Shown one piece after another: positions 1-55,136 of a stretch of DNA of 55,136 nt (position 1 is the stretch's first letter; the number at the start of each line of letters is the position of its first letter). The stretch is taken from positions 1 to 55,136 of IMG/VR virus record IMGVR_UViG_3300046004_002451; one strand, 5' to 3'. The stretch comes from a virus (Duplodnaviria > Caudoviricetes). The position numbers were made by a program, and so were the translations under genes. Under the pieces are notes generated by a model that was not told where the DNA came from, did not search any database, and saw nothing but the letters and a program-made list of their open reading frames with translations.

Positions 1-2
1 TT

Positions 3-746
3 ATGGGACTCGAAATTCACACAAAACCCTCATCTGGCGGAGGCGGCGGAGAGACCAACCTCGGCAGAACCCTTTCGGCAACGCAGGTTGTTGTCACCTG
101 CGACACGGGCAGCGATGCAACCATTCCAGCCGCCGATGCGACCAATGCGGGCGTAATGACCAAGGTGATGTATGACAAGCTTGCCGGTGTTGAGGCCGCT
201 GCCGAAGTGACATCTACCGCCAAGGTATCGTCGGCCGGCGCAGTGATGAAGTCGCTTTTTGACGCCAACACCATCCTCATTGCTACCGCCGACAACGACC
301 CCGCCCCTCTCACTGTCGGGGCATCTACGTTCGTAGGTCGCAAAGCGGCTGGTGACATTGTGGCATTGACCACGGCGGAAGCTAAAGACCTTGTCAAGAA
401 GATAGAGGCTTTGGTGTTTGTTTGCTCGGACGAAACCACCGATCTTGCTGTGACAGCCCCGGTCGTGACGTACAGAATGCCTTACGGATATACGGTCACG
501 GGAGTTACCGCCTGCGTTACGACTGCGCCGGTGGGCGCTACACTCACGGTGGACATCAAGCAAAGTGGCACGTCGATTTTGTCCACGTTGATTGGTATTC
601 CTGAGTCAAACGAAGTTTCAACTAGTGGCGCGGTGAGCAACACGGCCCTTGTATCTACCGCAAAAATCACAATCGAGATTACCCAAGTTGGGGTTGCCAC
701 GAAAGGCGCGGGGCTCAAGGTCACAATTCTCGGACATCGCGCATGA
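3..746 (+). CDS. Virion structural/tail-associated protein
   Basis: Thr/Ala/Val-rich 247 aa ORF; C-terminal SDETTDL...YRMPY...TVDI...GAGLKVTILG beta-domain typical of phage tail accessory proteins; ATGA overlap with next gene. Confidence 0.6.
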   Translation: MGLEIHTKPSSGGGGGETNLGRTLSATQVVVTCDTGSDATIPAADATNAGVMTKVMYDKLAGVEAAAEVTSTAKVSSAGAVMKSLFDANTILIATADNDPAPLTVGASTFVGRKAAGDIVALTTAEAKDLVKKIEALVFVCSDETTDLAVTAPVVTYRMPYGYTVTGVTACVTTAPVGATLTVDIKQSGTSILSTLIGIPESNEVSTSGAVSNTALVSTAKITIEITQVGVATKGAGLKVTILGHRA

Positions 747-1828
747 TCATTGTAAACCCATACGCGTTTGGCGCGGCCCCAGAAACAATCGTCCGCACAG
801 CGTATCTTGCAGCCTCGCCCACAGGTAACGATGGGACAGGTGTTCTCGACGACTCTAACTATCCGTATGCTACGTTTAGCGGAGCTGCGACTGCACTTGC
901 AGCAGCGTATCCTGGGCAGACCACCACTATTCGTTTATTGACTAACCTCACACAGGATATGGCCGGGAGTGGTGACTGGACTGCTTTGCTTGTGGCTGGC
1001 TTGACACTTCGGTCTAACGCAGCGACACGTTTTCATGTTACAGGGTCTTTGCACTTGGGAGATACTTCAAATATCGCGCTCACACTTCGCAATATTGAGA
1101 TTGATACGCTGGCTAACGTCACTGGAGTTGACCAACCAATTTACATCACAGGTTCTAACAACGCTTATGTGCACGAGCTTTATGTCGCAGGCCCAGATGG
1201 GGTAGGAGGGGGTGCGGCAGGTAGTGACGGAACGTCGGCTTCGGGTAATGGAGGTGCACCTGGCAACGATGACGACAATTACCCCACGGCCGGTGGAACG
1301 GGTGAACATGTTTACACTTCAGGAGCGTCTGGTGAAGCAGGAGCCTCCGGTAGCCCAGCGTGGGATATATATTTATACGGGTCTGGCTTAGTTTCACACA
1401 TCACAGGAACAGGTGGAAACGGCACTCCAGGTGGAGCAGGCGGAAGCGCAGCAAACGGCTACGGTGGTGGCGGGGGCGCAGGTGGTGCCAATTTGACTAA
1501 TAGTGGTAGTGGTGCACCTGGCGGCGATGGCGGAAGTTGCAGTTCTGTTGGAGGTAACGGCGGCACAGGTGGTTCTGGTGGTGATGGTGCCACGATTCGT
1601 AAGGAATCTGGCTGGACTATTTCTAGCTCTTCTCTCACAGGCGGCTCAGGTTCTTCTGGCGGTGGTGCAGGTGGAGGAGAAACTACAAGCGCAGCTGGTT
1701 CCGGGGGTCCAGGTGGTGCGGGTTCGCCTAGCGGTTCCACTGGGGCTAGTGGTGGACTAGACACTAGCGACGGAGTGGCCGGTGGTAGTGGTTCAGGCGG
1801 TGCCAATGGCTCCATCATTTCGATTTAA
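743..1828 (+). CDS. Glycine-rich tail fibre/spike-like protein
   Basis: MIIVNPYAF start; C-terminal half made of GGxGGxGG repeats; structural-gene context. Confidence 0.6.
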   Translation: MIIVNPYAFGAAPETIVRTAYLAASPTGNDGTGVLDDSNYPYATFSGAATALAAAYPGQTTTIRLLTNLTQDMAGSGDWTALLVAGLTLRSNAATRFHVTGSLHLGDTSNIALTLRNIEIDTLANVTGVDQPIYITGSNNAYVHELYVAGPDGVGGGAAGSDGTSASGNGGAPGNDDDNYPTAGGTGEHVYTSGASGEAGASGSPAWDIYLYGSGLVSHITGTGGNGTPGGAGGSAANGYGGGGGAGGANLTNSGSGAPGGDGGSCSSVGGNGGTGGSGGDGATIRKESGWTISSSSLTGGSGSSGGGAGGGETTSAAGSGGPGGAGSPSGSTGASGGLDTSDGVAGGSGSGGANGSIISI

Positions 1829-1832
1829 ACTT

Positions 1833-2306
1833 ATGAAAAAACTCTTACATCTTCCAACACAAACTATCCGTGATTATCCTCGTGGTGATGATTTGCCAGT
1901 CGTCGGACTTTCACAAGCCTACGCAGTTCTTGACGTGCTAACAGAGCCAGTGCCAACCTTTGATCCTGCCATCGAGGTGCTGCATTCATCTGACGTTCTT
2001 GACGCAGAAGCACTCACGTTGACCACAACGTATTCGGTCACAGTCAAACCAGTCATCTACCCTGATGCAGCTAAGTGGCAAGTGCGTGAGTGGCTGATCG
2101 AAAACGGCATCATGCCAACAACAGTGCCCTCCGTTATCGAGCAACTCATCACAAACCCAGTCGAGCAGGCCAAAGCGCTCAATCGCTGGGAGCATGTGGA
2201 GTCCATTCCACGATTCCACCCTCTGGTGGTTTTACTCGGCAATCATCTCGGGTTGACTGAGGACGAAATTAACGCCGCATGGTCCGCCATTGTGGCAAAA
2301 CACTGA
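1833..2306 (+). CDS. Hypothetical protein, possibly tail fibre assembly/chaperone
   Basis: ATG at 1833 just after the fibre stop; ends in HPLV..LG..LGLTEDEINAAW, a pattern I recognise from genes downstream of fibres. Confidence 0.5.
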   Translation: MKKLLHLPTQTIRDYPRGDDLPVVGLSQAYAVLDVLTEPVPTFDPAIEVLHSSDVLDAEALTLTTTYSVTVKPVIYPDAAKWQVREWLIENGIMPTTVPSVIEQLITNPVEQAKALNRWEHVESIPRFHPLVVLLGNHLGLTEDEINAAWSAIVAKH

Positions 2307-2312
2307 ACGACT

Positions 2313-2624
2313 ATGAGCGAAAAAGCCCGGTCCATTATCCTCCTTATCTTTGGTTTTATCGGTGTTGCCGGGACTATTGGCACGCAGGTGCTCAGTGCCG
2401 GGAGAATCGAGGGCACCGTTATGACAATGATCAAAGCTCATGACCAGCGGCTTGAATCGCATGACCGAAAGTTTGAACAACAAGACACCAAGCTGAATGC
2501 CGCCGAGTTGCAAATCGAACGCATCAAAGGCCGCGTCGGCATCGCCGGCCGAAAACCTGACTCCTCCTCCACGGCGTCGAACCCTCCCTGCATAGAAACA
2601 GAAACAGAACAAAAAACACACTAA
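2313..2624 (+). CDS. Single-TM coiled-coil protein (lysis cassette; holin/spanin-like)
   Basis: N-terminal hydrophobic helix IILLIFGFIGVAGTIG followed by a heptad coiled coil; upstream of endolysin. Confidence 0.5.
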   Translation: MSEKARSIILLIFGFIGVAGTIGTQVLSAGRIEGTVMTMIKAHDQRLESHDRKFEQQDTKLNAAELQIERIKGRVGIAGRKPDSSSTASNPPCIETETEQKTH

Positions 2625-2630
2625 GCTACC

Positions 2631-2849
2631 ATGAAAAAGAAACTCCTCCTCTGGCTCTCACTCGGCACCAAAGTCGCATCCATCGGCACCGGACTTGCCT
2701 CCCTGCCTATCCTGTCCCTGCTGCCTGCTCAATACGCAGGATACGCAGCCTTGGCATTCGCTGGTGCCAGCATCCTCAAAGACACCACCAACCGCCTCGG
2801 CGACCTCGCGGACGATGGCGTGCTGAACAACAGCTACAAGGGCAACTGA
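2631..2849 (+). CDS. Putative holin
   Basis: 72 aa, basic N-terminus, two hydrophobic segments, charged C-terminus, upstream of endolysin. Confidence 0.55.
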   Translation: MKKKLLLWLSLGTKVASIGTGLASLPILSLLPAQYAGYAALAFAGASILKDTTNRLGDLADDGVLNNSYKGN

Positions 2850-2876
2850 CCGGTGCTGATTCAAACGAGGATTCTA

Positions 2877-2984
2877 ATGACCATGCTCGCCGAGATCCTT
2901 CCTGACACCGCTCGCGCTCTCGGCATGGCCGCATTCATCGTCTTTCTCACAATAATGATCCCCTTAGCAGCCTTCCGCCCATGA
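2877..2984 (+). CDS. 35-aa single-TM micro-protein (not in ORF track)
   Basis: MTMLAEILPDTARALGMAAFIVFLTIMIPLAAFRP; GAGG at 2867-2870; stop overlaps the endolysin ATG (ATGA). Confidence 0.55.
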   Translation: MTMLAEILPDTARALGMAAFIVFLTIMIPLAAFRP

Positions 2985-3739
2985 AAAGCACCCCAAAAGA
3001 ATTTGTCGCCGAATTTCAGCGCCGTGTCGGTCTCGACGATGACGAAGACCCCGGCGAGGACACGTACAATGCGCTCGACCGAGTGTTGCCAAAAAAGCCA
3101 AAGGCGGAGCAACCTGCCCCGGTAGTCATTCCGGCATCACAGGCTGGCGTGATCAACAAACAATCCCCCGCCGAGAAACTGGCCGCGTGCATCATTGCTG
3201 AAGCCAAACGCTTCTGCGGTTTGCAGGAAGTCCGGCCAAACCAGAACTGGGACAACCCTGCCACCAAAGGGCCGGACACTGCGCTCGTCGCTGAACTCAT
3301 CGCAGGAATGCGCCAGTCACCTTGGGAGCCAGGTTGGGCATACTGCGCGGCATTTGCCGAGTCGATGGCTGCGAAGGGGCTTGAGCAATTCGGTGCGACT
3401 CCTGCGCAGATTGCCAAGTTCCGGTCGGTAATGTCTCCGCACTGCATGACCTCTGCTGCGGCATTTGCGCGCCTCAACCTGTTGTCATCCGTCCCGGTGT
3501 CTGGTGCTATCTGGTTGGCTCAACATGGCAGTTCGGACAACGGCCATGCGGGAATCTGCACGCTGCCGCACGCTCCGAACATGGACACCATCGAGGCCAA
3601 CACGGGCGGCAACGGCAGCGGTAGCCAGCGCGAAGGCGATTGGATCACCCACAAAATCCGGCCCATCGCTGGTCCAGGAGATCTGCATACCCGCGGGTTT
3701 GTGCATCCTGTTGCTATATTGAAAATCTGCGGTCTCTAA
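2981..3739 (+). CDS. Endolysin, CHAP-type cysteine amidase/peptidase with N-terminal peptidoglycan-binding-like motif
   Basis: AYCAAF (catalytic Cys), GHAGI (His) and TIEANT motifs; N-terminal FQRRVGL..D...G..TYNAL resembles PG_binding_1. Confidence 0.8.
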   Translation: MKSTPKEFVAEFQRRVGLDDDEDPGEDTYNALDRVLPKKPKAEQPAPVVIPASQAGVINKQSPAEKLAACIIAEAKRFCGLQEVRPNQNWDNPATKGPDTALVAELIAGMRQSPWEPGWAYCAAFAESMAAKGLEQFGATPAQIAKFRSVMSPHCMTSAAAFARLNLLSSVPVSGAIWLAQHGSSDNGHAGICTLPHAPNMDTIEANTGGNGSGSQREGDWITHKIRPIAGPGDLHTRGFVHPVAILKICGL

Positions 3740-3770
3740 TTCTTTCCCGAAAAACCCAAAAAACCACCCC

Positions 3771-4673
3771 ATGAAAACTAACATACTCCTCCTCATTGCC
3801 TGCCTATTTTGGTCCGGCACACTCCTGGCGCAGCTCACCACTGCCAATATCACTGATAATCCGCGAGGCATTGCCTATGCCGCCCAGGTCGAATCAGTGA
3901 GCGGCAACTACACCGTCACAAGTCGCGACCACACTATCCTGGCTGATGCCACGTCCGCGGCCATCACGATTACTCTGCTGCCGGCAAAAGCTCGGTATCA
4001 GGTCATCAATGTCAAAAAGTCGGATGTCTCTGCCAATACAGTGACCGTCTCGGCCTCGAATAGTCAAACTATCGACGGCGCGCCAACGATTGTCCTCACT
4101 GGGCAGCACCAAAATGTCACTCTGCAATCCACAGGATTGGGTTGGAATCTCATCAGTCCAAATGTGAGTGTAGTTCGCAAAATCTCGCTTGGCGCTCCGC
4201 GCGATGACGAAACGAATAGGGCAGTTACATCGACAACCATGCGCGCGAGCACCTACACCATTGTCAACCAGCCGGACGTGCCGCGTAATGTTACCCTGAC
4301 TCAAACTACAGTAGCCGGCGCAGACACTCTTGGTACTGTGGTTATCGTTGGCACAGATTACCGAGGTAATGCCCTGACTGAGACTTTGACACCGGTGGCA
4401 GGAACTCTTGTCACTGGCACAAAGGTCTTCAAAACCGTAACCAGTCTCACTGGTGTGGGTTGGGTTGCTACCAGCACAGCCGATAATATAGTCATTGGTT
4501 ACGGCGCCCTCATTGGGCTGCCTGTGACTCTGCCGGCGGCAGGCACCGCACTCGGAACCCTGGACACAGTTGTGGCGGTCAAAGTGACGACGGGCGGCAC
4601 TCTCGCAACCTCAGCAGTCACCGAAGCCGGTGGTGATGGGTCTAAATTGCTCGTGGTTTATGTCAATCAGTGA
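3771..4673 (+). CDS. Thr/Val-rich beta-protein with signal-peptide-like N-terminus
   Basis: MKTNILLLIACLFWSGTLLA-Q leader; YTVTSRDHTILADATSAAITITL repeat-type domain of virion accessory proteins. Confidence 0.6.
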   Translation: MKTNILLLIACLFWSGTLLAQLTTANITDNPRGIAYAAQVESVSGNYTVTSRDHTILADATSAAITITLLPAKARYQVINVKKSDVSANTVTVSASNSQTIDGAPTIVLTGQHQNVTLQSTGLGWNLISPNVSVVRKISLGAPRDDETNRAVTSTTMRASTYTIVNQPDVPRNVTLTQTTVAGADTLGTVVIVGTDYRGNALTETLTPVAGTLVTGTKVFKTVTSLTGVGWVATSTADNIVIGYGALIGLPVTLPAAGTALGTLDTVVAVKVTTGGTLATSAVTEAGGDGSKLLVVYVNQ

Positions 4674-4699
4674 GTGACGTGACACAACCCTTCAATCTC

Positions 4700-4731
4700 A
4701 AGCCGCTGCCTTACCGGGCAGCGGCTTTTTT
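4700..4731 (+). terminator. Rho-independent terminator overlapping the integrase stop codon
   Basis: AAGCCGCTGCC-ttaccg-GGCAGCGGCTT followed by a T-run, between convergent genes. Confidence 0.8.
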
Positions 4732-5943
4732 CTTTGGGCTGAACGCCTTGTTGAGAGCCTTCGACTTCGTCGCGTCTTCCAGGTGCGTGTAGATCAGGTT
4801 TGTTGCGTCATTTGAGTGACCTGTGATCATGCGCCGGACCTCCGGCGTGACGCCGGCATTGGCGAGCAGGCTGTTGCAGGTGTGTCGGAGGGAGTGGAAC
4901 GTCAGAGAATTGAAGGAGAGCCCCCTACCCTGCCCTTCGACCTTCCGGCCTTTGATGCCGGCGGCCTTGAGGATCTCCGTGAACTGCGTGCTCAGGCCTC
5001 GGTTGCGGGCGGCGTGCACCCCGGCCAATGAGGGGGCGAGGTAAAGTGAATCCGTCGGTTCCTGCCACAACTCCGTCAGATGGCTCGCCAGCGGTCCCAC
5101 GATGGGGATACGCATTTTCTTCTTCGTCTTCCCCTGACTCATCTCCCATATCCATGTGCCGGGCTGCACGACGATTTGCGTGCGTAGGGCGTTCGCGCAG
5201 TCCGTGAGGCGCTGAGAGGTGCAAAGCCCAAGCAGCGTCACCGTAAGCCAGTCACGGCGCTCCGGCTTCGCGCGCAGATGGCTCAGAAGTCGCTCCACCT
5301 CTGCCGGCGTGTAAGGGTCGCGGGTGTTGGAGTTGTTGAGTTCTCGGGAGATGAGATTCACCGGGTTGCGGGTCGCATAGCCTTCGTCACGAGCCCTCTC
5401 GAAGATTGTCGAGATTGTCGAGGCCGCGATATTCATGGTCGTCGGCTTCAGTCCCTCCTCAATGCCGCTCAGATACCAGTTTTGCAGCATCTCACCGGTG
5501 AAGGACCCAAGCGCCAGCTCCACATCTTTTCCCAGCCACTCGGTGAAGTTATTGACGTAGCTCGTGTAGGCCTTCAGGGAGGAAGCGCTGAGCGTCTTTG
5601 GCACCCGCTTGGCAGCCGCCTTGAGCCATGCCTCTGAGTACGACTTCCAGCTTTTTGAGTCCACCACTTCCCTGTGCCCTGCGAGCCGTAGAATGTCATT
5701 GATGACCTCCACCACGAAGTCGCGTGAGATCCTGGCCGCACCGCTGACACCGCCCGCCGCCAGCGATACCCGCTCAAACTCACGAGCGATCTCCAGAGCC
5801 TTGGCCTCGTCTGTGCAGCGTGTCGATTTCATGGCCTGCTTCCACCGCTGCGCCCTTGCATCCCACACCTGAAACACCGCCGAATAGTACAGCGATTTCT
5901 TGCGACGGTAAACCGCTGCGGGTCGGGCGAGGGGCGGGGTCAT
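4711..5943 (-). CDS. int: Phage tyrosine integrase
   Basis: Catalytic R (SQRLTD), K (GKTKK), HSLRH, GHS and Y (IYTH); N-terminal arm-binding-like and SAM-like regions; start taken at MTPPLARP (5943). Confidence 0.92.
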   Translation of the reverse strand: MTPPLARPAAVYRRKKSLYYSAVFQVWDARAQRWKQAMKSTRCTDEAKALEIAREFERVSLAAGGVSGAARISRDFVVEVINDILRLAGHREVVDSKSWKSYSEAWLKAAAKRVPKTLSASSLKAYTSYVNNFTEWLGKDVELALGSFTGEMLQNWYLSGIEEGLKPTTMNIAASTISTIFERARDEGYATRNPVNLISRELNNSNTRDPYTPAEVERLLSHLRAKPERRDWLTVTLLGLCTSQRLTDCANALRTQIVVQPGTWIWEMSQGKTKKKMRIPIVGPLASHLTELWQEPTDSLYLAPSLAGVHAARNRGLSTQFTEILKAAGIKGRKVEGQGRGLSFNSLTFHSLRHTCNSLLANAGVTPEVRRMITGHSNDATNLIYTHLEDATKSKALNKAFSPKKKAAAR

Positions 5944-6238
5944 GGATGTAATAAAATAGCGGCGAGTGATAATGCCCGTGCTAAAGAATGTCAACAAAGA
6001 GAAAACAGCGTAAAACAAGAAATAAAGATGTAAAAGGCTGGAAATAAGCGCCTTACCAACACACTCCAAAACGCTGCAAAGATGTCAAAAACCCCTTAGA
6101 CTCATATAGGAGATGTCTTTTTAAAAGGCTGTTGCCTGGGTAAATGGGGCGTAAATGGCATGGGTGATAATGTAGGTGCTAAATTTGTGACACCCGTTCG
6201 AGTGTTGCAAATATTACATTAGCTCGCATGGTAGCCGG
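5944..6238. other. Candidate attP / divergent promoter region
   Basis: AT-rich non-coding gap next to int with short repeats (AGATGT at 6026, 6080, 6111; TAAAAGGCTG at 6031, 6122; GTGATAATG at 5966, 6164; GTAAATGG at 6140, 6151). Confidence 0.5.
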
Positions 6239-6520
6239 ATGCCTTTCGTGAGCAAGAAGCAGGTGGAGAATTACCACGCGGAGTATCGGCCTGAGTTCCG
6301 GGCCGGGAAGCGGCGCATGGAGCCTGGTGATTTAGCCACGGCTTTGGGCGAACTGCGGGCGCTGCGGGCGCTGGTGCAGAAGCAGCGGAAACGCATCTGG
6401 TTTTTAGAGCACAAGGAGGAAGCCAGCGCAAAGCAGCGCCGCCGGCGGCGGGATGTGCTCGTCCAGGATGCGGCAGCGGCTTTGGCAAATTTGGCAAAAG
6501 AACCCAGGAAAACAAAATGA
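6239..6520 (+). CDS. Hypothetical coiled-coil protein
   Basis: 93 aa ORF, ATGA-coupled to the next gene. Confidence 0.6.
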   Translation: MPFVSKKQVENYHAEYRPEFRAGKRRMEPGDLATALGELRALRALVQKQRKRIWFLEHKEEASAKQRRRRRDVLVQDAAAALANLAKEPRKTK

Positions 6521-7152
6521 GTACAGCTTTATCAATCGAAGTTACCGGTATCAATGCTGATCAGCAGCAAGTCCTCGCTGAAATCCTAGCGGACGTAAAA
6601 GCATCTGTTGATCGGCTTGCCCGAGCGGCCCGCCGATGGGTTGAACTACCTGAGCGCGCGCGCGAAAAGATTATTGAGCAGTCGCCAGCGTCTTTACGTG
6701 AGTTTTGGGGCCGGCTGGAGCGGGTGGGTCTCGGATCGCTCCATCCTCAACTCGCCACTGTAGGTGGCACGGCGGCACGGTTACTGGGTCGGCTGCCTCT
6801 GATTGAGCAGGAGCGCTACCTGCGCGAGCTGGTGCCAGTAGTCGTATCACGCGGCCGGGGATGGGACATCCGGCTGATTGATGTGGCTGAGTTGAGCGAT
6901 GATCAGCGTAAGCAGGTTTTCAAAATTGCTCCTGCCGGCGCCGTAGAGGTCCGGGACGCAGAAATGCAAAAGGCCTGGTTGGCCGATAAAGCCGCGCGGC
7001 GGGTGCTCGCTGAGCAAACTGGGGCAACCCTAAAACGCGTCGAACGGGCCGGGTGGCGCGTTGAGCGTGGCCGGGTATTTGTTAAGGAGGGGCTTCTCGT
7101 AGCAGGTATCACTCGGGCTCAGTTGGAGCGCATGATTGCGGATCTTGAGTAA
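6517..7152 (+). CDS. Hypothetical protein
   Basis: 211 aa ORF with natural composition, coupled to the upstream gene. Confidence 0.7.
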   Translation: MSTALSIEVTGINADQQQVLAEILADVKASVDRLARAARRWVELPERAREKIIEQSPASLREFWGRLERVGLGSLHPQLATVGGTAARLLGRLPLIEQERYLRELVPVVVSRGRGWDIRLIDVAELSDDQRKQVFKIAPAGAVEVRDAEMQKAWLADKAARRVLAEQTGATLKRVERAGWRVERGRVFVKEGLLVAGITRAQLERMIADLE

Positions 7153-7205
7153 CTCGGTGCGTGTTGGTTTGCCCCGAACGGGTGCATGATATGTGGTCAA
7201 TTCGT

Positions 7206-7448
7206 TCAGTGATCTGTACTGTTCAGTATCTTTTTCGCGTAGTCCTCGATATGCCGAGCGGACAGACCCGCATAGGCAATGTATTCGAGAGCATCACGGT
7301 ATTTGTCCCGCTCCTCTGCAAGCACTGCATAACAACTATCTCCGTGCTTCGCTTTTGCGATTTCTGACCACAACTCATCACGTTGTCGGCGCAGATACTC
7401 ACATTCAGATCCTGAACAATTGGATGCAGCACAATTCGCTTCACTCAT
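7206..7448 (-). CDS. Cassette-like hypothetical protein (80 aa)
   Basis: Starts inside the 7412-7468 hairpin; ends ...ILNSTDH across a degenerate core. Confidence 0.7.
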   Translation of the reverse strand: MSEANCAASNCSGSECEYLRRQRDELWSEIAKAKHGDSCYAVLAEERDKYRDALEYIAYAGLSARHIEDYAKKILNSTDH

Positions 7449-7468
7449 GGCTGATCCTTTCCGTTCAG
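7412..7468 (+). repeat. attC-like site (57 bp)
   Basis: CTGAAC-aatt-GGAT[G]CAGC ... GCTGATCC-tttcc-GTTCAG; ATGA stop/start overlap at 7445-7448 inside. Confidence 0.85.
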
Positions 7469-7672
7469 CGATCCATCATCGTGCGATGGTGCCTCGCTCA
7501 GCATGTCTATCATGAGGTTCGTGAGAGTCTCCCACCCAAGCCGCCCCATTCGCAGCGTCAGCAGGGTGCCGTCTTCCAGCGTGTGCTTGATCTGGTATTC
7601 CTGCTCACCGGGCACGGGAGAGCGGCCATTAGCTTCAGGGTGATCGTAGGTTGTGTATGTGAGTTCCTTCAT
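7445..7672 (-). CDS. Cassette-like hypothetical protein (75 aa, MKELTYTT...)
   Basis: ATG at 7672; ends SLNGKDQP inside the attC-like site. Confidence 0.7.
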   Translation of the reverse strand: MKELTYTTYDHPEANGRSPVPGEQEYQIKHTLEDGTLLTLRMGRLGWETLTNLMIDMLSEAPSHDDGSLNGKDQP

Positions 7673-7690
7673 AGTCTTGGGTGGTTCGGG

Positions 7691-7781
7691 CTGAACCATG
7701 GCACTGCTGCCAACGGCTCGTAAATATCTGTCATGCTTGCGGCGGCTTCTCGCTCGCCGTCGGCAGAGTTGGTTCGTTCTG
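7691..7781 (+). repeat. attC-like site (91 bp)
   Basis: CTGAAC-catggc-ACT[G]CTGCCaACGGC ... GCCGTcGGCAGAGT-tggttc-GTTCTG. Confidence 0.85.
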
Positions 7782-8126
7782 TGAATTGCGCTCGCGCTCC
7801 ATTTCGGCATCGAGGTCGCTGAAATCAGCGTTGGTTTGCCACACTTCAACGGCGCGACCATTTTCCCATTTTACACGGTAAACTCCCCATTCGTAGCCAT
7901 CGTCATCAAGGTTGCCGTGAGTGCAATCGTGCAACCATTTCATCCGCGCTTCGTATCGTTCTAATTCCACGATGCGCTTGCCAGCATCGAGTAGGAGTTC
8001 GCCGAGCGACTTTCCGACAGACACAGAACCAGCGGATGCAGGCAATGAGCCACGCCTCGGTTTGGTGCATCCAGTCCGGTGGGTCTGCCAAGATTCGCCG
8101 CACACATCACAGTGATAGTAGCTCAT
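7731..8126 (-). CDS. Cassette-like hypothetical protein (131 aa) with N-terminal CxxC
   Basis: Begins and ends within attC-like hairpins; ATGA overlaps at both ends. Confidence 0.7.
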   Translation of the reverse strand: MSYYHCDVCGESWQTHRTGCTKPRRGSLPASAGSVSVGKSLGELLLDAGKRIVELERYEARMKWLHDCTHGNLDDDGYEWGVYRVKWENGRAVEVWQTNADFSDLDAEMERERNSQNEPTLPTASEKPPQA

Positions 8127-8146
8127 GCCTGATCCTTTCCGTTCGG
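8024..8146 (+). repeat. attC-like site (123 bp)
   Basis: CAGAAC-cagc-GGAT[G]CAGGCA[A]TGAGC ... GCTCATGCCTGATCC-tttcc-GTTCGG; two extrahelical bases; shares the 16-mer CTGATCCTTTCCGTTC with the 7412 site. Confidence 0.9.
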
Positions 8147-8437
8147 CGGAAGTTGCAGGCTCTCGAATACCTCGTCCTTGGCATATCCAATCTGACGCTC
8201 CCGCCTGCCGTGCAGCGAGCGTTCAGCAATGTATTTCACGACTCCGGTTTTCCAGCGTAGCAGTTCAATGATCTTCCAACCCGCCAGCATGTTGATCGAG
8301 GTGATGACGTTGTTCACAAAGTCGAGGTGACTTTTCTCTGCTGCGACACGTTGCGCGTATTCCCACTCCGCCGAACAATTCTGCTGCTGGACAACAGAGC
8401 GGGGCTTTGTGGTATCATCGAGTTGATTCTGATTCAT
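8123..8437 (-). CDS. Cassette-like hypothetical protein (104 aa)
   Basis: N-terminal ...QQQNCSA half-site signature; C-terminal PPNGKDQA. Confidence 0.7.
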   Translation of the reverse strand: MNQNQLDDTTKPRSVVQQQNCSAEWEYAQRVAAEKSHLDFVNNVITSINMLAGWKIIELLRWKTGVVKYIAERSLHGRRERQIGYAKDEVFESLQLPPNGKDQA

Positions 8438-8450
8438 GATTTTGACTCAT

Positions 8451-8675
8451 TCATAGTGGATAGCGATGCGAGCATCGTGGGCAATCAAAGGCTCCGTAGT
8501 CACCCCAGCCTTTCCAGAAAGATTCCCACCACGTCGCCTCCGTGCGGTATGTGGTTTCCCATTCGCCGCAGCTTGGGCAGTGCCACGGGAAATAATCTCC
8601 ACGCTGCGACAAATCGCGGCAAGCTGAACCATGTGCTGTTCCCAATTCGGAGGGCGGTGATGTCGTAGGTGTCAT
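8451..8675 (-). CDS. Small double-CxxC zinc-ribbon protein (74 aa)
   Basis: WHCPSCG...FDCPRCS; AAAGGAG RBS upstream, inside the hairpin loop. Confidence 0.75.
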   Translation of the reverse strand: MTPTTSPPSELGTAHGSACRDLSQRGDYFPWHCPSCGEWETTYRTEATWWESFWKGWGDYGAFDCPRCSHRYPL

Positions 8676-8719
8676 GGTTGCTCCTTTCCGCCCTCCTCAT
8701 GGGAGAGCGAAGCGCTCTG
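8624..8719 (+). repeat. attC-like site (96 bp) with mutated R' core
   Basis: CTGAAC-catgt-GCT[G]tTCCCA[A]TtcGGAGGGCGG ... CCGCCCTCCtcATGGGAgAGC-gaagc-GCTCTG (GTT changed to GCT). Confidence 0.8.
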
Positions 8720-8721
8720 GA

Positions 8722-8928
8722 CTACGCTTCATCTGTTTCCGGCGCGGGTTTGAAGTCACCATCCGCGTCACAGTGAACGGGCGGCCATCCGTTCCGCTTG
8801 ATGTCCAAGTGCCGCAGCAGCCTTTTGAGCGGGTGGCAGATGATTTGCCGCGTGGCTTCGCAGACGGTGTAGAGCATGAAAAATGAGATGAAGGGATGCT
8901 CCATCATGAAGGGTAAGAGGTCTTTCAT
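8722..8928 (-). CDS. Small membrane-associated hypothetical protein (68 aa, MKDLLPFM...)
   Basis: Hydrophobic N-terminal half; C-terminal GWPPVHCDADGDFK motif. Confidence 0.7.
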   Translation of the reverse strand: MKDLLPFMMEHPFISFFMLYTVCEATRQIICHPLKRLLRHLDIKRNGWPPVHCDADGDFKPAPETDEA

Positions 8929-8938
8929 TTTGTCGTGT

Positions 8939-9511
8939 TCATGGTAGTTTTGCGCTCGCCGTCGCCTGATCCGGGGCGTTCGCCAGCCGCAGCAGCACGT
9001 CCGCATGGCAAGCCGTCCCATTCTTGCACCAGCACGCTAGATTCTTGCCACACAGAGTTTTCAGATTGTCCAGCATCCACTGCTTTCGCTCGGGTATTCC
9101 AGCGGTAACGCCTTCGACCGTGAGCCATGTTTGGAATGCGCCGACGGCGAGGATTTGCGGCCGCTCCGGTGTGACCTTGAACGGGTTACCCCACTTCGAA
9201 GGCCGCGAGACCACGACTGTATTCGGTGGCAGTTTCGCGCCTGCCTTCCTGGAGAGTTGCACACGATGCGGCATAGCTTGAGCAGGTAGTGGTAGAGGTA
9301 TAAAGTCATCAGCAGGTAGGCCAGGCTGATATTGTTTTGGCGGATTCATCAGCCTTCGGCGCGCCCGGTCGCACATTGGAAACCATGCCACTCGCGGGTA
9401 GTCGAAGAGCCATTGAGCAGCATGGTTCCTTTCGGCGCAGCCTTCGGACACACACAGCACCACTGACCCAGCGTCAGGAGTCAACCGCTCTGGAGTATCG
9501 TTTGTATTCAT
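8939..9511 (-). CDS. DUF4326 domain protein
   Basis: VSRPSKWGNPF ... LCGKNLACWC...CHADVLLRLAN; ATG at 9511 overlaps the upstream stop. Confidence 0.85.
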   Translation of the reverse strand: MNTNDTPERLTPDAGSVVLCVSEGCAERNHAAQWLFDYPRVAWFPMCDRARRRLMNPPKQYQPGLPADDFIPLPLPAQAMPHRVQLSRKAGAKLPPNTVVVSRPSKWGNPFKVTPERPQILAVGAFQTWLTVEGVTAGIPERKQWMLDNLKTLCGKNLACWCKNGTACHADVLLRLANAPDQATASAKLP

Positions 9512-9552
9512 TGGCGGCATTGGTTCGCTGGTGAGTCAGCCTTTACGTTCGG
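9463..9552 (+). repeat. attC-like site (90 bp), degenerate
   Basis: CTGACC...GGAGTCA[A]CCGC ... GCTGGTGAGTCAGCC-tttac-GTTCGG; R'' AAC changed to ACC; ATGA overlap at 9508-9511 inside. Confidence 0.6.
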
Positions 9553-9807
9553 CTTACACAGTGAGATCACCGCCAGTTGCTCCATCTTCACGGAGTTCTG
9601 CACGCCATCAAAAACAGCGTCCCGAAGGAGGCAGGCTTTTGCCACGGAGAGCGCCGTGCGATTGGCCGGAGTGTCTTCAACTTGCACCACCATTCGCAGG
9701 AGGCATATCGGCAGTGGCACGGAAGCCGACCCCAGCACTGGTGCCAATCGCCGGGGCTTTTGGCCTTTGGTCGCTTTCTTCTTCAATGGTGTCTTTTTGG
9801 TCTTCAT
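9508..9807 (-). CDS. Cassette-like hypothetical protein (99 aa)
   Basis: RRLAPVLGSA N-terminal and KPNVKADSP C-terminal hairpin-encoded peptides. Confidence 0.7.
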   Translation of the reverse strand: MKTKKTPLKKKATKGQKPRRLAPVLGSASVPLPICLLRMVVQVEDTPANRTALSVAKACLLRDAVFDGVQNSVKMEQLAVISLCKPNVKADSPANQCRQ

Positions 9808-9854
9808 GAATCAGTCGTGGTTAGTCCGGCGGTCGGCAAAGTTGTTTCGTTCGC
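9726..9854 (+). repeat. attC-like site (129 bp)
   Basis: CCGACC-ccagc-ACT[G]gTGCCaAtCGCCGG ... CCGGCGgTcGGCAaAGT-tgtttc-GTTCGC; ATGA overlap at 9804-9807 inside. Confidence 0.75.
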
Positions 9855-10115
9855 CCTTCCAGTTGCCATGCGACTCGCCTCCTGAATTGCCACCATCAAG
9901 TCAGCAGCGATGCAATGAGCTTCTTCGATGGATATTCCATGATCCACGGTGCGGAGCTTCCAATCCGCGCTGGTTGTGTCCCAAGACACGGTTCGCAGGT
10001 AAATTTTCCCGTATTTGTTCACAAATGCCCCGTTCTTGGGCGAACAAGACGCAGCACGCGCCGCGCCGCACTCCTCGGTTTTCTCAGGCTTCAATTCTTC
10101 GTTTTCGTTTGGCAT
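9804..10115 (-). CDS. Cassette-like hypothetical protein (103 aa)
   Basis: ARAASCSP and RANETTLPT signatures. Confidence 0.7.
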   Translation of the reverse strand: MPNENEELKPEKTEECGAARAASCSPKNGAFVNKYGKIYLRTVSWDTTSADWKLRTVDHGISIEEAHCIAADLMVAIQEASRMATGRANETTLPTAGLTTTDS

Positions 10116-10144
10116 AGATTTCAGACTTGGGGCATTCGATTCTT

Positions 10145-10615
10145 CTACTCATGGTCGTTCGGCTTACGGCATGGCATCCACTGGCCTATGGGGTCATGTA
10201 TCGCCCACATTCGGAGCGTTCGACCTCCCCATGACTGATACTCCACATCGTAGGCGGCAAGGTGTGGTGGCTCGCTAGGGTATCCCTCCGCGAAGTCCAC
10301 AATTCGGACCATGCGCCATTCCTGATTGGGATATTTACGCCACCAGTAGAATCCAGCCATATCAGGCAAAGCCGAACTACGTGATGCTTGTATGGAGCAA
10401 TCTTGGCATTGGAAAAGGCGTTCCTTCTTGGAACGTGGATCAAGGGGGTGCGGACTGCAGTTCATCGTGCATTCCTTTGTTTTCGGATCAAACTTTTCCA
10501 ACTCGGCCGGGTCTGATTTTGGCCAGCTCTTCAAGCTAGAATGTTGCGTGAAAGGGTTGCAGACTCCACACAAGTCCGCGGGCCGCCCGTGCTTACAGAT
10601 TAAGTTCATGGCCAT
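10145..10615 (-). CDS. Cys-rich hypothetical protein, two-part fusion
   Basis: MAMNLICKHG..C..C N-terminal part; LPDMAGFYWWR domain after the SRSSA half-site; ends KPNDHE. Confidence 0.7.
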   Translation of the reverse strand: MAMNLICKHGRPADLCGVCNPFTQHSSLKSWPKSDPAELEKFDPKTKECTMNCSPHPLDPRSKKERLFQCQDCSIQASRSSALPDMAGFYWWRKYPNQEWRMVRIVDFAEGYPSEPPHLAAYDVEYQSWGGRTLRMWAIHDPIGQWMPCRKPNDHE

Positions 10616-10628
10616 AGTTTCTTTGAGC

Positions 10629-11255
10629 TTATTTGGCAAAGTGATTGCGCCATTCTCCTGCGCTCGCGCGCTGTTGTTGTAATGTGGCCAGTTGGGCGCC
10701 GTTGCGCAGCGCGCTGCAGTGCTTTCCAACTGTGACATCATAATAAGGGGGTGCCCCCCGGTGATAGGTGTTGGTGCGGAGATGCAAGCAGCCTACAGCG
10801 AAGGCGTGCAGTAAGTCCTCATTGGCATGTCCTGGGTCAGTGTAGAGTCGGGCAATACCGGCTCGGAACGCGGGTATCTGCGGGTCACTCGGCTTGGGTG
10901 GTGCCAGTTCAGTGAGGTAAAACCGTGGATATGGGAAGTCGATGGCCGCGAGCGTCTCGGCATCGCTACGTATGAAGCGGTCGATAAAGTCCGTCACCGG
11001 CGCCCATCCCACCCATTGCCGGCTCCACGGTTGGTCATCGACCCACACGAGGTAAGAGGCGGATACCGCCTGCATCTGCTTGCCGGCGTGCTCGCCCACC
11101 GGCATGAAGCTGGAGGGCATCAGCACTCGGTCATGGCCGGGCCGGAAATATGGCACTCCATGCTGCTTGTGGAGTTTGGTGGGGTCTTGTGGCGCTGTAC
11201 GCCAGAAGCGCTCTTTGCGCGCGGCTTCATTGGAGGGTGCCCAGTTTGTGCTCAT
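10629..11255 (-). CDS. DUF3820-like plus DUF4031-like fusion protein
   Basis: MPVGEHAGKQMQAVSASYLVW (MPFGKHKG-type motif) and LHAFA....PYYDVT..K...ALRNGA. Confidence 0.6.
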   Translation of the reverse strand: MSTNWAPSNEAARKERFWRTAPQDPTKLHKQHGVPYFRPGHDRVLMPSSFMPVGEHAGKQMQAVSASYLVWVDDQPWSRQWVGWAPVTDFIDRFIRSDAETLAAIDFPYPRFYLTELAPPKPSDPQIPAFRAGIARLYTDPGHANEDLLHAFAVGCLHLRTNTYHRGAPPYYDVTVGKHCSALRNGAQLATLQQQRASAGEWRNHFAK

Positions 11256-11275
11256 AAATCGTTGAGGTATGGGTG

Positions 11276-12169
11276 CTAGACCAGCGGCAGCGCGGTGGCT
11301 TGGGTAAATCCTGCGGCACAAGGGTGCCCCCCACCGCCGGCGCTCATATCTGCGGCAACGTTATGGACCGGTGTGCCGTTTTTCCGCGAGCGTAGAGAGT
11401 AAACAAATTCACCGGTGCCGGGTTTCACGAACCACGAGGCGCTAAATGGTGCCTGCGGGTAGGTTTCCAACAGTAAGTTACACGCATCAGAAATAAGTTC
11501 ACTCGCCAGTCCATTTACCGCTGGGATCTTGCCCTGAGGGAATTGAAGCCAATGGCAATTTGCTGCGGCGGCCGCGATGATGGTAGCGTCCACGGACCTC
11601 AACCGTTGCCCAATGGCAATCACTGCGGCCAGTTCCTCATCGGTGCTAAGTATTAGCCGGCGCCAATCATCAAAATTGCGCGGTGTGACGCGCATGAGTG
11701 CGGCGTGCAGATTGAGTGAGTCGGCGCTGTCAGCGTGCGTTGGCTCTTGCCACGCAATGCCCCTGTCACGGTGAGAGATGAGGGTAACGGCGAGTGGCAC
11801 CGAGTTATCGAAATAGTGTTTCCACGCCAATTCAGCGCCAGAAGCAGTTTTGTCATAGACGCTTTCAAAAATGGGCACATTCGAGGTCACGTCATATTTG
11901 TGGGTTACCTCTGCCCCACCTGAATGGTGGTCGATGACGGTGACATACACTGCTCCCTCGAACTCATCACGCACAGTCAGCAATGTTGAAAGTGGGGGGG
12001 TATAGTCGAGGTAGGTGAGGGTATCACCGGCGGCGAGTCCTGGCGGTCGCTGAATAACATCGCCGTATTGTATCGGGTAGAATGCGGCGGGCTCGGTGAG
12101 AGCCTGCCTGGAGATAGTAGCGGCGGCAAAGCCGTCAGCGCAGTTAGCGTGGTAAAGTACGTGGTGCAT
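11276..12169 (-). CDS. DHH/DHHA1 phosphoesterase (nanoRNase NrnB-like)
   Basis: YHANCADG, YLDY, IDHH, SGAELAW, YSLRS and GGGGHPCAAGF motifs. Confidence 0.9.
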   Translation of the reverse strand: MHHVLYHANCADGFAAATISRQALTEPAAFYPIQYGDVIQRPPGLAAGDTLTYLDYTPPLSTLLTVRDEFEGAVYVTVIDHHSGGAEVTHKYDVTSNVPIFESVYDKTASGAELAWKHYFDNSVPLAVTLISHRDRGIAWQEPTHADSADSLNLHAALMRVTPRNFDDWRRLILSTDEELAAVIAIGQRLRSVDATIIAAAAANCHWLQFPQGKIPAVNGLASELISDACNLLLETYPQAPFSASWFVKPGTGEFVYSLRSRKNGTPVHNVAADMSAGGGGHPCAAGFTQATALPLV

Positions 12170-12492
12170 CAGATTGAAAAGAGGATTTGTGTGACTCGAA
12201 GTTTTGTTTTGGTCGTGCGGCCGCCCTTTGGGCCTTCGCCTTCCGTGGTTTGTAGTTTTGCCAGAATCGTGACGAGGGCGCCGGCTTGGAGTTTTTTGAG
12301 CGATTCGGCCTGTCCGCCATGTGCCACGAGGCCTAGCATATTGTCCCGAGTCCGCCTGACACCATCAGCCCCGGTCCATTCTTCATGGTTTGCCAGGCTG
12401 GCGGTGCAGTACGGCCGGTTGGAGTCATCGAGTTTGTATTCCGGCGCCGTGATGAGCCGGCCCTCGATAATTGCAGTGTTGAGGTGGCTCAT
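12169..12492 (-). CDS. ssb: Single-stranded DNA-binding protein (OB fold only)
   Basis: LNTAIIEGRL...PEYK and LQAGALVTI; lacks the acidic C-terminal tail. Confidence 0.8.
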   Translation of the reverse strand: MSHLNTAIIEGRLITAPEYKLDDSNRPYCTASLANHEEWTGADGVRRTRDNMLGLVAHGGQAESLKKLQAGALVTILAKLQTTEGEGPKGGRTTKTKLRVTQILFSI

Positions 12493-12773
12493 GTAGTTGG
12501 GAAAAGGTTGTCGGTGATGAGAAGATTGAGATAAACAATGCCACGCTCAGTAATCTGGTAAGTCGGGTCTTTGCCCGGATCTGCGAGGGTAACCAGTCCA
12601 TGCTTAACAAGTTGGCCAAGTGGAGAACTGCGAAAGGTTTTTCGTAACTCGGTGATGGAGATTGGGCGCCCGGCCGAAAAGCCTCTGAGCATAAGGTTGG
12701 CATCCCCGCCGCATCCCCGGAGAAGATGCGGCCATTTGTTGAGCCGGCTCTGTATGAGAGATTGAGAGGCCAT
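12489..12773 (-). CDS. Winged-helix DNA-binding protein
   Basis: LVKHGLV...YQITERGIVYL wing motif. Confidence 0.65.
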   Translation of the reverse strand: MASQSLIQSRLNKWPHLLRGCGGDANLMLRGFSAGRPISITELRKTFRSSPLGQLVKHGLVTLADPGKDPTYQITERGIVYLNLLITDNLFPTT

Positions 12774-12774
12774 G

Positions 12775-13149
12775 TTAATAAGCAGGGAAGGTTATTTCAC
12801 GACCTGTCTCCATTTCAAAGCGCCGGAAGGCTGCCTCCAGTCGGTTTACACGATCGTCCAAAGTAAGCACCTCGGGTTCTTTGTACTTCTCAATGCCGGC
12901 AGCCTCGCGGCTGGTTTGGAGATTAGTGGGCGTAATATCGAAGCCGAGATCCTTGGCGGCTTGGATTGCGAGCGCTGCATCGGTTAAGTTTTCGGCCTCA
13001 GCGATATGCTCCGCGAGCCACCCGAAAAGAAGAAACTGCTGGCGTTTATTGTGGCCAACTCGCACCGGCACTGGCGCCAATGGTGTAGTTGGTATTTCCA
13101 CGGGTGTCAGGTTGAGGTCGGGAGTAGTTGGCGTGTTAGTATCTTCCAT
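12775..13149 (-). CDS. Hypothetical protein
   Basis: 124 aa ORF tightly packed in the early operon. Confidence 0.7.
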   Translation of the reverse strand: MEDTNTPTTPDLNLTPVEIPTTPLAPVPVRVGHNKRQQFLLFGWLAEHIAEAENLTDAALAIQAAKDLGFDITPTNLQTSREAAGIEKYKEPEVLTLDDRVNRLEAAFRRFEMETGREITFPAY

Positions 13150-13173
13150 GATGTTTAGGTATCGGTTTGTTTT

Positions 13174-13602
13174 TTATGCGTCTGCTTTTGGCAGAAATTT
13201 ATGAAGCCACACGATTTGCCGCGTGATGTCCGCTAGTTCGTTGGGGTTGCCGGCGGCTTGTTCGATGGCGGATTGCAGCACCGGCAGCAGAGCGGTTTTG
13301 ATTTCGGTATAAGTGCTCAGTTCAGAACCGGTCCAAAACTCGATTTTGTAAGGTGCGTGAAGGTAGAGATGGGGCTCGTTATTGAGCAACAGAGCTTTGC
13401 CACTCGGCAAATTCCAAGCCGGCGCCTTCACGAGCCAAAGCGCGCTAACTTGGGCGCCGGTATAGCGCGCACGGGCACAGAGTAAGTGCGCTGGTGCCTG
13501 CTGTGTGGTCCGGCTCAGGCATGTTGCCAACTCGATGGGGTAAACGTGAGTAGCGTGCAGAGGCTTAGCGCAGATAGCACAAGTGTAAGAGGTGGTTTTC
13601 AT
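13174..13602 (-). CDS. Hypothetical protein with N-terminal CxxC...HxxC
   Basis: 142 aa ORF; ATGA overlap with the upstream gene. Confidence 0.65.
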   Translation of the reverse strand: MKTTSYTCAICAKPLHATHVYPIELATCLSRTTQQAPAHLLCARARYTGAQVSALWLVKAPAWNLPSGKALLLNNEPHLYLHAPYKIEFWTGSELSTYTEIKTALLPVLQSAIEQAAGNPNELADITRQIVWLHKFLPKADA

Positions 13603-14132
13603 TTCGCGGGGGTGTCAGGGAAAAACTGCGGAATTATGGTATGGCTCGCTCGGAGTTTCTTAAATTCGTAAAGCGAGATCGAGATCCGCTTGATGTTGTA
13701 TTGAATTTCCTGGGTCCAGTATGCTGGTGCATAGCGGACCCCGTCAGGCGTCTCTGCGCGCGGCATCGGCGGGTTCCACACAAAGTTCACGCTCGTGAGA
13801 TTTGCCACGGGCCGGGCGAGGTTTACGAGTCGGCTGCCGCGCACGTCGATGAAGTCGTAACCGGCTATACCCACGGGGGCCACAATGCTTTTGTCAGGGT
13901 TCTCCAGCGCAAGAAGAATTTCCTCCATGTTCCTGTCCTGCACACTGCGGCTGTATTTCTGTGCGGGTGGTGACCGGTCACTGTGCAACATTTCGAGGAT
14001 GGCGAGGAAGGCGTCATCGTAAATGAAGACAGAGTCGAAAATTTCCCGGCGCCGGTCTGGCACACCTTTGACATTTACAGGGCAGCGCGTGAGAAGGCGC
14101 TTATTGATTTCATCGGCGAGTTTGGCGCTCAT
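13599..14132 (-). CDS. Hypothetical protein
   Basis: 177 aa ORF directly downstream of the replication gene. Confidence 0.65.
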   Translation of the reverse strand: MSAKLADEINKRLLTRCPVNVKGVPDRRREIFDSVFIYDDAFLAILEMLHSDRSPPAQKYSRSVQDRNMEEILLALENPDKSIVAPVGIAGYDFIDVRGSRLVNLARPVANLTSVNFVWNPPMPRAETPDGVRYAPAYWTQEIQYNIKRISISLYEFKKLRASHTIIPQFFPDTPAK

Positions 14133-14136
14133 GGGG

Positions 14137-15084
14137 TTATTTGGTAAATTGCCACTCGGCTTCCAGTTCTACGATTTGCCGCTCCAGTGTATGCAGGCGA
14201 GTTGCCGCGGTTTGGCGTTCGGCGTCGGTGTGGAACGACTTGCGGCCTAGTTCTGCTGCCGCCGCCTTGGCCTGCATGTATTGCGCGTAGGCCGCCTTGC
14301 GAGGCATTGGAGCCTCGACACTGCCGGCGGTAGGGCGCTTGCTGCCAATAACACGATTTGCCCGGTGGTTTGAGCGTGCCTTGAGATGCGCGGCGAAGTT
14401 GGTCACTGCCTGCCCGCGGTCGTCACTGCCGCCGCGGCCTTCGATCTCCAGCCAGACGGTTGCTGCATAGTCAGGATCAACACCGATAGTGTTGGCGATA
14501 CTTCTGGCTTGCTCCTCTGAACTTGGGAATCCTGCCCGGCGGAGTGTGAGTGTCTCTGAATTACTCTTATCTTCTCTGATCTTATCTGCCTGCACGGTAG
14601 GCGTTACGGTAGGCGTTACGCTATCCTCACGCGTAACACCTGCTTGAAGTCTCTTTTTATCCCGCCACCGCTGTTGCCTCTGGCTATTGGTGCCGCCCTT
14701 GCCTGCCTTCGAGGGGGCATTGTGCTCGTTGAAGTTTGGCAGGGTTACGGTCATCGTGGTGGCATCTGCCACGGCATAGCCAACTGAGGCCATAGCCTGC
14801 CCGAAACCTGGGACGTGTGATAGGCTGTCGATGATTGTGAGTGACGCATGGCGGAACACGCCATCTACCGTGTGACGGTTTGCTTCGACCCATACACGCA
14901 CGAGAGACGATACCGTAACATCTACCATAACGTCACGCGTAACGGTCGGAGTTACACCAAGTAAGTCACGAGCGGACGGGTTAAGCACATAACTTGAGGC
15001 GCTCATGGAGAGCATATCAGCCATGGCGATGACGCGCGGATCGGAGTGCAGAGACTCGCGAACTTTGATCCAGGGTTGAGACAT
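14137..15084 (-). CDS. Phage replication initiator / replisome organiser-like protein
   Basis: WIKVRESLHSDPRVIAMA N-terminus, LPNF.EHN, RQQRWRDKK, VTPTVT low-complexity linker and DKIREDK; contains iteron-like repeats. Confidence 0.75.
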   Translation of the reverse strand: MSQPWIKVRESLHSDPRVIAMADMLSMSASSYVLNPSARDLLGVTPTVTRDVMVDVTVSSLVRVWVEANRHTVDGVFRHASLTIIDSLSHVPGFGQAMASVGYAVADATTMTVTLPNFNEHNAPSKAGKGGTNSQRQQRWRDKKRLQAGVTREDSVTPTVTPTVQADKIREDKSNSETLTLRRAGFPSSEEQARSIANTIGVDPDYAATVWLEIEGRGGSDDRGQAVTNFAAHLKARSNHRANRVIGSKRPTAGSVEAPMPRKAAYAQYMQAKAAAAELGRKSFHTDAERQTAATRLHTLERQIVELEAEWQFTK

Positions 15085-15121
15085 TGGGCAGAAAAGGTTG
15101 GGTTGTGTCGCGTCAAGCAGG

Positions 15122-15355
15122 CTAACTGGAGCGCCTTAACTTGGCTAAGTGGCGGCTGAGAGCGGTGCGCAGCGCGGCGGCGCTATGATTCTGCCACTCG
15201 GGTTCTTTCACCAACTCACGCACGACGTGGGCCGGCCGTACGTGGTCCTGGAGCACGAGGGCGCTAAGTGTAGCCATCAATTCCGGCGGATAGAGGGTCC
15301 GCGCGATTGGGCGTTTCTGCTGTCGAACTCGTGCGGCAAAATTACTGTAGTTCAT
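15122..15355 (-). CDS. Hypothetical basic protein
   Basis: 77 aa ORF in the operon. Confidence 0.6.
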   Translation of the reverse strand: MNYSNFAARVRQQKRPIARTLYPPELMATLSALVLQDHVRPAHVVRELVKEPEWQNHSAAALRTALSRHLAKLRRSS

Positions 15356-15381
15356 AAACGAGATTCTAGGGTGCCTCGGCT

Positions 15382-15666
15382 TTATGCGACAGATGACGCT
15401 ATGTGTGAAATCCAGTCTTGCACGGTATGGAGTTTCGCCGCCTCATCGTCGTCAAGGTCGAAGCCAAATTCAGTTTCCACCGACATGCCAATTTCAATGA
15501 TGTCGAGTGAGTCGGCCCCAAGTGAGGTGTGCTCATTGCGCTGCAGCTCGGGCACATGAACGTCTGAGATGTAGGCCTGCGGGGTAATCTCCGCCGCGTC
15601 GATGCCGAGGTGCTCAATTAAAATGGACGTGAAGGCGGCGAGAATGATGTGACGGCTAGTGTGCAT
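15382..15666 (-). CDS. acpP: Acyl carrier protein (phage-encoded)
   Basis: LGADSLDIIEIGMSVETEFG...DDEAAKLHTVQD with the phosphopantetheine Ser intact; start at MHTSRH. Confidence 0.88.
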   Translation of the reverse strand: MHTSRHIILAAFTSILIEHLGIDAAEITPQAYISDVHVPELQRNEHTSLGADSLDIIEIGMSVETEFGFDLDDDEAAKLHTVQDWISHIASSVA

Positions 15667-15780
15667 AAAATGGAGAAAAGTGGGATTCGAGGGTGGTGCT
15701 GGCCGAACCAGAAAGCGTGATCCCAGCGGGGCGGCGGTAACAAAAGTCACCACAATAACGCCCCCACCCTCGAAAATGGT

Positions 15781-16674
15781 TTAGACAGCCGAACTGCTAA
15801 GTCTTTGGGCTTCCTGCGCGGCTGGTGCTTCGCCGTGGAAAAACTCGGCAGAAGGATGAGTATCTCTCCACGCCTCGGTTTTATCTTTCCACGCCGTGTC
15901 AATCAAGTAGTCGATATGGCGGAGATCGAACCAAAACGTCAGTTTACCCTCGGTAACTCGGTGACTTATTTTTGCCTTAACTGCAAATGGCTCATCACCA
16001 TCAAAGAGCGGTATCCCGAGAGTGATCTCGGTAATCAGCGTGCTGCACTGCTCGCCATTCCTCTCCGAGCTGTAAGCCAACTTCATTTCACCGGTGGCGG
16101 TGATGATGCTGGACTTAAAAACTTCGGTGCGCGTGGCCTCCAGTGTCTCAGCAAACGTCAGAACGGCGGCGCCTTCGGGCTCCCGGATGTCCTCAATATA
16201 CTCCTCGAGAAACAGCGCAAAGGCTTCCTGAGTCATCTTCTGGCCATTCTTTGCCTGCCAGATTTTGAGCTGCCGCGACTTGACCAAGGCCACCGTGGCC
16301 CGGAAGTCCATCCAACCAGGCGCGCCGGCCGCATGATGATTGAGAATGGCAGTGAAGCGCAGTGTATTACGGTCGGCGTAAACTACTGGGTTCATTCCTG
16401 AACCGCTGCCGGCGAGGCGGTTGATGTAGGAGTGCAAATCCGCCAGGCTTAGCAAGCTGACGTTGCCAATGGGTCGCAGAGGCGCCGGCATGAGGTATGC
16501 CATGCTATGCAGCATGACTTGTTTAGAGACCGCGACGAGAGGCTGCTTCCCGTGCGGGAGTTCAAGCATGAAGTGCACCGGCGCCGCCGCCGCTTCCGAA
16601 ATGCGTTGAATAGCTTCTGCCTCGGTCAGGGTTGTCTGAGGATTGTTGTCGCCGTCTTGTGGGGGTGTTTTCAT
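15781..16674 (-). CDS. DUF2303 (YfdQ-like) protein
   Basis: FTAILNHH...PGW..FRA, MTQEAFALFLEE and LGIPLFDG motifs. Confidence 0.85.
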   Translation of the reverse strand: MKTPPQDGDNNPQTTLTEAEAIQRISEAAAAPVHFMLELPHGKQPLVAVSKQVMLHSMAYLMPAPLRPIGNVSLLSLADLHSYINRLAGSGSGMNPVVYADRNTLRFTAILNHHAAGAPGWMDFRATVALVKSRQLKIWQAKNGQKMTQEAFALFLEEYIEDIREPEGAAVLTFAETLEATRTEVFKSSIITATGEMKLAYSSERNGEQCSTLITEITLGIPLFDGDEPFAVKAKISHRVTEGKLTFWFDLRHIDYLIDTAWKDKTEAWRDTHPSAEFFHGEAPAAQEAQRLSSSAV

Positions 16675-16704
16675 GGAATGAGTGTGGAGTTTGAGATTGA
16701 AAAA

Positions 16705-17172
16705 TTACACGCGGCGAATGTCTGACTTCGCCGGCGGTTCAACCACCCGTAGCGGCGCGCTGTCAGGAGTCGCGACCGTGCGCAGGTCCATCTCCATCTG
16801 GTTTGGGTTGCGGCTGAGGAGTTGGCCTTTTTCGCTGATAAACAGCAAACTCGGGTGCTTTTTGCACTTCGGCGCCTTGATGCTGACATCGTAATCAATC
16901 TCGATCTGAGATTGACCGGCGGGGGTGAGGGTAATGCACAGGGTAAATTTGCCCTTCTTGCCCAAGGTAAGGCAGGCAATATTGAGTTCCTGCAGTCGCT
17001 CATCAATTTCCGCTACCATGTCTCCCTGGTCGATGCGGCAAAAGCCGATGATGGCCTCGCTATTGATAGCGGTAGGCCGGATGTCTTCGGGCACCGCAAG
17101 ATAACGGTGGGACTTTGGCGGGCTCGGAAGTGTGATTGAATCTGAGAGTTCGATGGCGGCGTTTGGTTTCAT
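16705..17172 (-). CDS. YfdP-like partner of DUF2303
   Basis: GKKGKFTLCITLTP...FISEKGQLLSRNPNQMEMDL; upstream of the DUF2303 gene. Confidence 0.75.
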   Translation of the reverse strand: MKPNAAIELSDSITLPSPPKSHRYLAVPEDIRPTAINSEAIIGFCRIDQGDMVAEIDERLQELNIACLTLGKKGKFTLCITLTPAGQSQIEIDYDVSIKAPKCKKHPSLLFISEKGQLLSRNPNQMEMDLRTVATPDSAPLRVVEPPAKSDIRRV

Positions 17173-17196
17173 GGTATCGGGTATCGGTTTGTTTGT

Positions 17197-17403
17197 TCAG
17201 CGCGCGCAGATGTCATGTGACAAGTCTGCACTGATGAAAGTAGTTCGCTCAAATAGAGCTGTAGCGTGTGGGCAGAAAGTATAGACAGCCCGTGTATCTT
17301 CCATGGCGATGCCATGGGTATGCTTCTCAACTGAGAGCACGGTGCCATCCATGGGACCGCCAAACAAGTGAGCCAACTCGGTTTCTGTAGGTTTTTCCTT
17401 CAT
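17197..17403 (-). CDS. Hypothetical protein
   Basis: 68 aa with FGGPMDG motif; ATGA overlap. Confidence 0.65.
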   Translation of the reverse strand: MKEKPTETELAHLFGGPMDGTVLSVEKHTHGIAMEDTRAVYTFCPHATALFERTTFISADLSHDICAR

Positions 17404-17564
17404 TTGAAAAATTCGTCATCATCCATTCTTGGGTTCCTGCTTGCCCGCAAGCCTGCCCGATAACCGTCAATCCATTCCGGGCCGTAGCATACAACTCTCA
17501 AGAACCAGCCCAGCGCAGTCGCTACAAGCAGGCTCAAAATAAGATATGCTGTTGGAACAATCAT
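17400..17564 (-). CDS. Small single-TM protein
   Basis: MIVPTAYLILSLLVATALGWFL...GYRAG; ATGA-coupled on both sides. Confidence 0.6.
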   Translation of the reverse strand: MIVPTAYLILSLLVATALGWFLRVVCYGPEWIDGYRAGLRASRNPRMDDDEFFK

Positions 17565-17743
17565 GGCTTTGAGCAGCCAAAGATTAGAAAAATGGCAGCC
17601 AGCAAGCCGGCGCCTAGAACTATAGCTGCGAGTGCGTCCCGCCAAAACGGTGGTGGTGAGTCATACACGCTGAGGCTGTCTTGAAGACTTGGTAGGTGCC
17701 GAGTCAGGTCTATTTTGGGTGTTGGCGAACCTCGTAACTTCAT
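17561..17743 (-). CDS. Small protein with C-terminal TM helix
   Basis: ALAAIVLGAGLLAAIFLIFG; ATGA overlaps. Confidence 0.6.
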   Translation of the reverse strand: MKLRGSPTPKIDLTRHLPSLQDSLSVYDSPPPFWRDALAAIVLGAGLLAAIFLIFGCSKP

Positions 17744-18177
17744 GGTTTAGGGAGTTGAATGGTGATGCCGTCTTCCCGCGAGATGTCCACAACCTCCAAG
17801 GGTGCGATTTTGGAGACCTTCGGGAAAAACTCTTCAACCTCATCACTGTAGGAACAGTGAACGTAGAAGCTTTGATTCGAGCGGCCTTTGCGACACCAAT
17901 GCCGATTTGACTGTGCCACTGGTGTGAGGCGCATGAGTCCTTTGTCGCTATCGCTGCCAACATCGAAGCGCATGGCGGACCGGTCAGTGATACCAGCGCT
18001 GTGTGCCAAAGAACTGGTGATACGTACCACTAGGGAGAGAGAATCGTTTCTCTTGTTCGTGGCCACAAAGTATGCAGCCGGGGCAGCCTGTTTCAGGCGT
18101 TTGGAAGAGCGGGCAGGGCGGAACATATCAGTTGAAAGCGGTTTTAAGGTCGATGAGTTCCCATTCACCCGACTCAT
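17740..18177 (-). CDS. Hypothetical protein
   Basis: 145 aa ORF in the operon; start uncertain. Confidence 0.6.
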   Translation of the reverse strand: MSRVNGNSSTLKPLSTDMFRPARSSKRLKQAAPAAYFVATNKRNDSLSLVVRITSSLAHSAGITDRSAMRFDVGSDSDKGLMRLTPVAQSNRHWCRKGRSNQSFYVHCSYSDEVEEFFPKVSKIAPLEVVDISREDGITIQLPKP

Positions 18178-18496
18178 GCAGAAGCGTTTTCAAAAGCTCA
18201 TTGCGGGGTTCGAGATCCATTAAAAATAGCGCAGCAATTTCAGCTCGGATTTCGGCCGGCAGATCGGCCAGCATGTCGAACAAATTGACGGCGGGCACTC
18301 CAGCCCAAGTTGCGCTGACAATATGGTTGGACCACATTGACCAAATTAGGCGCCGGACATGCTGACCGGTTGTGGTGGTATAGGCGGCACTTTTGAGCAC
18401 GCCGAGAAGTAAAGGTGTTGTCATGAAAGTTACGGGTGTTTGCCGTCTCTCCGGCTGTCTCTGTTTTTCCCGTCGTTCGTTCGGGTCGGTCGGCAT
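18128..18496 (-). CDS. Hypothetical protein
   Basis: GQHVRRLIWSMW..NLFDML helical domain; directly after the Cro-position gene. Confidence 0.6.
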   Translation of the reverse strand: MPTDPNERREKQRQPERRQTPVTFMTTPLLLGVLKSAAYTTTTGQHVRRLIWSMWSNHIVSATWAGVPAVNLFDMLADLPAEIRAEIAALFLMDLEPRNELLKTLLHESGEWELIDLKTAFN

Positions 18497-18498
18497 AA

Positions 18499-18657
18499 TC
18501 AGGTGGGAATAATCTCAGAAGAGATTTTTAGCAGAGCCTCCTTAATAAGTTCAATCATCGTGATTTTTCGGCGGGTCGCCATCGTTTGCAGCCGCGCGGA
18601 GTAATCCGCGGGCAGCTCTGAAAGTATTTTGGAGGTGACAAGGTCTTCGTGCGTCAT
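18499..18657 (-). CDS. Cro-position small DNA-binding protein (ribbon-helix-helix-like)
   Basis: 52 aa, ELPADYSARLQTMATRRKITMIELIKEAL; first gene of the leftward operon, divergent from the repressor. Confidence 0.6.
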   Translation of the reverse strand: MTHEDLVTSKILSELPADYSARLQTMATRRKITMIELIKEALLKISSEIIPT

Positions 18658-18745
18658 GTTATACAATGTGCATATAGCAGTATGCACAAAATACAAGTGG
18701 TCAACGATAACTTGCACAATGTAGAAAATAAATTATGGTTACGGC
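18658..18745. promoter_or_regulatory. Genetic switch: operator and leaderless repressor promoter
   Basis: Inverted repeat TGTGCATA-n6-TATGCACA (18667-18688); TTGCAC(18712)-16 nt-TATGGT(18734) ends 6 nt before the repressor ATG. Confidence 0.7.
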
Positions 18746-19159
18746 ATGAACACGCAAGCAACTCTAACCAGGTCACAGGTAGAAATGTGGCTGAAACAGC
18801 ACGGCCGAAGCCGCTCTTGGCTGGCAGAGAAGACTGGGTGCGAAGTGGGCACCGTGCATACATGGTTCAGTACCAGGGGGCTGCCATCAGGGGCGCGTGC
18901 TGCCATCGTGGCGCTGATGGCTTTAGATTCCGCCACCGCTGCCTCTGCCAATGCCAATGCCTCTGCCAATGCCAATGCCTCTGCCAATGCTGAACTCGGG
19001 TTGATTGAGTTTACCACTCACGAGTTTGAGCGACTCGAAGCCGCAAGGGCAGCGGTAGGCAGCCCAACCCGGCCGGCATTTTATCGTGACGCAATCATGC
19101 AGTATGTGCATGACATTGAAGCGGCTGATAAATCCGTGGCCGGCACAGTGACGCCGTGA
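18746..19159 (+). CDS. XRE-type HTH repressor-like protein
   Basis: WLKQHGRSRSWLAEKTGCEVGTVHTWFS HTH; ASANAN repeat linker; no S24 peptidase domain. Confidence 0.75.
   Translation: MNTQATLTRSQVEMWLKQHGRSRSWLAEKTGCEVGTVHTWFSTRGLPSGARAAIVALMALDSATAASANANASANANASANAELGLIEFTTHEFERLEAARAAVGSPTRPAFYRDAIMQYVHDIEAADKSVAGTVTP
18941..18990 (+). repeat. 18-bp tandem repeat (about 2.8 copies) in the repressor linker
   Basis: GCCTCTGCCAATGCCAAT x2 plus GCCTCTGCCAATGC. Confidence 0.9.
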
Positions 19160-19167
19160 GGCAACAC

Positions 19168-19653
19168 TTACGGCTTAATAATGCGCTGTACCGTGCCATC
19201 CTTGTGATGGACCTCCCACACTCCCGGTACTGCTTCGATAATGACATCCCCGGTCGAGGTGGTATATGCACCGCTGCCTATACCAATAATGGTTGTTACT
19301 TTGCCTGCCGGCGCGCTGGCCGGCTTGCTCGGCGTCGCCGTTGCTATAGGCTCGGCGGCCGCCTCTGCTATCCTGCCTCGGCTCCATTCGATAATTTGAG
19401 AGAGTCCACGATCGGGGCGCGCAAGCAAGGCCACCGATTCAGGTTGTCCCTGTGCCGCCCATACCCGCACGGCATCGGCGTATTGAGTCATCCAGTACCA
19501 TTCAGGGCTGGCCTGGTCAAACATATCAGGGTGCCGAGTCTGAGCCTCTGCGAGAGCTTGCTGATATTGCGCGTCAGTGCCGGCCGGGGATTGCAAACAA
19601 ATCAGGCAGCACAGGAGGCAGAGCCAAAAGCTTTTCATGTTCAAAATATCCAC
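19168..19653 (-). CDS. Exported protein (moron-like)
   Basis: MKSFWLCLLCCLICLQSPAG signal-peptide-like leader; convergent with the repressor. Confidence 0.65.
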   Translation of the reverse strand: MDILNMKSFWLCLLCCLICLQSPAGTDAQYQQALAEAQTRHPDMFDQASPEWYWMTQYADAVRVWAAQGQPESVALLARPDRGLSQIIEWSRGRIAEAAAEPIATATPSKPASAPAGKVTTIIGIGSGAYTTSTGDVIIEAVPGVWEVHHKDGTVQRIIKP

Positions 19654-19655
19654 TC

Positions 19656-19937
19656 ATGAATGCAAAAAAACAATCGCAAAGTGTGATCGGTCTGAAAGTC
19701 TGGCGCGGCTTGACGGTGGATGATCTGCCGCAAACCTACGCGCAGGACCGGCGATGGTGTTGGCCATTCTTCAAGCGCGGAACCTGGCCACCGGCCTGCT
19801 GGAAGGTGCCAACGGAGCTGGAAGGGCCGGCGCTCATGATGATGCTTGAGGAGCGCGCGAGGGCTCATAATGTGCCGCGTGGTCAACCGGTGCCAACTAC
19901 ACGACGCCTGCCTAGACAGGGAGGCAAGGTGAAGTGA
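19656..19937 (+). CDS. Hypothetical protein (93 aa)
   Basis: ATG at 19656; GTGA overlap with the resolvase gene. Confidence 0.55.
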   Translation: MNAKKQSQSVIGLKVWRGLTVDDLPQTYAQDRRWCWPFFKRGTWPPACWKVPTELEGPALMMMLEERARAHNVPRGQPVPTTRRLPRQGGKVK

Positions 19938-20413
19938 CACTCCGGCTGTGGCTGCCAGGGTATCACACTCCCAGTCTGAACCGCACACAAGGGCGGCATT
20001 GGACGGTAGCACAAGCTGGCAAGCAGGAGGTGGCGCGCGAAGTTCTCAAAGCATTGCCAGTTGGAGCTACAGCAAGTTTGGCCCTCGCTCGCAAAGTGCT
20101 GCTGCTACTCCAAGCCGGCGGGGCTGTTGCAAAAAAGGTTGCGGCTCTTCATGCCGCCTCAAGATTGGAAGTGCGTGAGGGGCTCACGCGCGTGCATTAT
20201 GTGAGGGTGACATGCGCGCCGCTCGATGCCGAGAATTTTGTCGGGTCAACCAAGGCGCTCACAGATTGCCTACGCTATGCGTTTCCGGCCATGCTGCCGG
20301 ATGATAGGCCGGAAGATGTGGAGATTACCCATACCCAAGAACGGTGTGCATCCCGCATCGAGGAAGGTACTTGGGTGCATCTCACTGCCGTATCCAATAC
20401 AGGTTCAGAGTAA
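19934..20413 (+). CDS. RusA-like Holliday junction resolvase
   Basis: TPSLN...HW and LDAENFVGSTKALTDCL....LPDD acidic/Lys catalytic pattern. Confidence 0.7.
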   Translation: MTLRLWLPGYHTPSLNRTQGRHWTVAQAGKQEVAREVLKALPVGATASLALARKVLLLLQAGGAVAKKVAALHAASRLEVREGLTRVHYVRVTCAPLDAENFVGSTKALTDCLRYAFPAMLPDDRPEDVEITHTQERCASRIEEGTWVHLTAVSNTGSE

Positions 20414-20538
20414 AGCTATACAGGATTCCACTCCGCCTATACAGATGCGGCCGAAAAAATTAACACTTAGGCCGGTGTTAATTTTGCCACCATGTCAGTC
20501 CTACTGCACTATTTCTGGTCAAAATCGTGCAGTAGGTT

Positions 20539-20763
20539 TCAGGTTGACTGATGCTTCCGGCGTATGTCGGTCTCACTCCAAGTCGGTTGACAGTGAGATT
20601 GATTCCACGCTAGCAGAAGCGGCAGGGCCTCGGACTCGCTTATAGCGAATCCACGGACCAATGTAACGGCAGCGTTAAAAGTGGCAGTGTCTCCACCGCT
20701 TCCCTCTATGGCGGGCGGCATCCGCTCTAGATACGCGGAAGCGCGTTCGAGTATTGTATTCAT
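20539..20763 (-). pseudogene. Isolated PriCT-like domain (truncated primase/replication gene)
   Basis: RASAYLERMPPAIEGSGGDTATFNAA..LVRGF...EAL.LL..WN...CQPTWSE.DI.RK then an immediate stop. Confidence 0.6.
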
Positions 20764-20828
20764 GGGCGCAGTTCTGGGTTGCGCCGCGCACCAGTTGAGG
20801 CAATTTCACGTCTTTCCTTCGCAGGGAG

Positions 20829-20865
20829 AAGCCGCGTTACCCTTTGCCGGGTGCGCGGCTTTTTT
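20829..20865 (+). terminator. Rho-independent terminator-like hairpin
   Basis: AAGCCGCG-ttaccc...gggtg-CGCGGCTT followed by T-run. Confidence 0.6.
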
Positions 20866-20994
20866 ATGCCTGGGCTTCGAGATCGATACGTTCGATCTCG
20901 CTTATGGCGAAACGAACGCCACGGCCAAGAAAGGAGGCTTGCAACGCTTTCTTGCAGGCATATGCCTGCAAAATAACGTTGCAAGCATGTGCGG

Positions 20995-23900
20995 CTATCG
21001 GAGGAGCAGCCCTGGGGCTCGGGCTTTGATACGTTCGTATTCGCGCATAGCGGTGTCGAGGGTTTGGCGCTCCAAGCCGGTGAGGCTAGCTCTAAACTTG
21101 GTTTGCTGTTCCTGCCCGCGAATGATCATCAGCGGGTTCTTGTAGAATAGTAGTTGCTGCACGTCCTTAGCATTCTGGATCGGCGCCCCCATGTCTTTTA
21201 GTTTAGCCTTGATATTCGCGATGGCTGCCAAGTTTGGTGTGTCCTGTGCGAGCACGGCAAATAGGGCTTTGCGGGCGCGGCTCTGCGGCGTGGTGCTGCC
21301 GTAGTCCATGCCCTCTGTGCTTGGCACTCCGTTCTTTTTCCGCCAGTCCTCGGCGATTCGATAGAGGTCGGGGGTAGCATTCCGCACGTCCATACCAAAA
21401 AGGGCACGGCCTACGGCCTGGGTAGGGCTGCGTACTTCGAGCGTCTTGTTAGTGCTGCGTTCGCCTGCATGAAGCAGCGTTGCAAAGCCGGTGCCGCCGG
21501 GCAGGAGTGGAGGCAGCACAGTTTTGGCCACATTATCGGCACGCGCTGCCAATTTCTCAGCGGCAGTCATGTTGTTCTCGACAAAGGTGCGGTCGCCAAA
21601 GGTGTCTTTGCCGGTCATCTGGCTGTAGAGCATGGAGCCGATAGGACCGGCCGCTACGAATGAGCGGAGAGTCTTCTGCCACCAGTCTTCGCTATCACCG
21701 CCTTCGACTCGGTTGCCCATGAAATCGACAAACGGGTGGATGGCGGAGATGTCGAACTGTTGCAGTTGCCCCTGGTCACTACGCACGGGCAGAAGCATCG
21801 AAAACAGCGGCACGCCACCGAGCGGCGTCGGGCCGAGGAGCTTGCCCCCCTTCCCTCTCATGTCACGCTTCACCTGCTCCAGCTCGTCATCATCGAGGCC
21901 CATGGCGAGCGCTGATAGGAATGTGATGAGTGATGGCACGGCCAGGCCGGCGGCGAGCGCAATGGGGCGTTCCTTGAGTGCATTGCCAAAGATGCGGATG
22001 CTTTCACGGTAGAAGCCCAGGAAAGGCATGGCGGTGCGGCCAAGTAGTTTCAGGCTGGCACTGGTGCCGCCGTCAAAGTAGGGGAACCAGTGGCGGACAT
22101 GATCACGCGCGGCCTCGTTGGTCATGCCCATGGCTTTCGCCTTAAAGTAGGTGGCGAGTTTGAAGAGTTCATCCTCGGCCTGATAGAGCGCGGCGATTTG
22201 GTTGTAGCTCTTATGCAGCGGGTTCTTCGCCCATTCAGGCAGCACCTTACCAAAAGCCTTGCCGATGCCGAGCAGCACGTCTGGCTTGCCATCATCAGCA
22301 ATAGTGGCGGGATCGGGCAGGAGTTGGCGGAGCGTCTGGCGCAGTTCGGCGCTGACAAAGTCGGCACCGAGCACGCCCATGTCATAGGCTTCTTGGAGAT
22401 CCCTGCCACCGTTGCGCATGGCGCTGAGTGCCTGCTTGTAGAAGGTCACGTTGCCGGGATTCCAAACACTGGTGCCAGCGAGCTGCGAAAAGAACACATT
22501 GCCGAGCACATTGCGAACGTGCGTGCCTGGATTGAGCACGGTCTTGCCAGTCTTCCACCAGCCGAGGAGTGTGTCATAGAGTTGCAGGGCGATGCCTGGT
22601 GCCTCGACCATTTCGAGGAGTTGGCCGGCGATGTCATCCATCACGAAGCGGCCCGCCAAGCGGCCAAAGCGTGGGTTGTCGGGAATCTCGGTGAAGCCAG
22701 CGACTTGGACATCTGAGATCCATTCAGGCTTGCTGGCCACGAAGTTGAAAAACTCCGCCGTGCTGTTGTCATGCACCATCTGCGCCATGTAGCGCGAGAT
22801 CGAGTAAACCGGGTCCATGATGAGGCCGGCGTGCTCTTGTTCATCGACGCTCAGCGGGGCGCGTTTCTCGAATCGGTAACGCTGGGCGCGTGTCAGTTCC
22901 TTGATGCGGCCTTGCAGTTCGGCATTGAGTTTGGCAGGGGCGCGGAGATCGGCCAGCGTGAGGCCACGGTTGGCTTTGTTGCGGCCTTGCAGCTCGGCCA
23001 AGACATTCCCGAGAATGAAGTCCTCATAGAACGCATCGCGGTGGCCCTGGTTTTTGAAGCGCCATTGATTGCCCTGGTGATTGATGAGCCGGGGTTCACC
23101 GGTGGCGTCTTTGTTTTCACGATCCGCGATGTGCCATGCCGTCGTGCGCTGGGCACCGATGTCTTTGAGCCCGAGGCGGAAACGCTTGGTGATGGATTTC
23201 TCACGCTGCACATCTTCCTTGTAGAAGTGCGGCATGTAACCGGCTTGCAAATTCTCGAAGGTTTCGAGAGACATGCGGCCCTGTTTCACGGCCTCGCGGC
23301 CCTGGTCCACGAGCAGCTCACGCAGGCGCGTGGCAAGGTCTTGCAGGGATTGCGGCAGGGCGCTGAGTGGCTCCTCACCCTTCATGGCGAGGTAGAGTTT
23401 CCGGCGCCACATCGGGTTACTGGCGAACTCCGGCGGGTAGGCGATGTCGGAGAACTTGGGATTGCCAGAGAGCGCGCGGACAAGGTCCATGGCCTTCTGA
23501 CTGCCCACGGCGGTCTTGATCTCCATCTCACGCTTGTGAGCAGCGACCTCACGCGGCAGCACTGAGTCCGGGAAGAACTCACGCTTGAGCGCGTGCGCGG
23601 CTGCCACGAAGGGCTTGGCATTTGGCGCAGACTGCCACTTGGCGACGGCGTCACCGGCTCCCGTGCTGGCGTTAAGGTGCGCAGCGAGGTCGGCGAGCTT
23701 GGCACTGGCGGCGCGGTCCAGGTGGTTCCAGCCGAGGGCGGCGAGGGGGGAGGCTGTTGTCGGAGCCTTCTTGCTTTGGGCAAGAACGGTGCCTTTGAAG
23801 AGGATGTTGTTCGTCTCAGGATTGAAGCGCTGGCTGAGCGGGATGACCTTGCCTGATTCGTCGCGGGTCACGGGGTCGGCGGATTTGATCTGGTTCGGGG

Positions 23901-26900
23901 TGAACGCAACCCAATCGTCCCGGTAAACATTGCCATCCGTATTACTCTCACGCACAACGATGCCATCAAAGCCGAGTTGTTGTAACCTTTCGCGGATTTG
24001 TGATGCGGGTATTTTTCGACTACTGCGGTAATCTTGGAGTTCTTCAAATCCTTCAAACTCCTTTGGATTTTTGATGAACAGAAAAGCATCCGTGACACTT
24101 CCAACTGATGTATCTCCGATTAGAAGATCACCCTTCATCTCCCATTTTTCAGGACCGCCTTCAAAACGATTGGCAAATTCTGCTGCTACTTCTTCCGCGT
24201 TCCCGGCATACTCCGATGAGTTGGATGGGGCCGCAAACCACACGCCAAGATGACGTGTGTGTGTGGAAACCTGATCTGCTGGCACCTTGAAAATCTGAAT
24301 ACCCTTTTGCGTGGTGCCATGGTAGGCGTGCATGGCTTCACCTTTGAAGAGAACAGCACCCGCCTCCTTCGCCGCCTCGTCCACCATGCGCTGAGCCTTC
24401 GCTAAGTCCCCGGCGGCCACGGCCTGCATGTATTCGGCGTCGTTGTTGGCAGGTGCCACGGTGCCTTTGAAAAGCCGGTTGGCCCGGTCGCCGAGTTGCT
24501 GGGACTGTTTGGCGGCTGCCTGCACAATGGCACCAAGGCCTGAAACATTCTTGAGCGTGTCGGTCGTGAGGAGGCCGATGACTGGGTCATTGATGCGGGC
24601 GTTTCCTTGGTGGTCACCGATGTAGTTATCTTCATGCAGGTCGAGCACGAGCCATGGGCGCCCTTTGACGATGGCGACTTGGGCGCGTTGGCCAGCTTTG
24701 GCGTGGGCACGTAGGCTATCAGGTATATCGACGGCGCCTGAGCGATTGAGGGAGATGTCACGGCGCTCCATGCTTCTGCCGGTGTCACTGCCGATATTGG
24801 GCCTCGGTGACATAGGTTGTTTCAGGTAGATGTGGCCATCAGCACCGATGGCGGCTATCTCAGTGGGGGTGCCACCCATGTCAGACATGACGGCTAAGCG
24901 CACTGCAGTTGCTCTAGGGTTCTTAGCCGGTTGGTAAGACCACTCCAAGCGTTTTAGATTGGTATGGCCGACGTGCGGCCAAATACCTCCACTGGGGTTC
25001 TCGGAGAAGTCCTTGAGCTTCTTGTAAATGACGCCGGCTGCATGGTCGAGATAGATCATGGACTCCACGCCTGCATCATTCACGGGCAAGGCACGAATAG
25101 CCTGCTCCTGAGCTTCTGTCAGCACAGGCACACCAAAGGCTTGAGCCAGCTCAGCGGCTAGGCGTGGGCCGGGGCTCCAGTCGAAGTTTGGGCGCGCAAA
25201 GGCACCTCCCTTCCTAAGTGGTCCAGCTTCATTGAGGCGGTCGAAATGGACATCGCGTATCGCTTGTCCTTGTTCAGCGGTAACTCGTGATCCTCGAATA
25301 AACGATTTTCCGGCAGTCCGGCTGTCCAGTTGATTTGTGACTCCTTCATGATCGGTACCATACACCGATTTATTGCTCATTGCAAGGCGCTCGGGGCGGT
25401 TCTCGGGGTCTTCCTGTTCAGGTCGGAGTTCGTAATTGTAAACTTCCTCGTCGGTAAGCCGGCGGTTGTAGTCGAGGTAGCCATGGCGGCTGCCGCCTTC
25501 AGTATGTGCAATCAGCCCTTCAGTAGGGTGCGTGTTAATGCCTGGGGGTCTGGCACGCATTTCATAGCGGTAGCTTTTGGGCGCTTCTGGCAACTTGCCA
25601 TCACGGCCAGACATCAGTGCTTTGATGGCAGAGGCTCGTTCATTATCGGCAGTGACCGGAGTAATCAACGAGGGGGTGAGGCCGAGGACTTCGCTCGGGT
25701 CATCGAGGAAGACGTGGGCTTTAACTTTCTTGCTCCACCTGCCGCCGGCGGATTCGAGGGCGCGGTTCACCTTCTCGTATAGCTTGCGGTCGAGCGTATC
25801 AGGCAGCACGAGCCGGTTAGCGGTGATGACGGCGCTTTCAATGGCGCGTTGCACCTCGGGACTCATGAAGTCGGGATCAGGCGCCTTCATTGGGCCAAGT
25901 GGCTGGCCGTTGACTTTAGGTGGGCCTTTGGGGGCATTCGGGTCCGGCTCCTGGTGAGCCCCGGCCTTTTCAGCAAGCCGGGCAGATACGGCTACGTCTT
26001 CGGCTTCGAGCGCGGCAAGGCGGTCGTGGTCTGGCCAGGCAGTCGCTCTGGAAAGCGCCTCGCGAAGTTTGGCTTCGGCCGCGGTATCGCGGATAATGTC
26101 ACGGTCGATTTGATCAATCGAATCTTGCGCCACGCCGGCTCTGCTGCGCAAGCGGTTGATGAGTCCGGCGGGTCCGTTGAAGCTGTTGCCCCAAGTACTG
26201 GCTGCTCCGTCACTGTCCAGAATGCTGCCGGGGGTGTCCTCACCGATGGCGGTGTGGACCTCGATGAACACGGGCTTGCCGTTGATGTGCATGGTCAGGG
26301 GTTTGCGCTTCTGTCCGGCGCGTTCCATGATGATGCTTTGCTCGCGCAACCAAAGTTCCATTGGCTTGGTGATGCCTTTGAAATCGGGAGCGGCGGTGTC
26401 GATGACCGTGCCGCCAAACTCATAGACGGCATCACCAGAGATGTCGGTTTCCGGGCGCACGCCTTCGGGTCGTGGAGCGGTGCGGACCCATAGCTTTTCA
26501 GCGGCGGCTTTCCTGGTGACTTCCTGGGCTCGGTAGAGCGGCGCGTTGCGCAGACTGGCTTGATAGCTCAAGAGGCGGGATTTGCGGCTGCCGTGCTCGC
26601 TGAGGTGGGAGTCACGCAGGAGGCGGAGATCCTTGATTTCCTTCTCCAGCTCAATCTTGCGGATAAAGTCGAGGTCTCCCAGGGTCCGCGCGGCCATTTC
26701 CGCAAGGTTGACGGCCATCGGGTCTGTAGGGTCGTCAAACACGTCGGAGATGTCCTCTCCCATGAGTAGCTGGGTGATGGCGCGTTGTTTGCGGGCGAGT
26801 GCGCTGTAAATGGCGCTGTCCATGCTGCCCTCGGTGCCGTAGTTAATGATGAACACGGGTTCATTCCAGGTGTCCACGCCTTCCACCTTGGCGGCGTGCA

Positions 26901-29900
26901 TGTTGCCTTGGCGTATGATTCTGCCATTGCGCTGCTCCTGCATGGCAGGTGTGAAGTCACGGGGCGGCATGAGGTGATGAACGGCTTTCAAGCGCTCCTG
27001 CACGTTGACGCCGACTCCGAGTAACTCGGTGCTGCCAATGACAATGCGAATTTCCCCGCTGCTGACTTTCTCAAAGAGCTTGGTCTTTTTATCGTCGGAC
27101 CATCCAGACTCCATTAGGAGGATATGCTCCGGCTTCACGCCGCTGGCGATGAGCTTCTTCTGCATGTCCTTGTAGAGATCGAACTCGCCCGCGCTGCCAT
27201 ACTCGGGGAAAGGGTGGCCGGTGAAGGGCACCAAGTAGTCCATCTTGAACTGGTTGCGCAAATCAGAGAAAATGAGCTGCGTCGTTTTGCGCTCGTGGCC
27301 TGCTTTGTAGATTTCCACCACGCGGCGGATAGCCACGTTGACCTTGCTATCAGCGTGGTCGGGAGCGGTAGGCGAGATGAGACGTGGATCGAGCGCGGCG
27401 GCAATGCCGGCAGCCATGGTCTGAATCGGTGCCGCCCCGTACATTTCCTTTTCCTCCTTGTCGGCGCCCTTCCAGAGTTCACCGACACTTCGCACCCAGG
27501 CGTTGAACTGGTCATTGCTGGGGGTGGTGTCGATAATCTTCATTTCCGCTTCACCGCCGTCGATGGCGGGCACGTCGAGGCCGAGTTTATCATTGCCCAT
27601 CGCCACGTCGAACATGCTGCGAATCATGGTGATGAGTGCCGGCCCGTTCTGGAATTTCACAAAGCGGCTCTCCATCTTGGGAGTGCCGCTCCATGCCATT
27701 TCGGGGGCGGTCACCATCTGGCCAAAGCTGGTGGCGAAGTCATCAAAGTTGCGGATACCATAGTCCTCCAGGATGTCCGGGGCCATGAACTGCATCATGA
27801 TGAAGGCCTCGGCGATGGAGTTCTTCACAGGTGTGCCGGTGGCGAGGAAGATGTTCTTTCCACCGGTCTTCTTTTGCACATCCCGCACCTTCAACATGAA
27901 GTTAATGGCACGCTGGCTGTCTTTAGACGAAGGCACACCTTTGACGCGGCCCATGCGGGTAATGATGGGGAGAGACTTGTAATTATGCGCCTCGTCCATC
28001 AGGATGGCATCGACGCCGAGATCCTCCCAAAATACGGCCGTGTCGGCGCGTTCGGCTAGATCGTTGAGCATCTTTGTCCGGCGCTCTTTGAGGCCGAGTA
28101 GGATGGTTTGCAGATTGCGCACCTTGCTCTCGTCCTTGGTGCGGGTCAGTGCCTCTTTGAGTTCCTGAATCTGGCTGTCCATGTAGTCCTTCACGGCGCT
28201 ATCCTTATTCGAGATGAGGTCAAATTTGGAATGTGGCAGGATGACAGTGTCCCAGTTGCCGGTAGCAATCTTTGCCACGAGCCGGCGAATGTTCTGCTTC
28301 TCGAAGTCCTTGGTCGTAGGCACGAGCACGCGGGCGGTGGGGTAGGCCTGCATGTAGGACTTGGCAAACTGGCCTAGGGTCGAGTTCTGCACCACAATCA
28401 TAGGTTTCTGCGCCATGCCGAGGCGCTTCAACTCGTAGGCCAGCATGATCAGGTTGAATGATTTACCGGAGCCTACTCCATGTGCCATCATGCCACGCCG
28501 GAGCGAGAGGAACCGGGCAAGCACGGCGCGCCGGAAAGGCTTGGTGTGGACGTGGCCGGTATTGAGTCCTGGGAACTGCAAATACTCGCCTTTGTGCTGC
28601 GGATTGACGTAACTGTTGTTCGTGACGTTGAAGGCGTCTTCACTGGCCTGCCAGACTGGAACGGGCGCCGGCGTGGGCGCTCCTGCCAGCTCTTCATCGG
28701 GCATGACGGTCACGGGCACTTCGGAAGATTTGACGAAGGTGACGAAGGCTTGGCGCATCTTATCGAGCGCGTGGCGGGCTGCTGCGGTGGCTTGATGGTC
28801 GAGGGATTTGTCATCGCCTTTACCGTCGTAGATGAGCGGCTCGGTCATGTTGAGCGCGTGCTTCATCAGCGTATAAGGTCCGGCTTTTTCGGTGCCAAAG
28901 TCCTCTGTGGTGAAAAGGTGGGGGCCGTGGAAGTTCCACGAGTTACCCGCCGGCTCATAGGTGACAGTGTCCGTGCCGCCAAGTTGGTCGGCGATGAAGG
29001 CGTTATACACCTCCATAGGTAGCCAGCGCGCGCCTAGGGTCGGCGTGATGCGGCCAATACTCTTGCGCTCTGGCATGGCCTGCGTCAGGGCATCGACGTT
29101 CTTGTTGAACTTGGGATCAGTCTTGGCTGCTTCTTCAGCGGTTTCCAGTCTGGCGCGGACATTGCCGCTGAGGTAGCTTTCCGCCGTCTCGTAGGTGCTG
29201 GTAGCCGGGTCTTCAAACACGTCGGCCTCGGCATCGAGAAGTTGGCGCACGGTATCGCTATCGGTGCGGAGCAGTTGAGCCATGTAAGTCGGCTGCAAGG
29301 TGCCCGTCCATGCAAGGGAGGTTTCCAGTGCCTCGCGGATGTTTTTGGCTGTGGTAGGTGCCTCAATGGGTGGCGTGATGCGCTTGGTGAGGATGTCGGC
29401 TTTCTTGTAGCTGTAGGTCTTCTTGGCGGTCTTCTTGTCGATGGCGACGACTTCATTCTCCAGCGCAGCGGTCAGCGGGTGGGCAGGATCGCCAAAGAGG
29501 AAACTATGCGCGTTCGGATACCGTTTAGAGATGGCCTTGTGTTTAAGGACGTGGGAATCATAGACCACGTTGAGACGGGCGCGGAGTGCATCGAGGTGGC
29601 TTTCCTTGGCGCCTTGCTGAATGGATGCCTCAATGAGTTCCTGGGTGGCTTCATGCACCGTCTTCCACGAGCGCCAGACTTTGACGAACTCGGGGTTGAG
29701 CCCCCAGTCGGCTTCTTCGAGACTGCCATCCGGCTGCACCTCGTAGATTTTGCCATCGCGCTCGATATGGCTGAAAGGCTTGTCGCCTCGGCTGGCGTTG
29801 CCGGCGTTGTTGGCAGCGGGAGCCTGCTGGCCCATGATGTTTTTAGGCAAACCGGGGATCAATGCCTCCAGGGCTTTCATGACATCCATGCCCTCGGGGG

Positions 29901-32900
29901 CTTGGACGGCGTAGGCGCCCCCGCGATACATGGAGCCTTCCAGCGTGTGAGTGCCAAGCACGTTCTGCGGGTGATTGATGAAATACTCGTTCACCATGAT
30001 CGGCGCGGATACGGTGATGCGGGCAGCGCCTCGGTCGCGGGTGTCTTCGCTGGTGATGGGGCCCAGCCGCTCGGCCTCTTTGCGCAAGTCAGCGAGAAGC
30101 TGCCCGTCGCTTTGTTTGAGCGTCACGGGTGCCCGGCCTACTTCTACGAGATCACGCCAGGCCTCGCCCTTGAACGGAGTGCCATCGGGCTTGCGGATGA
30201 TGATGATGTCAGTGGTGACTTCGGTGCCAGCATTGGCCTTAAAGGCGTTATTGGGCAGGCGGAACGCGGCCACGAGATCACCTTTGGAGGCGATGAACTC
30301 CCGCTGCTTGATACGGTTCTGCAAGGTGCCGTCACTGGTGATGAAGGCCACGAGTCCGCCGGGCTTCACCTTATCGAGCGCGTGGGCGAAGAAGAAGTTG
30401 TGTAGGTTGAGATTTGGAAAACCCTTCTTTTTCGGGCCAGTTTGGTGGAAGGGCACGTTGGAGATGAAGAGATCGAGCGAGCCATTCGGCACGCGCGCCT
30501 CCTGGAATCCCATACCGCTGGCTATGCGGGCTGGGTTGCCGCCTTCCTGCTCGTTGACGGTGATTTCAGGGTAAAGTTTGGCAAGCAGGCGGGTGGTGAG
30601 TTCATCCAGCTCTGTGCTTTGCCAGCGGGTGCGGTCGGCGAGGGTGCTGGGCTGCAAGCCGATATAGTGGCCATTGCCGGCGCTGGGCTCCATGGCGCGT
30701 CCGCCTTTGAAGCCGAGATGCTCGACCATCTTCCACATCGCACGGATGACGGGAGCGGCCGTGAAGTGGGCGTTGAGGGTGGACAGGGCGGCGCTGTCGA
30801 ACTCCTCCTGCGTCATCGCTTCCTTGAGCAGTTTATGCGTATCGCGGTGGTTCTCGGACCATGAGCGCAAATAACCTGGCATATAGGTCTTGTCGCTGCG
30901 GTGGTCCCAGTGCCGGCGGATACTTTCCTCGTAGCCTTCGTTGAAGGCTTCTTTGAAAGCACCCCAGCCAGTGTAGGAGGCGAGCACCTGCTTCTCTTCC
31001 GGCGAGGCGTTACGCTGCTCGTCTTCGAGCTTCTTGAGTAGCTTGATTGCGTCCTGATTGGCTTGAATCTTGGCCTTGTTACCGGTGGGAGCGAGGGTCT
31101 CGACAGTGTCAGGCACCTCGAAGTTACGATCGGACGATCCTACGGGAGGTCTTGGCCGGCCGACATTGTAATCCTTGATGAGCACGGCCTTGCCAGTGCT
31201 GTCACGGCCAAAGAATTGGCCAAAGGTATCCTTAGCTTGGCCGCGCGCATTCGATGCCCAATTATGTTGGGACGTTTCACCGTTGCGCTGGATAACAAGG
31301 AAGGGGCCGACTAGACCGTTTGTGTCGCCGGCATGAGGATCTTCGCCATCTGTGCGCAGGCCGGGCACACGGTCGCCAGGGAGGTCTTGAGATTGTCCTT
31401 CTCCGTTTCCGTCAGTTCCAAGTCCGCTAGTTGCTCCTCCACCATCGGCATTAGCTCCGCTTCCTCCGCGGCCTCCTGACTGTCCGGCGTCCCCGAATAG
31501 GGGTCCGTTTCGGCTGAGTCCGTTTCCGGCCATGCCTGTTTGGCCAAATAGGTCGTCAAAGCCGCCGGCTGTGCCAGTAGCTTCTTGAGTCCGGGGTGCG
31601 CGAGTAGGCTGTGCAGGACGTTTGGTAGTTGGTCGGGGTTGCGCATCGGTGAAATCTCCAAATAGGTTGAGCGTCTGAGCCTGCTGCAGCTTCGCCGCAT
31701 TTTGGGCGGGGGTCAATAGGGTGGTGAGATCGAGGCCATTGTTGAAAGAGAAGAGATCGGGAGTGTCATCGACGGCCTTGCGGCCCATCGCGAGAGACTG
31801 CGATTCACGCGGCCGGCCATTCTCTTCGAGGATCTTGACCAGTTTAGCATCAAAAAGGACATAGTTGTGAGTTGGGTTCTTGGAAGCCTCAACCCACCAT
31901 TTACCGCTGGCGGCATCGCCCTCGAAGCCGCGTGGGATGACATGTACTTCGAGATAGCCATCTGCGCGAAGTTGATCGGCGCGTGCTTGGGCTTCTTCAC
32001 GAATTACAAACCCTTCGGTTACATCTTGGATGCGGCTGCCTCCATCGAGGTAGCGGATACCTGGGACACCGAGTTGTGCGAGAGATTCACTCGCCCGTCG
32101 AGCTGCATGTTCAAAGCCTCGAAGTCCGGTGGTTCCACCGGCCAGCATGTCGTAAATAGCAGACCCAGTAATCTGGTCAGATATTACCATTGGGTAGCCT
32201 CTCCGAGCGCCCTCCTGCTTCTGATATTCAAGCCATGCTGCCCGCACTTTTGAGCTTTGCAGAATCACCGGCAAGTCCCAGTCGAGGAACTCGTCCTCAT
32301 CGGGTAGGAGATCCAGGGTGTAGAGGTTGCCGGTAGATAACTCGGTACTGTCAATGAATCGTGCGATGTCTGCCGCTTCGGATTCTGACACTATTTCGTC
32401 TAGGACTTGCCTTTTTAACTCGGCCTTAGCTGATTCTTTATTGCCCCTGTAATAGTTGATCAGATCGGCGGCCCTGCTTGAAGCACTCGAAGAATCAATC
32501 GGATTAGCTTTGTTCTTACCCGCTAGGTTCTCTTGATAACGCTTCGCTGTTTTTACGTTCCTTGCAAAATATAGACCCCACCCATAAGCCTGCACGCCCT
32601 CACCTGTACCAATCTTGTCGAGGCTGAACTCGTCCACCTTGTGCGGGGTGCCATGATACACAGTGCCTTTTTTCAGGATTTGTAACCCTGGTCCTTCCAG
32701 GATGGCGCCGTCTGGCATGACGGTCTGATTGCCGCCCGTGATTGCCTGAGTGAGTGCCTGCTCATCCTCCCATAGATAATTCCAGTTCGCGTCATGTGGG
32801 TCTGTCGATGTCAGTGTCCCGTCTGCGTGCATTGCACGGATGTAACCATCCAAGATGCGGATCTGCACTTCACCCTTGGACTCGTGCTCGACTTGCTTCT

Positions 32901-35900
32901 GATAAGCTTCAGCGGCACCGGGGAATATATCAAACGACGAACTTCCTTCGGAAACGAAGTCATCCCACCCTGTCTGATAGACCGGGTCAATGGAGGTATC
33001 GGCGGTCCATAGTGAAACGCTGCCTTTCTTGAGAGTACTGAACTCGCTGCTCTGAGGTGCATTCCAAGGCCGGCCAAACGCGGTCTTGATATGCGGAGTT
33101 GGTAGGCCGGTGATGCCACGCTCATAAGTGAGGCCATCTTCCAGCGCTGTAGCGCGCTTGACCATGGTAACGGCGGTGCCGGCTTTGATGATGGGCACGC
33201 CTTGGCGCCTGGCGCTGCGTTCAGGACCGTCTGATAGCTCTGCCCAGTAGCCGGGAGTCTTGAGGCGCCCGAGCAGCCCATGGACTCCCTGCTTGCCTCC
33301 GTAACTGCCATCACTGCCAAAGCTGGTGCCTTTGTATCCGTAGATGCCCGGCTTCACCATCGCGAAGGTGACAGGCACTCCAGCGTCATTGAAAACAATA
33401 TCAAAGAGCACGTCTTCGGCGAGAAGCTGGTCGGCGCTTTGGTAAGGGTTGCCCATGCCGTCATAAGTTAGCTTCTGCATGGCCCATACCTGAGGCAGGA
33501 ACCGCTTACGAGCAGGACCGCCAAGGCGCAGTGTGCGCGCGGCATCTGGCAGGGCGTGAGCACCGGTGAGTTCACGCGCGCCCCCGGCCTGCATCATCAA
33601 TTCGTCCAATGTGAGTTGGGCTTGTTCTTGGGTGGTAGGTTGCCGGGATTCCGCTTGATTATCTGCCTGGAATCGCATATCCTTCGACATGAAGGAAGCT
33701 CTTGAAAAGTATCGTGCTCTTTCCGTGGAAGACAGGCGCGCGGCGGATTTATGTGTCCGCCCTAGCGCCAACAATCGGACGATGGGCGAGTTGTTTGACG
33801 CGGGATTTGATTGGGCTGTGGAGGCGGTGGATGAGGCGGTTTCGATTGGCCGTGAGATGCTTGCCTCCGGGTTCACTGAGGCTGATGCGCTGGAGATTGC
33901 TGAGGCGGGTCGCTGACCCATGTGCCGCTCGGCAAAGGTGGCGCGCTTCTTGGTCCATGACCATGATGACCATTTCTTGAAGGCCTCTAGTGCCTTCTCA
34001 AGCCGGTAAGAAGCCGCTCCGTAAAGGGTTGTGCGGCGCTTGATCAGAGCCGGGGAGGCAATGCGTAGCTCTTGGACGATTGGATCAATGTGCGTATCAC
34101 TGTCCTGCACGAGGGAGAGCACGACTTCACCTTCGGCATACTCCATGAAGGGTTCGCCGGCTGTATCGGTGGCGAGTTGATAGCCAAGATCAGCCAATGC
34201 AGGCATGAGCCGCTCGACACTGGCAAGAAGTTGCTCCTCGGTCTGTCCATCCTGCAAGGTGGTGCGCAGGAGATTGTGCGGCACACTCTGACGAGCTGGG
34301 TTCTTAGTGCGCGGTGCGGACACGGCATCTCCTGCCAGTGTTGGCAGGAAGCGCAGGCCTACTTTCCGTGCGGCTTGGCGCATGGCTGGCAAGAATGTCT
34401 CAGCTTGGGTCTTGGCGTAGCCGTGGGCGAACTCGGTAAGTTGCTGGATCTCACGAGGGAGTCCGGGCATGACTTCCATGAGACTCGGGCTGGCCGGCGC
34501 TGGTTGGGGGGCTGACTGTGCAGCACGCCCAAACCAGATTTCAGACTCGCGGGCACCTGCCTCGGGGCTATCGCTGAGGTGAATGCCGTTGTCGATGCTG
34601 TTGAGTTTGGGGTCGGTAAAAAGGTTGTTCCACCCTTCTTCGGCGCCGTTGCCGGCATAAACGATACTGGAACGAAGTGAGGGCTCGTTCTTTGGCACGG
34701 ATGACTTGCCAACGAGGTTGCGGAGTGTGGGGATGGCATCCGCGCGGACCTTGACGCGATAAGCTGCCACGTCACGGCCCTCATAGTAGCCGGTGAGCTT
34801 GGGGAAGAAGCCTTTACCTTTGTGCTCGGCATAATGCTGCTCCATGCGCTCGCTGGTGACACGGCCCTTCCATTTAGCCGAGATGATGCCGCCGTGCTTT
34901 TTGATGAAGTCTTCCAAGATACGTTCACCGTTCATTTCCAGCCCGATTGGCTTGACCAGAAAGACAACATCAGTGTCGGGCGCCGAGAAGAAGCGGGAGA
35001 GATTGGCGCCGGTGGCTTTATCCACCCGGTTCCAAACTGAATTATTGAGGCTGATAGCCTGGTCCACGATCGTGCGCGGCACGCCAGGTAGTTCGACGGC
35101 TTTCTTGCTGGCGAACAAAGCCAACTGCACGGGTGATGAGTCGGCAAAGGTGGCGCGGCTAGCGGTCTGGCGCTCAAGCACGAGATCGTCAGCAGGTTTC
35201 AGGATACTGGTCTCCGGCGCATCAAACATGAATGTCTGACCGAGAGCGCGCTCGGCGGTCTCCAAGGCTTTAGCCTGCCCGGCGGTGAGGGGGGCTTCTG
35301 CTTGTTTTGCGGTGAGGGTGCGGTAGAGCTTGAGAGCGGTCTGCGGGGCGAGCCGCGGCGCCGGCAATTTTGAATCCGCCGGCTGTGCCACTGGCATGGT
35401 GACAATTTTCCGCTGTTGCCTACCGAAGAAGAAACCGACATCACTATGCCGAAGCTTGCCTTTAGTAATGGGCACATCGAGCCCATCAATCTCAGCTACG
35501 ATTTTACCGCCATAGTCAGAGACTTCTGTGAGTCGAAGCTCTACTGGAGTTGCAAAGTTGAGCGCCTTATTGAGTGCGCGAAGGCCGGCAGAATACCAGT
35601 TTGGCCCCGAGAACCGTTGGCCGCTGTTGAGGGAAGCAAGTAAATTGGCCTTGCTTGGCACATCAATGATTTCATCGGTCGGCTTGACGGCTTTCGAGCC
35701 CATGCTGAGCCGGTTATACTCGGCAGGGTCCATGCCTTCGGCCCATGTGTGCCTCTTGGATGGTGCTGCGTTGTTATTCGGGTAGCGTGCTGCAAGCGCT
35801 GCCTGTTTCTTGAGTTCTTCGGGCGTGGCTTTTTCTGCCGCTGCTGCATCAGGTTCGGCTTTTTTCGGCCTCTGGATGTCTTTGATGAGACCTTCGGCGA

Positions 35901-38900
35901 GGCGAAATGCGGCGAGGGGGCGCAGAGATAATTGCGCGACAAGAGCTTCACTGAGTTTGGAGGCATCAAGTAAGCCAGTCTTTTTCTGGATGGCCTTGGC
36001 GGCGTCCAAACTACTGAGAGCACCGGCCGCCGGAGTGGAAACCGGAGTGGAAACCGGAGTGGAAACCGGAGTGGAAACCGGAGTGGAAACCGGAGTGGAA
36101 ACCGGAGTGGAAACCGGAGTGGAAACCACCTTGGAAACAAAGCGCTCTGCAACACTGAAAGTCCTGCCTCCAGGCGTGATAGCCGGGTATGACCATGCTT
36201 GGTCTTCCTTGTTCCAAACAGGTTCACCAGTCACGGTAAGATTACCCTCAGAGCGGTAAACATCTGAGAAAATCAAACTGCCTTTAGGAAGGTCATGCTT
36301 TGGCGCTGGGTGTCCAGGGGCCGGCGCGGCTTCCTCGTTGCTTGGTTGTGCGGGAGGCGCCTCCACGGCAGGGGCAGCTTCCTGAGTGAAGGTCTTACCT
36401 GTAGCGAGGGCGAAGAGTTCAGCTTTGGTTGGGCGCGGCTCGTTGCCAAATAGGCTTGTCTGTTTGGGGTCTCCGGCTGCGTCTATGGCTTTGGCGTAGC
36501 GGTCGAGCGCGGCTAGGAGCTGCTTGGGCTTCCGGCGGTGATCATGCAAAGCTGTGACGAGGGTTTTCTCAAAAGCCGATGGTGCCTCACCAATGCCGGC
36601 AAGGGTCTCCTGTGCTGACCATGATTCTACAGTATCACCTCGGGTTTTGATGTCCTGGTAAGTTGCGAGTGCTTTGGCCAGCTCTTCTGTGATGCTGAGC
36701 GGATAGAGGGCGCCGGCGCTGATGCGGCTATTCTGCTCGGCAAAGCGTGGTGCAATCGCGATGAGGGCATTAACCAGATTCCTGCCTTCTCCATTGATGT
36801 CCTCGGTAAGGGTGCTGAGTGCGCCTAGTGTTTCTTTGCTGTCGCCATAGGCATAGACAAAGAGCGCATTACGCAGTCGGCGCAGCCCGGTTTGCGAAAG
36901 ATTGCCTTGGGCGTCGATGATTGCCGGCCTTTCAGCGGGTGGAACAATGTCGCTGATGAAGCCGCGAATGAACTCGGCATTGGCTTGAGTGAATACTTCA
37001 CCCTCTTCATTCGGGACAAAGTTCTCGAAGTGGTCCGGGACAATCTGCTTAGCATCAATCTTGGCCTGCTCAATTTCCCGCTTTGGTGCGATCGTGCTGA
37101 CATTGGCAGATAGCACGAATGCTACACGGTTCACCGGCGTCTTGCGAATCCGCACGAGCACCGGGTTCTTAATTTTACCGACTTCGGCGGCATCGAGGCC
37201 AAAACTTGCAGCCTTCGCAAGGAGCGCTTCCCGATATGTGGCGGCTGCTGGTGACTGATTACCATGGGCACGCCGGGCACCCATCATTCGGCCATTGCCT
37301 GACTCAACGACTCCATCATCCCCGATAATTGGCGCACCATCGCCGACTCCATTACTGGCGCTGAGGCGGTCCAAGTTGAGGTTCTTCGCGATGTCGATTA
37401 CCTGGGATTCACTGCCGGCGCTGGTGCGGTCGCGCGGCTGTAATTCCTGAGGGTATTCAGGATTGATACGCCCATCATCCTTATTCGAGATTGTGAGGCT
37501 GTTCACATCGACAACGGCCCATTCGTAATCAATGGCATCGTTCGCGTCGGTATATGCGGTGCCGCTGGTGCCGGTGACGGGCTTGAAATCAGCGCTCGCC
37601 GTGGCTTTTGTCTGTGGTAGCGGCGCAGCGCCAGCCAGCACCGCTGCCCGGTTGTCGGTGGTAGTGTCCACTCCCGTCACTTTTCCGGGCTTGGGTGGGA
37701 CATTATTTGTCTGACCCCCTGATATTTCCTTCGTAGTTACCGCGGCTTTTGCCGCCGGCCGCAAAGTCGGCATCGAGGCCAGTCGGGACGGGTCGCCCTG
37801 GCTACGAGCTTGAAACTCAAGCACGAGTTGGCCGATTTCATCCACCATAACGTTCAACTCGTCTTGCAGTTCCGGGCTGGTTTGGCTGATGAGATCCTTG
37901 AGCGCTTGGCCAAGATCCTTAAGCATGTCCATCAGCCACTTGGCGAGGCTCTTATCCTGAGCTGCCGCTTCGGAGACCTGCCCGGCAAAATGACGGTCCT
38001 GGACCAACATGCGCGCGAACTCGTGCATGAGATGCCATTGCCGGCCCGCGCTGAGGTCGGTAGGCATCTTGGCCGGCTGTTTCTTGTTGGCGATGTCGAT
38101 GGCGTGATAACTGCTCCAGACCTTCTGGCGAAGTGCTGGAGTGAGTGATTGCCAGCGTTTGACCAATGCACCACGGCCATATTTCTCGGGCTTACCCTGA
38201 GCAATTTTAAGGACGGCTGCATGAATGGCTTCCTCCACAAGTGATGCGGTAATGCCTTCATTTACATTCGTGATATTCCTCATCTCGTGGATGAGAGCGC
38301 CAAGATTGATAGCAAGCACCATGTCGCCATTCAACTCCTGGACCGCTATGGCATCCCCGCCAAGGATAGCTTTTGCTGAGTCGCCCAAAGCAAGCTTTGA
38401 AAATAGGAGATGGTTCGAGGCAATGGCCCTCTCCAGTGCGTTGAGAGTTGCCCGTGCCGCCTTCCTGCTTTCGGCCGGCAGAGTAGTGAGTGCTTGTAAC
38501 CGCGCGCGCGCCCAGGCTGCATGGCGCCGGAGATCGGCCGGCCGGTCTGGCGTGACGGCTACGGTTTCAGGTTCAGTGGTATCATTTGATACCGTCGAGG
38601 CTTCGACTACGGGGCTGCCATCCGGGTTGACCTTACCTTTGGTAAGTTTGCCATCGTTGGCGGCATTCTCTTTCTCGGCGAGCCATTGCAAGAAATGTTT
38701 CTGGCGGGCTGCTGCGGAATCAGGCGCCAATTTGAGCTTCCGGCTTTTGAGCATGTGGGCGATAGCGGCATCGAGCCGGCCACCGAATGACGCAACATAC
38801 TCATCGGCTAGGGCTGCCGCCTCTTCTTGGCTGTAGGGTCCAGAACCGTCCCTGTAGAGCATTACGGCAATCTGCTCACTGCGTTCCTGCTGTGGGTAAG

Positions 38901-41900
38901 ACAGGGTAGGTGGGGTTTTCAGGCTGGGTTTGGCCTTGATCACGGGTCGCTCAGCGACGTTTGAGCGTGACTCTGGCGAGTCGCTCACGGGTCGCTTAGC
39001 GCCTTGGTCGGCTGGCTTACTTGGCGCTGAATTGACGTTTTGCGGAGACAGTTTTGCATCGAGATCAACCGGCGCTGTGAGTGGATCACTTTGGGAATGG
39101 GCAGGTGATAGAGACCCGGTGATTCCAAGCGCCCGCAAAATCTTCGGGTAATCCTTGCTGACGGCTTGCTCCATGTAGCTTTCACCGACGACTCCTTGAG
39201 TTGCCACAAGATGCTCGGCCACTTTGGCTGCCTCTTCCTCAGTCAAACCGAGATCGGCGAAGTGTCTGGTAAACTCCTCGACACGCAGAGCCGCGGGAGA
39301 TTGCTCTCCCGCAGCCGGCGCCGGTGCGTTTAGCAGCGCGTTCCCTTGCCCTTGGCGCCCTTCTTGGCTTCCTGGCTGGTTTTCATGTGTGGTTGTGCTT
39401 TGTGGGGTTTCCGGGCTATTCGCCCCCGGTGTGGCGGTCGGCTGGGCTGACACAGGGGTTGCGCCATGATCGGCTGGAATGGCGGCAGCGACTTCGGGCA
39501 GGTGTTCGGCAAGGATTGCGCGATAGGCGGGTGCAACGGTGATGTTGCCGGCAGTATCCACTTCAAGCACGGGCGGACCAGCATAGCCTTTGAGAGCTGT
39601 AGGCGGTGCATTGAGGTCTGTCTGTCCGTCTTTGTTGCGGCGCGTCCAGCCGGCTGCGTTGAGTTGTTCCTCCTCCAGGTCAGCGGCGCTGCCACCTTGC
39701 GCGACGGCGAGAGCGGCGCTGGCTCTTGCCTGCATGGGTGCCACTTCCTCCGGGCGCACGGTCGGATGGTTGGCCAGTTGGTCGATGGCACTCCAAGCTG
39801 CTGCTGCCACTTCTGGCCTAAGTGCTGGGTCCATTTGGGGTGCAGTAGCTACCGGGGCAGCGCCGGCCGCTCCGGGTTGTGTCGCGTCACTGCGCTTCAT
39901 GCCAGTCTCGCGGATTCCCTGAATACCTTCACCCATGCCACCCAGGCCGAATATGGCGATAGAAAGCTCTGGCAACGACTCAACAAACTGGGCGAGCGCT
40001 TGGGGCACACTCTGCCCGGTGCCAACGGCTGCTGCGACTGTGCTGAAAAGTTCGTCGCCGATTTCCTCCGGCCACTCCTTGAGCCCGCCTTTGACGAACT
40101 CCTTACCGATATACCCCGCGCGCGCCATCTGGCTCGTGAACTGCTTCTTGAAAGCCTCCTTGGCAAGGTTGGGCGTCACGAGCAATTTTGTGATACCTTG
40201 CGCGCCGGTGAGAGTAGTCAGAAGAGCGGTGACACCGCCGGAGAGAATCGAGGGGAGTTGTGCTTGTCGGAGTGCCGTGGCATGACTCATCTCCGGGTTC
40301 TGCTGCCTGAGTGTGGTGTAAATGTCCGCGATTTGAGCCCCGTACGTCTGTGCTCCGCCGGCGACTGCAGAGCCAGCAACTCCGGCCCGAACTATGGAGG
40401 CGGTCGCTTTTGCTGCCTGGGCGGGTGTGGTGGCGCCGCGCAAAGCAGCGGCGAGGGCTGGCAGCATCTTGGCTCCAAAGCCTGTCCTGGCAAATAGGGT
40501 AAGGCCAAGTTGTCCCGCGCGAGCGCCGCCAAAAGCTGGGATGAGGCTGGGCACGAGGCGGCCGAACTGTCCCACACTGCGCAGAGCCAAGCCTTCGGCG
40601 GCACCATGGATTTGTTTATCCAGCTCCATGAGCTGAGAACGCTCATTGAGTGCCTGGGCGCCCTTCATGGCAGTTTCGCTGCCGGTAATGCCGGCCACGA
40701 GTCCCAGCGCCTGGGCGCCAATATCATCGACGCCTTGAGCCAGGCTCATCAGGAGTTGGCGGGTAATTTTGCCGGCGGGCGTAGCGCTGTCTTTGAGTGT
40801 GTCGGCGTAGCGTGCTGCCTGCTCTTCGAGTGCTACGTCCTTGGGCTGTGACTTCTGGAAAGCCAGCCATCCCTCGTCTTGCAGCTTGGAAAGAGTTTCC
40901 AGCGATTGCCGGCCATAGTTGGCACGAATATCCGGCTGAACTGCCATAGCTGCCCGTTTGGCTTCCGGGCTGGCTGGTGCGGCTTCGACGGCTTTAGCGT
41001 ATTCTGCTGGATCGGTGATCTGTGGGTTAATGAGCAACCCACCATTGCCAAGGATACGGTGTTGACGCTTATCGCCGCGCACCTCGTGCATGAACTGTGC
41101 AGCACCGGTGCCAGGTCCAAAGTCCTCGCCATGCTTGCCTTGAATGCTGCTCCAGTCATGTGACTCGACATCGTTCAGGATACGATCGGCTTCCTGTTCG
41201 GTGACTCCAGTAGCTTGCGCCAAATTCTTGCGCGCTTCGAGGAATAGATCGCCGGCATGAGCTTTCAGTGCTGGATTCTCTGCCAGCTTGGTCTTGATAC
41301 CCATGTAAGCAGCCTGAGCGGCCGCATTGGTCTGCACGCCTTGAGCGTGTGCCTGCTCCAGGCGGCTCTGAGTATCCTGATTGAGTGCTTCTGCGGCTGC
41401 TGCGCGCTGCGGGCTACCCTCGGGGTATTGCTCCAAGTCTGCGGCGCGGTGGGCGTGCTCCTGCTCGATGGCAGCGCTTGCGGCGCTGCTTTGCTCCATT
41501 CCTGGAATGAAGCTCTGAACTGCTTTCACATCGCCGGCGCCCTGCTTTTGTTTTTCTTGCACATTTTGGGCAGCTTCATTTCTCAAGTTCACCTCGCGGC
41601 CGTACTCGGCTGCATCAATCTCCAGGAGCTTGCGCTGTTTCTGGTGCTCAGGATCGGCTTGGAGTGTCGTGGTCTGCGCTTGTAGATCGGTCAACTTTTT
41701 CCAGATTGGGGCGTGCCATGTGCTGCCATCGCTGGCGGTCACGAGTTCGCCCGCTGGGATACCGCGCTGCTTGGCCGCATCATTTTCGGCGGTGAGTGCG
41801 GTCTGTTTGGCCTGGGCGTCGATGTAAGGCGCCTCAAGGTCGGCTTGTCGCTGTTGCAGTGTGGCAGCGCTGGCATTCAGAGTTTCATCGGTCTTGTCGA

Positions 41901-42843
41901 TGTGCTGTTGCAGCGCCGGCGTATCCATGTTTGCCAGTTTTTTCCGCTGGAAGGCTTCCCACTTTGCAGGATCAGCTTTTCGTAGATTTAGTTCGGCAAT
42001 AGTCTGGCCGGTCTGCTGGTGGCGTGTGCGCGCTTCATCATCGCCGGCAATCTTGGCTTGGGCAGCCCGGAGTTTTGCGGCGTGTGGTGCTGTGAGTGGA
42101 TCTGCTTCAAGGTCGGTGATGTCGGTCTCATCGAGTTGTGACTCAGGCTGACTCAGGCGGTCCATGCGCGCTTGAGCTGCTTGGGCTTCGGGAGTGGGAG
42201 CTTCATTGAATGGCACAAAGTCAGAGCCTCCTGTGACTCCTTTGGCACGCTCTTGAAGTTTAGGGGTGAGGGCAAAGGTGGCATTTTGATGAGCCGTCTT
42301 GAGTTCCTTCTCAGATGCGCGCCGTTCAGTCATGCTAAGGTGCTGCTGCTGTACGCCCGCCTCGGCTTTGATGCTCTCAATTTGTGAATCCAAAGAACTC
42401 CGCCGGAGATCCTCGCCTTCCTTCGCGCTGCGTTGAGCAAGCACGGCATCTGATTCGAGGGCCGTGAGTTCACCCGTGGCCGGATTCGTGGTGTATTTCC
42501 GGCCTTCCTGCTTCCACTTCACTTCTTGGGCTCCATCCTGCTGCTTCTTGAGCTGGGCGGCTTCCCATGTGGCATCATCCTGCTTCGGCCGAATGATTCC
42601 ATCAGCACCGGTCCACATTGGCCGGCCTTGTGCAATCAGGCTGCCTTCCGTATCAAGATTCTGATTGATTGTCTGCTGTTTGGCGATGTCTCGCTGTGCT
42701 TTGTCTGCCTCCCTTGAGGCTAACTGCTCGGCGCGCTGTTGCTCGCGACTGGCGCGCTGTTCTTCCTGGTCTCTGGCGGCAATTTCAGAGGCGTATTGTT
42801 TGCGGAGGTCGGGATTGTTGGAGAGGCTTGGATCGAAGGGCAT
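20995..42843 (-). CDS. Giant polyvalent DarB-like internal virion protein (7282 aa)
   Basis: Uninterrupted 21.8 kb ORF with ddrB-ParB, NDK, two ART-like (YHGT) domains, N6-adenine MTase (EPSAGNG/NVPF), SNF2-type helicase (GVGSGKS, DEAH, QRNGRIIRQGN), DarA_C-like and kinase-like domains; downstream of portal. Confidence 0.92.
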   Translation of the reverse strand: MPFDPSLSNNPDLRKQYASEIAARDQEEQRASREQQRAEQLASREADKAQRDIAKQQTINQNLDTEGSLIAQGRPMWTGADGIIRPKQDDATWEAAQLKKQQDGAQEVKWKQEGRKYTTNPATGELTALESDAVLAQRSAKEGEDLRRSSLDSQIESIKAEAGVQQQHLSMTERRASEKELKTAHQNATFALTPKLQERAKGVTGGSDFVPFNEAPTPEAQAAQARMDRLSQPESQLDETDITDLEADPLTAPHAAKLRAAQAKIAGDDEARTRHQQTGQTIAELNLRKADPAKWEAFQRKKLANMDTPALQQHIDKTDETLNASAATLQQRQADLEAPYIDAQAKQTALTAENDAAKQRGIPAGELVTASDGSTWHAPIWKKLTDLQAQTTTLQADPEHQKQRKLLEIDAAEYGREVNLRNEAAQNVQEKQKQGAGDVKAVQSFIPGMEQSSAASAAIEQEHAHRAADLEQYPEGSPQRAAAAEALNQDTQSRLEQAHAQGVQTNAAAQAAYMGIKTKLAENPALKAHAGDLFLEARKNLAQATGVTEQEADRILNDVESHDWSSIQGKHGEDFGPGTGAAQFMHEVRGDKRQHRILGNGGLLINPQITDPAEYAKAVEAAPASPEAKRAAMAVQPDIRANYGRQSLETLSKLQDEGWLAFQKSQPKDVALEEQAARYADTLKDSATPAGKITRQLLMSLAQGVDDIGAQALGLVAGITGSETAMKGAQALNERSQLMELDKQIHGAAEGLALRSVGQFGRLVPSLIPAFGGARAGQLGLTLFARTGFGAKMLPALAAALRGATTPAQAAKATASIVRAGVAGSAVAGGAQTYGAQIADIYTTLRQQNPEMSHATALRQAQLPSILSGGVTALLTTLTGAQGITKLLVTPNLAKEAFKKQFTSQMARAGYIGKEFVKGGLKEWPEEIGDELFSTVAAAVGTGQSVPQALAQFVESLPELSIAIFGLGGMGEGIQGIRETGMKRSDATQPGAAGAAPVATAPQMDPALRPEVAAAAWSAIDQLANHPTVRPEEVAPMQARASAALAVAQGGSAADLEEEQLNAAGWTRRNKDGQTDLNAPPTALKGYAGPPVLEVDTAGNITVAPAYRAILAEHLPEVAAAIPADHGATPVSAQPTATPGANSPETPQSTTTHENQPGSQEGRQGQGNALLNAPAPAAGEQSPAALRVEEFTRHFADLGLTEEEAAKVAEHLVATQGVVGESYMEQAVSKDYPKILRALGITGSLSPAHSQSDPLTAPVDLDAKLSPQNVNSAPSKPADQGAKRPVSDSPESRSNVAERPVIKAKPSLKTPPTLSYPQQERSEQIAVMLYRDGSGPYSQEEAAALADEYVASFGGRLDAAIAHMLKSRKLKLAPDSAAARQKHFLQWLAEKENAANDGKLTKGKVNPDGSPVVEASTVSNDTTEPETVAVTPDRPADLRRHAAWARARLQALTTLPAESRKAARATLNALERAIASNHLLFSKLALGDSAKAILGGDAIAVQELNGDMVLAINLGALIHEMRNITNVNEGITASLVEEAIHAAVLKIAQGKPEKYGRGALVKRWQSLTPALRQKVWSSYHAIDIANKKQPAKMPTDLSAGRQWHLMHEFARMLVQDRHFAGQVSEAAAQDKSLAKWLMDMLKDLGQALKDLISQTSPELQDELNVMVDEIGQLVLEFQARSQGDPSRLASMPTLRPAAKAAVTTKEISGGQTNNVPPKPGKVTGVDTTTDNRAAVLAGAAPLPQTKATASADFKPVTGTSGTAYTDANDAIDYEWAVVDVNSLTISNKDDGRINPEYPQELQPRDRTSAGSESQVIDIAKNLNLDRLSASNGVGDGAPIIGDDGVVESGNGRMMGARRAHGNQSPAAATYREALLAKAASFGLDAAEVGKIKNPVLVRIRKTPVNRVAFVLSANVSTIAPKREIEQAKIDAKQIVPDHFENFVPNEEGEVFTQANAEFIRGFISDIVPPAERPAIIDAQGNLSQTGLRRLRNALFVYAYGDSKETLGALSTLTEDINGEGRNLVNALIAIAPRFAEQNSRISAGALYPLSITEELAKALATYQDIKTRGDTVESWSAQETLAGIGEAPSAFEKTLVTALHDHRRKPKQLLAALDRYAKAIDAAGDPKQTSLFGNEPRPTKAELFALATGKTFTQEAAPAVEAPPAQPSNEEAAPAPGHPAPKHDLPKGSLIFSDVYRSEGNLTVTGEPVWNKEDQAWSYPAITPGGRTFSVAERFVSKVVSTPVSTPVSTPVSTPVSTPVSTPVSTPVSTPAAGALSSLDAAKAIQKKTGLLDASKLSEALVAQLSLRPLAAFRLAEGLIKDIQRPKKAEPDAAAAEKATPEELKKQAALAARYPNNNAAPSKRHTWAEGMDPAEYNRLSMGSKAVKPTDEIIDVPSKANLLASLNSGQRFSGPNWYSAGLRALNKALNFATPVELRLTEVSDYGGKIVAEIDGLDVPITKGKLRHSDVGFFFGRQQRKIVTMPVAQPADSKLPAPRLAPQTALKLYRTLTAKQAEAPLTAGQAKALETAERALGQTFMFDAPETSILKPADDLVLERQTASRATFADSSPVQLALFASKKAVELPGVPRTIVDQAISLNNSVWNRVDKATGANLSRFFSAPDTDVVFLVKPIGLEMNGERILEDFIKKHGGIISAKWKGRVTSERMEQHYAEHKGKGFFPKLTGYYEGRDVAAYRVKVRADAIPTLRNLVGKSSVPKNEPSLRSSIVYAGNGAEEGWNNLFTDPKLNSIDNGIHLSDSPEAGARESEIWFGRAAQSAPQPAPASPSLMEVMPGLPREIQQLTEFAHGYAKTQAETFLPAMRQAARKVGLRFLPTLAGDAVSAPRTKNPARQSVPHNLLRTTLQDGQTEEQLLASVERLMPALADLGYQLATDTAGEPFMEYAEGEVVLSLVQDSDTHIDPIVQELRIASPALIKRRTTLYGAASYRLEKALEAFKKWSSWSWTKKRATFAERHMGQRPASAISSASASVNPEASISRPIETASSTASTAQSNPASNNSPIVRLLALGRTHKSAARLSSTERARYFSRASFMSKDMRFQADNQAESRQPTTQEQAQLTLDELMMQAGGARELTGAHALPDAARTLRLGGPARKRFLPQVWAMQKLTYDGMGNPYQSADQLLAEDVLFDIVFNDAGVPVTFAMVKPGIYGYKGTSFGSDGSYGGKQGVHGLLGRLKTPGYWAELSDGPERSARRQGVPIIKAGTAVTMVKRATALEDGLTYERGITGLPTPHIKTAFGRPWNAPQSSEFSTLKKGSVSLWTADTSIDPVYQTGWDDFVSEGSSSFDIFPGAAEAYQKQVEHESKGEVQIRILDGYIRAMHADGTLTSTDPHDANWNYLWEDEQALTQAITGGNQTVMPDGAILEGPGLQILKKGTVYHGTPHKVDEFSLDKIGTGEGVQAYGWGLYFARNVKTAKRYQENLAGKNKANPIDSSSASSRAADLINYYRGNKESAKAELKRQVLDEIVSESEAADIARFIDSTELSTGNLYTLDLLPDEDEFLDWDLPVILQSSKVRAAWLEYQKQEGARRGYPMVISDQITGSAIYDMLAGGTTGLRGFEHAARRASESLAQLGVPGIRYLDGGSRIQDVTEGFVIREEAQARADQLRADGYLEVHVIPRGFEGDAASGKWWVEASKNPTHNYVLFDAKLVKILEENGRPRESQSLAMGRKAVDDTPDLFSFNNGLDLTTLLTPAQNAAKLQQAQTLNLFGDFTDAQPRPTTKRPAQPTRAPRTQEATGTAGGFDDLFGQTGMAGNGLSRNGPLFGDAGQSGGRGGSGANADGGGATSGLGTDGNGEGQSQDLPGDRVPGLRTDGEDPHAGDTNGLVGPFLVIQRNGETSQHNWASNARGQAKDTFGQFFGRDSTGKAVLIKDYNVGRPRPPVGSSDRNFEVPDTVETLAPTGNKAKIQANQDAIKLLKKLEDEQRNASPEEKQVLASYTGWGAFKEAFNEGYEESIRRHWDHRSDKTYMPGYLRSWSENHRDTHKLLKEAMTQEEFDSAALSTLNAHFTAAPVIRAMWKMVEHLGFKGGRAMEPSAGNGHYIGLQPSTLADRTRWQSTELDELTTRLLAKLYPEITVNEQEGGNPARIASGMGFQEARVPNGSLDLFISNVPFHQTGPKKKGFPNLNLHNFFFAHALDKVKPGGLVAFITSDGTLQNRIKQREFIASKGDLVAAFRLPNNAFKANAGTEVTTDIIIIRKPDGTPFKGEAWRDLVEVGRAPVTLKQSDGQLLADLRKEAERLGPITSEDTRDRGAARITVSAPIMVNEYFINHPQNVLGTHTLEGSMYRGGAYAVQAPEGMDVMKALEALIPGLPKNIMGQQAPAANNAGNASRGDKPFSHIERDGKIYEVQPDGSLEEADWGLNPEFVKVWRSWKTVHEATQELIEASIQQGAKESHLDALRARLNVVYDSHVLKHKAISKRYPNAHSFLFGDPAHPLTAALENEVVAIDKKTAKKTYSYKKADILTKRITPPIEAPTTAKNIREALETSLAWTGTLQPTYMAQLLRTDSDTVRQLLDAEADVFEDPATSTYETAESYLSGNVRARLETAEEAAKTDPKFNKNVDALTQAMPERKSIGRITPTLGARWLPMEVYNAFIADQLGGTDTVTYEPAGNSWNFHGPHLFTTEDFGTEKAGPYTLMKHALNMTEPLIYDGKGDDKSLDHQATAAARHALDKMRQAFVTFVKSSEVPVTVMPDEELAGAPTPAPVPVWQASEDAFNVTNNSYVNPQHKGEYLQFPGLNTGHVHTKPFRRAVLARFLSLRRGMMAHGVGSGKSFNLIMLAYELKRLGMAQKPMIVVQNSTLGQFAKSYMQAYPTARVLVPTTKDFEKQNIRRLVAKIATGNWDTVILPHSKFDLISNKDSAVKDYMDSQIQELKEALTRTKDESKVRNLQTILLGLKERRTKMLNDLAERADTAVFWEDLGVDAILMDEAHNYKSLPIITRMGRVKGVPSSKDSQRAINFMLKVRDVQKKTGGKNIFLATGTPVKNSIAEAFIMMQFMAPDILEDYGIRNFDDFATSFGQMVTAPEMAWSGTPKMESRFVKFQNGPALITMIRSMFDVAMGNDKLGLDVPAIDGGEAEMKIIDTTPSNDQFNAWVRSVGELWKGADKEEKEMYGAAPIQTMAAGIAAALDPRLISPTAPDHADSKVNVAIRRVVEIYKAGHERKTTQLIFSDLRNQFKMDYLVPFTGHPFPEYGSAGEFDLYKDMQKKLIASGVKPEHILLMESGWSDDKKTKLFEKVSSGEIRIVIGSTELLGVGVNVQERLKAVHHLMPPRDFTPAMQEQRNGRIIRQGNMHAAKVEGVDTWNEPVFIINYGTEGSMDSAIYSALARKQRAITQLLMGEDISDVFDDPTDPMAVNLAEMAARTLGDLDFIRKIELEKEIKDLRLLRDSHLSEHGSRKSRLLSYQASLRNAPLYRAQEVTRKAAAEKLWVRTAPRPEGVRPETDISGDAVYEFGGTVIDTAAPDFKGITKPMELWLREQSIIMERAGQKRKPLTMHINGKPVFIEVHTAIGEDTPGSILDSDGAASTWGNSFNGPAGLINRLRSRAGVAQDSIDQIDRDIIRDTAAEAKLREALSRATAWPDHDRLAALEAEDVAVSARLAEKAGAHQEPDPNAPKGPPKVNGQPLGPMKAPDPDFMSPEVQRAIESAVITANRLVLPDTLDRKLYEKVNRALESAGGRWSKKVKAHVFLDDPSEVLGLTPSLITPVTADNERASAIKALMSGRDGKLPEAPKSYRYEMRARPPGINTHPTEGLIAHTEGGSRHGYLDYNRRLTDEEVYNYELRPEQEDPENRPERLAMSNKSVYGTDHEGVTNQLDSRTAGKSFIRGSRVTAEQGQAIRDVHFDRLNEAGPLRKGGAFARPNFDWSPGPRLAAELAQAFGVPVLTEAQEQAIRALPVNDAGVESMIYLDHAAGVIYKKLKDFSENPSGGIWPHVGHTNLKRLEWSYQPAKNPRATAVRLAVMSDMGGTPTEIAAIGADGHIYLKQPMSPRPNIGSDTGRSMERRDISLNRSGAVDIPDSLRAHAKAGQRAQVAIVKGRPWLVLDLHEDNYIGDHQGNARINDPVIGLLTTDTLKNVSGLGAIVQAAAKQSQQLGDRANRLFKGTVAPANNDAEYMQAVAAGDLAKAQRMVDEAAKEAGAVLFKGEAMHAYHGTTQKGIQIFKVPADQVSTHTRHLGVWFAAPSNSSEYAGNAEEVAAEFANRFEGGPEKWEMKGDLLIGDTSVGSVTDAFLFIKNPKEFEGFEELQDYRSSRKIPASQIRERLQQLGFDGIVVRESNTDGNVYRDDWVAFTPNQIKSADPVTRDESGKVIPLSQRFNPETNNILFKGTVLAQSKKAPTTASPLAALGWNHLDRAASAKLADLAAHLNASTGAGDAVAKWQSAPNAKPFVAAAHALKREFFPDSVLPREVAAHKREMEIKTAVGSQKAMDLVRALSGNPKFSDIAYPPEFASNPMWRRKLYLAMKGEEPLSALPQSLQDLATRLRELLVDQGREAVKQGRMSLETFENLQAGYMPHFYKEDVQREKSITKRFRLGLKDIGAQRTTAWHIADRENKDATGEPRLINHQGNQWRFKNQGHRDAFYEDFILGNVLAELQGRNKANRGLTLADLRAPAKLNAELQGRIKELTRAQRYRFEKRAPLSVDEQEHAGLIMDPVYSISRYMAQMVHDNSTAEFFNFVASKPEWISDVQVAGFTEIPDNPRFGRLAGRFVMDDIAGQLLEMVEAPGIALQLYDTLLGWWKTGKTVLNPGTHVRNVLGNVFFSQLAGTSVWNPGNVTFYKQALSAMRNGGRDLQEAYDMGVLGADFVSAELRQTLRQLLPDPATIADDGKPDVLLGIGKAFGKVLPEWAKNPLHKSYNQIAALYQAEDELFKLATYFKAKAMGMTNEAARDHVRHWFPYFDGGTSASLKLLGRTAMPFLGFYRESIRIFGNALKERPIALAAGLAVPSLITFLSALAMGLDDDELEQVKRDMRGKGGKLLGPTPLGGVPLFSMLLPVRSDQGQLQQFDISAIHPFVDFMGNRVEGGDSEDWWQKTLRSFVAAGPIGSMLYSQMTGKDTFGDRTFVENNMTAAEKLAARADNVAKTVLPPLLPGGTGFATLLHAGERSTNKTLEVRSPTQAVGRALFGMDVRNATPDLYRIAEDWRKKNGVPSTEGMDYGSTTPQSRARKALFAVLAQDTPNLAAIANIKAKLKDMGAPIQNAKDVQQLLFYKNPLMIIRGQEQQTKFRASLTGLERQTLDTAMREYERIKARAPGLLLR
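25158..25349 (-). CDS. Nested alternate-frame gene (63 aa) just upstream of the kinase-like domain
   Basis: TTGCAA(25385-25380)-17 nt-TATGGT(25362-25357)-7 nt-ATG. Confidence 0.5.
   Translation of the reverse strand: MKESQINWTAGLPENRLFEDHELPLNKDKRYAMSISTASMKLDHLGREVPLRAQTSTGAPAHA
31311..31646 (-). CDS. Nested alternate-frame gene (111 aa) just upstream of the MTase domain
   Basis: GGAGA RBS; helical acidic product with CxxC; host frame here is a Gly-rich linker. Confidence 0.65.
   Translation of the reverse strand: MRNPDQLPNVLHSLLAHPGLKKLLAQPAALTTYLAKQAWPETDSAETDPYSGTPDSQEAAEEAELMPMVEEQLADLELTETEKDNLKTSLATVCPACAQMAKILMPATQTV
33689..33916 (+). CDS. Nested antisense gene (75 aa, acidic helical)
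   Basis: TTGATT(33655)-17 nt-TATCCT(33678)-5 nt-ATG; host frame here is a Ser-rich antisense shadow. Confidence 0.65.
   Translation: MKEALEKYRALSVEDRRAADLCVRPSANNRTMGELFDAGFDWAVEAVDEAVSIGREMLASGFTEADALEIAEAGR
36030..36125. repeat. Perfect 12-bp tandem repeat x8 encoding (VSTP)8
   Basis: CCGGAGTGGAAA x8 with no mismatches. Confidence 0.97.
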
Positions 42844-42870
42844 GAGAGTTTAAGGGTAGTTATTCAACCG

Positions 42871-43539
42871 TTAAGGCTGACCGTTTGGGAATGGGCTTGT
42901 TGAACGAGGGCTGAAAGTCTTCGGTGTAAATAAAGCGGTGGCGGCATTTTGCACGACGTTTGCCAATTTACCGTTTCCGGGGATGATTGCTTGAGCAATG
43001 GCGCCAGGTATAGATACGCCATCAGCTACATTCTTCGCGGTTTGCTGTGCGAAGTTGATCGCTTTTAAGCCGGCGTTGGCGCCAGAAAAAGCAAGGTCCG
43101 GCAACATGCCAATACCCTCGGCAGTTATTCTGGCTGGCACGGAAAGCCGCGGCTCAATCGCGTCGATGGTAGCCTGTGTGTCGTTTGTTAAATTCCGCGC
43201 GGCTTTGCCAATAGGCTTAGCTACCGGCAGTAACGATTGTGAATGAGCACGGCTATTGTTCAGGGCTTGAGTCTCTAAAGTTTTTGGGTCGGCTTTTAGG
43301 GTATCCCATACCCGGCCGAGAATGCTCTTTCCAGCTCCTACAGTGGGTTGAGATACAACCGGCCGCTGGCTATTATTTTGGAGAAAGTTCGACGCCTGCA
43401 TTAGCGGTTTAGATACGCCTTGCACGATTTTTGCACCACCTACCACCGTTGCAGCGAGGGCTTGGTTGCCCGGACTTAGAGCCGGCTGCGCTGGAGCAGG
43501 TGGAGCTTGAAAGCCTGCTTGTGGCATTAGGAGATTCAT
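42871..43539 (-). CDS. Putative internal virion protein
   Basis: 222 aa Ala/Gln/Pro-rich; between portal and the giant gene; ATGA-coupled. Confidence 0.6.
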   Translation of the reverse strand: MNLLMPQAGFQAPPAPAQPALSPGNQALAATVVGGAKIVQGVSKPLMQASNFLQNNSQRPVVSQPTVGAGKSILGRVWDTLKADPKTLETQALNNSRAHSQSLLPVAKPIGKAARNLTNDTQATIDAIEPRLSVPARITAEGIGMLPDLAFSGANAGLKAINFAQQTAKNVADGVSIPGAIAQAIIPGNGKLANVVQNAATALFTPKTFSPRSTSPFPNGQP

Positions 43540-44816
43540 CGCGTTGCAATGACTGCGGGCTGTGGTTGAGGGGTAGGACGTTGAACACCTCTCTTGAGGC
43601 GATCCTGTGCATTCTTGTCGCCGAACAGGAATTTGCCACCCGCGGCACCGGCTTTGCCAATCATTTCACCGCCGGCTGCTAATACTCCCCCGACGACATC
43701 CGGGGTTTTTAGGAGTGGTGCTGCCAGCGTTCCAACCCCTTTGGCTATGGCTACAGGTCCGGGTGTGGCATCATGCTGGTCCAGCCGAGTTTGAGCCTCT
43801 GCGAATGCTGGTGAGGCAGTGGCAGGTGCAAAGCTCGGCGCCGGCGTCGGTGCCGGTAAACCAGCCATACCTTCGTTGATGATGGCTAGTCGGCCGGCGG
43901 GTGTCATGTTCTGCGGCACGCTTGTGCCTCCTGTGCTCGCTGCTACAGCGGCAGGTGTAGATAATGCCTTGGGCGGTCCTTGATCAATAAGGGCCCGTCC
44001 CACGGCGCTGGGGGCATTTGCTGGGTTTACTGGATAGGCGGGGGTCGGGGCTGCTGCTACGGTGGGCGGGGCGGCCACGGGCGGCGGTGTCATCGGTGGT
44101 TTAGTGACTGCGCCGGCGAGGACGGCCGGCGGTGTGGCAATCTGCCCAAACACACCAGCCGCTTGCCGTTGTTTAGCAAAGGCGGTGGCTGCTGCTAGGC
44201 GTGGGTCACTAGGCCTTTGGCCGGCGGGCAACTGGGTACTGCTGCCGCTGCCAAATTGTGAGCCGGCAATAGTCTGCGCGCCACTTTGGCCGGGCATGAT
44301 GCGGGCTCCTGACGCAAACTGAACACCATTGGCATCTCGAGCCGTGATGCCATTCTTGGCATCATTAAGTCCGCGCGAAATACCTGCAGCGGCGGCCTCA
44401 GCACCACGAACTGCGCCATCATGAGCTACCTGTGATTGTGCGTTGATCCCGTCACCCGTTGGGGCCGGCGGGGGGGTCAATCCGCTGAACATTGGTGGCG
44501 GAGCTGTTGGCGCCGCGCGCGGAGTGAGCCCTACGCCCCCGGATAATGGCCCACCTTTCACATATCCACTTTTCCCAGTTGGAACGGGGGCGCCGGAAAG
44601 GATGGCTTGCTGCATGTCCGGTTTAGTGAGCCCCTTAAATGGTCCATCTTTTACGCGCGTGCCTTTGGTGCTGGTTGTGACGGTGCCTCGGCCGGCTTCA
44701 CGCATATCACGACCTTCCGTGTCGATGATGTTCTGCTTAAACGCTATTTGCTCGGCGGGAGTGAGCGGGGGTAATTTACGATCAGCGCGGCGTCGTTGTT
44801 CTTGTTCGAGAGTCAT
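43536..44816 (-). CDS. Pro/Ala/Gly-rich putative internal virion protein
   Basis: 426 aa low-complexity ORF in the portal operon. Confidence 0.6.
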   Translation of the reverse strand: MTLEQEQRRRADRKLPPLTPAEQIAFKQNIIDTEGRDMREAGRGTVTTSTKGTRVKDGPFKGLTKPDMQQAILSGAPVPTGKSGYVKGGPLSGGVGLTPRAAPTAPPPMFSGLTPPPAPTGDGINAQSQVAHDGAVRGAEAAAAGISRGLNDAKNGITARDANGVQFASGARIMPGQSGAQTIAGSQFGSGSSTQLPAGQRPSDPRLAAATAFAKQRQAAGVFGQIATPPAVLAGAVTKPPMTPPPVAAPPTVAAAPTPAYPVNPANAPSAVGRALIDQGPPKALSTPAAVAASTGGTSVPQNMTPAGRLAIINEGMAGLPAPTPAPSFAPATASPAFAEAQTRLDQHDATPGPVAIAKGVGTLAAPLLKTPDVVGGVLAAGGEMIGKAGAAGGKFLFGDKNAQDRLKRGVQRPTPQPQPAVIATR

Positions 44817-44856
44817 GGTGATGATGTGAAAAGTTTGAAACTAGGTGTCATGGGTG

Positions 44857-45141
44857 TCATCTAACCGGATTGAGAATCTGCGCACGAGCACGAGCTTCCA
44901 TGTCTCGAAGCATCTGGAACAGCGGGTTAAGTGTGCGGTAGGTCGCAAGCGCTGCACTATCAGGCGGCACACCCGCTTCCACGGCTTCGAGGATTTGGAC
45001 TTTCGCGCCTTCGAGGTCGATCGTGAGCTTTGGTAATAGCCACTCAGTCCAGCCAGCGCATTTTTTCAGTGATTCCAACCAGCGAATGATTCCACCTGCA
45101 TCAAGCGGCGGAGTTTTTGGCTTGTCGGGCGATGGCAGCAT
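44857..45141 (-). CDS. Small protein following portal
   Basis: 94 aa helical ORF starting 3 nt after the portal stop. Confidence 0.65.
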   Translation of the reverse strand: MLPSPDKPKTPPLDAGGIIRWLESLKKCAGWTEWLLPKLTIDLEGAKVQILEAVEAGVPPDSAALATYRTLNPLFQMLRDMEARARAQILNPVR

Positions 45142-45144
45142 AAT

Positions 45145-47313
45145 TCAGAGGGGCAAAGAGGGCTGCTCTTGAGCTGCACTAGCTGCTGGTCCAGCGGGCG
45201 CTTCTGGCGCCGGGGGCATCGAGGCGGCAATTTCTTCGGCGCTGAATGGCACAATGATTTCCTCAGCATCTTTGATCTGATAGGATTTGAGCTGCTGCCG
45301 ATAAAGTGAGGTGAGACGTTGCTGAACGAGTGGAGGCAGCATGTAAAACTGTTGTGCAGCTACCGCGGCGCTTTGTGCCTGTGCAGCTTCTTGTTGCCCT
45401 CGGTACTTGGTCATTTCCAAGTCCACGTTGAGCGACATATCGCGGACTTCTTCCGGTGTGATCTCTGCGAAAAGCGAGACATCGCCGTTAAAGAATTTGA
45501 AAACGCGGGGGCTGTCGAGATGAGCAATGGCCAACTGGCCAAGTGAGCGAACGAGGTCGCGCACATCCGGCATTAAATCGCTGATGAACTTTCCAAACAG
45601 CTCGCTGCCGCTGGCTTCGAGGTTGCGCACACCAGTTGCCAGTTTGGCGGTATCCATGCCCACCATGCCGGCATCGTTCACGTTTGTGACGCCGCTCATG
45701 TTGAGGGCAATCTGCATGATGAACTCCAGCATGGTTTTAAGGTCCATGCCTTTCAGGTCAGGCAGTGCGACATAAGAGAGGATTTCGGCATCAGTTTTGC
45801 CTGGCTTTGGTGTGTAGGTGCCGCCGTTGTTCAGTTTCAGCGCGGGATCGGCATCACCTTCCACGGTATTGTGCGGCCGCCATAGAGTGACGCGGCCGCT
45901 GCTGGATTGGCTGAAATTCCAGCGATTAAACACGAGGTCGGCATCGGTTTGCAGCGACTCAAACACTTCCACATTGCCCTGGCCATGGATGCGGCCAGCT
46001 ACCGGGTTAATGCGTAAGCACCGATAAGGGCGCCGTGCATCAGGAGTGAAGTTAGCAACATAGTCGTAGGCAATGGGGTATCCTTCCTCTGTCGCAATCA
46101 GGAGGATGTCTTCCATGTTACCATCCTCGTTGGCGTCGTAATGGAGGCAGAACCGCCCTATGTTGAGTTGCGGCTCCTGGTCGTCGGTGCCGAGTGATGC
46201 CATGCCTTCGCTGAGGTCTGCGCGGCCCTGCTTAGCTGCGGCGTCAGGGTTACGATTGCTACCTGGTAGCAGCCGCTCAAGCATGAGCGCTACTCGCTGC
46301 ATGGTATCCTCCGGCCCAAGTCCATCGACTTGTCCAAAGCGGTGGACGAGGTTTATCAGTGGCTCACTCGTGCGGTGCCATAGGATGTCAGCTTCATCGA
46401 GCGTAGCAGCATCGAGGGGGTAGAGGAAGTCGGCCGGCTGGAGGAGGTCGGCTTTTGGCCCCTCCTTCACGAGAGTGCGGCGCCAAATGATCTGCTCTTC
46501 GTATAAGTCCTGCCCCGGGTATGGCGTGACGCCATCCCTTTTCAGGACCATCTCGCCGGTAGGTGTGCCGGGTGCGCCTGTGGCTGGATCTACCGCGGCT
46601 GGTTTAGCGATGAAGCTGTCTTCTTTTTCCAGGATGAAATCGCCGTCAACGGTCGATACATACGGGGCGCCATCCGCTCCAATCAGCACACTCGCTTTCC
46701 GCTGGTAGTAGCTGTACTTCTTCTGGTAACTGAGGGCGAAGAAGGCACCACTGGTGATAGCCGCGCGCTCCAGGCCTGCATCAATGTCTGCACGGGTATT
46801 GTTGTCGCTGTCGAGGGTATGGCGTATCCAGCGGTCAAGTTTTTCAGAGAGTGCCTTGTCCTCTGACCCTACATCGTAGGCCGAATAGTATGGATCTGTA
46901 CCTGTGAAGTAGGCAATCAACCGCGCGATTTGTTGTTGGAGAATGCGGCGAGTGACTGGGACGTGGAGATTTGATTCTGCAAAAATGCCGCCCAGGATAG
47001 AAGGTCTCCAATCGAACTTCATGGCGTAAGTCAGGAGTGCCATGTACTGCGTGTCGAGGTGCTTGCGCTCGTGCCGGCCTGAATTGGTGAGCCCCTGCCG
47101 ATACCAATCTTGAGAGCTAAAGTCCCGCAAGCCGAGATCCCCGGCGAGTTTAGACTTACGCTGCTGTACGTGCGCCAACAATCTGTCTTCTTGTTCCCGA
47201 GTCAGGATTAACGCGCCCTCAATGAGCACACGAGGTTTATCCGCCTGCTCAGGTGCGAGTGGCGGTAATTTGGCGGCGAGGCGGTGCGCCTGTGGTTCAG
47301 ATGCTACAGGCAT
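45145..47313 (-). CDS. Portal protein (P22-like, long)
   Basis: 722 aa; RINPVAGRIHGQGNVE...LQ...D...NR, MSGVT...G...TAKLATG and Gln-rich C-terminal helix pattern. Confidence 0.8.
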   Translation of the reverse strand: MPVASEPQAHRLAAKLPPLAPEQADKPRVLIEGALILTREQEDRLLAHVQQRKSKLAGDLGLRDFSSQDWYRQGLTNSGRHERKHLDTQYMALLTYAMKFDWRPSILGGIFAESNLHVPVTRRILQQQIARLIAYFTGTDPYYSAYDVGSEDKALSEKLDRWIRHTLDSDNNTRADIDAGLERAAITSGAFFALSYQKKYSYYQRKASVLIGADGAPYVSTVDGDFILEKEDSFIAKPAAVDPATGAPGTPTGEMVLKRDGVTPYPGQDLYEEQIIWRRTLVKEGPKADLLQPADFLYPLDAATLDEADILWHRTSEPLINLVHRFGQVDGLGPEDTMQRVALMLERLLPGSNRNPDAAAKQGRADLSEGMASLGTDDQEPQLNIGRFCLHYDANEDGNMEDILLIATEEGYPIAYDYVANFTPDARRPYRCLRINPVAGRIHGQGNVEVFESLQTDADLVFNRWNFSQSSSGRVTLWRPHNTVEGDADPALKLNNGGTYTPKPGKTDAEILSYVALPDLKGMDLKTMLEFIMQIALNMSGVTNVNDAGMVGMDTAKLATGVRNLEASGSELFGKFISDLMPDVRDLVRSLGQLAIAHLDSPRVFKFFNGDVSLFAEITPEEVRDMSLNVDLEMTKYRGQQEAAQAQSAAVAAQQFYMLPPLVQQRLTSLYRQQLKSYQIKDAEEIIVPFSAEEIAASMPPAPEAPAGPAASAAQEQPSLPL

Positions 47314-47385
47314 GGTGGTGGTCTGCACCGGTGGCTGCCTAAAATTTCTGGTGTCAAATACAGATTTAGGTGCCCACCGTGGCGA

Positions 47386-48159
47386 ATGCTGAAACGAAAG
47401 AAGCCAGCCGGTGCCGCTGCCACGCAATGTATATCCTGGCGAGCTGTGCCCGACACTCTAGGGACCGGCCGTGTGCGACTCTATAATGCAGACAAAGGTT
47501 GCCCTGATTTAATGCCAGCGGCTTTGGAGGGTTCCCTGAAAGATACGCCTTGGGTATTGGTGCATTTACCTTCGCGGCGCTGGCAAGCCTGGGCGTCGAA
47601 GGATGGGGCGCTGACTGTATTGCGCTCGATAGGCGAGGGCGAGATTCAACCCGATTCGTCATTCCTCCCCCCTTTAGACAAAAAAAGAAGCCGTGTACGT
47701 GCAGCGGCGCGCGCGAGGGAAATACCCCCATCAGAGGGGGTATCCGAAGGGGTTTCTGAGGGGGTATTGCAACCGCCTTCACCGCCGGCGGCAGTGGCAA
47801 CTCCCGTGCCGGATGATTTGTCATTCGATAAAGCGATGCAGCATGTATTCCCCGTGTCCAAGATCACGGCTCAGATTGAGCGGCTGCTACATGCAGAAGA
47901 GGATATTTACGACCGCGAGGGCACTGTGATAGGGTCGAAACCTGTTTTCTCGACTCAGTTCTCGATGCTCAAAACGCTCATTGAATACCATCAAGGCCGG
48001 CCAGATGTGAAGCCAAAAACCAAAGACGTGAAGGCGCCGATAACGATTCAAGAGTTGCGTGCCAAAATGATCCTCAGTGATGAATATCGAATTGGCATCA
48101 TCGACATGGCGAATGATTGCGCCAAAATCTCAGCGGCGAGGAAGGCACAACCTGCATGA
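47386..48159 (+). CDS. Putative terminase small subunit
   Basis: ATGA-coupled immediately upstream of TerL; helical C-terminal LKTLIEYHQGRP; start uncertain. Confidence 0.55.
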   Translation: MLKRKKPAGAAATQCISWRAVPDTLGTGRVRLYNADKGCPDLMPAALEGSLKDTPWVLVHLPSRRWQAWASKDGALTVLRSIGEGEIQPDSSFLPPLDKKRSRVRAAARAREIPPSEGVSEGVSEGVLQPPSPPAAVATPVPDDLSFDKAMQHVFPVSKITAQIERLLHAEEDIYDREGTVIGSKPVFSTQFSMLKTLIEYHQGRPDVKPKTKDVKAPITIQELRAKMILSDEYRIGIIDMANDCAKISAARKAQPA

Positions 48160-50039
48160 GTGAAGACCCGAATCTTGATGACGTTGACCAACTCATCATC
48201 CGGCGGAAGCCTGGCGCATGGCTGGAAACCTGTGGCCATATCATCGACAAGGCTGGTAATGAGCGAGGTATCGACTCGTTTGAGGGTTTGGCGCTCCAAG
48301 CTAACTGGCTGCAGCGCCGTATCTTTGAGGTGGCGCAATGGTGCCTCGATAATAATGAGCCGTGTCGGCAACTCGTTTACAAGCCACGACAAAAGGGTTG
48401 TAGCACTGGCACTATGGGCCTGGCCTACTGGTGGAGCCGGCGTGTGCGGTCGAACTGCCTCATCATGGGCGGGCAGTATTCGCAGGTGGAAAACTTGTGG
48501 GGCATCCTTGGCCATTATGCAGCTCGGGATAAATTCGACTGGGGCAACGAGATGACGGTGAATGCCGAAAAAGCACACTGCACGAATGGCAGTGAATGGC
48601 AGTGGGAGACCGCGCGAGATCCCGAAGCTGGTCGGTCCGGCACATATCAGGTTGCTGTGCTGACTGAGGTGGCTCGCTGGTCTGAGCAGGGTGTGAGCAA
48701 CGCAGCGAAAGTCCTGAATGGCGTGCAGAACTGCGTGCCTAAACTGCCTGGAACGCTAGTCATTTTGGAAACGACGGTGAAGGGTGGCTTTGGTGAGTTT
48801 TTCCACAAGTGGCAAGGTGATAAGGAGAAGAATGTGCCCGGTGCCGTGACTTTTGAGGAGTTCAAACGCGGTAAGCGTGGCAACGGCTGGATTAAGGTCT
48901 TTGCGCCCTGGTTCAAGTTTGATGACAGTGCTATCGCGGTGCGGGATGAACAAGAAGCCGCGGACATTATGGCCGGCATTGGAGCGCTGAGTGAGAGCGA
49001 AGCCTTGGCTGAGCGTGACATGGCTCGGAAGTTTGGTCTCAAAGCGCCACAAATCAAATACTGGCGCGATGTGCTCATCAATGAGTGCCAGCGAGATCCA
49101 GATAACCGGGACCGTGAGTATCCACCAACTCCAGAAGCAGGGTTCAAAAGCACGTTGCCAGGTAGGTTCTCGCGATTGGGTCTCCACCGGCTCCGTGCTG
49201 CTGCTGAGAATGCGCGGAGTGAAATGAAGAGGTTCATTCTCGAAGATCCTCAACGGACCAACCGCCAATTTGTAAAACGATATGTCAGCTCTGATGCTGA
49301 GGCCGACTTTTACGAATATGAGGCACCTCGAATTGGTATGCGGTATGTGCTCGCGGCCGATTTAGCGGCTGGGGTAGAAGTGACTGAAGGTGCCAACACC
49401 GATTGTCATACTATGCTCATGCTGCGCGAGGGCTATATGGATAGCCGGCGAGGCGTTTGGATGCCTCCTAAAGTCGTGGCTACCTGCAAGGTGGATAATC
49501 GCATTGACCAGATACCTTTAGCTGGGCTGGCGTGGAAACTGAGTCAGTATTACGGCGGCTGTTTGATTGTGCCGGAGGCCAATTACGATCGCGGTTTTAT
49601 CCGTATTCTACGCGATTTGGGCGCGCATATTTATGAGCGTGAGCGGCCGGCTACCGAAAAGGAAGACGCACGGCCAACGAACAAGTACGGGTTCTGGACC
49701 AAGGGCGGCGATGGCGAGAACCAACGTGGCTGGTGCATCGAGCAAGTAGCGCGTGCTGTGCGCGAGTGGGATGTCGATGGCAGCGGCTTAGACTGTCCGG
49801 CCCTGCATGTGATCAGCGAATTGGAGTATTTTATCCGCAAGGAAAATGGCAGGGAGGAAGCTGCACCGGGCAAGCATGATGATTGGGTTATTGCGCTAGC
49901 CTTGGCCTTGGCCACGATGGCCGGCGGCACTCTGTATCATCCCAAGTCGGCGGCACCTGAATTGCCACGCCATCAACTTCGCGCGGCCGAGAAAGCAACG
50001 GGTTCTCAGCGCGCCTCAATACCTGGGCTGCAAGCGTGA
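48156..50039 (+). CDS. terL: Terminase large subunit
   Basis: KPRQKGCST Walker A, VLTEVARW Walker B, ILETT motif III; nuclease motifs AADLAAG, VPEAN, HDDWVIALAL. Confidence 0.92.
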   Translation: MSEDPNLDDVDQLIIRRKPGAWLETCGHIIDKAGNERGIDSFEGLALQANWLQRRIFEVAQWCLDNNEPCRQLVYKPRQKGCSTGTMGLAYWWSRRVRSNCLIMGGQYSQVENLWGILGHYAARDKFDWGNEMTVNAEKAHCTNGSEWQWETARDPEAGRSGTYQVAVLTEVARWSEQGVSNAAKVLNGVQNCVPKLPGTLVILETTVKGGFGEFFHKWQGDKEKNVPGAVTFEEFKRGKRGNGWIKVFAPWFKFDDSAIAVRDEQEAADIMAGIGALSESEALAERDMARKFGLKAPQIKYWRDVLINECQRDPDNRDREYPPTPEAGFKSTLPGRFSRLGLHRLRAAAENARSEMKRFILEDPQRTNRQFVKRYVSSDAEADFYEYEAPRIGMRYVLAADLAAGVEVTEGANTDCHTMLMLREGYMDSRRGVWMPPKVVATCKVDNRIDQIPLAGLAWKLSQYYGGCLIVPEANYDRGFIRILRDLGAHIYERERPATEKEDARPTNKYGFWTKGGDGENQRGWCIEQVARAVREWDVDGSGLDCPALHVISELEYFIRKENGREEAAPGKHDDWVIALALALATMAGGTLYHPKSAAPELPRHQLRAAEKATGSQRASIPGLQA

Positions 50040-50110
50040 GGGCGCCGATTCTGTCTCTAAAGAAACTTCCTTGACTTCGCATTTTTTAGGCAGGCAACGG
50101 TTTGGCCACT

Positions 50111-51232
50111 ATGTCTGTGGTCTCCACCCAGCCCCCAACCGCCGCCAGCGAGGTTTTGCCCGCCGGTCAAGCACCCATCGTGCCAGTCTCTCAAGCTGGC
50201 AACAATACCCACCCAAACGATAACAACTCCTCGGCGGTCAATGAGACGCCGGTTCCTGGAGCCAGTTGGGGTGTGGACTTGGAAGGAATAACAGATAGCG
50301 AGTCGCTGAATCGTGCCATTGAAGGCATGGGTCTGCCTGAGCTGCCGCCGGAGGGAACTCAAACAGTTCCTACACCTACGGTGCCGGCACAGATTGCACC
50401 GGCCGAAGATGCTTTGACGCGCCCTGGCGAAATGCCGCGCAATCTCAAGATGCCGATTCGTGATGAGGTGGACTGGAAAGTTCAATCCCTCATCAAAGAT
50501 GCCCGGCTTAACAACCGTGAGATGACTTATGCGCAAGCTGAGCATCAAGCGCTTGCTGCCTTGGGACGTGCTCCAGTTGAGCCGCTGCAATCAATCGGCC
50601 ACGAGCCGGCGCCCATCGTGCCGGAGAGCCTGCCACCTGCTGAGAATGCTGACCTCGATGCTGCTTACGCAGATTATCAGGCTGCCCGACAAGCGTTTGA
50701 TGATGAAGCCGAAGTGAATGCACTCCGCCGCATCAATGCTCTTGAGCGTGATCATGGCCAAGCAGCGATTGCAGCAACGGCCCAAGCCGCTAAGGCACAG
50801 CAAGAAGCGCAAACCGATTTTGATGCTCGATGGAACGATACCGTATCCACGGTTCAACGTGTCTATGCTGACGCTGCAAACCCTGAGAGCGCACTGTCCC
50901 AGCGCGCAGCGGAGATTCAGCAAGCCTACGCAGCGAGCACTGACCCGTCTCAACTGGCTATCTACCACTCACCCAATTCCGCCATGCTGTATTACCAGCT
51001 CGCGGCCATGGATTTGCAGGTGCAGCCCAGCCCGGCCCCGGCGCCAATTCCTTCACAGAAGTCCACACCTCAACTGGTCCCAGGTAATCGGCCCCCAATG
51101 TCCGCCTACCTCGCCGGGGGTCAACCCGGCAATGCAGCACCGGCGCCTCCTGGCTTCGACCTGAACCGTATCACCGACTCGCACGACCTCGATGCACTCA
51201 TCGAGGCTCAGGCCGGCCGGTGGGCCGCGTGA
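50111..51232 (+). CDS. Capsid scaffolding protein
   Basis: Acidic Pro/Ala-rich protein with central coiled coil, directly upstream of the capsid gene. Confidence 0.7.
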   Translation: MSVVSTQPPTAASEVLPAGQAPIVPVSQAGNNTHPNDNNSSAVNETPVPGASWGVDLEGITDSESLNRAIEGMGLPELPPEGTQTVPTPTVPAQIAPAEDALTRPGEMPRNLKMPIRDEVDWKVQSLIKDARLNNREMTYAQAEHQALAALGRAPVEPLQSIGHEPAPIVPESLPPAENADLDAAYADYQAARQAFDDEAEVNALRRINALERDHGQAAIAATAQAAKAQQEAQTDFDARWNDTVSTVQRVYADAANPESALSQRAAEIQQAYAASTDPSQLAIYHSPNSAMLYYQLAAMDLQVQPSPAPAPIPSQKSTPQLVPGNRPPMSAYLAGGQPGNAAPAPPGFDLNRITDSHDLDALIEAQAGRWAA

Positions 51233-51272
51233 GGTTGTTATCAGGGCGCCATAACCAAACAAACCCAACATT

Positions 51273-52820
51273 ATGGCAGACTTTAACGGAAACGGACCGA
51301 ACGACTACTCAAACGCTGGAGGAACGACCGGGCTCTCGCAGCAAGGCGTCGATCCTCGCAAGATTTGGGATCGCGCAGTTAGCATTTACGAAGGTGAAGA
51401 AGATCCCTTCATCAATCTCGAAGGTGGCTCTGATGCCATTATCGAGACCAAGAACGACACCGCCGCCGGCGCCGGTGCAACCATCAAATTCACCGTCACC
51501 TCCGAGTTCGGCGATGAGGGCAAGATGGGTGATGACCTTTTTGAAGTCGGTGACGACTTCGAGGAAATGTTGCTCGGCGAATTTGAGCTGACTGTGGACT
51601 GGCTCCGCGGTGCGACTCGCTGGAAAAAGCGCGGCATGGAAGTGATGGGCCTCGGCACTGAACTGACACGCAAAGTGCCCCAGCAGCTCGGTGCCTGGAG
51701 TGGCAAAATGAAAGCACACTCGATGCTCATGACAATTCTGCACAAGACCAGCTCGAACAACCACTTCTACGTCGATGGCGGCGGTGAGGACGTGTTGACC
51801 TTTGGCGATACGCTCACGTATGACGCCATTGTGAAGGGTGGAGCAATCCTGAAACCCCTGGGCGGCACCGCTGCCAAGATTGGCCGCGATGCTCAAAACA
51901 ACCCTATTTGGGGTGCGTGCGTGCTCGCAACCGATAACGCTACCTTCGGTCTCAAGATGGACCCTGTGTACCGTGCCAACCTGCAAAACGCTTTTGACAA
52001 GGGCGCCAAAAACTTGCTGTTCTCCGGTGGTGTCGCAAACGTCGATGGCCATCTCATCAAGGAATACATCCCTCGTCGTGGTGATATCGAAGGTGCTGTC
52101 GGTAGTCCTCTCAACCCACAAGCACTTCTTGGCGTTGCGATTGAGGCCGGCACGGTAACGTTCTCCCTCAAGGGTGGCGGTAATGCCATCAGCGCAGCCA
52201 AGACCAAAAAGAAGTTCTTTAAGTATTTCCCAAAAAATGCTTTTGCTTGGAGCCCATCTGACGCTTTGAGCACGACCAGCCAGATTTGCTGGAAGCTGCA
52301 AGCTACTGGTTACGATAATGGCGTGTCTCCCGATGTGCCGGCAACGAATGTGTTTTATGTCCGTGTGCAGAATCCGCCGAATGCCACCACGGCTGCCGGC
52401 AAGTGGGGTTTCTATGAAATCTCCGCCAACAATGGCAATCTGCTCACGGTTTCTGCCCGTCTCGCTGGCACGGCCAATTCAGGCGTGACCCTCGACATCG
52501 CTCACACAACCATCGGTGGTGTGACATGGAACAGCGCTGTTAATACTGCTGACCATGAAGCCGGTGCTCTGGTAGTGCTCTGCAACCGTCTTGGCACCCC
52601 GCTTGGCGCCACCCCGTTCATGTACCGCCAGATGGCGTATCGTGGATATGGGAGTGTCCGCAATCAGCGCCAGGAAGATTCGCACAACGGCGGATTCGTC
52701 CAGGAACGCTACATTGAAACCGTGTTTGGCCAATGTCTGCGCGAGGACCGCGTCGGCAACAAGCCGGGCGTGGCCATCATCAAACATGCCGTGAGTTATC
52801 CCGGCCTGATTGATTCCTAA
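51273..52820 (+). CDS. Major capsid protein (N4-gp56/DUF4043-like HK97 fold)
   Basis: IIETKND..AGAGATIKF, LTVDWLR, LFSGG.ANVDG.LIKE and ETVFG; followed by a strong terminator. Confidence 0.85.
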   Translation: MADFNGNGPNDYSNAGGTTGLSQQGVDPRKIWDRAVSIYEGEEDPFINLEGGSDAIIETKNDTAAGAGATIKFTVTSEFGDEGKMGDDLFEVGDDFEEMLLGEFELTVDWLRGATRWKKRGMEVMGLGTELTRKVPQQLGAWSGKMKAHSMLMTILHKTSSNNHFYVDGGGEDVLTFGDTLTYDAIVKGGAILKPLGGTAAKIGRDAQNNPIWGACVLATDNATFGLKMDPVYRANLQNAFDKGAKNLLFSGGVANVDGHLIKEYIPRRGDIEGAVGSPLNPQALLGVAIEAGTVTFSLKGGGNAISAAKTKKKFFKYFPKNAFAWSPSDALSTTSQICWKLQATGYDNGVSPDVPATNVFYVRVQNPPNATTAAGKWGFYEISANNGNLLTVSARLAGTANSGVTLDIAHTTIGGVTWNSAVNTADHEAGALVVLCNRLGTPLGATPFMYRQMAYRGYGSVRNQRQEDSHNGGFVQERYIETVFGQCLREDRVGNKPGVAIIKHAVSYPGLIDS

Positions 52821-52830
52821 ACCCCTCAAT

Positions 52831-52868
52831 GGTCCGGCCCCTCAAAAGGGGGCCGGACTTTCTTCTTT
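52831..52868 (+). terminator. Rho-independent terminator after the capsid gene
   Basis: GTCCGGCCCC-tcaaaag-GGGGCCGGAC followed by TTTCTTCTTT. Confidence 0.85.
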
Positions 52869-52882
52869 ACCAAACTACGACC

Positions 52883-53455
52883 ATGATTAAAGCCCTCATC
52901 TATCTCCCAGCCATCTCGAAGTCTGTCCAGCGTGTGCGCGAGTTTCGCCGCTGCCCCGAGTATGACAACCTTTTGGCTTATCTTGGCCGGCCTTTGGCCC
53001 TCGAAGAATTTAACAAAATCGCGAGTCGCGTCATTTCTGACCTGACCCGCACGGAACTTGGTGTGTTGCCATGCGTCAAACTTGTGGACATCCCTGATAT
53101 TATGCCGGTCGCGACGGTGGAACCGGTCGCGCCGGTGGAACCGGTTGCCGGCGCTGGTGCATTTCTAGCTCCTGCACCTGTCGAACCAATCTCTGAAAAC
53201 TGTCACCCTCCTGAGTTGGTTTTTCCTGATGGTGTTGTCATTGAGACCCTGGAAACAGGTGAGTTCTGTGTTGCAGATTACCGGGCCGGCGCCGCTCTGT
53301 ATCTTGGGGCCGGCTCCTCTGAATGGCAGTCTGACATTTCCCTTATCACACCGTTCGAGTCACCTGGCGCCGCCACCTTTGCGGCTCAGGCTACCCTACT
53401 GCCTTCGGCTGACGCGACACAACCCAGCGCTAAGCGCACCAGAAAATCGAAGTAA
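52883..53455 (+). CDS. Hypothetical virion-region protein
   Basis: ATG at 52883; ends in basic KRTRKSK; TAATG overlap with the next gene. Confidence 0.65.
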   Translation: MIKALIYLPAISKSVQRVREFRRCPEYDNLLAYLGRPLALEEFNKIASRVISDLTRTELGVLPCVKLVDIPDIMPVATVEPVAPVEPVAGAGAFLAPAPVEPISENCHPPELVFPDGVVIETLETGEFCVADYRAGAALYLGAGSSEWQSDISLITPFESPGAATFAAQATLLPSADATQPSAKRTRKSK

Positions 53456-54282
53456 TGTCTGAAATTTTCCAGCATCTCAAGCCTGCTGATACTGCCGGCG
53501 CTGCATCAGCAGCGCTCGGTAAGCGGCTAGGTGTGCTGGAGGATCTCGAGCGCAATACACTAGGCCAGTCGCTACCTGCAGTCGTGACAGATTCGGCGAC
53601 GGGGAGGCGAGTGCTTGCACAGATTACGCTGCCCGGCGGAGTGCCTGACGCGGCTCCCTTCGATCGTAACTATCCGGCCGGCAAGACTCCAAGCGGCTCG
53701 GAGACTGATGTGCTAGCAAAAACCAAGGCCGTTATCAGCCGGCTTGATGTCGCGCAGGACGGCTTTGCACCGGTCATGGTCGGCTATGACATCACCGCGC
53801 AACGCGCCGGGCTGTATGAAGTGCCGGCCATCCCCATCGGCCCCTCCACGGGCGAGCCTTTCAGCGTGTCGCATGGTGGCGGTGACGTGTGGCATGTCAT
53901 GGGCGGGCGGGTGACGTATGGCTATTATGCTGACGCTTCCTTCACGGTCGATCCTGTAACCCTGCATGTGCGTGAGGGCTGGATTGGCTTCCAGGTGTCC
54001 TATGCGCCAAAGAAGAGCGAGAGCTTCCACCAGCTTTATACTGCTACTCCATCCGCCATTTACTCGCCGGGTGCCAACTACGTCAACAGCGCCTCTCCAA
54101 CGATCAACTACCCCGACGAGACCACTGACCAAAAGGACTATCTGCCGGGTTCTCTCTTTTACCCGCTGGCTTACGTCACGGCTCCACTGAACACGCAGCG
54201 CGCCGAGATCCTGATTGTGGCCGGTGGTGCTGATTTTTCCCTTGGCGGATGGGTGAACTACGGTCCGCCGCACGCCAAATAA
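53455..54282 (+). CDS. Hypothetical structural protein
   Basis: 275 aa ORF in the late operon. Confidence 0.65.
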   Translation: MSEIFQHLKPADTAGAASAALGKRLGVLEDLERNTLGQSLPAVVTDSATGRRVLAQITLPGGVPDAAPFDRNYPAGKTPSGSETDVLAKTKAVISRLDVAQDGFAPVMVGYDITAQRAGLYEVPAIPIGPSTGEPFSVSHGGGDVWHVMGGRVTYGYYADASFTVDPVTLHVREGWIGFQVSYAPKKSESFHQLYTATPSAIYSPGANYVNSASPTINYPDETTDQKDYLPGSLFYPLAYVTAPLNTQRAEILIVAGGADFSLGGWVNYGPPHAK

Positions 54283-54288
54283 TCTCCT

Positions 54289-54831
54289 ATGTCTCCCGCA
54301 CTCATCGACATGCAATCCAAGCGCCTCCTCGACGCTGCGGATGGACATGGCTACGGGGTGCCTGCGGGCGTGATGACTCCGGGCGGGCGGTCTCCGCAAC
54401 TCTACGGCACAGAGCACCCATTCAAGGGTAAGCCGCACGGGGCACTCGCAATGCTCGCCTGCTACAAGGTCGGGGATGACATATACATGCAGCGCGGCTT
54501 TGTCGAGGGCACGCCAGTCTCAGGAACCGGCAAAATCAATCTCAGCGAGGGCGATGATGTTTATCTTGTGGTCTCACTGGTGCGGCAAAAGGCGCTTTGG
54601 TTCACGCATCCATACACAAATCAAAAATTCGAGTATCTGACTGGCCGGTACTCAATCTCTGCGGCGAACATCGTCATCCTACCGGGCGGTTCAGATCCTC
54701 CGGCGACAGAGAACGGACTCACACGGTACACGAATTACGATCTCCTTTTTACCGCGACAAACATCGCCTCACCTGATTTTCACACTTTGGGCCGGTGGCG
54801 CTCCATCGCCCGCGTCGATCTGACTTTTTAA
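54289..54831 (+). CDS. Hypothetical structural protein
   Basis: 180 aa ORF in the late operon. Confidence 0.65.
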   Translation: MSPALIDMQSKRLLDAADGHGYGVPAGVMTPGGRSPQLYGTEHPFKGKPHGALAMLACYKVGDDIYMQRGFVEGTPVSGTGKINLSEGDDVYLVVSLVRQKALWFTHPYTNQKFEYLTGRYSISAANIVILPGGSDPPATENGLTRYTNYDLLFTATNIASPDFHTLGRWRSIARVDLTF

Positions 54832-54842
54832 CGAATCCCTCC

Positions 54843-55136
54843 ATGCCCGCCTCAACCTATCTCAACAACAAAATTCTCGATCTCGTCTTTGGCGGCGCTG
54901 CGTACACAGACCGTCCATCGACCTTGTATTTTGCGCTGTTCACATCTTCACCGGTGGCATCAGGTGGAGGCGAGGAAGTTGTTGGTGCTGCGTATGCCCG
55001 AAAAGCCGTCACCGCGAACACAACAAATTTCCCGGCCATTTCGACTGCTGGCGATAACATGTCTCTGGCGGCAGACATCCAGTGGCCGCTTGCCACCGGC
55101 GATTGGGGCACGGTGGTAGCTTGGGGCCTCTCCTTT
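54843..55136 (+). CDS. Tail-associated structural protein, 3' partial (not in ORF track)
   Basis: MPASTYLNNKILDLVFGGAAY...TLYFALFTSSP..SGGGEEV.GAAYAR...GDWGTVVAWGL; open to the window end. Confidence 0.8.
   Translation, partial: MPASTYLNNKILDLVFGGAAYTDRPSTLYFALFTSSPVASGGGEEVVGAAYARKAVTANTTNFPAISTAGDNMSLAADIQWPLATGDWGTVVAWGLSF

Follow-up and report, generated by a model that had tools for sequence, protein, structure and literature searches.

Does the linker of a giant phage gene hide a second, complete gene in another reading frame, and how might such a gene relate to the kinase-like domain encoded by the same bases? The question is raised by the window (the whole stretch of Caudoviricetes DNA analysed here, 55,136 nucleotides), in which a minus-strand gene at 20995..42843 encodes a polyvalent protein of 7282 aa with ddrB-ParB, NDK, two ART-PolyVal, helicase C, DarA_C and kinase-like domains. 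The DarA_C domain (residues 5756-5809; 25417..25578, minus strand) precedes a linker, after which comes a conserved kinase-like module (residues 5838-6129; 24457..25332, minus strand) made up of an N-terminal extension and a kinase-like core from about residue 5901. A preliminary description had reported an internal promoter and a short alternate-frame ORF in this region on the minus strand. Both were confirmed letter by letter as TTGCAA-17-TATGGT-7-ATG (25385-25347) followed by 63 codons. The −35-like hexamer TTGCAA (25380..25385) comes from Leu-Ala-Met codons that belong, in the main frame, to the linker motif LA(K/M), and the −10-like hexamer TATGGT (25357..25362), 17 nt past the −35 and 7 nt ahead of the ATG, is spelled by Tyr-Gly codons. 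The nested ORF (25158..25349) lies in the +1 frame relative to the 7282-aa ORF, starts at the ATG at 25349-25347, with a putative leaderless transcript start at A25349, and ends at a TAG at 25160-25158. Its peptide begins MKESQINWTAGLPENRLFEDHELPL. An alternative upstream ATG at 25361, inside the −10 hexamer, would extend it to 67 codons. The ORF had been placed directly before the kinase-like domain; instead it overlaps main-frame residues 5832-5895 and hence the conserved N-terminal extension of that domain.

On the evidence of the window by itself, neither the ORF nor the promoter match exceeds chance. The internal promoter scores 8/12 against the sigma70 consensus, which may not be the consensus of the host, and with this score the site is absent from a scan requiring at least 9/12; that scan found 5 sites in 20 kb where 6.0 were expected. 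Because 25% of the 63-codon windows of the giant gene (1793/7219) are open in the +1 frame, an open +1 frame is by itself weak evidence, and 35 stop-to-stop +1 runs in the same gene reach at least 70 codons. The giant gene contains a single composite of a promoter and an ATG, and 200 codon shuffles gave 1.47 on average. For TTGCA-N15-19-TATGGT, a pattern defined after the fact, two occurrences were counted where 0.08 are expected.

The promoter had also been likened to the phage's own repressor promoter. The resemblance itself is real, since TTGCAC-16-TATGGT on the plus strand (18712..18739) stands 6 nt ahead of the ATG of an ORF at 18746..19159 (whole arrangement, 18712-18748). The name of repressor is the part that stayed unconfirmed: the ORF has a helix-turn-helix-like N-terminus by eye and a divergent gene arrangement, and searches of Pfam and PHROGs gave no hit naming a repressor. 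Operator-like TGCACA repeats lie at 18650-18720, and none flank the promoter at 25385-25357.

Comparison with relatives gave a different answer. Homologues were retrieved by peptide patterns taken from other parts of the domain, so that the ORF region did not bias their choice. If the nested ORF mattered to the kinase-like domain, it should accompany that domain, and it does: an ORF with an ATG was present in 7/7 close-family polyvalent loci (the window, L003, L004, L005, L006, L007 and L043), and the +1 frame is likewise open with an ATG in a deletion remnant, L001. In 6/7 of the polyvalent loci a sigma70-like site stands 5-10 nt ahead of the +1-frame ATG, at the same place and with differing hexamers. 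Besides the window, these are TTGCAA-16-GATGAT-5-ATG in L003, TTGACC-17-TATACT-7-ATG in L007, TTGCCA-17-TATACT-10-ATG in L005, TGGACA-17-TAGAAT-6-ATG in L006 and TTGACC-17-TATCCT-7-ATG in L043; the ATG lies in the +1 frame in each of the six. The remnant L001 carries TTGTGA-17-TATGAT-7-ATG and is not independent of the window. On this comparison the internal promoter and the nested ORF of the preliminary description both appear to be real.

In L007, L005 and L006 the promoter-like site ahead of the ATG is the sole one scoring at least 10/12 in about 3.9 kb, and in L043 it is the sole promoter-like site of any score. For each locus, 3000 codon shuffles produced a composite in the 50-nt target window 0-8 times; the real sequences have one in six of the seven loci. 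No promoter-like site was found in L004, where the ORF and its ATG are present, or in L016, a more distant polyvalent locus. Main-frame residues that recur account for part of the hexamer letters: LA(K/M) gives the −35 in the window, L003 and L005, and VDP and GY(T/P) do the same in L007 and L043. The six cases therefore amount to about three or four independent solutions.

The codons beneath the ORF carry the second line of evidence. Among codons for identical amino acids, the window and L003 use the same codon at 39/48 positions under the ORF versus 207/489 elsewhere, and L003 and L007 do so at 29/39 versus 150/399. Sliding windows along the comparison of the window with L003 peak at 31/32 identical codons at residues 5830-5871, against 20-60% elsewhere, and no other sliding window of the alignment of about 1300 codons exceeds about 0.6, even at higher protein identity. 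Differences by codon position are 10:10:10 under the ORF (60 codons) versus 57:49:137 in the rest of the domain. In the three-sequence comparison, 18/22 codons are identical in the core versus 62/258 outside it (Fisher p 9e-8). The core block of frozen main-frame synonymous sites spans 25231..25335 on the minus strand (residues 5837-5871); the last third of the ORF is weakly constrained, with 2/10 codons identical at residues 5872-5895 (by subtraction). The window and L003 also differ by multi-base changes within single codons (TTT to TCG, CAA to TCC) next to 30 neighbouring synonymous sites that are unchanged, a pattern unlike recent gene conversion. As judged from these codon alignments, the main-frame synonymous sites beneath the ORF core are demonstrably under strong purifying constraint. 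This holds within close relatives: between clades there is no synonymous conservation (window versus L004, 8/21 codons under the ORF and 98/243 elsewhere), and within the clade of L004, L005 and L006 the sliding-window peak at the ORF is not unique.

The same arrangement recurs outside the polyvalent loci. Two further kinds of relative, stand-alone genes and a class of 1300-1400-aa proteins, occur in Verrucomicrobiota and carry a +1 ORF over the same codons as in the polyvalent loci. In ten stand-alone genes, each coding for about 300 aa, a +1 ORF with an ATG start (mostly 73-79 codons) opens 8-47 nt ahead of the D..TG motif. Main-frame third positions in these genes diverge by 0.32-0.52 under the overlap versus 0.56-0.73 downstream, and in columns 40-60 their divergence drops below that of first positions. 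The +1 product of the stand-alone genes is a well-conserved family of 57 database proteins with the core LPLTDxER...LHPGNRFRLMFGQPLLP. The +1 ATG in these genes overlaps a weak main-frame GTG or TTG start as xTGAATG, which points to competition or coupling between the frames there. Some stand-alone genes, L014 for one, have no canonical main-frame start codon ahead of the D..TG motif. The same promoter scan found no sigma70-like sites near the stand-alone gene starts, and its consensus may not be that of the host. In the 1300-1400-aa class all 10 of 10 loci have a perfect TTGACA, and 9/10 have a +1 ORF, which is 67-78 codons long; reduced synonymous change is present in this class and weaker. 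Between the window-type peptides and the stand-alone small-protein family there is no detectable homology (hhalign probability 0.17%). Pairs of a stand-alone kinase gene and a small ORF are found in database records labelled Prosthecobacter and Verrucomicrobia.

The window-type peptide itself corresponds to nine database proteins of 48-85 aa that were called by independent gene finders. In the deletion remnant L001 the promoter and an intact ORF are kept and the surrounding main frame is broken, and the same deletion junction was found again in contigs of two other runs. A search for sequencing runs that contain this DNA listed no RNA run, and the four DNA runs analysed gave contigs. The nested peptide matched no Pfam family, no PHROG and no protein atlas entry, and its predicted fold is of low confidence (pLDDT 63.8, pTM 0.25). 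A DNA similarity search of phage and plasmid collections gave no match, and neither a degenerate DNA pattern nor the nested-peptide alignment, run over viral contigs, added further loci. Gene finders suppress overprinted genes, which is why these are seldom recognised in bacterial viruses. Annotation pipelines either miss the nested ORF or label its product a hypothetical protein. A literature search (polyvalent/overlapping gene; embedded, leaderless, prophage, internal promoter) found no prior description.

What is the domain that the ORF overlaps? The motifs AGVESMIY, DLHEDN and INDPVI are present in the main-frame translation, and the N-terminal extension (LDxxTGxxSFIxGSRVTxEQGQAI...) accompanies the kinase core in all relatives. 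The AF2 model of the module has pLDDT 81.4 and pTM 0.77. A VIA-align comparison with 48,161 chains gave 157 with Z of at least 5 (best Z 7.8); among the 50 titles listed, 29 name a kinase, pseudokinase or phosphotransferase, and most of the others we take to be kinases as well. OspG and NleH1 reached Z 6.4 and 6.3. The best kinase rows in Foldseek were NleH1 (probability 0.93), NleH2 (0.89) and OspG (0.85), with no row for the module at E of 0.001 or below. The highest target-normalised TM-scores were those of minimal effector kinases of 159-175 residues (NleH, OspG, HopBF1; TMt 0.41-0.52). The predicted model thus has a protein-kinase-like fold, a call made at fold level only because VIA-align Z values under 8 are middling. 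In an alignment of 10 sequences, G116, E118, Y131, K132 and Q200 are invariant and D259, N264, D268 and D277 nearly so; from the motifs VYK, DLHxDN and INDP, these columns would be the ATP-binding and phosphotransfer residues. No Pfam family matched the kinase-like segment, and a PDB sequence profile search with it gave nothing better than E 0.26. With no match to a curated kinase model, the domain is filed as kinase-like by fold and not as a member of a Pfam kinase family.

The domain has matches in proteins of 5408-7022 aa and a close remnant in a Verrucomicrobia MAG, and it is present in 29/401 sampled genomes of the phylum and 87/401 of the order, mostly as ORFs of about 300 aa. The available text of PMC5512222 (Iyer et al. 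2017) describes a polyvalent-protein kinase clade, a kinase-like fold in polyvalent proteins of Verrucomicrobia prophages that also has stand-alone versions, in which a Glu sits close to the ATP site, a Gln is conserved and the C-terminal part is reduced. As far as described there, the overlapped domain agrees with that clade in its fold and in its prophage and stand-alone occurrence, so that the earlier designation of the neighbouring domain as kinase-like is backed by both the predicted fold and the published clade. The nested ORF has no counterpart in the same text of PMC5512222, which uses neither "overlapping" nor "internal promoter".

Taken together, the locus probably holds a real overprinted gene on a leaderless transcript inside the giant polyvalent gene. 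We infer the transcription start, the translation and any function of the nested ORF from the DNA and its relatives, and the proposed course of events is as follows. A sigma70-type promoter would be written into the linker codons between the DarA_C domain and the kinase-like module. Transcription would begin at A25349 or a few bases from it, giving a leaderless or nearly leaderless mRNA that opens with the AUG of the 63-codon +1 ORF. Translation of this ORF would give a soluble protein of about 7 kDa, the core of which shares its bases with the kinase N-terminal extension. With its own promoter, the small protein need not depend for its expression on the late operon in which the giant gene lies, and the nesting would mean that recombination cannot separate it from the kinase module.

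Three other explanations have been considered for these observations. The first is that the block is an element acting at the nucleotide level (a recombination joint through which the kinase cassette is swapped among polyvalent genes, a protein-binding DNA site, or a functional 5' segment of a sense RNA from the internal promoter), in which case the open +1 frame would merely follow from it. Diverged sequence lies on either side of this block, which is about 100 nt long, the domains upstream of it vary among homologues, and a contig from another run matches 25243-25336 only and is unlike the window on both sides. The available text of PMC5512222 reports cassette-like small ORFs beside kinase-bearing polyvalent genes in Verrucomicrobium and suggests recombinational variation. 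The flat distribution of differences over codon positions is also compatible with non-coding constraint, and the nested peptide folds poorly. However, such an element leaves unexplained both the +1 ATG 5-10 nt past a promoter-like site in six of the seven loci and the strongly conserved stand-alone +1 protein, beneath which main-frame third positions are more conserved than first positions. RNA folding z-scores of −0.65, −0.58, −0.37 and +0.49 indicate no significant fold, compensatory changes were seen in 0/25 predicted pairs, Rfam gave no match, the phage repeats no k-mer of the block more often than chance allows, and, as noted above, the codon changes between the window and L003 do not resemble recent gene conversion. 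We consider a nucleotide-level element unlikely.

The second is that the internal promoter is there mainly so that the kinase, ART and C-terminal region downstream can be expressed separately from the full-length giant protein. The nested ORF would then act as a leader or in coupling, with its translation mattering and its product not. On the minus strand no terminator-like site lies close to the nested stop, and transcription may therefore continue past it; all four close sequences share the GTG codons at main-frame residues 5905 and 5907; and the xTGAATG overlap of the stand-alone genes would suit coupled or competing frames. But a mere leader would not freeze the synonymous sites of about 35 codons, nor would it conserve the amino-acid core seen in the stand-alone family, and by eye neither a Shine-Dalgarno-like sequence nor a conserved in-frame ATG follows the nested stop. 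This makes a leader very unlikely. The third, an ordinary alternate-frame ORF and a weak promoter look-alike arising by chance and without function in a GC-rich giant gene, agrees with the unremarkable figures of the window (25% of windows open, one composite where 1.47 were expected, a score of 8/12), but is hardly credible against the synonymous-site constraint, the positional conservation relative to codon-shuffle nulls and the replication in two further branches, the stand-alone and the 1300-aa proteins.

Two other candidates were set aside. An antisense ORF has its frame open in the window, L003 and L007, but it has no conserved ATG and carries a stop in L001. A programmed frameshift into the +1 frame seems less apt, because it would explain neither the promoter nor the conserved ATG.

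Returning to the overprinted gene, what might its product do? The ORF is closely tied to the kinase domain, physically and by obligate co-inheritance with its module, and may plausibly be linked to it in function. The product may, quite tentatively, be the cognate binding partner of the kinase-like module, whether as an inhibitor, an antidote or a regulator. The preliminary description had gone further, to expression in lysogeny, inhibition of the kinase domain and a general scheme of effectors with nested immunity, and these the sequence comparisons do not directly support. A wider reading, possible if somewhat doubtful, is that every branch of this minimal-kinase family, in phage polyvalent proteins and free-standing in Verrucomicrobiota alike, carries an overprinted antidote or regulator on the codons of the N-terminal extension. 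Each locus would then be an effector-immunity module that recombination could not divide; in prophages the small protein would have its own leaderless promoter and would protect the lysogen from its own kinase or from one injected by a related phage.

Embedded phage genes are known from Rz/Rz1 of lambda and from B in A and E in D of PhiX174, and the present case is like these in that a complete small +1 ORF lies within a larger gene on the same strand with both frames under selection. Unlike those pairs, the host gene here is a 22-kb gene for a multidomain virion effector, the small ORF has a promoter of its own and seems to start without a leader, and stand-alone relatives in cells show the overlap as well. 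The lambda cI transcript from PRM is a leaderless repressor transcript, and the −10 hexamer about 7 nt before the ATG would likewise make the mRNA begin at the start codon. The HTH-like ORF of this phage at 18746 has the same cI-type geometry and the same TATGGT. In contrast to lambda PRM, the promoter here lies inside a coding sequence and would drive an out-of-frame ORF; unlike the region at 18650-18720, it lacks flanking operator-like TGCACA repeats. In the mqsRA system, antitoxin promoters lie inside the toxin gene, according to the available text of PMC6918082. As there, and as in polymorphic-toxin effector-immunity pairs, an internal promoter would allow independent expression of the small partner. 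In those systems the partner gene lies downstream and does not overlap, whereas here it is overprinted on the codons of the effector domain itself.

The probable nested gene sits within the class of giant virion-delivered effector proteins, whose domains are believed to act against host defences. Should the small protein prove to control or neutralise the kinase module, this would be a new form of effector-partner wiring, in which the same DNA is read in two frames with a separate promoter for the second. If true, it would explain how modules are shuffled between phages without loss of the partner. The stand-alone pairs of a kinase gene and a small ORF would offer a tractable system in which to test the pairing, if cultured strains carry them.

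Downstream of the portal gene (45145..47427, minus strand), in a 55-kb virus record that also carries an integrase (4711..6069, minus strand) and an SSB gene, lies a single ORF of 7282 aa (20995..42843, minus strand). Its Pfam domains are ddrB-ParB, NDK, two ART-PolyVal, helicase C and DarA_C (residues 5756-5809), which makes it a polyvalent protein in the sense of Iyer et al. 2017 (PMC5512222). A linker motif of the type RL(F/A)xxxK recurs at its domain boundaries (RLAMSNK precedes the kinase-like module and RLFKGTV follows it), with similar motifs in homologues; these might be processing sites. The protein also contains VSTP repeated eight times in tandem. At 23768-23901, 24304-24437 and 25242-25375, contigs of other lake metagenomes pile up to a depth far above that of neighbouring bins; the first two are short blocks common to many other elements, and 24304-24437 codes for the motif AEYMQAVAAGDLAKAQRMVDEAA, ahead of an ART domain.

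Directly 3' of DarA_C, the preliminary description had reported a promoter and an alternate-frame ORF, and both are present on the minus strand: a -35-like TTGCAA (25385-25380) stands 17 nt before a -10-like TATGGT (25362-25357), followed after 7 nt by an ATG at 25349 that opens 63 codons in the +1 frame, ending in TAG (25160-25158). An alternative upstream ATG at 25361 gives 67 codons. Taken alone, the window makes this pair unremarkable. The promoter-like site matches the consensus at 8/12 positions, below the scan threshold, and is not among the 5 sites that the scan returned (6.0 expected); 1793 of the 7219 63-codon windows of the giant gene are open in +1, which has 35 runs of 70 codons or more, and promoter-plus-ATG composites number 1 vs 1.47 expected from codon shuffles. 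The strand that does not carry the late genes has two further composites: TTGATT-17-TATCCT-5-ATG (33655-33916, plus strand), which opens an antisense ORF of 75 codons within the giant gene, and TTGCCA-16-GATGAT-10-ATG (42960-43246, plus strand), which opens 82 codons antisense to the gene that immediately precedes the giant one.

Homologous DNA was retrieved by peptide patterns lying elsewhere in the domain, so that the nested-ORF region did not bias the choice of loci. These came from a Verrucomicrobia MAG (L001), viral contigs (L003, L004, L005, which equals L009, and L006) and metagenomes (L007 and L008, the latter identical to L006 over the region compared). The ORF does accompany the kinase-like domain, the +1 frame being open throughout in all fetched loci, which is weak evidence by itself; the strong signal for a nested ORF lies in the main-frame synonymous sites. 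Between the window and L003, codons for the same residue are identical in 39/48 cases under the ORF and 207/489 elsewhere; between L003 and L007, in 29/39 and 150/399. A sliding synonymous profile over ~1300 codons peaks at 31/32 at residues 5830-5871 and outside this peak never rises above roughly 0.6, even at higher protein identity. Split by codon position, differences number 10:10:10 under the ORF vs 57:49:137 in the rest of the domain, and in a three-sequence comparison identical codons number 18/22 in the core and 62/258 outside (p 9e-8). No synonymous conservation is seen when the window clade is compared with the L004/L005/L006 clade (8/21 under the ORF, 98/243 elsewhere), and within the latter clade the synonymous peak under the ORF is not unique.

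Recent gene conversion of the block is argued against, since its few differences include multi-base replacements within one codon beside untouched synonymous sites. As for an RNA element, predicted folding of the block is at the level of shuffles (z -0.65 to +0.49), the block has no compensatory pairs and no Rfam match, and its k-mers are not repeated in the phage. An antisense ORF, open in three intact loci, was rejected, having no conserved ATG and a stop in L001.

Upstream of the block the loci can hardly be aligned, and in most of them a sigma70-like site, with an ATG of the +1 frame downstream of it, stands in register. The window's TTGCAA-17-TATGGT-7-ATG is matched by TTGTGA-17-TATGAT-7-ATG in L001, TTGCAA-16-GATGAT-5-ATG in L003, TTGACC-17-TATACT-7-ATG in L007, TTGCCA-17-TATACT-10-ATG in L005, TGGACA-17-TAGAAT-6-ATG in L006 and TTGACC-17-TATCCT-7-ATG in L043, an ORF of 6073 aa from a genome belonging to the MAG's order; L004 has no promoter-like site in register. 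The in-register site is the only one of at least 10/12 in L007, L005 and L006, and the only promoter-like site of any score in L043. In codon shuffles the composite fell in the 50-nt target window in 0-8/3000 per locus; it was observed in 6/7 loci. Because part of the hexamers follow from main-frame residues that recur (LA(K/M), VDP, GY(T/P)), the six cases are counted as three to four independent promoter solutions. For the Tyr within the -10, the window, L001, L005, L007 and L043 all use TAT, the less frequent of the two Tyr codons in the giant gene (58 TAT, 94 TAC). In L003 and L004 a second promoter-like site with a +1-frame ATG occurs ~1.4 kb upstream of the kinase module (L003:53-91, TTGAAG-17-TATGGT-7-ATG, opening 58 codons; L004:137-178, TTGAAG-17-TATCTT-10-ATG, opening 62), in main-frame contexts without apparent homology.

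L001 is a deletion mosaic of this phage, made up of stretches 86-89% identical to window 25422-24973, 23605-23437 and 6643-6111. Its main frame is broken at the junctions; the promoter survives, with a -10 better than the window's, and so does the ORF, intact at 67 codons. The 23602/24996 junction, which includes 11 extra letters, was also seen in contigs from two further lake-water runs and is therefore not one assembly's artefact. L001 differs from the window at 9/192 positions of the ORF, compared with about 14% of flanking positions; by hand count 6/9 of the changes inside are +1-frame third positions, too few to weigh.

The ORF had been placed directly before the kinase-like domain. However, the conserved module begins at about residue 5838 (LDxxTGxxSFIxGSRVTxEQGQAI), so the ORF, which spans main codons 5832-5895, overlaps the N-terminal part of the module. 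In the AlphaFold2 model (pLDDT 81.4, pTM 0.77) this part consists of confidently predicted strands and a helix that precede the core. A HMMER scan with residues 5810-6160 matched 77 proteins at E<=0.001 (12 at <=1e-30), mostly of 5400-7000 aa, some stand-alone at about 300 aa. Neither Pfam kinase models nor a PDB sequence search matched the module. Foldseek gave no strong match, its best kinase rows being the minimal effector kinases NleH1/2, OspG and HopBF1; in an exhaustive structural scan, model residues ~92-310 matched protein kinases at Z 6-7.8, with kinase, pseudokinase or phosphotransferase in 29 of 50 listed titles. A second kinase-like domain fragment lies at the end of another contig of the MAG that holds L001 (L010, G001:C233:5161-5835).

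The domain occurs in 29/401 sampled genomes of the MAG's phylum and 87/401 of its order. Ten stand-alone genes (~300 aa) each have an ATG-started +1 ORF, of 73-79 codons in most, beginning 8-47 nt 5' of the D..TG motif; xTGAATG is frequent at their starts, where a weak main-frame GTG/TTG overlaps the +1 ATG by 4 nt. Start regions of this type were noted among L014, L015, L049, L051 and L052; in L014 the main frame lacks any canonical start codon from the upstream stop to D..TG. In the stand-alone genes, main-frame third positions diverge by 0.32-0.52 within the overlap and by 0.56-0.73 downstream of it; in columns 40-60 they diverge less than first positions, the sign expected if the +1 frame is the more constrained. 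Their +1 product forms a conserved family of 57 database proteins (core LPLTDxER..LHPGNRFRLMFGQPLLP), all unnamed or called 'hypothetical protein'. In a third class, ORFs of 1300-1400 aa, TTGACA is present in 10/10 loci, the full promoter-plus-ATG arrangement in four and a +1 ORF of 67-78 codons in 9/10, and third-position divergence is lowered as well. Window-type peptides number 9 database proteins, with no detectable homology to the stand-alone small-protein family. Across the family it is the arrangement that is conserved rather than a recognisable peptide sequence.

The resemblance of the promoter to that of the phage repressor had suggested expression in lysogeny. The look-alike, TTGCAC-16-TATGGT-6-ATG, exists at 18712-18748 (plus strand); the repressor label could not be confirmed, as no Pfam or PHROG family names the 137-aa ORF 3' of it. 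That ORF, whose N-terminus looks helix-turn-helix-like by eye and which contains an (ASAN)n low-complexity stretch, lies in a divergent region with TGCACA repeats; at 18499-19159, ORFs diverge from an AT-rich spacer carrying three such repeats, and this is a likely immunity switch. Expression of the nested ORF in lysogeny is suggested only by this promoter resemblance.

The best-supported reading is an overprinted gene whose leaderless mRNA would start at a promoter of its own. Embedded genes (Rz/Rz1) and leaderless transcripts (cI) are already known. In the literature searched, neither polyvalent proteins nor this kinase clade were described as containing a nested gene. The peptide is hydrophilic (pI 6.8, 7.1 kDa), with a low-confidence structure prediction and no family in Pfam, PHROGs or the protein atlas. 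In three branches of the family the nested ORF is obligately linked to the kinase module; this is the one argument that its product may act with the kinase, and the inhibitor role originally proposed would be one form of that idea.
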